In this document: positions 1 through 32,000 of the stretch, one piece after another
Numbering within the stretch: the first letter of the stretch is position 1
Layout: every line of letters starts with the position of its first letter
Source of the DNA: Kiritimatiella glycovorans
GTDB lineage: Bacteria; Verrucomicrobiota; Kiritimatiellia; Kiritimatiellales; Kiritimatiellaceae
Direction: 5' to 3'
Length of the DNA stretch: 32,000 bases
Assembly: GCF_001017655.1 (NCBI RefSeq)
Contig: NZ_CP010904.1
Coordinates: forward strand, 480,001 to 512,000
Made by a program: the position numbers and the translations under genes
The notes under the pieces: model-generated
Told to the model about the DNA's origin: nothing
The model's input: the letters and a program-made list of their open reading frames with translations, nothing else
The model's database searches: none

Positions 1-17
1 TTCTTTTAGGGGGAGAA

Positions 18-2510
18 ATGAAGTTGTATCAGGGAATGATGGCGATGGCGGCGCTCCTGCTGGCGGGGGCGGCTTCGGGGGCCGAAGATCGGGCGGGGAC
101 GTATCCGACGCATCTCACCCTGTTGCGCAGCGGAGAGGTCCGGCCGCGGGGGTGGATGCTCGAACAGATGCGCGGCGATCTGGAGGAGGGCTACATCGCG
201 CACTATGACGAGATCAGCCCCATGGCCGCGCAGGACATCTTCGTGGACAACAAGTCGAACTACGAAGAGCCGAACCTTCTCCATTCGCCGATCAAGCGGA
301 AGGTCAAACCCTGGTGGTGCGGAGAGGTCGAAGGACTGTGGAAGGAGTCAGTTACGCGTCTCGCTTTTCTGACCGGTCAGGATCATTACAGCGAGATCGC
401 GCGCGGCTGGATCGAGCGAATCATGGCGGACCAGCCGGAGAGCGGTTATCTCGGCATGTACCGTCCGGAAGTCCGTCTCCAGCACCGTCAGGAAAACGGT
501 GAGCTGTGGACGATGACGCTCGAGATGCTGATGATGCTCTCCTTCTACGAGTACACGGGCGATGCCCGGGTGCTCGATTCCGTGACACGCGGCGTCGATC
601 TGGTTATGGAGACCTACGGCCCGCACAACTACTACTTCGGCTGGCACTACGGCTCGAGCGGCGGGGGCTGGACACACGGGCTCGCGTTCATGGATATCCT
701 CGAATGGCTGTACCGGATCACGGGCGAGGACCGCTATGCCGACTTCGCGGAGTTCCTGTACCGCGAGGACTGGTCGCCGAAAGGTGAGATCAGTGTCGCG
801 CCGCTGCTCGACGAGAATCACACCTTTTCCACCCACGGCGCCCACCTCGGCGAACAGTTCATGGTGCCATTTTTTGTGAACGCCGTTCGGCCCGCGTCGG
901 ACCTGGAGGAGGCCACGGCCAACGCGATGGACATCCTGGAGTACCACTTCACCCCCGGCGGATGCATCCAGAGTGCCGAGGGGGTGGAGCACCGTCGCGG
1001 GAATGCGGACTGCGCGAAGGAGTACTGCACGATCCTTCAGTTCACGCGGGCGTTGAATAAGGTGTCGATGTTCACGCTCGACCGCCGCGCCGCAGAATGG
1101 GTGGAGCGGATCGCCTGCAACGCCGCCCAGGCCGCGCGCTTTCACCCCTACCTCAAGGCCGTGCAGTACACCTCCAGCGATAACCGCCTTGAAATCAACG
1201 AGGCCGGGCGCGGGCATCGCGACGCCTATTCCGCCTGCCACGGCGCGCCCTGCTGCGCCATGAGCGGCGCGCGCTACATATCCTATTTCGTCGAAAGCAT
1301 GTGGATGCGCCGCACGGATCACCCGGGACTCGTCCTGATGCAGTACGGGCCGTGCGAAGTGCGGACCCGGCTCGGCGGCACCGGCGTGGCGATTCGTGAG
1401 GAGACGGTTTATCCGTTTTCCGACCGGGTGCGCCTCGCCATCGAAACGGAAACCCCCGTCGAGTTCACCCTCTACCTCCGCCGACCCGCATCGGCGCGGC
1501 GCATGCAGGTGAACGCGCCGGACGGCGCGAAGGTCCGCGATGAGGGAGGGTTTCTCGAGATCCGCCGGCGCTGGCGTACGGGGGACACCGTGGAGCTGGT
1601 CTTCGACTACCCGGTCGAAAAGATCATGCAGCCTGCCTCGGAGACGGTCTGGAGTGACGAGGGAGGCTGCTATCTCAAACGCGGGCCGCTGGTGTTCGCG
1701 CTTCCTCTCGAACATACTATCGAGCCGATTGAGGAGTATTTCGATTCCGGTCATCACCGGTTCGATGTGAAAACCCTCGATGCCACGGGGTGGAACTACG
1801 CGATCGATCCGGACGAACCGTTTGAACTCGTGCGCACAGAATCCGCCGGAGAAAAACACCCCTGGGTCGAGCCGCCTCTCCGACTGCGCGGTCGGCTCGT
1901 CACGCGCGGAGGAGAGAAGGTCGAAGTCGAACTCGTTCCGCTCGGGTCGACCAAGGTCCGGCGGGTTGTGTTTCCGCTCCATTCATCGTTAACCGACGAA
2001 CCTCCGCTGCCGGAGGGAATGGCGTTGAGCGAAGGGCGCGCGCTGCTCTTTCACGACAGCTTCGAGCCCGGCGGCGAACGATTCGTGCGGCTTCACGGCG
2101 AAGCGGACGGATCTCTGCCCCTGGTCGCAGATCCCTCGAGTGCACGCGGGGGGCACTGTTTGCGTCACGCGGAGGGCAATGGATACTTCACCGTGAAACT
2201 GGGTGATCCGAAGCCGTCCTCACGTTACCTGATCGGATTCTGGGCGCGGATGCCGAAGACCTCGCGCGTGCTGATCTACGCGCTTGATGAGGCGAAAGGC
2301 GAATGGGATGAGGGGAAGATCGGCGTCTTCCAGGGGATTCCGTCGCGATGGAAGTACTTCTGTCTCGAGGCGGAGGGGATCGCCGAAACGCAGGACACTC
2401 TCGGCCTGCATCTTGCCGGCGGAGCGGAGATCGATGACCTGCGTGTGATCGAAATCGAACAGCCCGGTCCGGGCCGCGAGAAAATCAAGGCGCACGGCTT
2501 TTACTGGTGA
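18..2510 (+). CDS. Secreted glycoside hydrolase family 127-like protein (DUF1680, beta-L-arabinofuranosidase type) with a C-terminal beta-sandwich/CBM-like extension
   Basis: 830-aa ORF with a purine-rich AGGGGGAG just upstream of the ATG. Sec-type signal MKLYQGMMAMAALLLAGAASGA. Glu335-x-Cys337 (EYC, nt 1020-1028) and Cys412-Cys413 (APCC, nt 1251-1256) are spaced almost as the Glu338/Cys340/Cys417/Cys418 Zn/nucleophile tetrad recalled for Bifidobacterium HypBA1 (GH127). About 180 extra C-terminal residues resemble a carbohydrate-binding beta-sandwich. Confidence 0.65.
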   Translation: MKLYQGMMAMAALLLAGAASGAEDRAGTYPTHLTLLRSGEVRPRGWMLEQMRGDLEEGYIAHYDEISPMAAQDIFVDNKSNYEEPNLLHSPIKRKVKPWWCGEVEGLWKESVTRLAFLTGQDHYSEIARGWIERIMADQPESGYLGMYRPEVRLQHRQENGELWTMTLEMLMMLSFYEYTGDARVLDSVTRGVDLVMETYGPHNYYFGWHYGSSGGGWTHGLAFMDILEWLYRITGEDRYADFAEFLYREDWSPKGEISVAPLLDENHTFSTHGAHLGEQFMVPFFVNAVRPASDLEEATANAMDILEYHFTPGGCIQSAEGVEHRRGNADCAKEYCTILQFTRALNKVSMFTLDRRAAEWVERIACNAAQAARFHPYLKAVQYTSSDNRLEINEAGRGHRDAYSACHGAPCCAMSGARYISYFVESMWMRRTDHPGLVLMQYGPCEVRTRLGGTGVAIREETVYPFSDRVRLAIETETPVEFTLYLRRPASARRMQVNAPDGAKVRDEGGFLEIRRRWRTGDTVELVFDYPVEKIMQPASETVWSDEGGCYLKRGPLVFALPLEHTIEPIEEYFDSGHHRFDVKTLDATGWNYAIDPDEPFELVRTESAGEKHPWVEPPLRLRGRLVTRGGEKVEVELVPLGSTKVRRVVFPLHSSLTDEPPLPEGMALSEGRALLFHDSFEPGGERFVRLHGEADGSLPLVADPSSARGGHCLRHAEGNGYFTVKLGDPKPSSRYLIGFWARMPKTSRVLIYALDEAKGEWDEGKIGVFQGIPSRWKYFCLEAEGIAETQDTLGLHLAGGAEIDDLRVIEIEQPGPGREKIKAHGFYW

Positions 2511-2621
2511 ACGTGGTGTAATCACGCAACGTTGTAGAGGCGGCTCTATGAGCCGCGGGGCGTTTCACAGAAACACCGCTACAGGGCGGGAGGAAGCGAT
2601 CGGACGCATCGAATACCACTT

Positions 2622-2978
2622 TTGACAGTGTGGAATTCGTATGTGGCCGCGCAGCTCATGTGGGATCCGTCTCGTTCCGGCGAGGATCTGCTGCGCGAAT
2701 TCACCGGAGCCCTCTTCGGCCCGTCGAATCGCGAGCCTATGGCGGCGGTGCTCGAGGACTATGAACAGGTGAGCTGCCACCTGTGTCCGGGTCGTCAATC
2801 CAATGACCCCGCCCTCGTGTTCGGCGGGGCGGAAGAGCGGATGGCACGGTTGCACCACGCGCGCGAGATTCTGGGGCGGAGAAATACGTCGGAGTATATG
2901 AACAAAAACGTCTTTCCCCGCTATTGGAAAGATTGTCGGAATATCCGCACTCAGCAGGATCTCCGCGAACCCCGATAA
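2622..2978 (+). pseudogene. C-terminal remnant of a larger glycan-related protein (DUF4838-like tail); probable gene fragment
   Basis: The frame is open only from 2538, after an in-frame TAG at 2535-2537. The only start is a TTG at 2622 and there is no SD. The peptide WNSYVAAQLMWDPSRSGEDLLREFTGALFGP resembles the C-terminal part of much longer (about 700 aa) DUF4838-type proteins; the N-terminal bulk is absent. Confidence 0.35.
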
Positions 2979-3006
2979 TCCGTGGGGTTATACGGGGAGG
3001 GTCGGC

Positions 3007-3248
3007 TTCCACGCCGACCGCAAAGGGGACGGGGTGGAACCCGTCCCTCCAACGCCGACCGCAAAGGGGACGGGGTGGAACCCGTCCCTCCAACGCCGAC
3101 CGAAAAGAGGACGGGGTGGAACCCGTCCCTCCCACGCCGACCACAAAGAGGACGGGGTGGAACCCGTCCCTCCCACGCCGACCATCAAGAGGACGGGGTG
3201 GAACCCGTCCCTCCAGGGAAGACGCCAGGGACGGGGTGGAACCCGTTG
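3007..3248. repeat. Tandem array of 41-bp hairpin-containing repeats (5 full units plus 1 degenerate unit), REP/BIME-like
   Basis: The core (G/A)GGACGGG-GTGGAA-CCCGTCC(C) recurs at 3026, 3067, 3108, 3149 and 3190 with an exact 41-bp period, and at 3228 in degenerate form. Stem is 7-8 bp with a 6-nt loop. The conserved linker CTCC(A/C)ACGCCGACC is followed by about 8 variable nt. The array lies between the convergent 3-prime ends of the remnant ORF (2978) and the GRE activase (stop codon 3262-3264). Confidence 0.9.
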
Positions 3249-3261
3249 CTGCGGGTTGGAT

Positions 3262-4176
3262 TTACACCGGACAGCCCGCCTCTCGAAGCCAGGCCGTCCA
3301 GCGGGTCTTCTGCTCCTCGCTTGCGGTTTCAGCTTTAAGCGGCGGGACCGGTCTTCCGACACGCGCGCCCTTGGCCTCTCCCATCGCGTGATACGGCATG
3401 ATCTCCATGCCCTCCAGCGCGTCCGCGTACCGGCGGTAGAGATCGGCGAGCCGGCGCAGGTCCTCATCGGAGTCGTTGCGGCCGGGGACGAGCGGGCACC
3501 GCAGCCGGACGTGGCCGCCCCGTTTCAGAATCCGATCCAGGTTGCTCAGAATCAGGTCCGTCGTAACCCCGGTGTTCGCCTTGTGCCGGTCGGGGTCGAG
3601 CCCCTTGACGTCGAACAGAAACAGGTCGACGACCTCGAGGATCGCGTCAAACCGTTCGGCGGGGGCATGGCCGCACGTTTCGAGGCAGGTATGGATCTCA
3701 TTCTCCCGCGCGGCGGCAAGCAGTTCGGCGGTGAATTCGAACTGCGCCATCGGCTCGCCCCCGGAGAGCGTGACTCCGCCGCCGGATCGATCGTAGTAGC
3801 GGCGGTCTTTGAGCACGGGTTCCATGACCTCCTCCACGCTCATCTCCCGGCCCTTGATCTCGAGCGCCTCTGCCGGGCAGGTCCGAACGCAGGCGCCGCA
3901 GGCGGTGCATGAGGCCCGGTCGATCGCGTGTTCGCCCGTGGCGGGATCGAGGTGGTGGACCCCGTTCCGGCAGGCCGCGACACAGGCGCCGCAGGCCGTG
4001 CAGCGTTCGGGAATGAAATAGAGTTCCCGTTGAAACGAGATCGACTCCGGATTGTGACACCACGCGCAGTTCAGCGGGCAGCCTTTGAGAAATACGGTGG
4101 TGCGGATCCCCGGCCCGTCGTGCAGCGAACAGCGGTGGATGTCCAGAACGAGTCCTGTTCGTTCTCGAGCTTCCAT
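3262..4176 (-). CDS. Glycyl-radical enzyme activating enzyme (radical SAM, with a two-[4Fe-4S] ferredoxin-like insert)
   Basis: CPLNCAWC (CxxxCxxC) at nt 4057-4080, followed by CTACGACVAAC and CTACGACVRTCP ferredoxin motifs. ATG at 4176 is preceded by AGGAGGA with 8-nt spacing. The ORF extension to 4260 would overlap the GRE gene and is not used. The gene starts 31 nt downstream of the GRE stop. Confidence 0.85.
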   Translation of the reverse strand: MEARERTGLVLDIHRCSLHDGPGIRTTVFLKGCPLNCAWCHNPESISFQRELYFIPERCTACGACVAACRNGVHHLDPATGEHAIDRASCTACGACVRTCPAEALEIKGREMSVEEVMEPVLKDRRYYDRSGGGVTLSGGEPMAQFEFTAELLAAARENEIHTCLETCGHAPAERFDAILEVVDLFLFDVKGLDPDRHKANTGVTTDLILSNLDRILKRGGHVRLRCPLVPGRNDSDEDLRRLADLYRRYADALEGMEIMPYHAMGEAKGARVGRPVPPLKAETASEEQKTRWTAWLREAGCPV

Positions 4177-4207
4177 GCCCCATATCCTCCTGTCCCCGTC
4201 GGCGGGC

Positions 4208-6547
4208 TCAGTACAGCGTCCGGTGCAGCACTTCCTGCTGTATACGCTCTTCCAGATCAATGAACCGTGCAGACCATCCGCCGACGCGGATCAGGACGTG
4301 CGGGTATTTCTCCGGATGCTCGATGGCGTCCTCGAGATCGCGCCGGCCGACGACGGTGACATTCGCCTGCTGGCCGCCGTCGCCGAAGTAGGCGTCGAAC
4401 AGCGCCTCGGTCTTGGGGCGGTTCTCTTCGTCGAACATCGACTTCGACAGTTTGAAATTGGTGATGTAGCCCCCGTTTTCGATCGGGGTTCCGATGATCG
4501 AATTGAAGAGGGCGGTGATGCCGTTCTTATCGCGTCCGGCCAGCGGGCTGTTGCCGATGGAAAAGGCCTCGCCGCGTCTGCGTCCGTCCGCGGAAGCGCC
4601 CGTTTCGTACCCGAGCCGGACGCCGCCGGGGTTCACGCTGCTCATGATATAGTAGTGCAGATCCGTGCCTTCGATCGCCTCCGCAACGGCCCGGTTGCAG
4701 AAGCGGTTGACCTCGTGGACCATCGCATCGACGTCCGGTTCGTCGTTCCCGTATTTCGGGAGCGCCAGCAGCTCGCGCCGCAGCGCCTCGTGATTTTTGT
4801 AGTCCGCATCGAGGATCGCGATGAGCTGCGGGAGCGTGTACTTCTTGTCCTCGTAGACGAGGCGGCGGATGTTGTAGAGACTCTCGCCCGCGGGGGTGCC
4901 GCCGAAGCCCTCCGCGCAGCCGCCGCGATAACGGATCCCTTCGATCAGCCCCGCGGCCTTTTCAATGCAGTCCTCGCTCAAAATCGCATTGAGCAGAAAG
5001 GCGCAGTCGGCGCCTTCGATCCGGTACTCGATATCGTGGCAGCGGGCGGAAATGCGTGCCAGACAGCTTACCTGTTCCCGGAACGCCTCATAGAGCTGAT
5101 CGAAGGTTTCGAACGTCCCGGGATCGCCGGTCTCCGGTCCGTTTCTGCGCCCGGTCAGGGCGTCGCGCCCGTTGTGCAGCGCCGCTTCGAGCGCCTTGGT
5201 GATGTTCAGTGCCGTGTTCGGACTGCCGATACCGATTTTGTTCAGGCTGTATTCGCCGCATCCGAGCGGAAGGTAATTCACGGCGTCTTCCATCGGGAGG
5301 TTCATGATCCGCGAGACGCCCTCGATGCAGCGGTCGTCGTTGTAGAGCATGGGGTAGAGGCAGCCCTCGCCGATCACGTCATACGCCTTGCTCATCACGG
5401 CCGGATCGATGCCGTCGTAGAAGCGCAATGTCATGGTCGGAAGGATCGAGCGCTTGCGCCGCGTGGTCTCCATGGCCACGATCGCGAAGCGGTCGGCGTT
5501 CTTTTCGTTGCGCCGTCCGCGCCCGCCGAGGGCCAGGCGGCCGCCGGAATTGACGGTGTAATCGTCAATCATCGTCCAGAGCGAGGTCAGCATCTCAATG
5601 GCGTCCTCATCCGTAATGACGCCCTGGTCTATGTCGTGCGCGTAGAAGTCGCCGAGGTAGACGTCCATGCGCCCGCAGTCGAACGTCTCAGCCATGACCG
5701 CGTAGAGGCGGTAAAGCTGGATCGCCTCGAAGAGCGACTCCGGTTTGCGCTGCCGTACCGCATCGAGGGCCCCGGCGATGCGTTCGAGTTCGCCCCGCCG
5801 CTTCTCCGTCGCTCCTTTCATCTTCGCGCGCGCTTCTTCGGCGTAATGCGCGCAGGCGGATTTCACGGTATCGAGCGTCATCAGCATGGCTTGAATGACA
5901 GCCTTTTCGTCATCGGTCTGCGTGCGCTTTCCACGCTCGATCAGCTCGTCCGCCAGGCCGTTGAGGCCTCGCTGAAGCAGTTTGTCGTAGTCGGGCAGCA
6001 TGCCGGCGATCCGGCAGGATCCGATGTGCAGGATCGGGCCCTCGCCCTCGCGCAGCGTGTAGGGGAGGATGCTCTGCATCGGGTACTCGCACAATTCGGG
6101 GGGGAGGGCCTCGTTGAATCGTCGCCACGTGTTTTCCTGTTCCCAGAATGCGCGGAGTTCTTTGAGTTCGGCGGCGTATTCGGGGTGCTGCTGCGCGAGA
6201 TAGGTCATATATTCGGAGTGGACGCAATAGCCGGCCTGCTGGATGCGGGGGCCGAGGGTGCTTGCCGGGTCACCCGTATCGACCGCATCCTCGGTAATTG
6301 GCACGCCGTCGACGATCGTCTCGTCGAATCCCTGGACAGAGACCTTCACCAGGTAGCTCGCCTTCTCCATGATGCCGGCGAAGAGGTCTTTTTCGCGGAT
6401 CGGCTTGAGCAGGGCGGGGAACTGGGTGCGCACGCAGTGCGCCTCGCGCAGGGCTTTGGGATCGTCCGCGTGTTCCCGGTAGGCCCGGGTGAATTCGATC
6501 GCCGAGCGAATGATCCTCTTTTCGAACAGGGTTTGCTCGTTTTGCAT
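4208..6547 (-). CDS. Glycyl-radical enzyme, PFL-fold, Cys-x-Glu (dehydratase/1,2-eliminase-type) class, substrate unknown
   Basis: C-terminal glycyl-radical motif VLIRVGGWSARF (radical Gly codon at 4277-4279). Thiyl loop LPLGCGEY (Cys 5258-5260, Glu 5252-5254). GRE-typical YGNDEPDVD and ASADGRRRGE segments. The ORF is open to 6598, but the ATG at 6547 has an AGGAGGAG SD with 8-nt spacing, giving 779 aa. Confidence 0.85.
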   Translation of the reverse strand: MQNEQTLFEKRIIRSAIEFTRAYREHADDPKALREAHCVRTQFPALLKPIREKDLFAGIMEKASYLVKVSVQGFDETIVDGVPITEDAVDTGDPASTLGPRIQQAGYCVHSEYMTYLAQQHPEYAAELKELRAFWEQENTWRRFNEALPPELCEYPMQSILPYTLREGEGPILHIGSCRIAGMLPDYDKLLQRGLNGLADELIERGKRTQTDDEKAVIQAMLMTLDTVKSACAHYAEEARAKMKGATEKRRGELERIAGALDAVRQRKPESLFEAIQLYRLYAVMAETFDCGRMDVYLGDFYAHDIDQGVITDEDAIEMLTSLWTMIDDYTVNSGGRLALGGRGRRNEKNADRFAIVAMETTRRKRSILPTMTLRFYDGIDPAVMSKAYDVIGEGCLYPMLYNDDRCIEGVSRIMNLPMEDAVNYLPLGCGEYSLNKIGIGSPNTALNITKALEAALHNGRDALTGRRNGPETGDPGTFETFDQLYEAFREQVSCLARISARCHDIEYRIEGADCAFLLNAILSEDCIEKAAGLIEGIRYRGGCAEGFGGTPAGESLYNIRRLVYEDKKYTLPQLIAILDADYKNHEALRRELLALPKYGNDEPDVDAMVHEVNRFCNRAVAEAIEGTDLHYYIMSSVNPGGVRLGYETGASADGRRRGEAFSIGNSPLAGRDKNGITALFNSIIGTPIENGGYITNFKLSKSMFDEENRPKTEALFDAYFGDGGQQANVTVVGRRDLEDAIEHPEKYPHVLIRVGGWSARFIDLEERIQQEVLHRTLY

Positions 6548-6640
6548 GGGGCGTACTCCTCCTGATCGGGCAGCGCTTTGGTGTGCTTTTTTCTTCATAC
6601 GGTTAAGCTAAAGGAAAAGTTCCATGCGTGCCTCTCCGAT

Positions 6641-6670
6641 TCGGCATAAAAAGTTTGAAAATCGGCATAA
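6641..6670. promoter_or_regulatory. Candidate AraC-type operator: direct repeat TCGGCATAA x2 with 21-bp phasing in the GRE/araC divergent intergenic region
   Basis: Perfect 9-mers at 6641-6649 and 6662-6670, two helical turns apart. They lie in the 142-bp region between the GRE start (6547, minus strand) and the AraC start (6690, plus strand). An adjacent palindrome ATTTCA-N5-TGAAAT is at 6671-6687. Confidence 0.3.
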
Positions 6671-6689
6671 TTTCATTTATTGAAATAAC

Positions 6690-7538
6690 ATGATGGTGAG
6701 TCGTCCATCCAAGTTTCTCGCCGGATTTCTGGTTGAGTCGGAACCGGGCGACCCTCCCTGGTTTTCGGGCGCGCAGGAGGCGTGGGTGCCGCGCAGCATG
6801 CCGGTACAGCGGCACACGATGCATTGCTACGAATTCCATGCGCAGTTCAGAGGCGGGACGGTGTGGTCGATCGGGCGTCGCCGCCTTACGGTGGCCCCGG
6901 CGCAGGTATTGCTTATCCCGCCGGAGCGGTCGCATCATCTCGAGTCATTTGAGGAGGACGAGAATCATCACTTCGCGCTCGGGGTTCGCCCGACGCAGTT
7001 CGATCCTCCGGTCGAGGGAGTGGATCTTCCCTGGTCACTCGAGCCTGTGACCTTTCCGCTCACGCGTTCGATGCGGGAGATCATCCACCTCTTCGTGCGC
7101 GAGATGGTGTCCGATTCGGAAGCGAAGACCGTGGTCATGGAATCGGCCGCGCGGGTGCTGGCTGTAGAGATTCATCGCGCCCTGCATCCCGCGCCCGGAT
7201 CGCCACGGGGTGCGAAGATCGCGCAGCACCCTGCCATCGCCCAGGCCGTACGGCTGATCGACGAGCATCCCGACGCCGACTGGTCCCTGCAGAATCTGGC
7301 CCGGGCCGTTCGCGTTTCGCCGCGACGGCTCTTCGACCTCTTCAAGCGGGAGCTGCGCATGACGCCGCACGAGTACCATGTTGAACAGCGGCTCGAACTC
7401 GCGCGGCGTCTGCTTCGCGATACAGACCGTCCCGTGACGGAACTCGCCCTCGATACGGGGTTTTCCTCGAGTCAGAACTTCGCCACGGCCTTCCGGCGAT
7501 ATACGGGCCAGACGCCGCTGCAGTATCGTCGGGGCTAG
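6690..7538 (+). CDS. AraC/XylS family transcriptional regulator (N-terminal cupin-like sensor, C-terminal double HTH)
   Basis: The C-terminus LARAVRVSPRRLFDLFKRELRMTPHEYHVEQRLELARRLLRDTDRPVTELALDTGFSSSQNFATAFRRYTGQTPLQYRR is a typical AraC HTH signature. The gene is divergent from the GRE operon. Confidence 0.85.
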   Translation: MMVSRPSKFLAGFLVESEPGDPPWFSGAQEAWVPRSMPVQRHTMHCYEFHAQFRGGTVWSIGRRRLTVAPAQVLLIPPERSHHLESFEEDENHHFALGVRPTQFDPPVEGVDLPWSLEPVTFPLTRSMREIIHLFVREMVSDSEAKTVVMESAARVLAVEIHRALHPAPGSPRGAKIAQHPAIAQAVRLIDEHPDADWSLQNLARAVRVSPRRLFDLFKRELRMTPHEYHVEQRLELARRLLRDTDRPVTELALDTGFSSSQNFATAFRRYTGQTPLQYRRG

Positions 7539-7745
7539 CCTGATCTATTTGCGAAGGTCGAATCCGAGGCGCGAAATCGGGGAGGGGTTTTCGCATGCGA
7601 GTACGATGCAGTGGGCGGAGAACGGCGAAATGCTTTTCCTGTTTGCAGCAGGTCCGCAGCCCTGCAGAGCGGAGCCGGGTGCAATACCGCTGTGCGGAAC
7701 CGCGCATCGCTCTTCCGCCTCCGCCGCGTTACGCTATCGGCGGGG

Positions 7746-9206
7746 CTACGCCTCTTCCAGCGCCGCCCGGGCCGCATCGAGATACTGGCGCGTGATGCGC
7801 TCGTCGAGCGGCAGGGCGCGGATCTCAGGATCGAGATACGGGTCTTCGTATTGCGCGAGCATCGACTCCAGCAGGGCGTGCATGTCCTCCCGGACGTCCG
7901 CGTAATCCGGATCGTCCTTGAGGTTGTTCATCTGCCAGGGGTCGTTCTCGTTGTCGATCAGGATCCAGACGCCGTCCTCACCGTAGGCGTAGGTGTAGCG
8001 GTCGGTGCGCACCCCGCGGAAGAACGGATGCCAGTTCGGCGCGTCCGGGTCCTCCTGTTCCCGCTGGTACTGCTTCTTGTTGCTGATATGCATCATGAAC
8101 TGCGGCTTCGATTCCATGGGTTCCCGGCCCATGATGGCCGCCGAGATATCGCGCCCCTGGCAGTGGTCCGGGACGGGAATGCCCGCCATCCCGCACAGGG
8201 TGGGATAGATGTCGATGCTGCCGAACAGCGCCGGTTCGCGGCGGCCGTCCGGCACGCGCCCCGGGGCGCGGACGATGAAGGGCACGCGGATCGACTCGTC
8301 GTAGGGGATGCGTTTGCTGCCCATGCCCTGTGAACCGAACATCGATCCGTGGTCGGAGGAGTAGACGACGATCGTGTTTTCATCGATGCCCATTTCGTCG
8401 ATCAGGTCCAGCAGGCGCCCCATTTCGTCGTCGATTGCCGAAATGTGGGCGTGGTAGTGCCGGTAGATCGACCACTGTTTATCGTGGAGCCGCTCGGGCA
8501 CATTGGGCCGGAAGGGGAGCGCCTCCCGGTCGGGATACAGCGCGAGCTTGTCTTCGGGCGCATCGTCCCAGCGATAGTGGGGCGGATTCCAGGAGATCAT
8601 AAGAAAGAAGGGTCTCCCGGATCCCGCGTGGCGGCGGATGAAGTCGACCGCCTGGTCGGTCATCGCGGTGGCGTTGTAGCGCGTGCAGGTGTGGGTTTCC
8701 CCGCCGGCGTGTATCCGGTTCCACGTGGAGTCCCAGTGATCGTTGGATCCGCCCCAGTTGTAGTGTTCGTCGAATCCCGCGTAAGACTGTGAGGCTCCGA
8801 GGTGCCACTTGCCGACGTAACCGGTTGCGTAGCCCGCGGCGCCGAAGGTGTGCGCGAGGGTCTGTTCCTCCTCCTTCATCGTGCCGCTGTTTTCGAGGAT
8901 GCCGTTCGCGTACGACCAGCGTCCGGTCATGAGCAAGGCGCGGTGCGGCATGCAGATCGGGTTGTTGCTGATGCACCCGTCCATACTGACCCCTTCGGCG
9001 GCCATGCGCGCGAAGCGGGGTGTCTGAAGTTCGGGAAGCCCGGTGAACGAAAGCCCCTGCCAGCGGTGCTCGTCGCTGAAGACGTAGAGCACGTTCGGCC
9101 GCTCGTCGCGCGCCGTAAGGGCGAACATGGACGTGGGCAGCACCGCCGTCATCCCCGCCAGCCAGTCCCGCCTGCGCATTCGGATTGGGTGATTCGTGGT
9201 CTGCAT
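7746..9206 (-). CDS. Cys-type (formylglycine) sulfatase with a Tat-like signal
   Basis: Sulfatase signature CMPHRALLMTGR (C-x-P-x-R). N-terminus RMRRRDWLAGMTAVL is a twin-arginine motif. RPNVLYVFSDEH is the metal-site start. A GGGGAGAG SD lies upstream of the ATG at 9206. Confidence 0.85.
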   Translation of the reverse strand: MQTTNHPIRMRRRDWLAGMTAVLPTSMFALTARDERPNVLYVFSDEHRWQGLSFTGLPELQTPRFARMAAEGVSMDGCISNNPICMPHRALLMTGRWSYANGILENSGTMKEEEQTLAHTFGAAGYATGYVGKWHLGASQSYAGFDEHYNWGGSNDHWDSTWNRIHAGGETHTCTRYNATAMTDQAVDFIRRHAGSGRPFFLMISWNPPHYRWDDAPEDKLALYPDREALPFRPNVPERLHDKQWSIYRHYHAHISAIDDEMGRLLDLIDEMGIDENTIVVYSSDHGSMFGSQGMGSKRIPYDESIRVPFIVRAPGRVPDGRREPALFGSIDIYPTLCGMAGIPVPDHCQGRDISAAIMGREPMESKPQFMMHISNKKQYQREQEDPDAPNWHPFFRGVRTDRYTYAYGEDGVWILIDNENDPWQMNNLKDDPDYADVREDMHALLESMLAQYEDPYLDPEIRALPLDERITRQYLDAARAALEEA

Positions 9207-9287
9207 GGTGTGTGCTCTCCCCGCCCCGTACGGACGCTTTATCAGCCGATGTTTACGCGTTCAGAATATATGACCACGCTTCGGATC

Positions 9288-9310
9288 AAAATAAATATTT
9301 ATTATTATTT
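9288..9310. promoter_or_regulatory. AT-only tract containing a perfect 14-bp palindrome AATAAATATTTATT; candidate regulator site between divergent sulfatase genes
   Basis: 23 consecutive A/T bases in a roughly 65% GC genome. The palindrome is at 9290-9303. It lies in the 252-bp divergent intergenic region 9207-9458. Confidence 0.2.
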
Positions 9311-9458
9311 CGCTTTGACCTGAATTGTGCACGGGAAAGAAGTGAGGACCGCGGATAACACCGGTAGCACGGATAAATGAGGCTTTTCTGCTTGTCGCCA
9401 CGTCGACGCATAATTATCGTCATGTTGCGATCGCAGGGTTTTCCCACAGGAGGCGTGG

Positions 9459-11021
9459 ATGAAGCGCAGACATTTTCTGAGCAGGCTGGGGGCGGGGGTT
9501 GCGGTGACGGCCGCGGTCCCGGCAGGGGCGCGGGCGGCGAAGTTCAACGGGACGGGCGGCGGGGCGCGGCCGAACGTGGTGTTGATCCTGGCGGACGATC
9601 TCGGGTGGGCGGACGCCGGCTGTTACGGGTCGGACATACCCACGCCGAACATCGACCGGCTGGCACGGGAGGGTATGAAGCTCACCGACGCCTACGCGCC
9701 GAGCCCGGTCTGCTGCCCGACCCGCTACGCGATGATGAGCGGCACCTATCCCTGGCGCGCACCGCGTCATGACGAGGGGCAGCTCTGGGTCACCCATATC
9801 CATCCCTGCCTGCTCGACGGCAACCCCGGGGTGCGGATCGAGGACCCGCTCACCATGGCCGAAATGATGAAGATCGCGGGCTATCATACCGGCGCCGTGG
9901 GCAAGTGGCATCTCGGGCTGATGAACGAACAGCGCGACTGGAACGCGAAACTGGTCAACGGCCCGCTCGAGGTCGGTTTCGACTACTTCTTCGGAGACGC
10001 CTCGAACCGATTCCGGTTTTATATCGAGAATCACCATGTGGTGGGGATCACGGATACCGACGAGCGAATTACCGGCGAAGGTCGTGACCGGTCCATCCCA
10101 TCCGCGGTGCACGAGATCGATTTTGAAAAGAACGCGGCGGTGCTGAACGACAAGGCCTGCGGCTTTCTCCGCGAGGCGGCCGGACGTGAACCGTTCTTCT
10201 TCTACTACTGCCCGAACAATGTCCACACCCCGCTCACGCCGGGAGAGCGGTTCAAGGGGCGCAGTCCGTACGGGCCGTATGGAGATTTTGTCCGCGAGCT
10301 GGACTGGACGGTCGGAGAGGTTTTGCGCACGCTCGAAGAGGCCGGAGCGCTGGAGCACACGCTGGTCATATTCACCAGCGACAACGGCGGCAGAATCGAT
10401 CTCGAATCGCTGGAAAAGGGCCATCATCCCAACGACGAGCTTCTCGGCCAGAAGACCGACGTCTGGCAGGGCGGGGTGCGGGTTCCGTTTCTCGCGCGCT
10501 GGCCCGGCCGGATTCCCGCGGGGGGCAGTTCCGAGGTGCCGGTGTGCCTGACGGATATATTTTCGACCCTGGCCGCCGTGACCGGCCAGACTGTTCCTGC
10601 GGGCGAGGCGCCGGACAGTTTCAACATGCTGCCGATTCTGCAGAATGAACCGGGCACCGCACGACTGCGCGAGCGGCCGGTCGTCTTCAACTGGGGGAGC
10701 CGTTCCCTCCTGTTCGGGATTCGCCACGGGGATTGGCTCTATTATGACGGACAGGGATCAGGCGGCGTCAGTGCCGGCGAAGAACACGCCAATCATCGCC
10801 GCATGTACGCGAGCTACCAGGAGTGCGGGTTCGAGAACAGCGATATCACGCCGGAGGGCGAGATTCGCGCCGGGGCTCCGGAGGCCCAGCTGTACAACCT
10901 GGACGACGATCCCGGCCAGCACAGAAATATTGTCGTCGAACACCCCGAAAAGGCCGCGGAAATGCAGGCCCTGCTCGACCGGGTCAAGTCCGGCGCGATC
11001 GTCCGTCCCGGGTACGAGTGA
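9459..11021 (+). CDS. Cys-type (formylglycine) sulfatase with a Tat signal
   Basis: MKRRHFLSRLGAGVAVTAAVPAGARA is a Tat-type signal. Signature CCPTRYAMMSG (C-x-P-x-R). RPNVVLILADDLGW is the metal-site start. A CAGGAGG SD lies 5 nt upstream of the ATG. Confidence 0.85.
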   Translation: MKRRHFLSRLGAGVAVTAAVPAGARAAKFNGTGGGARPNVVLILADDLGWADAGCYGSDIPTPNIDRLAREGMKLTDAYAPSPVCCPTRYAMMSGTYPWRAPRHDEGQLWVTHIHPCLLDGNPGVRIEDPLTMAEMMKIAGYHTGAVGKWHLGLMNEQRDWNAKLVNGPLEVGFDYFFGDASNRFRFYIENHHVVGITDTDERITGEGRDRSIPSAVHEIDFEKNAAVLNDKACGFLREAAGREPFFFYYCPNNVHTPLTPGERFKGRSPYGPYGDFVRELDWTVGEVLRTLEEAGALEHTLVIFTSDNGGRIDLESLEKGHHPNDELLGQKTDVWQGGVRVPFLARWPGRIPAGGSSEVPVCLTDIFSTLAAVTGQTVPAGEAPDSFNMLPILQNEPGTARLRERPVVFNWGSRSLLFGIRHGDWLYYDGQGSGGVSAGEEHANHRRMYASYQECGFENSDITPEGEIRAGAPEAQLYNLDDDPGQHRNIVVEHPEKAAEMQALLDRVKSGAIVRPGYE

Positions 11022-11056
11022 GAAAGGGATCCCCCGGCGCAGGCCACACCCACAGC

Positions 11057-11092
11057 GATCCCGATTTCGACTTCGATTCGGATTTCGAGATC
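11057..11092. repeat. Degenerate hexanucleotide tract (GAYTYY-like, 6 units)
   Basis: gatccc gatttc gacttc gattcg gatttc gagatc, located 35 nt downstream of the sulfatase stop. Same unit class as the minus-strand reading (GACTCT)n of the tract at 23962-24030. Confidence 0.6.
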
Positions 11093-11267
11093 CCATCCGT
11101 GCCATTGGTGTAATCCGTGGTCGAAAACACAAGAAAGGTCTCTCGCAAAGGCGCCGGGATCGCAAAGATGAATGAGAAGAGCACGGTCAAATAAATCGTG
11201 CGTTCTTTCTTACGTTCGTAGCAGGCCCGCAGGTCCGCGCAGCGGGTCCAGGGCCGTTATCTTTCAC

Positions 11268-11300
11268 GCGCCTGGCCTGTGCCGGGGGCAGGCCAGGCGC
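11268..11300. other. Perfect 12-bp GC-rich stem-loop (GCGCCTGGCCTG / CAGGCCAGGCGC, 9-nt loop) with no U-tract
   Basis: Arms at 11268-11279 and 11289-11300 are exact reverse complements. It lies in the 386-bp intergenic region and is not followed by a T-run on either strand. Confidence 0.7.
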
Positions 11301-11345
11301 TACTACAAACGTTCGGAAGAAAAACCCTGCCGATCCTGTTCGGAC

Positions 11346-11373
11346 TTGACGAAGCCTTTTTTAGTGTTAATGT
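11346..11373 (+). promoter_or_regulatory. Candidate sigma70-type promoter (TTGACG-16-TGtTAATGT, extended -10) for the pseudopilin-like gene
   Basis: TTGACG at 11346-11351. TG at 11365-11366. TAATGT at 11368-11373. It lies about 35 nt upstream of the GTG start at 11408. Confidence 0.35.
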
Positions 11374-11407
11374 TTCGGTACGTTGAGGCTGGGAGGGCGA
11401 GTTTACA

Positions 11408-12202
11408 GTGAGCATAGTCAGGACGATGAACCGATTTAAAAAATGTCGCGGGTTTACCATGATCGAGCTGCTCGTGGTGGTGGCGATTGTCGGGATTCTG
11501 CTGACGATCCTGACACCCTTCGCGCAGGAGGCGATTTCGGAGGCCCGTTCCCAGCAGTGCAGGGGTAACCTGCGGCGGCTGGGCGAGGCGGTCTTCGCGT
11601 ACCAGATGGATCACAAAGGGTGTTTCCCCCCGCACGTGGAGAGTTGGGATCCTCAGCCCGGCATGACCAAGGGCCTCTGGTATGAATGGCTGTACGATTA
11701 TCTCGAGGTTAAACGCCACGGGCCCTGGCGGGAAGACACGCTTTCGGTGCTGAATTGCCCGGATGCCACGGACCTTAGCGGATGGGGCTGTCCGTCGTAC
11801 GGGGATAATCCCAATCTATTCGTCGGGCGCGCCGCACCGCCGGGTTCGAACGAGCCTGAGGGGCCGGACAGCGGGATCCCGCTGAGGCGGATGGCCGAAG
11901 TGAAGCGCCCGGCGAAGATCATGATGATCGTCGACTGCATGGGGCGGAACCCAGAGACGGGCGAGGCGGACCCCGAATTCGTCGGGTGGGCGTTTCACGC
12001 TAACCAGTTTACCACGACGGATCCGCCTGAATTGACTCGTCATAATGCTGCCCCGCGCCACGGTTCCGGTGAATTGATGGACTGCTGGTTTAATGCGGTC
12101 TTCTGCGACGGGCACGTGGAGAGCATCATTTTCGGCTCGCCCGATATGCAGGATCAAAGCTGGCGCGAGAGCCGCGTCAACCCCTGGTACGAAGGGGACT
12201 GA
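11408..12202 (+). CDS. Prepilin-type N-terminal cleavage/methylation domain protein, DUF1559 (H-X9-DG) family pseudopilin-like
   Basis: The leader ends KKCRG|FTMIELLVVVAIVGILLTIL, the class III signal/methylation motif. The C-terminus is FNAVFCDGHVESI. GTG at 11408 has a GGGAGGG SD 10 nt upstream; an alternative ATG is at 11426. Confidence 0.8.
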   Translation: MSIVRTMNRFKKCRGFTMIELLVVVAIVGILLTILTPFAQEAISEARSQQCRGNLRRLGEAVFAYQMDHKGCFPPHVESWDPQPGMTKGLWYEWLYDYLEVKRHGPWREDTLSVLNCPDATDLSGWGCPSYGDNPNLFVGRAAPPGSNEPEGPDSGIPLRRMAEVKRPAKIMMIVDCMGRNPETGEADPEFVGWAFHANQFTTTDPPELTRHNAAPRHGSGELMDCWFNAVFCDGHVESIIFGSPDMQDQSWRESRVNPWYEGD

Positions 12203-12291
12203 TCCCGATTCTCCCGCAACACGCTTGACAACGGGGAGGCGATTGGAATATTGAGTATCTTTTCGCCCGCAAAAAAATCGAATGGCGGGAT

Positions 12292-12316
12292 GGGGCCTGG
12301 AAGGCCCCTTTTATTT
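12292..12316 (+). terminator. Rho-independent terminator after the pseudopilin-like gene
   Basis: GGGGCCT-GGA-AGGCCCC (7-bp stem, 12292-12308) followed by TTTTATTT (12309-12316). Confidence 0.6.
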
Positions 12317-12335
12317 GTTGAGAGGACGCTGAAGG

Positions 12336-14888
12336 ATGAAGCATGTAAACGATCTGGACGGTGTATGGGGGCTGACCTGGACCGAAGGCGGGCGGCCGGC
12401 GAAGGACGCGCAGTGGATCGACGCCGCCGTGCCCGGTGATGTAAATGTTTCGCTCAGCGAAGCCGGTCTTCTGCCGCAGGATCTGTTCTATCGCACCAAC
12501 CTGCGCGAGGCCAAGTGGGTCGAGGATAAGTACTGGTGGTACCGGACGGAATTTGAACTCGAGGCCGCGCCCGGACCTTTCGCCGAGCTGGTTTTTGACG
12601 GGCTGGACCTGTTTGCAACCGTTTTCGTAAACGGAACCGAGGTGGGCAGGGCGGTCAATGCGTTCCGGGCGTTCCGGTTCGATGTGCGCGAAGCCCTGAA
12701 GGTCGGGACGAACGTGCTCGAGGTCTGTTTCGAGCCGACCCGCGGGAAGGTGCAGCAGCTTCACGAGGAATTTCCCGAGTACTGGTCGCTGTTTACTCCG
12801 GGCCGCAGCCTGGTCCGGCACGCACAGTGCCAGTTCGGATGGGACTGGGCCCCTGATGCGCTCGCCCTGGGGATCTGGCGCGGCGTACGGCTGGAGTGTT
12901 CCGACGGGCGGACGATTGAGGACGTCCGGATCGAGGCGGATGATGAGGGCGACTGCTGCGTGCGCGTCGAGGTCCGTCATCTGCGGCCGGATTCCGAGGA
13001 GGAGGCCCCCAGGGGCGTACCCGTGGCGGCGCAGACCGATTATTTCCCTCAGGGCGTACTCGAGGCGGAGCTGCGGGACGGCGACGAGGTGGTCGCGCGC
13101 GAACGCATCGAGGTCTCGGGCGTGAACAATTTTCTCTGCTTCAAGGTCGACGACCCGAAGCTGTGGTGGCCGAACGGCATGGGCGACCCGAACTGCTACA
13201 CCTGTGTGGTGCGTTTCCTGGACGCGGACGGCAAAGAGGAGCAGGACCGCGTCGAGCGCACCTTCGGGTTCCGGTCGGTATCGATCGAAGAGAAGGTCCT
13301 GGAGAAGGACCGCCAGAGCTTTACGTTCCGGGTCAACGGTCATCGCGTCTTTCTGAAAGGCGCGAACTGGGTGCCGGCGCACTGCTTTCCCGGGGTGACC
13401 CGTCCCGACGATTACGCGCGGCTCGTCGCCCGTGCCGAGGAGGCCCACTTCAACACGATTCGCATCTGGGGCGGCGGCATTTACGAAAAGGACGCGTTCT
13501 ATGACGAGTGCGACCGGCGCGGGATCATGGTCTGGCAGGACTTCGCCAACGCCTGTGCGGAAGCGCCGGACGATCACCAGGGCTTCCTCGACAACATCGT
13601 GGCCGAAGCGGAGTACCAGGTCCGGCGGCTGCGCAACCACCCCTCGGTCGTCTGCTGGTGCGGCGGCAACGAGAGTTCAAACGCGCACAATTACGAACCC
13701 GATCGCCCCGGCCGGCGGCTGATGAGCTACTACTACCGGGGCATCGTCGGCGATCTGTCACCGGCCACCCCGTACATCAGTGCTTCGCCGCACTCGAAGT
13801 CCGACCGCGGCCAGGTCCAGACCACCGGCGAGACGCACTGGTCCACGTGGCCGCGTTCGTCGGATGTGACATTCGAGTCCTTCCGCGAGCGGCTCAAGGA
13901 CATCCGCACCGTCTTCAACGGTGAGATCTGTCTGCAGGGGCCTTCGCCCATGGATTCTCAGCTCCGGTTCCTCGCCCCCGAAGACCTGTGGCCGCCGAAC
14001 GACGTCGTCGATTACCACGTCATGTATCATCCCGCCAATCCGGAGACCTACCCGCGTTACGTGACGGCGCAGGTCAGGATGGCGGAGGGGATTATCGGTC
14101 CGTGCATCGATGCCGACAGCTTTACGCGCAAGGCCATGATGGCGCACGCCGAGATGGTGCGCGAGGAACTGGGTTTCTACCGCGCGGTGAAGTGGGCCGG
14201 CAGCGGTGCGCTGCGCTGGATGTTCAACGAGTGCTGGCCGACGTCGAACTGGGCGGACGTCGATTTCTACGGCGCGCTGAAGCCTTCGTATTTCATGTGC
14301 AAGACGATGTTCGATCCGCTCGCCATTACGATCAAGCGCGTCCACGACGAATTGACCGTTCACCTGCTCAACGACACGCTCGAGGATGCCGCGGGCGAGA
14401 TCGAGTTGAGCTGCCGTGACCTGAACGGCAAGGTGCACTGGACGGAGAGCGTGGACGGGTATTCGCCCGCGAACTGCTCGATACAGGTCGCTTCAATCCC
14501 GCCCGGCCGCGTGAAGGGGCCGGATCGTTTTCTCCATGCGCGGTGGAAGACGGACGGCGGGGAGCGCACGGCGATTTTCTTCCCGACGATATTCAGGGAT
14601 GTGCCGTTCGAGGAGCCGGAGTTTGCTTGGACCTCCGATGAGCCGGAACGCGACGGGGACGGATGGCTCACGCGCGTGACCATCGAGGCGAAGAACTACT
14701 GCCGGTTCGTCTATGTCCATCTCCCGGTCGAAGAGTTGCGTGAGGCCGCGATTGAGGATAACTATTTCGATCTCATGGCCGGCGAAAAGCGAACGGTCAC
14801 GGTCCGCTCCGGTGATAAGCTCAAGAGTCTCGACGTGCGCGCCCTCGGCCGTACCGGCGACCAGTTCCCGGCGCAGGGCCCGGAATGA
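12336..14888 (+). CDS. Glycoside hydrolase family 2, beta-mannosidase-like
   Basis: The N-terminus LDGVWGLTW...AAVPGDVNVSLSEAGLLPQDLFYRTNLREAKWVEDKYWWYRTEFEL and the segments IRIWGGGIYEKDAFYDECDRRGIMVWQDF and WCGGNES (acid/base Glu) are typical of GH2 beta-mannosidases. No signal peptide is seen. Confidence 0.75.
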   Translation: MKHVNDLDGVWGLTWTEGGRPAKDAQWIDAAVPGDVNVSLSEAGLLPQDLFYRTNLREAKWVEDKYWWYRTEFELEAAPGPFAELVFDGLDLFATVFVNGTEVGRAVNAFRAFRFDVREALKVGTNVLEVCFEPTRGKVQQLHEEFPEYWSLFTPGRSLVRHAQCQFGWDWAPDALALGIWRGVRLECSDGRTIEDVRIEADDEGDCCVRVEVRHLRPDSEEEAPRGVPVAAQTDYFPQGVLEAELRDGDEVVARERIEVSGVNNFLCFKVDDPKLWWPNGMGDPNCYTCVVRFLDADGKEEQDRVERTFGFRSVSIEEKVLEKDRQSFTFRVNGHRVFLKGANWVPAHCFPGVTRPDDYARLVARAEEAHFNTIRIWGGGIYEKDAFYDECDRRGIMVWQDFANACAEAPDDHQGFLDNIVAEAEYQVRRLRNHPSVVCWCGGNESSNAHNYEPDRPGRRLMSYYYRGIVGDLSPATPYISASPHSKSDRGQVQTTGETHWSTWPRSSDVTFESFRERLKDIRTVFNGEICLQGPSPMDSQLRFLAPEDLWPPNDVVDYHVMYHPANPETYPRYVTAQVRMAEGIIGPCIDADSFTRKAMMAHAEMVREELGFYRAVKWAGSGALRWMFNECWPTSNWADVDFYGALKPSYFMCKTMFDPLAITIKRVHDELTVHLLNDTLEDAAGEIELSCRDLNGKVHWTESVDGYSPANCSIQVASIPPGRVKGPDRFLHARWKTDGGERTAIFFPTIFRDVPFEEPEFAWTSDEPERDGDGWLTRVTIEAKNYCRFVYVHLPVEELREAAIEDNYFDLMAGEKRTVTVRSGDKLKSLDVRALGRTGDQFPAQGPE

Positions 14889-14954
14889 AGTGAATAGGCT
14901 GTGCGCGCCGCGTCCATTCGCCGCACCCCGGATGCCCCGTTCTGCCGGACGGAC

Positions 14955-16001
14955 TCAGCCTGTTCCGGGCCTCGCCGGCGCCGGCCCGGTGCTGTCGCGT
15001 ACCACCAGTTCCCCGCGCATCCACGGTTCGCGCGGGTATTCATCCGGAGCCGTACCGGTGACCATCTCGTGGACCCAGCGGGCCGCGGCGTAGCCCAGGC
15101 GGCGGTTGGGCATGCGCATAACCGTCAGCGGAGGAGACAGGTACGCCGCCTCCGGGGGATCGTCGAATGTCATCAGCGAGACATCGCGCGGGACCCCCAG
15201 ACCGCAATCATCGAGCGCATGGCGGGCCCCCAGCGCGACCCGTTCGCCCATGACGAACAGCGCCGTCACATCGGGGCGCCGTTTCATCAGCCTGTGGGTC
15301 TCATGATTGCCCAGCTCCAGCCCGTCGCGCCCCCGCCGGGAGGTCACGATCAATTCGGGGTCCTCGGCCAGCCCCGCCTCTTCCAGCGCCCGACGGTAGC
15401 CCTGCAGACGGGCGCGTCCCGTCTGTGAATGGGCGGGCGTGACCAGTGTCGCGATCCTGCGGTGACCGAGCTGGAGCAGATAGCGGACCGCTTCGTAAGC
15501 CGCCTGCGTATGATCGATGCTCAGCAGACGGGTCCCCGTGTTCCGGGGATCGGTGTGGAGGCTGCAGTAGTGAAACGGCACCCGATCAAACTCCTCGTAA
15601 TACCGGCTATGCTCATCGGCGTTGAGAATCACCGCACCGTGGATATTCCGCGATCCGAGCTGGCGGAGCAGCGTGCCGCCGTTCAGTCCGGCCGTCTCGT
15701 CGCTGTACAGCGAGAATCCCAGCCCGGCCTCCCGGAGATACGCCATCATGCCCTCCATCACGGCCACCGTGTACGGAGAAAAACAACTCACTTCCGGCGA
15801 AGGCGTCTGAATCAGGGCACATATATTCGTCGTGCGCGCCGCGGTCGGCCGCGGCCTGAATCCGTACTCATGCGCCTTCCCGCAAATCCGCTGCTTGGTC
15901 TCCGGGCTGATTTCAGGCGAATTGCTCAGCGCCTTGCTCACCGTGGCTACACTTACGCCTAATTCCTCGCTGAGCGTCTTGAGTGTTACTTTGGCTGACA
16001 T
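14955..16001 (-). CDS. LacI/GalR family transcriptional regulator
   Basis: The HTH is VTLKTLSEELGVSVATVSKALSNSPEISPETKQRI, followed by a periplasmic-binding-fold effector domain. ATG at 16001 is preceded by AGGAGGAG at about 9-nt spacing. The ORF extension to 16058 runs into the AT-rich control region and is not used. Confidence 0.85.
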   Translation of the reverse strand: MSAKVTLKTLSEELGVSVATVSKALSNSPEISPETKQRICGKAHEYGFRPRPTAARTTNICALIQTPSPEVSCFSPYTVAVMEGMMAYLREAGLGFSLYSDETAGLNGGTLLRQLGSRNIHGAVILNADEHSRYYEEFDRVPFHYCSLHTDPRNTGTRLLSIDHTQAAYEAVRYLLQLGHRRIATLVTPAHSQTGRARLQGYRRALEEAGLAEDPELIVTSRRGRDGLELGNHETHRLMKRRPDVTALFVMGERVALGARHALDDCGLGVPRDVSLMTFDDPPEAAYLSPPLTVMRMPNRRLGYAAARWVHEMVTGTAPDEYPREPWMRGELVVRDSTGPAPARPGTG

Positions 16002-16020
16002 CTTCCGTACTCCTCCTCTC

Positions 16021-16135
16021 TTTCGAAAAAATAATTTTCGTATATTATAATAGGACATAAATCGAATATAGAGCTAAATATAGGATAAAATAGAATGAGG
16101 TAAGCATATTTTAATATTATATTTTCGTATTTTTG
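16021..16135. promoter_or_regulatory. AT-rich (about 20% GC) divergent control region between lacI-type regulator and SIS operon, with internal repeats
   Basis: 23 G/C in 115 nt. ATTTTCGTAT occurs twice (16034-16043 and 16121-16130), each next to a TATTATA-rich segment in mirrored order. ATAGGA is at 16050 and 16080. The near-palindrome CGAAAA-N5-TTTTCG is at 16024-16040. Confidence 0.4.
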
Positions 16136-16214
16136 CGTTGAGTTGTCTCCGGGCATCGGGCTAGGGTTTTTCCCGGCGGGGCGATCAGGGCCCCGGGAGC
16201 GGGGAGGATGATGG

Positions 16215-16874
16215 ATGGAAGCGGAGATGGAACGTCATTTCGCGCGGTTTCCGGCGTTGAGTTCATGTGCGGAGGAGATCCGTGACGTTTTCCGGAGGCT
16301 GGTAAGGATGTATCGCGGGGGCGGCCGGCTGCTGATTTGCGGGAACGGAGGAAGTGCGGCGGATGCGGCTCACATCGAGGGCGAGTTGATGAAGGACTTC
16401 CGGTTTTCGAGGAGGCTTCCGGAGGGTGACAGGGAAAGGCTTGTGCGGCTTTTCCCGGACGGCGGATCGCGACTGGCGGATCTGCTGACTCCCTGCCTCC
16501 CGGCCCTCGCTTTAGGTACGGGACTTTCTCTGGCCTCGGCGGTCGCGAACGATACGGCGGCGGAGATGGTGTATGCGCAGCAGGTGTACGGGTTATGCGG
16601 CGAACGCGATGCGGTGCTCGGGCTGACGACCTCCGGTTCGTCTCCGAACGTGCTCAATGCATTGAAGGTGGCGCGGCTGCGCGGGGCGGCGGTGTTCGCG
16701 ATCACGGGGCGTGGTGTTTCAGGGATGACGGAGCTCTGCGACGGCTGCATTCATATTCCGGCGACGGAGACGGCGCAGGTGCAGGAGCTGATGGTGCCCG
16801 TGTATCATCTCCTCTGCGGATTGCTGGAGGATGCCTTTTTCGGCGGGAAGGGTGGGTGCGATGCGTTATCGTGA
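16215..16874 (+). CDS. SIS-domain sugar-phosphate isomerase, GmhA/DiaA-like
   Basis: LICGNGGSAADAAHIEGELMK and GLTTSGSSPNVLNALKVARLRGAAVFAITG match the phosphoheptose-isomerase type SIS fold. A GGAGGA SD lies 6 nt upstream. Confidence 0.75.
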   Translation: MEAEMERHFARFPALSSCAEEIRDVFRRLVRMYRGGGRLLICGNGGSAADAAHIEGELMKDFRFSRRLPEGDRERLVRLFPDGGSRLADLLTPCLPALALGTGLSLASAVANDTAAEMVYAQQVYGLCGERDAVLGLTTSGSSPNVLNALKVARLRGAAVFAITGRGVSGMTELCDGCIHIPATETAQVQELMVPVYHLLCGLLEDAFFGGKGGCDALS

Positions 16875-17997
16875 GCGCTTCGTGGCCGCTCTGCGGCGGC
16901 AGCCGGTCGACCGCGCCCCGTTCGACCTCGCCGGGACCGTCCTGACCTCGGCGTGCGAAACGGTGGAACGGAGGCTGCTGGACGTGCTCGGATTTTCCGC
17001 GCCGCCGCAGCGGGAAGAAAATGCTTTTTTCGACGAACGTCTGCTGCGTCATTTCGACATCGATTTCCGCAGGGTCGGAGCGACGCTTTTCCCCGAAAGC
17101 GACCTTGCGCGGCGGATATCGGACACGGAACGCGTGAACTGCTGGGGCATCCGGCAGCGGTATACGGGGCGGTACTGGGAGATCGCGGAATCCCCGCTCC
17201 GGGGCGCGTCCGCAGAGGATCTGGACGACTATCCGTGGCCGGACCCGGGGCGGATCGACCCCTCGCGGATCGAACATTTCCGTCTGGAGGCGAAGCGTCT
17301 GCACGAGGAAACGCCTTATGTCGTATGTGCGACCCACCCGGTGCTGGGCGTATTCGAGCTGGGGTGCTGGATGTGCGGGTTCGACGATTTTCTGTTGAAG
17401 ATGGCGATCGACCGCGATTTCGTGAGGAAATTCTTCGACCGTGTTCTCGCCTATCAGAAGGAGGTTATCGAGATCTACTACGGGGCGCTCGGCGATTTTA
17501 TCGACGTCACCACCAGCGGCGATGATTTCGGGACGCAGCACGGTTTGTTCGTTTCGCCTGAGCTGTTCGCGGACATGATCGCACCCTGTTACCGCGAGCG
17601 CATCGCGTTCACGCGACGATTCACCGGCGCGCGTTTTTTTCATCACACCTGCGGTTCGGTTTATCCCGTGATCCCGGCCCTTATCGACGCCGGGGTGGAG
17701 ATCCTCAATCCGGTCCAGCCCGGCGCCCGGGACATGGAACCGGAGCGGCTTCGGGCCGCGTTCGGAGAACGTCTCAGCTTCTGGGGCGGCATCGATACCC
17801 AGTCGCTGCTTCGTGAAGGTTCGGCGGAGGACGTTCGTGCCGGCGTGGAGGGGGTGCTGGAGGCGATGCGTGCGGAGTCGGGCGGGTATGTGCTCGCCGC
17901 GGCTCACGAGATCCAGGACGACGTGCCTGCGGAGAACGTGGTGGCGATGTTCGAGGCGGCCCGGGGGTACTTCGACCGGAAGAGGTGCAGGGCATGA
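16861..17997 (+). CDS. URO-D (uroporphyrinogen decarboxylase / MtaA-type methyltransferase) fold protein, paralogue 1, function unknown
   Basis: N-terminus RERFVAALRRQPVDRAPF. Mid-protein SGDDFGTQHGLFVSPELF. FFHHTCG has an H-x-C dyad (His 17644-17646, Cys 17650-17652). The start at 16861 overlaps the SIS stop by 14 nt. The ATG at 16831 has no usable SD spacing. Confidence 0.65.
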   Translation: MRYRERFVAALRRQPVDRAPFDLAGTVLTSACETVERRLLDVLGFSAPPQREENAFFDERLLRHFDIDFRRVGATLFPESDLARRISDTERVNCWGIRQRYTGRYWEIAESPLRGASAEDLDDYPWPDPGRIDPSRIEHFRLEAKRLHEETPYVVCATHPVLGVFELGCWMCGFDDFLLKMAIDRDFVRKFFDRVLAYQKEVIEIYYGALGDFIDVTTSGDDFGTQHGLFVSPELFADMIAPCYRERIAFTRRFTGARFFHHTCGSVYPVIPALIDAGVEILNPVQPGARDMEPERLRAAFGERLSFWGGIDTQSLLREGSAEDVRAGVEGVLEAMRAESGGYVLAAAHEIQDDVPAENVVAMFEAARGYFDRKRCRA

Positions 17998-19016
17998 ACT
18001 CACGCGAACGAATGATCCGCGCCTTCGAGTACACCCGGCCGGATCGTATCCCCGTGGTCTATCACCCCTCCCCGGCGGGACTCTACGTCCATGGTCGCAA
18101 GCTGCTCGACCTATTCAACCGCTACCCGCCGGACAACCCGGTGGATTTCAGTTCGATCCACGGGCCGGATCCGGAGACGCTGAAGGGGGGCGAGTACGAC
18201 GAGATCAAAGAGGACGAGTGGGGGGTAGTGACGCGTCATCGCGTGTTCGGGATCGCCGGCCAGGTGCTCCGCCACCCGCTCGCCGACTATGCCGCGCTCG
18301 AGCACTACGTCATGCCTGAGCCCCCCGCCCTCGACTCGCCGGAGGCCCGGGCGGAGCGAAATGAGATCGAACGGCTGCGCGAAGATTATCTCGTCTTCCG
18401 CGGCGGCCTTTTTCTCTTTCACATGCTGCTCCAGCTCCGTCCGATGGATGACGTGCTGGTGGAACTCTATACGGAGGACGAACGTCTGATGCGACTGCTC
18501 GACCGGCTGACGGAGAACATGCGCGGGCGCATGGAATATATGCTGTACTGCGGGGCCGATGTCGTGATGTTCGTCGATGACTGGGGGTTTCAGGAGACGC
18601 CGATCATTTCTCCGGAACGGTTCCGCCGGATCTATCGCCCGCGTTATGAAAGGCTTTTCAGGCGTATCCACGAAGCGGGGCGGAAGGTCTTCTTCCATTC
18701 CTGCGGATTTCTCGGCCCGATCTTCGATGAACTGGCGGATATGGGGATCGACGGCATCTGGCATCAGGCGAACCGTGTGGACACGCGGGCGTTTGCCCTG
18801 AAGTGTCGCGAGCACGGTATCACCGCCTATCTGCACCCGGATCGTCAGCATCTGATGCCGTTCGGCTCGCCGGACGAAATTCGCGCCGCGGTACGGACGT
18901 ACGCCGATATTTATCACGAGCTGGGCGGGGGCGGGATTTTCTACGTCGAGATTGAAAACGACGCCCCGTGGGAAAATGTGAAAGCGCTGGTGGAGGCGAT
19001 CGATGAGTATCGTTGA
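17994..19016 (+). CDS. URO-D fold protein, paralogue 2, function unknown
   Basis: N-terminus RERMIRAFEYTRPDRIPV. Mid-protein FVDDWGFQETPIISPERF. FFHSCG has an H-x-C dyad (His 18696-18698, Cys 18702-18704). ATGA start/stop overlap with paralogue 1 at 17994-17997. Confidence 0.6.
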   Translation: MNSRERMIRAFEYTRPDRIPVVYHPSPAGLYVHGRKLLDLFNRYPPDNPVDFSSIHGPDPETLKGGEYDEIKEDEWGVVTRHRVFGIAGQVLRHPLADYAALEHYVMPEPPALDSPEARAERNEIERLREDYLVFRGGLFLFHMLLQLRPMDDVLVELYTEDERLMRLLDRLTENMRGRMEYMLYCGADVVMFVDDWGFQETPIISPERFRRIYRPRYERLFRRIHEAGRKVFFHSCGFLGPIFDELADMGIDGIWHQANRVDTRAFALKCREHGITAYLHPDRQHLMPFGSPDEIRAAVRTYADIYHELGGGGIFYVEIENDAPWENVKALVEAIDEYR

Positions 19017-19043
19017 GCGGGAAGCAGGAGGGAGGGAACGGAT

Positions 19044-20042
19044 ATGGCCCGGCTGACTTCCGCAGTGTTTACCGGAGAAGAGCCCGGGATGTCGCTGCTG
19101 CGCCCGTTCGGTGAACGGCGGATCCGGGCGGCGTTTCACGATATCGACGGCACCCATTCGCTGATCCGTGCATGGGAGCCGGTGATGAGCGCCGTGCTTT
19201 CCCGTGTGATCCGTGAGGGCCTTCCCGACGCGCCGGACGAGGCGGAGCGCATGATGGCGGGCTGCATGGACGCCCTGCGCACGGCGGAGACGGACCGGTT
19301 CTGCGTGGAATCGGCGGGGCTCTCCGCGCTGACGCAGATGGAATGGGCGCTGCGGCGCGCGTTCCAGGAGGGCGTGGCGGGCGAGGCGGGCTGGGACGAT
19401 GAAGCCAACGCGGAAATCGTGCGGCGCATCTGGGCGGGCGAGGAAGAGTATGGCGAGCTGGAGTGCCGCGAGGACCGGCGCGCCTGTATAGCCCGGCAGG
19501 CCCCGGCCCTGTTCCGGCTGTACGAGCGCGTGCTCTACAGAGCCTGCCGGGACGGAAACCTGGCGGAGGCCAGACGGGACCCCCGGCGTTACCTTGTTCC
19601 GGGAAGTCTTCGCTTCCTGAGCCGGCTCCGTGAAGCGGGGGTCCGGAATTATTTCGTGACCGGCTCGATCGTGCGGCATGACGAGTCCGGCCGGCCGGCC
19701 GGCGGGATCTATGAAGAGGCCGTAACCCTGGGCCTGTCCGTAGGGCCGGGCGGACTCGTGGAGGACCTCTACGGCTCGAGGTGGGACGAGAAGAAGCCGA
19801 AACCGGGCGTGATGAGCGAGCTGGCGCAACGACTGGACATTCCGGGCGAAGAACTCCTGGTCGTCGGCGACGGGCGGAGCGAAATCGCCGCCGGCGTGGA
19901 GATGGGGGCCCTGTGCATCAGCCGGCTCCCGCCCGAAGCCCGCCGCCAGCGAGAGATCCATTCCGGAATCGGGACGCATCTCATCGTGGAGGATTTCAAT
20001 CGCAATGCACTGATGAATATGATCAGGGAGGAGCAAAGGTGA
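19044..20042 (+). CDS. HAD-superfamily hydrolase/phosphomutase-like protein with a large cap insertion
   Basis: Motif I is FHDIDGTHS (DxDGT). The distal motif is LLVVGDGRSEIAAGVEMGA. A GGAGGGAGGGA SD lies 6 nt upstream of the ATG at 19044; an alternative ATG is at 19089. Confidence 0.45.
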   Translation: MARLTSAVFTGEEPGMSLLRPFGERRIRAAFHDIDGTHSLIRAWEPVMSAVLSRVIREGLPDAPDEAERMMAGCMDALRTAETDRFCVESAGLSALTQMEWALRRAFQEGVAGEAGWDDEANAEIVRRIWAGEEEYGELECREDRRACIARQAPALFRLYERVLYRACRDGNLAEARRDPRRYLVPGSLRFLSRLREAGVRNYFVTGSIVRHDESGRPAGGIYEEAVTLGLSVGPGGLVEDLYGSRWDEKKPKPGVMSELAQRLDIPGEELLVVGDGRSEIAAGVEMGALCISRLPPEARRQREIHSGIGTHLIVEDFNRNALMNMIREEQR

Positions 20043-20962
20043 CGAGACTACTGAATAAATATGAGGGGAATCCCGTTGTGAGCCCGGCCGACGTTCCGGG
20101 CGGCGGGGCGATGCAGGTGTTCAATCCCGGTGCGATCAAACTGAACGGAGAGTACCTGCTGCTGATGGATGTGGCCGACCTTTCCGCGTGCTATCACTTC
20201 CGGCTGGCGCGCAGCCGCGACGGCTATGCGTTCACCGTGGATGACCAGCCGGTCGACTGGCCCCCCTCCGATCCCGATTTCGAGGAGCAGAACCGGTATG
20301 ATCCGAGGATCACGAAGATCGGCGACAGCTGGTATATCATGTTTGCCGCGCGGAACGATCGGCTGGGCGTGCGCACGGGTCTCGTTTCGACCCGGGATTT
20401 CGTGCACTTCGAGCGACACCCGAACTGCAGCGAACTGAACAACCGCAACGGCGTACTCTTTCCCGAGAAAATCGGAGGCCTCTACGCCCGGCTCGACCGT
20501 CCCATGGGGAATCCGCACGTCGACCCTGCGAATATCTGGATCAGCTATTCACCGGACCTCGTGTTCTGGGGAAGAACGAAACCCGTGCTCCAGGTACGCC
20601 CCGGGGAATTCTGGGATGCCCAGAAAGTGGGCGCCGGTGCCGTGCCGATCCGTACACCGCAAGGCTGGCTGGAGATCTATCACGGGGTGGAGAAGACCTG
20701 TAACGGCTTTATCTATCGCCTCGGGGTCTGCCTGCTCGACCTCGAGGACCCCTCGAAGGTGATCGCACGCGGACGAAACTGCGTGCTGTGGCCGGAACAT
20801 GGCTACGAGGACGTCGGCCGTTCGGGTACGACGGTGTTTACCTGCAACGCGCTGCTGGAGGAGGACGGGGAGACCGTGAAGATCTACTACGGCGCGGCCG
20901 ACCGCTGCATCGGCCTGGCCGAAGGGAAACTGTCCGATCTGCTTGCAGCCTGTTACACATGA
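20039..20962 (+). CDS. Glycoside hydrolase family 130 (beta-mannoside phosphorylase/hydrolase family)
   Basis: VFNPGAIKLNGEYLLLMDV, YDPRITKIGDSWYIMFAARN, NGVLFPEKIGGLYARLDRP, GWLEIYHGV, YRLGVCLLDLEDPSKVIARG and KIYYGAADRCIGLA are GH130 (DUF377) hallmarks. The GTG start at 20039 has a GGGAGGAG SD and a GTGA overlap with the HAD stop. The ORF-track extension back to 19781 lies inside the HAD gene. Confidence 0.8.
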   Translation: MTRLLNKYEGNPVVSPADVPGGGAMQVFNPGAIKLNGEYLLLMDVADLSACYHFRLARSRDGYAFTVDDQPVDWPPSDPDFEEQNRYDPRITKIGDSWYIMFAARNDRLGVRTGLVSTRDFVHFERHPNCSELNNRNGVLFPEKIGGLYARLDRPMGNPHVDPANIWISYSPDLVFWGRTKPVLQVRPGEFWDAQKVGAGAVPIRTPQGWLEIYHGVEKTCNGFIYRLGVCLLDLEDPSKVIARGRNCVLWPEHGYEDVGRSGTTVFTCNALLEEDGETVKIYYGAADRCIGLAEGKLSDLLAACYT

Positions 20963-20999
20963 CCGGACGCGGATGTGCTGAAAACAAGGAGACGCCGTC

Positions 21000-22535
21000 A
21001 TGACCCTCGGAGCACCTCGCAGAGATCTGTTAAAAGCCGCCCTGTGTTCAGCCGCGCTTGTGAGCGTGGGGGCCTGGGCCCAATCCGCACCGCGCATGAA
21101 CGTGGTGATCATCACCACCGACGACAACGACGCGGCTTCGCTGGGCTGTTTCGGCAATCCGCTGGAGGGGGTGACGCCGCACATGGATCGGCTCGCGGCG
21201 AAGGGGGCGCGTTTCGAACACGCGCATACCACCTCGCCGACCTGCCAGCCGAGCCGGCTGTCGCTCATGACCGGGCGATACCCGCAGACGAACGGCAACA
21301 CAGGCCACGCCGACCCGCTCAAACCGGGAGTCACCACCCTCGCCGCGGAATTGAAAAAGGCCGGATACTTCACCGCCCTGGTCGGGAAGGAAGGGAACTA
21401 CGTTCCGGCAGAGGCCTTTGACTGGGACCGGCACCGTCTGAGCGCCGACCAATGGGAGCCGGATGACGGATACTGGGGCATGTGGCGTTCGCCCGAGGGA
21501 TTCTATCGGGGCACGAAAGAACTTATCGCCGAGGCGAAGAAGGCGGAGAAGCCGTTTTTCCTGCACCTGAACACCAGCGATCCACACCGTCCCTGGCCCG
21601 GCCACGTCACCGAAGTCGAACACCTTCGCAGGATGGAGTCGCGTTCGGGGCTCGAGCTTGATCCGCTGCGTCCCTGCCCGCGACAGTATTCGCCGCTCGA
21701 GGTCCCCGTGCCGGGTTATCTGCCCGATCTGCCCGGGGTGCGGGTCGATCTGGCGGACTACTACGAGTGTCTGCATCGCGCCGACCTGGCCGTGGGACGG
21801 ATGCTCCAGGCGATCGAAGAAGCAGGGGCGCGGCGCCACACGATCGTGATCTGTTTCGGCGATCAGGGGATGGCGCTGCCCACGTCAAAACAGAACATCT
21901 ATCCCTACAGCACACGCATTCCGCTGCTGATCGACTGGCCGGGCGTGACGAAGCCGGGGACGGTCGTCGGGGACACCATGGTGTCCGTGATCGATCTCAT
22001 GCCCACACTGCTGGACGGACTGGGACTGCCGCCGGTGGAGGGACTGGACGGGAAGAGCGTGCTGCCGGTGCTCAAAGGAGATCCGCAGGCGGGACGTTCC
22101 CGGGTCTTCACCTCGTACAATTACGCGCTCCCCGGAATACAGGTCTTTCCGATGCGCGCCGTGCAGACACGCGAGTTCATCTACATCTATAACGCCTGGC
22201 CGGGACGGGAGAATGCGCAGGGACAGCCGCTGCGCTACAACGGAAATTACGACGCGCTCAAGCCGATGGCCTGGCCGTCGATGCTCGAGGCCGCGAAGAC
22301 CGATCCGGAGGTTGCAGAGCGCGTCCGGTTCATCGCCCGCCGCGCCCCCGAGGAGTTCTACGACCTGCGCAGCGACCCGGATTGTCTGCACAACCGTATC
22401 GATGATCCCGAACACCGGGAGAAGATCGAGACCCTGCGCCGTCTCCTCATGCGGCAGATGGAGGAGACCGGGGATCCGCTGCTGAAAGTCTGGAAAGAGG
22501 ACGCACCTCTGCCTTCGGCGTGGATGAACCGGTAG
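21000..22535 (+). CDS. Cys-type (formylglycine) sulfatase with a Tat-like signal
   Basis: Signature TCQPSRLSLMTGRYP (C-x-P-x-R). N-terminus GAPRRDLLKAALCSAALVSVGAWA. An AAGGAG SD lies 8 nt upstream. Only 37 nt separate it from the GH130 stop, so it is probably in the same operon. Confidence 0.85.
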   Translation: MTLGAPRRDLLKAALCSAALVSVGAWAQSAPRMNVVIITTDDNDAASLGCFGNPLEGVTPHMDRLAAKGARFEHAHTTSPTCQPSRLSLMTGRYPQTNGNTGHADPLKPGVTTLAAELKKAGYFTALVGKEGNYVPAEAFDWDRHRLSADQWEPDDGYWGMWRSPEGFYRGTKELIAEAKKAEKPFFLHLNTSDPHRPWPGHVTEVEHLRRMESRSGLELDPLRPCPRQYSPLEVPVPGYLPDLPGVRVDLADYYECLHRADLAVGRMLQAIEEAGARRHTIVICFGDQGMALPTSKQNIYPYSTRIPLLIDWPGVTKPGTVVGDTMVSVIDLMPTLLDGLGLPPVEGLDGKSVLPVLKGDPQAGRSRVFTSYNYALPGIQVFPMRAVQTREFIYIYNAWPGRENAQGQPLRYNGNYDALKPMAWPSMLEAAKTDPEVAERVRFIARRAPEEFYDLRSDPDCLHNRIDDPEHREKIETLRRLLMRQMEETGDPLLKVWKEDAPLPSAWMNR

Positions 22536-22675
22536 GTGCCGATCCCCGCGGCCCCCGGGGGGCACGAAAGCATGCGACGCCTGCGGCGGATCCCGGAGAC
22601 GGGACCCGTGCACAAAGCATGCCGGAGCGTTTACGAACCGCGCATCCCTTCGGAGCCCGGCGGTATGCCCGCCGC

Positions 22676-23839
22676 CTACGTCGATGCGTATTCCTTGATC
22701 AGCGCCCCGCCGATGATGTCGCGCTGGATCTGGTTGGTGCCCTCGTAGATCTGGAGGATCTTGGCGTCGCGCATCATCTTCTCGACCGGGTATTCGCGCA
22801 TGAAGCCGTAACCGCCGAGCATCTGGACACAGTCGGTCGTGATGTCCATGCAGACGTCCGTGGCATAGACCTTGCACATGGCGGAGAGTTTGGAGACGTT
22901 TTTCGCACCGCTGTCGATCGTGCGCGAGACCGAATAGACCAGCGCGCGGGCCGCCTCGATCCGGGTGGCCATATCCGCCGCCATCCACTGCAGGCCCTGA
23001 TTGGCGATCACGGGCTTTCCGAACTGGTGGCGCTCGCGCGTGTACTTCATCGCCTCGTCGAGCGCGCCCTGGGCCAGGCCGACGCCCTGGATGGCGATGC
23101 CGGGGCGGGAGATGTCAAAGGTCTTCATCGCCAGCAGGAAACCCGAGCCTTCGCGTCCGATCAGGTTTTCGGCGGGGACCTCGCAGTCCTCGAAGATCAG
23201 TTCGCGGGTGGCCGAGGCGCGAATGCCCAGCTTGTTTTCCTTCTTGCCGAAGGTGAATCCCGGGGTGTCCTTTTCGACGACGAAACAGGATACGCCGCGG
23301 GGCCCCTTGCTGCGGTCGGTGACGGCGAAGACCGTGTAGATATCCGCTTCGCCGCCGTTGGTGATCCACTGCTTGGTGCCGTTCAGGACGTATTTGTCGC
23401 CTTTCTTCTCCGCGGTGGTGGCGATGGCGCTGACATCGCTTCCCGCGTTGGGTTCGGTCAGGCCGAACGCGGCGAGTTTCTCGCCGGAGGCGAGCGGCGG
23501 GAGGAATTTTTTCTTCTGCTCATCCGAAGCCCCGATAAGGATCGGGTCGGCGCCGAGGCCGTTGGCGGCGAAAGAGACGGAAACGCCGATGCAGGCACGG
23601 CTGAGTTCCTCGATCGCGAGGATGAAGTTGAGCCCCGGTCCGCCGAACCCGCCGTACTCTTCGGGAATGTAGAGCCCCATCATGTCCATCTGCGCCAGTT
23701 CTTTGAGCAGCTCCGTCGGAAACGCTTCCTTCTCGTCGAGTTCGGCGCGCACGGGAACCACGCGCTCCTCGGCGAACTCGCGCATGATCGATCGGATCTC
23801 CTGCTGTTCTTCGGTCAAACCGTAATCCACTTCCGCCAT
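22676..23839 (-). CDS. Acyl-CoA dehydrogenase (short/medium-chain, butyryl-CoA dehydrogenase-like)
   Basis: MAEVDYGLTEEQQEIRSIMREFAEERVVPVRAELDEKEAFPTELLKELAQMDMMGLYIPEEYGG, followed by the ACAD middle and C-terminal domains (QWITNGGEADIYTVFA, YEGTNQIQRDIIG). An AAGGAG SD lies upstream. Confidence 0.85.
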   Translation of the reverse strand: MAEVDYGLTEEQQEIRSIMREFAEERVVPVRAELDEKEAFPTELLKELAQMDMMGLYIPEEYGGFGGPGLNFILAIEELSRACIGVSVSFAANGLGADPILIGASDEQKKKFLPPLASGEKLAAFGLTEPNAGSDVSAIATTAEKKGDKYVLNGTKQWITNGGEADIYTVFAVTDRSKGPRGVSCFVVEKDTPGFTFGKKENKLGIRASATRELIFEDCEVPAENLIGREGSGFLLAMKTFDISRPGIAIQGVGLAQGALDEAMKYTRERHQFGKPVIANQGLQWMAADMATRIEAARALVYSVSRTIDSGAKNVSKLSAMCKVYATDVCMDITTDCVQMLGGYGFMREYPVEKMMRDAKILQIYEGTNQIQRDIIGGALIKEYAST

Positions 23840-23961
23840 GTCCGTCTCCTTTACCCGGTCGATACGCCGGCAAAATGATGGTTAAGAAGGGGCGAGTGAA
23901 TCAGGTTCAGCGCGGAAATGCAAGACACGGAGGGGCGGGGAGGGAATCGGGGAGAGGCAGG

Positions 23962-24030
23962 GTCAGAGTCAGAGTTGGAGTCAGAGTCAGAGTCAGAGTC
24001 AGAGTCGGAGTCGGAGTCAGAGTCAGAGTA
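23962..24030. repeat. Hexanucleotide microsatellite (GTCAGA)n, 11 units (8 perfect; variants GTTGGA and GTCGGA x2)
   Basis: Read directly from the sequence at 23962-24027, plus a partial unit. It lies 123 nt upstream of the ACAD start codon and directly abuts the left inverted repeat of the IS element. Confidence 0.9.
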
Positions 24031-26013
24031 ACCCGTCTTTCCCCGTTCGGCGGCCCAAACGTCTTTTTTCGGGGGTGTGACCTCCGTTTCGTCCTTTGTT
24101 TTCAAGGGGTCACGTTCCAAAAGGGGCTGTGGGGCAGACCTTGCCGGTTGACGACTTGATTTTCTGTGAAAAAATCGGGTTGTGTATTTGAAGTGCCACA
24201 GGCGACGCAAAGACGGCAAAGAGCACCGCTACTGGAGCATCGTTGAAAGTGTGCGGACCCGGCGCGGCGTCATGAAGCGTCCGCTGCTCTATCTGGGCGA
24301 ACTCAACGACAGCCAGAAGGCTCAATGGTGCTCGGCACTCGACGTGCTGGATGAATCGACCGATTCGGTTCGACAGATAAGCCTGTTCCCGGAAGACCGC
24401 ACGCCGCCGCCGGAGGTGTCCCATCCCGTTCGGATCCGGCTTTCCCGGCTGAGCTTGCATCATCCGCGTCAGTGGGGCGGATGCTGGCTGGCCATGGAGT
24501 TGTGGAACGAGCTGGATCTGGACCGTTTCTGGAGCCCCCGTCTTCCCGCGAGCCGCAAGGGCACCGGCTGGCTCCACGTGCTCAAAACGCTGGTGACCTA
24601 TCGTCTGCTCGATCCGGGCAGCGAGTGGCGGCTGCACCGCGACTGGTTTAAGGCCAGTGCCATGGCGGACCTGCTCGGCGAAGATGAGTCCATCGCGGCC
24701 AAAAACACGCTCTACCGCTGTCTCGATAAACTCGGTGAACACAAAGCCGATCTGTTTTCGTTTCTAAAGACACAGTGGCGCCTGTTGTTCGACGCTTCCT
24801 ACGAGGTGCTGCTTTATGACCTGACCAGCACCTATTTTGAATGCGACGTGCCCGAACGCGAAGGGCTGCGCAAGTTCGGCTACAGTCGGGACAAGCGATC
24901 CGACTGCGTGCAGGTGGTCATTGCGCTGATCGTCACGCCCGAGGGCTTTCCGGTCGCCTACGAGGTGATGCCCGGGAACACCTCGGATAAAACGACCCTG
25001 CCGGACTTCCTGCGCAGGATCGAGGCGCAGTACGGGAAGATGAACCGGCTCTGGATCATGGACCGGGGCATCCCGACCGAGGACGCGCTCGAACAGATGC
25101 GAGCAGAAGGCGCGAGCTATCTGGTGGGCACGCCGCGCGGGCGGCTCAGCAAGCTCGAGGACCAGCTCTTCGGTCAACCGTGGAGGCAGGTGCAGGAGCA
25201 GATCGAGGTCAAGCTGGCCCGCGACGGGGAGGATCTTTACGTCCTCACCCGCAGCGGAAGTCGCTGCGATAAAGAGCGCTCCATGCGACAGCGCAAACTC
25301 AAGAAGCTCTGGAAGCGCCTGCATCAACTGGGGGGCATGAAAAACCTCAAGCGCGACGAACTTTTGCTGAAACTGGGTGCCGCCAAACAGGAAGCGGGCA
25401 AAGCCTGGGGTCTGGTGGACCTCCGCCTTCCCCAACCCCGCGAGGCCGTTACGCCGGAGAGCTTTCACTTCCGGCTGAACCGCAAAAAACTGCGTAAAGC
25501 CCGTCGAGGTGAAGGCACCTACCTGTTGCGCACCAATCTGGCGGCCGAACAGCCCGAAGAGCTGTGGAAGCAATACATGGTCCTGAACGAGGTCGAGCAG
25601 GCCTTCAAGGAGCTGAAGAATGATCTGGATATCCGCCCGGTGTATCACCAGAAGGATGAGCGGATCGAAGCGCACATCTTCGTGTCATTTTTGAGCTACG
25701 CTCTGCAAGTCACGCTGAAACAGCGGGCCAAAGCCAGGGCCCCGGGCTTGACCCCCCGCGCCATCCTGGAAAAGTTCAAAGCCGTGCAGATGATCGATGT
25801 GCACCTGCCCACGACCGACGGGCGCACCCTGATCCTGCCGCGCTACACGCAACCGGAGAAAGACCTTCAGCTTCTGCTGCACCAGCTCAACCTGACGCTT
25901 CCGGAACAACCACCCCCTCGGCTTGAAGAGCTGAAGAAAAAATGTGGGGCAGACCTTTGAACTGAAATCGAAGAAAAAAGGCGTTTTCGCCGCCGAACAG
26001 GGAAAGACGGGGT
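24031..26013 (+). mobile_element. IS1634-family-like insertion sequence (about 1.98 kb) with imperfect terminal inverted repeats of about 41-45 bp
   Basis: The left end 24031-24071 (ACCCGTCTTTCCCCGTTCGGCGGCCCAAACGTCTTTTTTCG) matches the reverse complement of 25969-26013 at 36 aligned positions, with 4 mismatches and one 1-nt indel. It encloses a single DDE transposase ORF. No clear target-site duplication was found, so the boundaries are uncertain by a few nt. Confidence 0.6.
24182..25960 (+). CDS. IS1634-family (IS4-like) DDE transposase
   Basis: The N-terminus MYLKCHRRRKDGKEHRYWSIVESVRTRRG...LLYLGELNDSQKAQW is characteristic of IS1634-type transposases. DDE-region motifs are LLYDLTSTYFE, LWIMDRGIPTE and NEVEQAFKELKNDLDIRPVYH. 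The start codon is GTG. Confidence 0.8.
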   Translation: MYLKCHRRRKDGKEHRYWSIVESVRTRRGVMKRPLLYLGELNDSQKAQWCSALDVLDESTDSVRQISLFPEDRTPPPEVSHPVRIRLSRLSLHHPRQWGGCWLAMELWNELDLDRFWSPRLPASRKGTGWLHVLKTLVTYRLLDPGSEWRLHRDWFKASAMADLLGEDESIAAKNTLYRCLDKLGEHKADLFSFLKTQWRLLFDASYEVLLYDLTSTYFECDVPEREGLRKFGYSRDKRSDCVQVVIALIVTPEGFPVAYEVMPGNTSDKTTLPDFLRRIEAQYGKMNRLWIMDRGIPTEDALEQMRAEGASYLVGTPRGRLSKLEDQLFGQPWRQVQEQIEVKLARDGEDLYVLTRSGSRCDKERSMRQRKLKKLWKRLHQLGGMKNLKRDELLLKLGAAKQEAGKAWGLVDLRLPQPREAVTPESFHFRLNRKKLRKARRGEGTYLLRTNLAAEQPEELWKQYMVLNEVEQAFKELKNDLDIRPVYHQKDERIEAHIFVSFLSYALQVTLKQRAKARAPGLTPRAILEKFKAVQMIDVHLPTTDGRTLILPRYTQPEKDLQLLLHQLNLTLPEQPPPRLEELKKKCGADL

Positions 26014-26092
26014 AAGACTGGGAGGGAGTGGACCCGACCGGGCAGCCGGTATCCGCTCAACGACGAGGCCTTTAAGCGGGTTGAGCCCCCGG

Positions 26093-26491
26093 TCATTTCA
26101 AGATGCTGAAGAAGGGAAGTTTGGTGGCCTTCCTGTCGAAGGTGATACCCGCATCGCATCCAGAGGCCTCGGCCGCGTGGCCAATGACGATATCCGCCAG
26201 CTCTGCATGGTATTTCGGCCCGTCATTCAGGAGACCCTCGATAACGCGATCGGCCTCGAACTCAAATACGGGCATCTGTCGCATGTCTTCAATGGAACCC
26301 AGTATTTCGGATCTCGTCTTTTCATACGCGCTTTCCAGAACCCAGATAGTTTCCAGGACGACAAGCAACGGGATTCTCAGGCGTTCACGTCGATCTTCCG
26401 CCTGCTTGAGGCGCTTGCGGACGGCTTCTGCCTGTCTTTCATCGTCCCGGACAAGGAATCGTACAATGACGTTCGTATCAACCGCGATCAT
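26093..26491 (-). CDS. vapC: PIN-domain toxin, VapC family
   Basis: MIAVDTNVIVRFL (Asp5), VVLETIW (Glu) and the ADIVIGHAA acidic residues fit the PIN fold. ATGA overlap with the upstream antitoxin gene. Confidence 0.8.
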   Translation of the reverse strand: MIAVDTNVIVRFLVRDDERQAEAVRKRLKQAEDRRERLRIPLLVVLETIWVLESAYEKTRSEILGSIEDMRQMPVFEFEADRVIEGLLNDGPKYHAELADIVIGHAAEASGCDAGITFDRKATKLPFFSILK

Positions 26492-26736
26492 CCCTTTCGC
26501 TCCCGCATTCGTTTCGCCACGGCCGCGTTCATCTCCTCTACGCTCTTTCGCCGTTGCCCGGGGCTGTGAAGCCGCCCAAACACCTCATCCACGGACTTCG
26601 TCACCGGCTTCAGTACAGCTTCTGCATCGCCGTGGACAATGAATGCAATGCGGTCGCCGGTGTGGAGATGGAGAGAATCCCGGACCGCCTTGGGAACAGT
26701 GAGTTGCCCCTTGCTCGTCAAAGTCGCCGTTACCAT
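26488..26736 (-). CDS. vapB: AbrB/SpoVT/MazE-fold antitoxin, VapB family
   Basis: MVTATLTSKGQLTVPKAVRDSLHLHTGDRIAF is a SpoVT-AbrB swapped-hairpin motif. ATG at 26736 has an AAGGAGG SD at 6-nt spacing. The TTG at 26742 in the ORF track is not needed. Confidence 0.75.
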   Translation of the reverse strand: MVTATLTSKGQLTVPKAVRDSLHLHTGDRIAFIVHGDAEAVLKPVTKSVDEVFGRLHSPGQRRKSVEEMNAAVAKRMRERKG

Positions 26737-26857
26737 GCACAACCTCCTTACTTCTCATGTTTTCCTTACATGGTGGTAAGTATTGGTTGGCCAGTCAAGA
26801 TGCATTTATGACGCAACGAATATCGACGGGGACGATTCCGATGCCTCTCCGTTCCGC

Positions 26858-28612
26858 CTAGCCCCGCTCCTGCCCGAACTGCATGTCGTGAAAGTAGCGG
26901 TAGAGGCCGTCGCGGCCGATGAGTTCGCCGTGGGTGCCGATTTCCGCGATCTGTCCGCGCTCGAGCACGACGATCTTGTCCGCGTGCTGGATGGTTGAGA
27001 GGCGGTGGGCGATGACGAACACGGTGCGTCCGCTCATCAGTTCGTCGAGCGCCTCCTGGACCAGGCGTTCGGACTCGGTGTCCAGCGCGCTGGTCGCTTC
27101 GTCGAGAATCAGGATCGGCGGGTTGCGGAGGAGGGCGCGGGCGATGGCGATGCGCTGGGCCTGGCCTCCGGAGAGGCGGGTTCCCTGCTCGCCGATCACG
27201 GTGTCGTACGCCTGGCCCATCTGCTCGATGAAGACGTGGGCGTTGGCGCGGCGGGCGGCGTCGACTACCGCTTCCCGGGTTGCGTCGGCGCAGCCGTAGG
27301 CGATGTTGTTGTGGACGGTCTCGTTGAACAGGATCGTGTTCTGGGTGACCAGGCCCATATGGCGCCGGAGCGAGGCGATCCGGTATTCGCGCAGGTCACG
27401 GCCGTTGATCTTCACCCCTCCGCCGGTGACGTCGAAGAAGCGGGGCAGGAGGTTGACCAGGGTGGTTTTGCCCGCGCCCGAGCTGCCCACGAGCGCCACG
27501 CAGTCGCCGGCCTTCACCTCGAGCGTGACGTCCTTCAGGATGTCCTCCTCGCCGTAGGAGAAGGTGACGTGATCGAAGCGGATATCCCGGATCGGGCTCT
27601 CGAGATCGACCGCATCGGGGCGGTCGGCGACCGTTGCTTCGGTATCGAGGATTTCAAAGATACGGTCGGCCCCGGCGGCGCTGCGCTGGACGCGCATGTG
27701 GATCCGGCTGAGATTGCGCGCGGGCCGGTACATGACGAGGATGCCCGAGGCGAACGCGACCAGACCTTCGGTGGACATGCCGGTGTAGTAGGCGTAGAGC
27801 ATGACCAGTGAGAGTCCGACGGCGGAGAAGGTGACCATGATCGGATCGAGCATGGCCCGGGCGCGGGTGATGCGCATCAGCCGCTTGAAAATCTGCCTGT
27901 TGTGGCCCGCGAAGCGGGCGAGCTCCTGCTCCTCCATGCTGAAGGCCTTGACGATCTGCGCGCCCCAGATCGATTCCTGAAGCACGGAGGTCAGGTCGCC
28001 CAGCTTCTGCTGGCCCTGCTTCGCGCTCTTTCGGACCTTGCGGCCGAGCACGACGACGGGGAGCACGCAGATCGGGAAGAGGATCAGCACGAAGAGCGCG
28101 AGCAGCGGATCGCGGTAGACCAGGAATCCCGCCGCGCCGACCAGGACGAAGGGTTCGCGGCAGAGGTCGCCCACTACATGGGAGACGAGTTGCTGAATCA
28201 GACCGGTATCACTGTTTACGCGTGAAATCAGGTCTCCCGCCCGGCTTCGGTTGAAGAACAGCATGGGGAGGTTGTGCAGGTGACGGAAGAGGTCATTGCG
28301 GAGGTCCATGACCACGCGCAGGCCGACCCATTGGACAAAATACTTGCTCAGGAAGTAGCCTGCCCCACGTAGGATCGCGAGCGTCGGGAACAGAAGGAGC
28401 ATGCCGAGCAGCGCGGGCAGCGAGTAGTCGGAAGGGCTCGACGTGCGCTCCAGCGAGGACTCGATCAGCGGCAGCAGTGCGGTGGTCGAACTCCCGAAGA
28501 GCATGCCGCAGAGAATGCCGAGCGCGAGGCGCCAGCGGTAGGGACGCGCATAGGCCAGCAGGCGGCGGTAGCTCGCCCACTCGCCGGCCACGGAGTGTGC
28601 CGATCGACTCAT
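26858..28612 (-). CDS. ABC exporter, fused permease/ATPase, MsbA-like
   Basis: Six-TM N-terminal domain (YRRLLAYARPYRWRLALGILCGMLFG...). Walker A GSSGAGKTT, signature LSGGQAQR, Walker B ILILDEATSALD. The start overlaps the trxB stop (ATGA at 28609-28612). Confidence 0.8.
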   Translation of the reverse strand: MSRSAHSVAGEWASYRRLLAYARPYRWRLALGILCGMLFGSSTTALLPLIESSLERTSSPSDYSLPALLGMLLLFPTLAILRGAGYFLSKYFVQWVGLRVVMDLRNDLFRHLHNLPMLFFNRSRAGDLISRVNSDTGLIQQLVSHVVGDLCREPFVLVGAAGFLVYRDPLLALFVLILFPICVLPVVVLGRKVRKSAKQGQQKLGDLTSVLQESIWGAQIVKAFSMEEQELARFAGHNRQIFKRLMRITRARAMLDPIMVTFSAVGLSLVMLYAYYTGMSTEGLVAFASGILVMYRPARNLSRIHMRVQRSAAGADRIFEILDTEATVADRPDAVDLESPIRDIRFDHVTFSYGEEDILKDVTLEVKAGDCVALVGSSGAGKTTLVNLLPRFFDVTGGGVKINGRDLREYRIASLRRHMGLVTQNTILFNETVHNNIAYGCADATREAVVDAARRANAHVFIEQMGQAYDTVIGEQGTRLSGGQAQRIAIARALLRNPPILILDEATSALDTESERLVQEALDELMSGRTVFVIAHRLSTIQHADKIVVLERGQIAEIGTHGELIGRDGLYRYFHDMQFGQERG

Positions 28613-29532
28613 TCGCGGTTCGCCTCGATGTAGCGCTCGGCCTCCAGTGCCGCCATGCAGCCGCTCCCGGCCGCGGTGACCGCCTGGCGGTAGACGGCGT
28701 CCTGTACGTCACCCGCGGCGAAGACGCCGTCGACATGGGTACGGGTGCCGTCGGCGTGCAGGTATCCTTTGCCATCCATCTCCAGCTGACCCCTGAAGGC
28801 ATCCGTGTTGGGCTTGTGTCCGATCGCGAGGAAGAGTCCCTCGACCTCGAGTCGGCGGACCTCGTCCTTTTCCCGGTCCCTGAGCTGTACGCCGGTGACC
28901 CGGTTTTCGTCCACGCCGAGAACCTCCTCGACGACGGAGTTCCAGATGAATTCGATCTTATCGTTCGCGGACGCCCGGTCGGCCATGATCTTCGAGGCGC
29001 GCAGTTCGTCGCGCCGGTGGACCACATAAACCTTCGAGGCGAATTTGGTCAGAAACGTTGCTTCCTCCATGGCGGTGTCGCCGCCTCCGACCACGGCCAC
29101 GGGCACGTCACGGAAAAAGGCGCCGTCGCACGTTGCGCAGGCGGAGACGCCGCGGCCGATGAGCTTCTGCTCGGAGTCCAGTCCGAGATATTTCGCGCGC
29201 GCCCCGGTGGCGATAATGACGGCCGTGGCCTCAAGGGTCTCGCCGTTGGTCAGCACGACCTTTTTCGTGTCCCCGGAGAAATCCGAATCCTTCGCCGAAG
29301 CCATGACGAAGCGGGTGCCGAACCGTTCGGCCTGCTGATGCATCCTCTGCATCAGTTCGGAGCCGTCGATGGCTTCGGGAAATCCGGGATAGTTCTCCAC
29401 TTCCGTGGTGGTGGTGAGCTGACCGCCGGGCTGATCCCCCTCCACGACCACGGGCTCGAGGTCCGCCCGCGCCGCGTAGACGGCCGCCGTGAGGCCGGCG
29501 CTGCCGGTTCCGAGAATGACGAGGTTTTCCAT
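28609..29532 (-). CDS. trxB: Thioredoxin-disulfide reductase
   Basis: FAD motif ILGTGSAGLTAA. Redox-active CATCDG. NADPH motifs VVGGGDTAMEEA and HRRDELRA. 307 aa. An AAGGAG SD lies upstream. Confidence 0.9.
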   Translation of the reverse strand: MENLVILGTGSAGLTAAVYAARADLEPVVVEGDQPGGQLTTTTEVENYPGFPEAIDGSELMQRMHQQAERFGTRFVMASAKDSDFSGDTKKVVLTNGETLEATAVIIATGARAKYLGLDSEQKLIGRGVSACATCDGAFFRDVPVAVVGGGDTAMEEATFLTKFASKVYVVHRRDELRASKIMADRASANDKIEFIWNSVVEEVLGVDENRVTGVQLRDREKDEVRRLEVEGLFLAIGHKPNTDAFRGQLEMDGKGYLHADGTRTHVDGVFAAGDVQDAVYRQAVTAAGSGCMAALEAERYIEANRE

Positions 29533-29691
29533 CAGGCAACTCCTTTGACGTTATGCGGGATTTCCAGTCCGCGAAGCGGTCCGGATCCCCTCCGGACAAG
29601 CGGCCCGCAATGGTAGGAGGGCGCGCGGGTGAAGACAAATCAATTCGCCGATTGAACGCAAACCGCGCCCGGATGTACTATTACGGGTGAG

Positions 29692-30876
29692 ATGAAAAGA
29701 CGGGCACACATTCTGGCTGCGGCGTGCGCTGTTCTGGCGTCGCTCTGCTCCGTCGCCGGAGAGGCGCAGGAGGAGGCGAAGGAAAAAAGTTCTGTCGATC
29801 CCGAGCGCATGGAGCGCATCCGGCGGAGGTTTGGCCGCGCCGGCGAGGAGGTCGGGGACGAGGCGCCCGGCGATATGCCGGACCTTCCCTATGACCCGGA
29901 ACTCCTGAAACAGCTCCCGCCCGGGCGCGCCGCGGACTCGGGACTCAAGGGCGAAGCCCTGGAGGGCGGCCGCGCGGGGGTGCAGGGCGCGCCGGTCATG
30001 GTGCGTCGCGAAAAGCCGGAGAAGGATTCCGGCTGGCTGGTCGATGCCGTGCTGGGCCGGACCAACGGGGCTTCCTCCGCTTCACAGGGCGATGACGGAT
30101 GGGGCTGGCTGTACGGGGAGATGAAGCGTCAGCGCGACGGCTATCCCGGTGAGGACGAAAAAAGCGCCTATTCGCCGACCAACCGCCTCTTTACGAGGAC
30201 CAACCGTTTCGGCGCGCTGCAGCACCGGCGCAGTCCGGGGCTGATCGGGGCTCGGACAGAGGATCCGGAGACTCCGCAGGAGGCGGGACCGCCGCTTCCC
30301 TCGACCAATCGCTTCATGGTGGGCAAGGCGCCCTCCGAGTGGCTGAAGGCCCCGGAAGAGGGAGAGCGGAGCGCGACACGTCCGGTGGCGGTCAAATCGA
30401 TGTCGGACTGGACCGAGGGTTGGCGCACCGCCATCTCAATGGAACGGACGCGCGAGCAGCTTTACGGGACCGGGGTCGGCACGCCGGGTCGTGACGCTTC
30501 CGCGGCCGAACGCGATACGTCGGCATCCAGCTTCGGAGCACTGACCCCCATGGATGCGACGCGGAGCGGAGGCGACTTCTCCTTCACGGCGGCGCGGGAA
30601 CCTGATCGCGGGAGCCTGACCGGAGACCGCAGTCCGCAGTCGGCTGCGGGCCAAAGTCAGGACCGCAGGTTCCGGTCGTCATCGCTTGAACCCGACCTTT
30701 CCGGGCGTCAGGAAATGAGGACGGAGCCGGGGCGCGGCAACGAATTCCGCCGGCCGGAGGCCCCGAAGCGGAGCAGAATCTTTTCGGAACTCCGCAGGGC
30801 ACCGGAACTGTCGTCGGAGTCCGACCCCTTCGAATCCGACCTGCTGAAGATACGCAAAGGCGTCTGGGACGAATAA
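29692..30876 (+). CDS. Hypothetical secreted protein, largely low-complexity/disordered
   Basis: The signal peptide is MKRRAHILAAACAVLASLCSVAGEAQ. The rest is rich in R/E/G/S/P with no recognisable domain. It is the only long ORF in this interval, and its coding status rests mainly on the signal peptide and length. Confidence 0.45.
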   Translation: MKRRAHILAAACAVLASLCSVAGEAQEEAKEKSSVDPERMERIRRRFGRAGEEVGDEAPGDMPDLPYDPELLKQLPPGRAADSGLKGEALEGGRAGVQGAPVMVRREKPEKDSGWLVDAVLGRTNGASSASQGDDGWGWLYGEMKRQRDGYPGEDEKSAYSPTNRLFTRTNRFGALQHRRSPGLIGARTEDPETPQEAGPPLPSTNRFMVGKAPSEWLKAPEEGERSATRPVAVKSMSDWTEGWRTAISMERTREQLYGTGVGTPGRDASAAERDTSASSFGALTPMDATRSGGDFSFTAAREPDRGSLTGDRSPQSAAGQSQDRRFRSSSLEPDLSGRQEMRTEPGRGNEFRRPEAPKRSRIFSELRRAPELSSESDPFESDLLKIRKGVWDE

Positions 30877-30911
30877 TCCACGAAGAACCGAAAAAAGTGG
30901 CATTCCTCCGG

Positions 30912-30940
30912 TTGACACCGCATCGGCGCTTATATACATT
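30912..30940 (+). promoter_or_regulatory. Candidate sigma70-type promoter for rplM-rpsI (TTGACA-17-TACATT)
   Basis: TTGACA at 30912-30917. TACATT at 30935-30940. It lies about 38 nt upstream of the rplM ATG. Confidence 0.4.
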
Positions 30941-30977
30941 CCCCGTTTCGCAACTGCATCCCAGAGGGAACTGTACG

Positions 30978-31412
30978 ATGAAGACCACCATGCCCAGAGA
31001 GACCGGCGCGCAGCGTCGCTGGATCATCATTGACGCTGCGGGACAGCCGCTCGGCCGTCTGGCGACGTTCATCGCCGACCGCCTGCGCGGCAAGGACCGG
31101 CCCACCTTCACCCCCCATCTGGATACCGGGGCGTTCGTGATCGTGACGAACGCGTCGCAGGTAAAACTGACCGGCCGCAAGGAGTCCGCCAAGATGTATC
31201 AGGATTACTCGGGATATCCGAGCGGACTGAAAAAGACCCCGGCGGGCCGGATGCGCGCGCGCCATCCCGACCGCATGATCACCCGCGCGGTGTGGGGCAT
31301 GATCCCCAAAAACCGCCTCGGACGGAGCATCATCCGCCGGCTTAAGGTCTATCCCGGCGCGGAGCATCCCCATGCCGCCCAGCAACCCGAAGCGGTCGAA
31401 TTCAAGGCTTAA
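30978..31412 (+). CDS. rplM: 50S ribosomal protein L13
   Basis: RRWIIIDAAGQPLGRLATFIADRLRGKDRPTFTPHLDTGAFVIVTNA...YSGYPSGLK is canonical L13. ATG at 30978 has an AGAGGGA SD. The ORF-track extension to 30897 is not used. Confidence 0.9.
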   Translation: MKTTMPRETGAQRRWIIIDAAGQPLGRLATFIADRLRGKDRPTFTPHLDTGAFVIVTNASQVKLTGRKESAKMYQDYSGYPSGLKKTPAGRMRARHPDRMITRAVWGMIPKNRLGRSIIRRLKVYPGAEHPHAAQQPEAVEFKA

Positions 31413-31424
31413 GGAGCGAAACGC

Positions 31425-31826
31425 ATGAGCGCACAGCAGACCACTTCCTTCAGCGCAACCGGCCGCCGCAAAACCGCCGTGGCCCGCGCGGAGCTCATCC
31501 CGGGCAAAGGGAGCATCGAAGTCAACGGCCACGACTCGAAACATTTTTTCGACGGTGTATTGATGCACGAGGCGCTTATGGCGCCGCTCAAGGTCACCGA
31601 TACCGCCGATGCCTATGATATTTCGCTCAAGGTAAAGGGCGGCGGAAAGTCCGGTCAGGCCGGAGCCGCGGCCCATGCCATCGCCCGGGCGCTCGTTGCG
31701 GCCGACGAGTCGCTGAAACCCGAATTGAAAAAGGGCGGTTTTCTCACCCGTGACCCGCGCATGAAGGAACGCAAAAAGCCGGGTCAGCCGGGCGCACGCA
31801 AAAAGTATCAGTTCTCGAAGCGCTGA
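31425..31826 (+). CDS. rpsI: 30S ribosomal protein S9
   Basis: ATGRRKTAVARAELIPGKGSIEVNG...GGGKSGQAGAAAHAIARAL...FLTRDPRMKERKKPGQPGARKKYQFSKR is canonical S9. It starts 12 nt after rplM. Confidence 0.9.
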   Translation: MSAQQTTSFSATGRRKTAVARAELIPGKGSIEVNGHDSKHFFDGVLMHEALMAPLKVTDTADAYDISLKVKGGGKSGQAGAAAHAIARALVAADESLKPELKKGGFLTRDPRMKERKKPGQPGARKKYQFSKR

Positions 31827-31853
31827 CGGCCCGCGCTGCGGCGATCATTCAAA

Positions 31854-31883
31854 CCTCCGCGGCCACGCCGTGGAGGTTTTTTT
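31854..31883 (+). terminator. Rho-independent terminator after rpsI
   Basis: CCTCCGCGG-CCACG-CCGTGGAGG (9-bp stem including one G-U pair, 31854-31876) followed by T7 (31877-31883). Confidence 0.75.
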
Positions 31884-31910
31884 CGGGGGCTGTGTGGAGG
31901 AGGCTCGATT

Positions 31911-32000
31911 ATGAATGCGGCATCGTCCCCGCCCCGCTGGCCCGCCGGTTTCCGGTCCGTGAGCGGATGCTGCGGTATCAAGGCCGCAGACCATGCCGAC
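31911..32000 (+). CDS. argJ: N-terminal 30 codons of a probable bifunctional ornithine acetyltransferase/N-acetylglutamate synthase (ArgJ-like); truncated by the window end
   Basis: MNAASSPPRWPAGFRSVSGCCGIKAADHAD, read by hand from the sequence, has the P-x-GF...G-x-x-GIK pattern typical of ArgJ N-termini. A GGAGGAGG SD lies 7 nt upstream. Only 90 nt are available. Confidence 0.4.
   Translation, partial: MNAASSPPRWPAGFRSVSGCCGIKAADHAD

Follow-up and report, generated by a model that had tools for sequence, protein, structure and literature searches.

A LacI-linked Kiritimatiella glycovorans operon that may route beta-1,4-mannosides to fructose-6-phosphate through a HAD enzyme and a GmhA-like SIS enzyme

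Introduction

Can a HAD-superfamily protein and a GmhA-like SIS protein, encoded beside a GH130 phosphorylase, carry alpha-mannose-1-phosphate (Man1P) to fructose-6-phosphate (Fru6P)? This question is raised by a locus in the anaerobe Kiritimatiella glycovorans (GCF_001017655.1, NZ_CP010904.1), which we analyzed within the 32,000-nt stretch covering positions 480,001 to 512,000 of the forward strand (the window, whose own numbering is used below). D-mannose is one of just four substrates that support growth of the organism. We see an about even chance that the locus is a LacI-controlled catabolic operon for beta-1,4-mannosides, probably sulfated ones, that relies on a HAD mutase and an SIS isomerase. 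What we observed directly are the structure of the genes, their families, the conservation of catalytic residues, and the conserved neighborhoods; from these we infer the activities, substrates, and regulation discussed here.

Results

Six tightly packed plus-strand genes, encoding an SIS protein, two URO-D-fold proteins (URO-D1 and URO-D2), a HAD protein, a GH130 protein, and a sulfatase, lie divergent from a LacI gene. The minimal or negative spacing described in the original prediction was reproduced from the open reading frame coordinates, with all six genes in their expected positions: SIS and URO-D1 overlap by 14 nt (16861 versus 16874), URO-D1 and URO-D2 share a 4-nt ATGA overlap, HAD and GH130 share a 4-nt GTGA overlap, and 37 nt separate GH130 from the sulfatase gene. 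The gap between URO-D2 and HAD is 27 nt. A GGAGG-like sequence lies 5' of every start in the operon, the URO-D1 start is backed by the MxYRERF N termini of its homologues, and the GH130 length (307 aa) compares with 306 aa in an 80%-identical orthologue. None of the operon genes encodes a transporter.

The LacI-family regulator gene (14955 to 16058, minus strand) was identified by Pfam LacI and Peripla_BP_3 matches, and its NCBIfam family matches all fall under equivalog cutoffs. Since the first 19 codons sit in AT-rich DNA, the true start is probably M20, at position 16001. The divergent control region (16020 to 16140) is as AT rich as had been claimed, with a GC content of 21% in 80-nt windows (16040 to 16119) versus ~63% for the whole window. 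The motif ATTTTCGTAT(A/T)TT is present twice in this region (16034 to 16046 and 16121 to 16133), together with several A/T inverted repeats, and these repeats may act as operators. A single sigma-70-like match (16023 to 16051, plus strand) is not above shuffled expectation, and Rfam gave no match at the control region.

The GH130 gene (20039 to 20962, plus strand; Pfam GH130, 1.6e-53) encodes a protein of the beta-1,4 "Y/R" type without a signal peptide (by inspection). Its best PDB match is TM1225 (1.5e-68), with Lin0857, UhgbMP, and RaMP2 also matched, whereas BT3780-type hydrolases are matched at merely ~1e-10. Alignment to characterized enzymes revealed that Y87, D88, R136, N137, R154, H215, and D288 are kept, which marks the protein as a predicted phosphorylase by all of the published residue criteria. 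These results bear out the earlier phosphorylase reading, which grouping with the hydrolases or loss of the phosphate-binding residues would have contradicted. Of the two motifs proposed to contribute to the phosphate site, YHG held up, but ARNDRLGVR (aa 104 to 112) aligns with a nonconserved loop of UhgbMP and TM1225 and was ruled out.

The window GH130 has Asp44 in place of the conserved, normally invariant +1-subsite Arg (R59 in UhgbMP). Since 117 of its 120 closest homologues also have Asp at the R59 position, the enzyme belongs, on sequence grounds, to a large subfamily with this substitution. Table 2 of Li et al. 2020 (PMC7660257) gives R/D at R59 for a single meta-node, UC3, to which the window enzyme may belong; within UC3, enzyme U3 carries the Y/R pair and made beta-1,4-mannobiose and -triose from alpha-Man1P (PMC7660257). 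Homologues of the window GH130's subfamily are flanked by LacI genes at two loci (L173 and L174) and by sulfatases at two others (L171 and L006), and those in Opitutaceae, Cohnella, and another Kiritimatiellales genome have no HAD or SIS neighbors. GH127 genes also recur as neighbors, which hints that something other than a simple mannan may be the natural substrate.

The final gene of the operon (21000 to 22535, plus strand; Pfam Sulfatase and SGSH_C) encodes a 511-aa, S1_8-like, Cys-type S1 sulfatase whose formylglycine motif, C82-Q-P-S-R, was read directly. Its best PDB matches are human SGSH (4mhx, 2e-40) and the S1_8A lambda-carrageenan sulfatase (9bb9, 2e-35). Given a twin-arginine-like signal (RRDLLK ... 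AWA-QS), the sulfatase is probably exported and would thus reside in a different compartment from the other five operon proteins. In support of the idea that the co-operonic sulfatase points to a sulfated substrate, the link of the GH130 subfamily with sulfatases recurs in another Kiritimatiellales genome.

Upstream of the LacI gene and convergent with it, the predicted GH2 beta-mannosidase-like gene (12336 to 14888, plus strand; Pfam GH2 and mannosidase Ig domains) proved to encode a genuine beta-mannosidase relative, with PDB matches to 5n6u (8e-109), 6byc, and BtMan2A and no signal peptide by inspection. Further upstream, two S1 sulfatase genes (7746 to 9206, minus strand, and 9459 to 11021, plus strand; both from the open reading frame list) precede a gene for a DUF1559/prepilin-type protein (11408 to 12202, plus strand; DUF1559 Pfam match). 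DUF1559 genes also come after homologues of the window GH130's subfamily at L173 and L174. The genes at 7746 to 12202 are probably associated with the operon and may belong to the same regulon.

Pfam annotation identified no ManA- or ManB-type gene within the window, and a literature search found no activity published for proteins of the HAD, SIS, or URO-D families. The HAD gene (19044 to 20042, plus strand; Pfam Hydrolase) encodes a 332-aa protein with an enlarged C1-type cap, which we propose to be an alpha-Man1P/mannose-6-phosphate (Man6P) mutase. Its motifs (D33-I-D35-G-T, T206, K253, and G-D276-G-R-S-E280) are invariant in a family with >1,100 matches at ~50% identity and members in at least 238 species. 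The SIS gene (16215 to 16874, plus strand; Pfam SIS_2) encodes a 219-aa GmhA-like protein, the proposed Man6P/Fru6P isomerase, which keeps the Zn/catalytic residues H53, E57, Q190, and H198 and the phosphate loop TTSGSS. Its best GmhA match in the PDB is 2xbl (6e-32), yet it scores 114 to 116 bits against GmhA models with cutoffs of 209 to 276 and carries a ~25-aa insertion (aa 66 to 93). SIS proteins of the same type also occur with GH38 alpha-mannosidase and ROK kinases.

Since the SIS protein is most similar to GmhA and has every catalytic residue, the two proteins could be a GmhA/GmhB-type pair for D-glycero-D-manno-heptose phosphate metabolism, whose position next to GH130 would reflect heptoside turnover or have nothing to do with GH130. 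Only one PDB sequence matches the HAD protein significantly, and it is indeed a heptose-1,7-bisphosphate phosphatase (E 0.0015), but the match covers motifs III to IV alone of a 199-aa GmhB chain, whereas the window protein has a ~150-aa C1 cap. Given that the SIS protein reaches only about half the GmhA equivalog cutoff and has a family-specific insertion, that no HldE-type kinase/adenylyltransferase is encoded in the operon, that the neighbors are mannosidases and mannoside phosphorylases, and that Clostridia make up most hosts of the HAD family, a heptose pathway is highly improbable.

The mutase and isomerase readings can be set against the neighborhoods of the HAD gene, which we surveyed in 75 species loci. 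In 47 loci the HAD gene adjoined a GH130 phosphorylase gene, a GmhA-like SIS gene, or both, and in the other 28 neither was nearby; a GH130 phosphorylase lay no more than two genes away in 33/75 loci, and an insertion-bearing GmhA-like SIS gene was found beside HAD in 20/75. All 48 directly adjacent genes were codirectional with HAD, and most overlapped it or lay <15 nt apart. This HAD/SIS/GH130 adjacency is kept across several phyla and at least four GH130 subtypes, one partner GH130 matching the Bacteroides fragilis 4-O-beta-mannosyl-glucose phosphorylase at 7.5e-151, and the D/R/R/H/D residues are kept in all partner GH130s. Since the partners are of at least four types, their common feature would be the product, alpha-Man1P. 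These patterns support a functional tie of the HAD and GmhA-like SIS proteins to GH130 phosphorylases, and conserved adjacency is what a Man1P-to-Man6P-to-Fru6P route predicts. In contrast, the six genes do not keep their exact order elsewhere: the nearest relative has the order HAD-GH130-(SIS remnant)-URO-D-sulfatase, and because the remnant is just 75 residues long, SIS is dispensable there.

While conserved adjacency thus strengthens the mutase and isomerase readings of the original prediction, the HAD fold and motifs are equally compatible with a phosphatase, and the nearest structures include both activities. The AlphaFold2 model (pLDDT 92.5) retrieved only distant subfamily-I HADs with Foldseek (TMq ≤0.48), among them Rv3400, AlnB, the MtlD phosphatase domain, and beta-phosphoglucomutase (beta-PGM). 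The HAD protein might therefore be a sugar-phosphate phosphatase acting on Man1P, Man6P, or a phosphorylated aglycone, with SIS isomerizing another sugar phosphate and the phosphate ester not being conserved into glycolysis. Most characterized C1-cap subfamily-I HADs are phosphatases, the Foldseek neighbors also include a pyrophosphatase and YniC, and the weak NCBIfam matches point to phosphatases, GmhB and phosphoglycolate phosphatase among them. However, the top structural match, Rv3400, is a beta-PGM, and entries labeled as beta-PGM follow at lower ranks. Hydrolysis of Man1P would also undo the benefit of phosphorolysis and leave a cotranscribed aldose/ketose phosphate isomerase without a purpose, whereas GH130-HAD-SIS triads show both conservation and translational coupling. 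We consider a phosphatase rather unlikely.

The same enzymes could also run from Fru6P through Man6P to Man1P, followed by GH130 reverse phosphorolysis or GDP-mannose synthesis, and so supply a beta-mannoside reserve or solute or mannose for glycans. GH130 reactions are reversible and certain GH130 enzymes use GDP-mannose, but such use is reported to be absent in beta-1,4 GH130 enzymes. Numerous loci in Clostridia consist of a compact HAD-SIS or SIS-GH130-HAD unit that lacks transporter and endo-mannanase genes in its vicinity, and in Fimenecus-type loci HAD-SIS pairs without GH130 lie near GT2 genes. Around the window genes, however, LacI, beta-mannosidase, and exported sulfatases form a catabolic signature, and elsewhere the module is accompanied by AraC or LacI regulators. 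A biosynthetic direction is thus distinctly unlikely, and we retain the catabolic mutase-isomerase reading.

The original prediction left the URO-D-fold genes unexplained. URO-D1 (16861 to 17997, plus strand; 378 aa; Pfam PF01208) is an MtaA/URO-D-fold TIM barrel from a family with >1,200 matches at 50 to 63% identity, in which H262-x-C264, H349, SGDDFG, and CWMCGFD are invariant. Its scores against MtaA/CmuA models are 37 to 51 bits versus cutoffs of 235 to 400, and its AlphaFold2 model (pLDDT 93) best matches MtaA (4ay7) and then UroD (TM ~0.65). Its paralogue URO-D2 (17994 to 19016, plus strand; 340 aa; Pfam match; 28% identity) retains DDWG and FH-S-CG and deviates at the third metal-ligand position (Glu region); URO-D2-like genes adjoin URO-D1 homologues in 9/51 loci. 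The neighbors of URO-D1 homologues include GH2, GH38, GH29, ROK, SIS, and HAD genes; the GH2 and GH38 genes encode mannosidases, and GH2 of the beta-mannosidase type recurs. By alignment and context, the pair thus belongs to an uncharacterized, mannosidase-linked family of MtaA-like proteins that carry an HxC zinc motif.

O-demethylases of anaerobes use two MtaA-like methyltransferases, and the URO-D pair could likewise be a corrinoid-dependent O-demethylase of the methyltransferase I/II type that demethylates mannose residues before GH130 or GH2 acts; the MtaA likeness, the retained HxC motif, and the link to mannosidases fit this idea. Nevertheless, the window lacks genes for corrinoid- or B12-binding proteins, these are also absent from the 25 Pfam families seen most often in 125 neighbors of URO-D1 homologues, no cobalamin riboswitch was found, and the third zinc ligand is His or Glu rather than the Cys of MtaA. 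We thus judge demethylation to be improbable; the URO-D proteins are probably accessory enzymes that depend on zinc and have mannose or a modified mannoside as their substrate.

Discussion

In the route that we favor, the exported S1 sulfatase would remove sulfate outside the cytoplasm, and in the cytoplasm the GH130 phosphorylase would split the imported oligosaccharide to yield alpha-Man1P, with the GH2 beta-mannosidase yielding free mannose in parallel. The HAD enzyme would then convert Man1P to Man6P as a phosphoaspartyl mutase working through a bisphosphate intermediate, as in beta-PGM, and the SIS enzyme would convert Man6P to Fru6P with GmhA's zinc and acid/base chemistry. If this is true, HAD and SIS replace the ManB-type phosphomannomutase and the ManA-type phosphomannose isomerase.

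The window GH130 has the fold, catalytic Asp, phosphate-binding Arg and His, and Tyr/Arg pair of beta-1,4 specificity of the beta-1,4-mannoside phosphorylases UhgbMP, RaMP2, TM1225, and UC3/U3, and like them lacks a signal peptide; it differs by its Asp at R59 and by a modest identity to the solved enzymes. The URO-D pair shares the PF01208 TIM barrel with uroporphyrinogen decarboxylase and the MtaA/CmuA methylcobamide:CoM methyltransferases, and URO-D1 has MtaA as its best structural match and keeps the His-x-Cys zinc motif. Both proteins, however, fall far under the MtaA/CmuA family cutoffs, stand in a glycan degradation context without a corrinoid partner, and have His (URO-D1) or a Glu region (URO-D2) where MtaA has its third zinc ligand, Cys.

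GmhA, the sedoheptulose-7-phosphate isomerase, converts a ketose phosphate to a manno-configured aldose phosphate. The window SIS shares its fold, His-Glu-Gln-His set, and Ser/Thr phosphate loop but lies under all GmhA equivalog cutoffs, has the 10- to 28-aa insertion after the FxFxR segment that is common to all HAD-linked SIS proteins, and neighbors mannoside enzymes rather than heptose/LPS genes. Beta-PGM, itself a HAD enzyme, partners inverting phosphorylases of alpha-glucosides, for example maltose phosphorylase or trehalose phosphorylase. The window HAD is similarly a phosphoaspartyl enzyme adjoining an inverting phosphorylase, with the DxD motif, a subfamily-I C1 cap, and a proposed C1-to-C6 phosphate move; its cap is ~2 times the size, the similarity is at the superfamily level only, and its putative mutase role would be on alpha-Man1P. 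The eukaryotic phosphomannomutase PMM2 is also a HAD-superfamily phosphoaspartyl enzyme, but its cap is of the C2 type.

The experimentally dissected mannan locus (MULL) of Roseburia intestinalis encodes LacI, GH130_1, GH130_2, the Man1P/Man6P mutase RiPgm, and the phosphomannose isomerase RiGH1_D2 (PMC6385246). Both loci are LacI regulated and send GH130 products to Fru6P by a coencoded mutase and isomerase, as predicted from genes in our case. In contrast to MULL, the window lacks genes for an ABC transporter, an epimerase, an esterase, and an endo-mannanase. Its extra genes encode two URO-D-fold proteins and an exported sulfatase, and the ManB and ManA positions are taken by a C1-cap HAD protein and a GmhA-like SIS protein.

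A compact operon lies opposite a LacI-type regulator gene

The published chromosome of Kiritimatiella glycovorans L21-Fru-AB comprises 2,949,723 bp with a GC content of 63.3%, and the species uses only glucose, GlcNAc, mannose, and xylose for growth (PMC5148204). On the plus strand of the window, we read six consecutive open reading frames encoding SIS (16215-16874), URO-D1 (16861-17997), URO-D2 (17994-19016), HAD (19044-20042), GH130 (20039-20962), and sulfatase (21000-22535) proteins. The SIS and URO-D1 genes overlap by 14 nt, URO-D1 and URO-D2 share an ATGA overlap, a 27-nt gap precedes HAD, HAD and GH130 share a GTGA overlap, and a 37-nt gap precedes the sulfatase gene; the tight packing described in the original prediction is thus real. 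A Shine-Dalgarno-like sequence precedes all six starts, and the chosen starts agree with the N termini of homologues.

The divergent LacI gene, whose translation probably starts at M20 (position 16001), encodes a protein with the N-terminal helix-turn-helix domain (PF00356) and effector domain (PF13377/PF00532) of LacI-family repressors. Given this start, the control region spans 213 nt, and its core (16040-16119) has a GC content of 21%, in keeping with the AT-rich intergenic region noted originally. Candidate elements within it are several A/T palindromes and a sequence, ATTTTCGTAT(A/T)TT, that occurs twice. When a shared operator motif was sought in this region, a two-copy 13-mer alone was recovered, with a count that was matched in a few shuffles, and an Rfam search of the region returned no family match. 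Profile searches of each protein, which had been proposed as a check, upheld the family labels in Pfam and NCBIfam, as did PDB sequence searches. The GH2 gene near the LacI gene also proved to encode a true relative of beta-mannosidases (8e-109 to PDB 5n6u).

Two repeats were observed elsewhere in the window. A 41-nt tandem repeat (3011-3246; 5.8 copies, 90% matches), in which every unit carries the hairpin GGGACGGGG...CCCGTCCC, sits between a GH127-like gene and a glycyl radical enzyme gene and is overlapped by an open reading frame without a Pfam match (3034-3912). The second, a 12.8-copy (AGAGTC) repeat (23953-24029), lies just ahead of a 592-amino-acid open reading frame (24182-25960) that by eye resembles an IS4/IS1634-type transposase; both are downstream of a convergent acyl-CoA dehydrogenase gene (22676-23839).

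The GH130 protein carries phosphorylase residues and an unusual Asp

The window GH130 protein contains the family's propeller domain (PF04041, 1.6e-53, amino acids 24 to 305) and matches PDB TM1225 at 1.5e-68. GH130 phosphorylases are defined by a catalytic Asp (D104 in UhgbMP, the reference for residue numbering) and phosphate-binding Arg168 and His231, plus R150 and N151 (PMC7660257). Since D88 (the proton donor), R154 and H215 (phosphate binding), and R136 and N137 align to these UhgbMP residues, the protein is predicted to be of the phosphorylase type by the criteria of that study. The original prediction was therefore correct in considering the phosphate-site residues retained and the enzyme phosphorylase-like, but the stretch that it took for the site, ARNDRLGVR, aligns to a variable loop instead. 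Likeness to hydrolases was weak (the BT3780 model, with its cut-off at 550 bits, scored 52), whereas phosphorylases matched strongly. By inspection, the N terminus, MTRLLNKYEGNP, lacks a signal peptide.

With respect to linkage specificity, the protein has the Tyr/Arg pair characteristic of beta-1,4 enzymes. The +1 subsite set of the beta-1,4-specific GH130_1 and GH130_2 types consists of Arg59, Tyr103, Arg150, and Asp304 in UhgbMP; Tyr87, Arg136, and Asp288 are kept in the window protein, but Asp44 replaces Arg59, leaving the set incomplete. This substitution is unusual, as the equivalent Arg is kept in nearly all GH130 groups. The 120 nearest homologues (55 to 80% identity) belong to Verrucomicrobiota, Kiritimatiellales, Phycisphaerae, Paenibacillaceae, and Ruminococcaceae, and 117 of them likewise have Asp here. 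Either Arg or Asp at this position has been tabulated for meta-node UC3 only, and U3, a characterized UC3 member with the Tyr/Arg pair, uses alpha-mannose-1-phosphate (Man1P) to synthesize beta-1,4-mannobiose and -triose (PMC7660257). The window protein is a candidate UC3 member.

HAD and SIS neighbours were absent from Asp-type GH130 relatives elsewhere. One Kiritimatiellales Asp-type gene is flanked by three sulfatase genes and an MFS transporter gene, and this linkage to sulfatases in the Kiritimatiellales suggests that the natural substrates are sulfated mannosides. Examples from the Opitutaceae adjoin LacI and DUF1559 genes. In two Verrucomicrobiota-like loci, a DUF1559/prepilin-type (N_methyl) gene (L173, 10163-10816; L174, 11037-11681) lies near the Asp-type GH130 gene, and such a gene in the window (11408-12202) sits between a sulfatase gene and the GH2 gene. 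GH127 genes also recur near GH130 or HAD genes, namely the GH127-like gene of the window (18-2510) and those of loci L004 (5109-6947) and L172 (10673-12637), with the order GH127-GH130-HAD in L004 and GH130-esterase-GH127 in Cohnella; this recurrence hints that the natural substrate may be more complex than plain mannan.

The operon sulfatase (PF00884, 4.8e-41) has C82-Q-P-S-R as the formylglycine motif (C/S-x-P-x-R) of S1 sulfatases. It is probably exported, since a twin-arginine-type signal, RRDLLK...AWA/QS, can be read directly in its sequence, in contrast to the other five operon proteins and the GH2 protein. Its best solved relatives in a PDB search were human sulfamidase (SGSH; 2e-40) and S1_8A of a lambda-carrageenan pathway (2e-35). 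It is a candidate member of the S1_8 subfamily (SGSH and S1_8A/B/C).

HAD and SIS genes are linked to phosphorylases predicted to share a product

The HAD protein belongs to a family of ~320-amino-acid proteins (~50% identity, >1,100 database matches) found in at least 238 species when one genome per species was scanned. The hosts are mostly Clostridia (Acutalibacteraceae and Oscillospiraceae) but also include Kiritimatiellales, Lentisphaeria, Planctomycetota, Armatimonadota, and Gemmatimonadales. Motifs I to IV (DxDGT, Thr/Ser, Lys, and GDxxxD/E), a Rossmannoid core, and a cap after motif I place the protein in HAD subfamily I (C1 cap). D33-I-D35-G-T, T206, K253, and D276...E280 were invariant in 25 sequences; the family motifs accordingly read HD-I-D-GT, T206, K253, and GDGRSE, and the cap motif AGLSALTQME was likewise invariant.

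We analyzed the neighbourhoods of 75 HAD loci, counting as partners genes within two genes of HAD. GH130 was a partner in 33 loci and a GmhA-like SIS in 20; one or the other was near HAD in 47 of the 75, and neither was nearby in the remaining 28. All 48 directly adjacent partners were on the same strand as HAD, and most overlapped it or lay <15 nt away. The phosphorylase residues were kept in every GH130 partner, even though the partners represent at least four types: GH130_1-like enzymes (7.5e-151 to the Bacteroides fragilis 4-O-beta-mannosyl-glucose phosphorylase), GH130_2-like enzymes, an Ile type resembling meta-node UC6, and the Asp type found in the window. Given that alpha-mannose-1-phosphate is the one product that these types share, HAD, together with SIS, is likely to act downstream of Man1P, which we consider the strongest argument for their role.

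In the nearest relatives of the operon (L006/L007), the arrangement is HAD-GH130-(75-residue SIS remnant)-URO-D-sulfatase. The gene content is conserved, but the integrity of SIS and the gene order, which the original prediction had proposed to compare among related genomes, are not. The remnant (9931-10179), which lies between GH130 and URO-D, corresponds to ~75 to 82 residues of the SIS N terminus. The Clostridia HAD/GH130/SIS genes are flanked mainly by unrelated genes and AraC regulators, and mannanase, transporter, ManA, and ManB families were absent from the frequent Pfam families flanking such loci, which implies simply that, as a rule, the module stands alone as a compact unit.

Linkage to Man1P-producing phosphorylases lends indirect support to a role for HAD as a hexose-1-phosphate/hexose-6-phosphate mutase that would work via a bisphosphate. 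The competing assignment is a phosphatase, and structural comparison accommodates both. A PDB sequence search gave marginal matches only, for HAD as for the two URO-D proteins, and Foldseek searches with the HAD AlphaFold2 model (pLDDT, 92.5) found no close solved relative: all matches were subfamily I HADs with a TMq of ≤0.48, and they included beta-PGM; Rv3400, which we take to be a mutase; and the phosphatases AlnB, MtlD, and YniC. Structure thus did not separate mutase from phosphatase. HAD had no Pfam or NCBIfam match to the PGM_PMM, PMM, or PgmB models, which represent the characterized mutase families (ManB alpha-D-phosphohexomutase, PMM2, and PgmB), and its likeness to beta-PGM is structural and at the superfamily level only.

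For SIS, H53, E57, Q190, H198, and the TTSGSS motif align to Burkholderia pseudomallei GmhA, a resemblance that raises the alternative that SIS and HAD form a heptose GmhA/GmhB pair. SIS scored 114 to 116 bits against GmhA equivalog cut-offs of 209 to 276, and it carries a 25-amino-acid insertion. The HAD-linked SIS proteins have in common an insertion that GmhA lacks, and they retain the zinc/catalytic His-Glu-Gln-His residues and the phosphate loop while scoring half of the GmhA cut-offs. Their neighbours in 20 loci were HAD and GH130, and no heptose or lipopolysaccharide genes (HldE, GmhB, or WaaC/F) were found in the window. On both context and architecture, we rejected the heptose pair. 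SIS proteins of this type were also seen alongside a GH38 alpha-mannosidase and ROK kinases, a setting in which a mannose-6-phosphate (Man6P) isomerase would be expected.

HAD-SIS pairs without an adjacent GH130 gene were observed in seven loci (L031, L046, L062, L067, L069, L079, and L087) from "Candidatus Fimenecus" and related bacteria, as part of a conserved block that also includes lipase-like, beta-lactamase-like, and GT2 genes. In such blocks, the pair may have a noncatabolic role as well. A further alternative is that the same chemistry is run biosynthetically.

The URO-D proteins belong to a mannosidase-linked family

Both URO-D proteins match the TIM-barrel family PF01208 (URO-D1, 4.8e-21; URO-D2, 7e-19). 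The URO-D1 family has >1,200 matches at 50 to 63% identity, with invariant H262-x-C264, H349, SGDDFGTQ, and CWMCGFD; URO-D2 is a paralogue of URO-D1 (28% identity) that keeps DDWG and H-x-C. When the URO-D1 AlphaFold2 model, which was of good quality, was searched with Foldseek, the best match was MtaA (4ay7, 1.2e-14), followed by UroD and MetE, and no close solved relative was found. Of the MtaA zinc site (His-x-Cys...Cys), His-x-Cys is conserved in both proteins; at the position of the third ligand, URO-D1 has His349, and URO-D2 shows a gap or Glu. Against MtaA, MtbA, and HemE cut-offs of 235 to 600 bits, the two proteins scored 26 to 55 bits.

The likeness to MtaA suggests a corrinoid-dependent demethylase as one explanation, which we tested by looking for its expected partners. 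No corrinoid- or B12-binding family was among the frequent Pfam families of 125 neighbours of URO-D1 homologues, and no cobalamin riboswitch was found in the window; the methyltransferase I/II O-demethylase reading is therefore without support. Across 51 loci with URO-D1 homologues, the recurrent neighbours were URO-D paralogues, GH2 beta-mannosidase-like, GH38, and GH29 proteins, ROK and PfkB kinases, the same SIS type, and a short HAD paralogue. The URO-D1 family is clearly connected with the metabolism of mannose or mannosides. More speculatively, and with a low probability in our view, the pair could represent a corrinoid-independent, zinc-dependent MtaA/URO-D branch that processes mannose or modified mannosides, for example, by de-etherification or isomerization. 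If so, this branch would add a new class of enzymes to glycan catabolism, and the MtaA-like, mannosidase-linked family offers a concrete target for enzyme discovery.

Two further arrangements involve these genes. A PFL-like glycyl radical enzyme gene (4208-6598, minus strand) and an AraC gene (6690-7538, plus strand) lie 8 kb upstream of the operon beside two sulfatase genes; in an Anaerolineae locus (L089), a glycyl radical enzyme gene is directly followed by a URO-D1 homologue, and the two genes are present in L125 as well. Two Clostridia loci (L090, 8001-14881, and L102) have the order SBP-permease-permease-GH38-PLP enzyme-URO-D1 homologue-short HAD-unknown 333-amino-acid protein-PfkB-ROK-GmhA-like SIS-ROK regulator. 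The short HAD paralogue of the L090 cluster has ~275 amino acids and 26% identity, and the three unusual families occur together there without GH130.

Discussion

Taken together, we put at roughly even the chances that this operon, under LacI control, serves the catabolism of beta-1,4-mannosides, which may be sulfated, with each activity predicted from homology and context. The exported sulfatase would remove sulfate outside the cell, GH130 would carry out phosphorolysis in the cytoplasm alongside hydrolysis by the GH2 beta-mannosidase, HAD would convert Man1P to Man6P, and SIS would convert Man6P to fructose-6-phosphate.

GH130 phosphorylases are central to the use of mannan and N-glycans by gut and marine bacteria, and their product is assumed to enter glycolysis via the usual mutase, ManB, and isomerase, ManA. 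The ~320-amino-acid large-cap HAD and the insertion-bearing SIS may be a widespread nonorthologous replacement for ManB and ManA that drains alpha-mannose-1-phosphate, and this replacement may span Clostridia, Kiritimatiellota, Planctomycetota, Armatimonadota, and others. If HAD and SIS do that job, two large unannotated families would gain a function, with HAD alone in the genomes of at least 238 species, and many Clostridia and PVC bacteria that seemingly lack a mannose route would need their metabolic reconstructions corrected. These points should interest chiefly specialists in glycan metabolism and enzyme discovery.

Literature searches uncovered no account of an SIS-GH130-HAD module, nor of glycan loci that contain URO-D genes. 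We view the operon as a GH130 mannoside locus whose downstream enzymes would be nonorthologous and which also includes a mannosidase-linked URO-D family. It follows the same logic as the experimentally dissected mannan locus of Roseburia, which comprises LacI, GH130 enzymes, a Man1P/Man6P mutase, and a phosphomannose isomerase, although in K. glycovorans unrelated folds would take the place of these two downstream enzymes.

Follow-up and report, generated by a model that had tools for sequence, protein, structure and literature searches.

Two adjacent genes of Kiritimatiella glycovorans, here called P0001 and P0002, encode URO-D-superfamily proteins within a carbohydrate operon. The best reading of their sequences is that they are cytoplasmic, substrate-specific methyltransferases similar to the MT I enzymes of corrinoid-dependent O-demethylases. 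Of the possible chemistries, methyl transfer dependent on a corrinoid has the best support, which comes from a fusion protein, from operonic relatives, and from co-occurrence with a corrinoid protein at the level of genomes; we consider it somewhat more likely than not that P0001 and P0002 depend on a corrinoid. The full proposal, a corrinoid-dependent MT-I-type pair acting on a methyl-sugar substrate, has in our judgment slightly less than an even chance of being right. From gene context only, we infer a substrate of the O-methyl-mannose type; the direction of methyl transfer is likewise presumed.

The two genes lie in a window of 32,000 nucleotides, which is the whole stretch of DNA analyzed and to which all coordinates refer. 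They belong to a LacI-linked operon with the gene order SIS, URO-D (P0001), URO-D (P0002), HAD, GH130, and sulfatase.

12336–14888, + strand: GH2 beta-mannosidase-like glycosidase (Pfam Glyco_hydro_2_N2, Glyco_hydro_2, Mannosidase_ig), upstream neighbor of the operon
14955–16058, − strand: LacI-family regulator, divergent from the operon (Pfam LacI, Peripla_BP_3)
16215–16874, + strand: SIS-domain sugar-phosphate isomerase, GmhA-like, operon gene 1 (Pfam SIS_2/SIS)
16861–17997, + strand: P0001, URO-D-superfamily protein of 378 amino acids, candidate corrinoid-dependent MT-I-type methyltransferase
17994–19016, + strand: P0002, URO-D-superfamily protein of 340 amino acids, second candidate MT-I-type paralogue
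19044–20042, + strand: HAD-superfamily hydrolase or mutase of 332 amino acids (Pfam Hydrolase, Hydrolase_like; NCBIfam matches weak only)
20039–20962, + strand: GH130 beta-mannoside phosphorylase-like enzyme (Pfam Glyco_hydro_130, E 3.5e-53)
21000–22535, + strand: sulfatase (Pfam Sulfatase, SGSH_C)
22520–23878, + strand: putative ORF of 452 amino acids, overlapping the sulfatase stop, of no recognized family

The + strand open reading frames of the pair have alternative starts (16831/16861–17997 for P0001 and 17985/17994–19016 for P0002), and orthologue alignments set these at ATG 16861 (378 amino acids) and ATG 17994 (340 amino acids), respectively. The SIS gene upstream shares 14 nt with P0001, and the ATG of P0002 overlaps the TGA of P0001 as ATGA, an arrangement of translational coupling. 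The start of the GH130 gene is likely GTG 20039, as deduced from the translation, overlapping the HAD stop as GTGA. The SIS protein falls far under equivalog cut-offs (114 bits against the NCBIfam gmhA model, cut-off 209), and the GH130 protein is under the cut-off of the NCBIfam beta-mannobiose phosphorylase models. The 452-amino acid ORF had no Pfam or NCBIfam matches, and searching the atlas with it likewise yielded nothing.

Both P0001 and P0002 have the URO-D TIM-barrel fold, as seen from Pfam, AlphaFold2 models (pLDDT 93), and Foldseek. The Pfam URO-D profile matches P0001 with E 5e-21 and 75 bits over profile positions 100–346 only, and P0002 with E 7e-19 and 68 bits over positions 162–346 only. 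In Foldseek searches with both models, MtaA (4ay7) ranks first and UROD structures come next; the pair also has weak fold matches to zinc sugar epimerase barrels. The first-pass annotation had described two adjacent, translationally coupled URO-D-fold genes, and this description is confirmed by the reading frames, the ATGA overlap, Pfam, and the AlphaFold2 models. The motifs it reported are likewise present (DDFG-x-Q or DDWG-x-Q, SPE, and FFHHTCG or FFHSCG), with the H-x-C codons at the positions listed below.

Neither protein resembles HemE beyond the common fold and Pfam family (PF01208). No match to TIGR01464 (hemE) was obtained for P0001 or P0002 at E<=0.01 in NCBIfam, where the pair matched MtaA/CmuA-type models only. 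Against PF01208 the two proteins score 75 and 68 bits, whereas true HemE proteins of this phylum reach 350–438 bits. The N-terminal third of both, including the RQAGR region, is unmatched by the URO-D profile, and an RQAGR-type motif is absent from both translations. Heme-synthesis families do not occur among the window ORFs scanned, which are glycan, regulator, transporter, and transposase genes. Scores, motifs, and context rule out HemE or heme synthesis for the pair, which lacks the HemE-level score, the N-terminal substrate motif, and the heme context, and has instead an invariant metal-type H-x-C/D. The same features weigh on the suggestion, made previously, that these are cofactor-free HemE-type decarboxylases acting on an acidic glycan substituent. 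The shared fold and the alignment of P0001 His349 with a conserved His of HemE are compatible with such an activity, but the missing TIGR01464 match, the low bit scores, the unmatched N-terminal third, and the H-x-C/D that HemE does not have leave it barely credible, and we found no positive support for it.

The best PDB match of the pair, both in sequence and in fold, is MtaA (4ay7), in agreement with the earlier view that the proteins are MtaA-like rather than HemE-like, an assignment that we regard as supported. In common with MtaA, MtbA, and MtsA (PDB 4ay7; TIGR01463), P0001 and P0002 have a TIM barrel with H-x-C-G at the same strand end, and an MtaC-type corrinoid protein and a reductive activase are encoded in the Kiritimatiella genome. 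However, the identity to the pair is only 17–20%, the scores on TIGR01463 are 51.0 and 51.7 bits for a cut-off of 235.4, and the pair has no adjacent corrinoid protein. The organism, an anaerobe, is a sugar fermenter in which coenzyme M use is not apparent. The genome's own MtaA-like paralogues score 119–147 bits on TIGR01463, and the pair branches away from them. Membership in the MtaA/CmuA family (TIGR01463) is ruled out by the cut-offs and by the third metal ligand.

The putative metal site of the two proteins comprises the following residues.

17644–17652, + strand: codons of His262-Thr-Cys264 of P0001, putative metal dyad, aligning with H-I-C of MtaA 4ay7
17905–17907, + strand: codon of His349 of P0001, candidate third metal ligand, aligning with the third zinc Cys of MtaA
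18696–18704, + strand: codons of His235-Ser-Cys237 of P0002, putative dyad, aligning with H-I-C of MtaA

In both proteins, the H-x-C aligns with the metal dyad of MtaA. The H and C are invariant among orthologues of P0001 (25/25) and P0002 (31/31). In an alignment of 133 sequences (131 full-length representatives of 50% clusters, the query, and the fusion protein described below), the dyad His and the Gly are present in all 133, and the next-but-one residue after the His is Cys in 107 and Asp in 26. The His-x-Cys...Cys zinc triad of MtaA is incomplete in the pair, with the third Cys being replaced by His349 in P0001 and by Val in P0002. His349 is invariant among P0001 orthologues, and 118 of the 133 aligned sequences have His at this position; in P0002, the Val is followed by a conserved E-I-E. 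The first reading of the sequence had identified no third Zn-ligand Cys; P0001 has a candidate third ligand in His349, and P0002 has none at that position.

P0001 and P0002 each belong to a widespread orthologue group (46–63% identity over many phyla), and the carbohydrate-operon setting noted for this locus is confirmed and is seen again in other phyla. P0001 orthologues occur mainly beside genes for GH2 beta-mannosidase-like enzymes, GH38 enzymes, and ROK kinases. By our own ORF calls in the relatives' loci, which are crude in GC-rich DNA and lost some anchor genes, the operonic neighbors of P0001 orthologues (n=82) include GH2 (12), ROK (7), GT2 (6), and GH38 (4), making the GH2 beta-mannosidase-like family the most frequent; a SIS homologue is near P0001 orthologues in six loci. 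The neighbors of P0002 orthologues are more varied, with sulfatases, ROK, GH92, GH38, and GH130 among them. The pairing itself also recurs. P0002-like genes adjoin P0001 orthologues in at least seven loci, P0001-like genes are located upstream of P0002 orthologues in two (L125 and L139), and in one genome from the same class a P0001 orthologue (54%) and a P0002-like domain (30%) are joined in one 701-amino acid frame. In other loci, each gene is mostly found without its partner. Plain mannose supports the growth of K. glycovorans (PMC5148204); use of methylated mannan or methyl-mannose by this bacterium is not documented. The Kiritimatiellales literature searched makes no mention of these URO-D genes, and no account was found in the literature searched of polysaccharide loci that contain URO-D genes or of sugar demethylation that depends on a corrinoid.

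A corrinoid-protein gene is absent from the window, as first noted, but not from the genome. A genome search for B12-binding (D-x-H-x-x-G) proteins and activases identified a single MtaC-type corrinoid protein with D-x-H-x-x-G, whose gene lies upstream of the window at a distance of ~113 kb, and a RACo/AcsV-like activase. Two pterin-binding methyl-THF:corrinoid methyltransferases are also encoded, one adjoining a formate-THF ligase gene, and a homocysteine S-methyltransferase gene lies near the corrinoid-protein gene. Candidates for both the activase and the MT II expected for UroD-superfamily MT-I systems are present in the genome. Of its 19 URO-D paralogues, one (U368129) adjoins the corrinoid-protein gene, and none in the genome reaches HemE level (best 214 bits, with true HemE of the phylum at 350–438 bits). 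CobS was not found in the genome, and the organism would therefore need imported corrinoid.

Corrinoid proteins also accompany the relatives of the pair at the level of genomes. A small corrinoid protein occurs in all 16 of the genomes with a P0001 orthologue that were checked, which span many phyla. Among 151 Verrucomicrobiota genomes, it was found in at least 37 of the 42 with non-HemE URO-D paralogues and in ~1 of the 109 others, while in 41 Rikenellaceae genomes the two coincide exactly (11/11 versus 0/30). This co-occurrence is confounded, in that MtaA-like and other URO-D paralogues in the same genomes could alone explain the carrier. Among relatives of the pair, a physical link is seen in P0385, in which a full-length P0001-like domain (34% identity, with FFHSCG and H-N-I-Q motifs) is fused to B12-binding_2 and B12-binding domains. 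P0385 is one metagenomic sequence on a 6.8-kb contig, and its closest relative in the Kiritimatiella genome is another paralogue (40%) rather than P0001 (33%). Long fused forms of P0002 were not found, which is weak evidence. Orthologues of sister paralogues directly flank corrinoid proteins, these being U701305 (53%), U2377722 (42%), and a U2552447-like gene. In a tree from a quick IQ-TREE search, the P0001 and P0002 clades fall in one superclade with corrinoid-linked members (SH-aLRT 91). This superclade is apart from the MtaA-like clade, which is usually next to corrinoid proteins.

The tree bears on the earlier idea that the pair constitutes the MT-I and MT-II halves of one O-demethylase. 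Distinct, translationally coupled paralogues that recur as a pair and are once fused would suit such a division of labor. However, both proteins belong to one superclade, away from the corrinoid-flanking MtaA-like clade, dedicated pterin-type methyl-THF:corrinoid methyltransferases are encoded elsewhere in the genome as MT-II candidates, and each gene mostly occurs without the other. We hold this arrangement to be very improbable, and reject it on the basis of the tree and the pterin-type MT II genes. Of the anaerobic corrinoid O-demethylation originally proposed, corrinoid methyl transfer is upheld by the fusion, the operonic relatives, and the co-occurrence, and the arrangement in two halves is not.

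Association of the homologues with glycan loci recurs, but a corrinoid protein is found within 10 kb in only 1 of 80 loci of the P0001 group and 1 of 80 loci of the P0002 group. Direct adjacency was seen among these 160 loci only at L165, where the P0002 orthologue lies 19 bp downstream of the corrinoid-protein gene. In characterized systems, MT I is usually clustered with its carrier. The 79 of 80 loci per group without a nearby corrinoid protein favor corrinoid-independent metalloenzymes, which would have descended from methyltransferases and lost the carrier. A URO-D barrel with a His/Cys(/His) metal site would then directly convert a sugar or sugar phosphate derived from mannose, for instance by isomerization, epimerization, or elimination. 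The operons appear self-contained (glycosidase, kinase, isomerase), the third ligand is unlike the MtaA type, and the weak fold matches to zinc sugar epimerase barrels point the same way. The same fold also serves HemE and MetE, which do without B12. That a URO-D-type fold previously lost metal or B12 dependence (PMC539065) counts for this explanation as well. We nevertheless consider it unlikely, given that none of the 16 checked genomes with a P0001 orthologue is without a small corrinoid protein, that the Rikenellaceae genomes with URO-D paralogues are exactly those with a small corrinoid protein, and that the fusion and the operonic corrinoid links fall within the same superclade. We also know of no URO-D-superfamily member that carries out such a direct sugar conversion.

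For corrinoid-dependent methyl transfer, a route through the proteins of this genome can be proposed. A sugar methyl ether, released by the mannoside enzymes of the locus (GH2, GH130, and sulfatase), would bind at the metal site, for which the candidate ligands are His262, Cys264, and His349 in P0001 and His235, Cys237, and perhaps nearby Glu residues in P0002. The single MtaC-type corrinoid protein, kept reduced by the RACo-type activase, would accept the methyl group in its Co(I) form. A pterin-binding methyltransferase would then pass the methyl group to tetrahydrofolate, with homocysteine as an alternative acceptor, and the demethylated sugar could enter glycolysis via the operon-encoded SIS and HAD enzymes. 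Such a system would be decentralized, having one carrier, activase, and MT II in common and many MT-I paralogues (19 URO-D) across glycan loci. We tentatively extend this scheme to anaerobic glycan degraders of many phyla, in which one corrinoid protein, activase, and MT II may serve many operon-embedded URO-D MT-I enzymes that cleave sugar methyl ethers without oxygen; P0001 and P0002 would be the mannose-glycan branch, possibly as a heterodimer.

Sugar methyl ethers are not hydrolysable. Pectins, xylans, and agars contain them, as do the N-glycans of algae and plants and the exopolysaccharides of microbes. In aerobic marine Bacteroidota, a cytochrome P450 6-O-methyl-D-galactose demethylase strips a sugar methyl ether within a glycan utilization locus, enabling catabolism. 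The P450 differs from the pair in being an oxygen-dependent heme monooxygenase of unrelated fold, and its product is formaldehyde rather than a carrier-bound methyl group. To our knowledge, this oxygen-dependent route is the only one known for removal of sugar methyl ethers, and no oxygen-free route of sugar O-demethylation was found in the literature searched. If the proposal is correct, the pair would belong to the first oxygen-independent sugar O-demethylase system, which would fill a missing step of anoxic glycan turnover in sediments, guts, and microbial mats. It would also explain why genes of the 'uroporphyrinogen decarboxylase family' are so greatly expanded in the genomes of anaerobic glycan degraders, give a function to thousands of genes annotated 'uroporphyrinogen decarboxylase family protein', and tie polysaccharide breakdown to the demand for vitamin B12 and to the one-carbon metabolism of formate and methionine.

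The UroD superfamily includes the MT-I O-demethylases OdmB, VdmB, MtvB, and MtoB, as well as CdmB, with zinc in some only (PMC13222342, PMC10418091). Compared by description, these MT I enzymes of O-demethylases and dehalogenases are like the pair in superfamily and in the proposed role with a corrinoid protein, MT II, and ATP-dependent activase, and their variable zinc dependence is documented (PMC13222342). Their known substrates, however, are phenyl methyl ethers or halomethanes and not sugars, and the known systems are clustered with the corrinoid protein and MT II. Uncharacterized MtaA-like URO-D paralogues of non-methanogenic anaerobes also occur with a corrinoid protein and activase in type 1 mlp clusters (Mlp1-3, corrinoid protein, RACE; PMC10418091). 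Unlike the pair, the Mlp genes are clustered with the carrier and branch with CoM methyltransferases, and their link is to methyl-sulfur or methyl-selenide compounds, with no carbohydrate context reported. Kountz and Balskus tie such MtaA-like proteins to the metabolism of methyl-sulfur or methyl-selenide compounds in anaerobes (PMC10418091), which supports a corrinoid-dependent reaction of P0001 and P0002 with a donor or acceptor other than a sugar ether, such as a methylated thiol, selenide, or amine, or a methoxylated aglycone from a glycoside. This explanation draws on the same corrinoid evidence as methyl transfer from a sugar ether, but appears rather improbable to us, as glycosidases, sugar kinases, sulfatases, and sugar transporters dominate the neighbors of both orthologue groups across phyla, and the Mlp proteins are on the MtaA-like branch, outside the superclade of P0001 and P0002.

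The two URO-D-family proteins under study, P0001 (378 aa) and P0002 (340 aa), are encoded by adjacent + strand ORFs, as seen from ORF calls, translation, and Pfam searches, in a window of ~63% GC from a complete, single-contig genome of 2.95 Mb. Orthologue alignments place their starts at ATG 16861 and ATG 17994, respectively. The stop codon of P0001 and the start codon of P0002 overlap in ATGA, the upstream SIS gene overlaps P0001 by 14 nt, and the HAD stop codon is overlapped by the likely GTG start of GH130. Along the SIS, URO-D, URO-D, HAD, GH130 run, these overlaps therefore indicate a LacI-linked, translationally coupled operon, which continues with a sulfatase gene and an ORF without a recognized family; a GH2 β-mannosidase-like gene (Pfam, NCBIfam) is located upstream. 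The first-pass annotation had described two adjacent, coupled URO-D genes, in agreement with the ATGA overlap and the Pfam matches, and its positions for the H-x-C codons in both were confirmed by the translations. The end of the operon and the gene that follows it are listed here.

22520-23878, + strand: candidate ORF of 452 aa overlapping the sulfatase stop codon; the other strand has a 387-aa ORF over this interval, so that either strand may be the coding one
24182-25960, + strand: DDE_Tnp_1 transposase, ~300 bp downstream of the operon's last ORF

The 452-aa ORF had no match in Pfam, NCBIfam, or an atlas search.

Pfam URO-D covers only the C-terminal two-thirds of P0001 (75 bits) and the C-terminal half of P0002 (68 bits), as compared with 350-438 bits for true HemE genes of the phylum. 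Neither protein was matched by the NCBIfam hemE models. We therefore rejected a HemE identity, consistent with the earlier view that these are not heme enzymes. A profile search of the whole K. glycovorans genome found no true HemE gene. Membership in the MtaA/CmuA families was likewise rejected, as both proteins score far below the NCBIfam cut-offs. The closest match to both by sequence and fold is MtaA (4ay7), with the AF2 models (pLDDT 93) having a TM score of ~0.65 to it; the structural comparison with MtaA and HemE proposed in the first-pass annotation thus gave MtaA as the best fold match.

The H-x-C of P0001 and P0002 aligns with H-I-C of MtaA, and the third Cys of MtaA corresponds to His349 in P0001 and Val in P0002. 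We examined these positions in an alignment of 133 sequences, made up of 131 P0001-related cluster representatives (50% identity), the query, and a fusion protein described below. The His of H-x-C is invariant (133/133), and the next-but-one residue is Cys in 107 and Asp in 26; 118 of the sequences retain His349. Such alternation between Cys and Asp is the pattern a metal ligand would show, and the H-x-C, suggested earlier as a possible metal site, retains that putative role. Some MT I enzymes (substrate-specific methyl donor:corrinoid-protein methyltransferases) of the UroD superfamily contain zinc, and others lack it (PMC13222342; PMC10418091). The superfamily includes CoM methyltransferases, the MT-I O-demethylases OdmB/VdmB/MtvB/MtoB, dehalogenating CdmB, CmuA and Mec enzymes, and uncharacterized Mlp proteins (PMC13222342, PMC10418091). 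MetE illustrates that cofactor use has been lost or changed before in this fold (PMC539065).

P0001 and P0002 each belong to a widespread orthologue group (46-63% identity) spanning Clostridia, Victivallales, Bacteroidota, Chloroflexota, Armatimonadota, Planctomycetota, Acidobacteriota, and others. Among 45 other genomes sampled from the host's own class, P0001 orthologues (E<=1e-60) occur in only two (54% and 35% identity). This patchy distribution suggests horizontal spread, and the nearby DDE_Tnp_1 transposase fits a probable spread of this kind. Operonic neighbors of the orthologues were as follows.

P0001 orthologues (82 scanned): GH2 β-mannosidase-like 12, ROK kinase 7, GT2 6, GH38 4
P0002 orthologues (99 scanned): DHDPS 4, sulfatases 4, ROK 3, esterases 3, GH92 2, GH38 2, GH130 2

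Most loci have a P0001 or a P0002 gene without the other. In seven or more loci, a P0002-like gene adjoins a P0001 orthologue, and P0001-like genes are directly upstream of P0002 orthologues in two (L125 and L139). A related Kiritimatiellae genome of the same class has the two in a single frame.

L201:73-2178, + strand: open frame of 701 aa on a contig of only 2.7 kb

Here, a P0001 orthologue (54%) is joined to a P0002-like URO-D domain (30%) that begins with Met after an 11-residue spacer; the frame could be a true fusion or reflect a lost stop codon. Such a joined frame would predict that P0001 and P0002 associate at a 1:1 ratio.

The K. glycovorans genome has 19 URO-D-family genes by profile search, many adjoining AraC regulators, sulfatases, GH106, pectate-lyase-like proteins, and sugar symporters. 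D-x-H-x-x-G proteins and activases had been named in the first-pass annotation as partners to look for, and the genome encodes exactly one MtaC/MtgC-type corrinoid protein with D-x-H-x-x-G, at genome positions 366989-367603, and one RACo/AcsV-like reductive activase, at about 2877093-2878965, along with two methyl-THF:corrinoid methyltransferases, one directly adjoining formate-THF ligase. CobS was not found in this 99.97%-complete genome, yet the corrinoid protein and activase are encoded, which implies reliance on imported complete corrinoids. Two regions hold much of this machinery.

L098 (genome 2868000-2885999), 4676-6439 (-), 6443-7462 (-), 7641-8840 (+), 9094-10965 (+): formate-THF ligase, methyl-THF:corrinoid methyltransferase, AraC regulator, and RACo/AcsV-like activase, side by side
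L081 (genome 358000-377999), 7562-8794 (-), 8978-9604 (+), 10121-11176 (-), 14862-15761 (+): region of the only corrinoid protein

L098 resembles a module for one-carbon disposal, in an organism that ferments sugars and is not known to be a methylotroph or an acetogen. In L081, the corrinoid protein has an AraC regulator on one side and, on the other, a URO-D paralogue with H-T-D-G replacing H-x-C-G. The neighborhood also includes ThyX and a homocysteine S-methyltransferase, and upstream there is an ABC sugar importer. As the genome has no MetH-sized B12 protein, this set may double as a split methionine synthase.

Carrier genes are almost absent from the 160 loci of the two orthologue sets: each set has a single locus with a corrinoid protein within 10 kb. 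For P0002 this locus is L165, where the corrinoid protein is 19 bp upstream of the orthologue. This scarcity favors the main rival explanation, that P0001 and P0002 are corrinoid-independent, sugar-converting metalloenzymes. At the level of genomes, a small corrinoid protein (212-304 aa frame) occurs in 16/16 P0001-orthologue genomes checked, from many phyla, in at least 37/42 Verrucomicrobiota genomes with non-HemE URO-D paralogues and ~1/109 others (151 genomes), and, among 41 Rikenellaceae genomes, in exactly the same 11 that have URO-D paralogues. The co-occurrence with corrinoid proteins raised in the first-pass annotation is thus seen, confounded by other URO-D paralogues sharing the same genomes. 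A physical association occurs in P0385, in which a full-length P0001 relative (34% identity; H-S-C-G and H-N-I-Q motifs in common) is fused through a Pro/Ala-rich linker of ~55 residues to C-terminal B12-binding_2 and B12-binding domains. P0385, known from a single ENA metagenome sequence (6.8-kb contig), resembles CmuA in architecture but differs in the clade of its URO-D domain. In a quick ML tree, the P0001 and P0002 clades fall in one superclade (SH-aLRT 91) with corrinoid-linked members, and a separate MtaA-like clade holds most of the ~336-aa carrier-adjacent enzymes. In small-repertoire genomes, corrinoid proteins are flanked by orthologues of the dispersed K. glycovorans paralogues U701305 (53%) and U2377722 (42%), and by a U2552447-like gene. 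One Rikenellaceae genome has a three-gene module.

L186, 5615-6871 (-), 4966-5601 (-), 3250-4290 (-): divergent URO-D (53% identical to the K. glycovorans paralogue at 701 kb), corrinoid protein, MtaA-like URO-D

This looks like a compact set of MT I, carrier, and MT II (the methyltransferase unloading the carrier).

Because carriers are nearly absent at the loci and the co-occurrence is confounded, we consider corrinoid dependence of P0001 and P0002 somewhat probable, and only tentatively favor, as the best reading, two substrate-specific MT-I-type methyltransferases that act on O-methyl sugars and use a remote, shared corrinoid protein. From the carrier, the methyl group would pass to tetrahydrofolate and formate, or to methionine. 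O-methylated mannose-type sugars are a possible substrate, suggested solely by the mannosidase-rich surroundings. The literature searched contained no description of corrinoid-dependent sugar demethylation or of URO-D genes in glycan loci.

Two further features were observed in the window.

3262-6598, - strand: glycyl-radical enzyme, 796 aa (PFL-like and Gly_radical), with radical-SAM activase
11408-12202, + strand: protein with N-terminal prepilin-type methylation motif and DUF1559, between sulfatase and GH2 genes

The glycyl-radical enzyme adjoins a GH127-like gene and an AraC regulator and falls well short of all NCBIfam equivalog cut-offs (glycerol dehydratase family, HypD, sulfopropanediol dehydratase); its substrate may be a glycan-derived diol or sulfonate. 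The DUF1559 protein is of a type typical of Planctomycetota-Verrucomicrobiota-group genomes.
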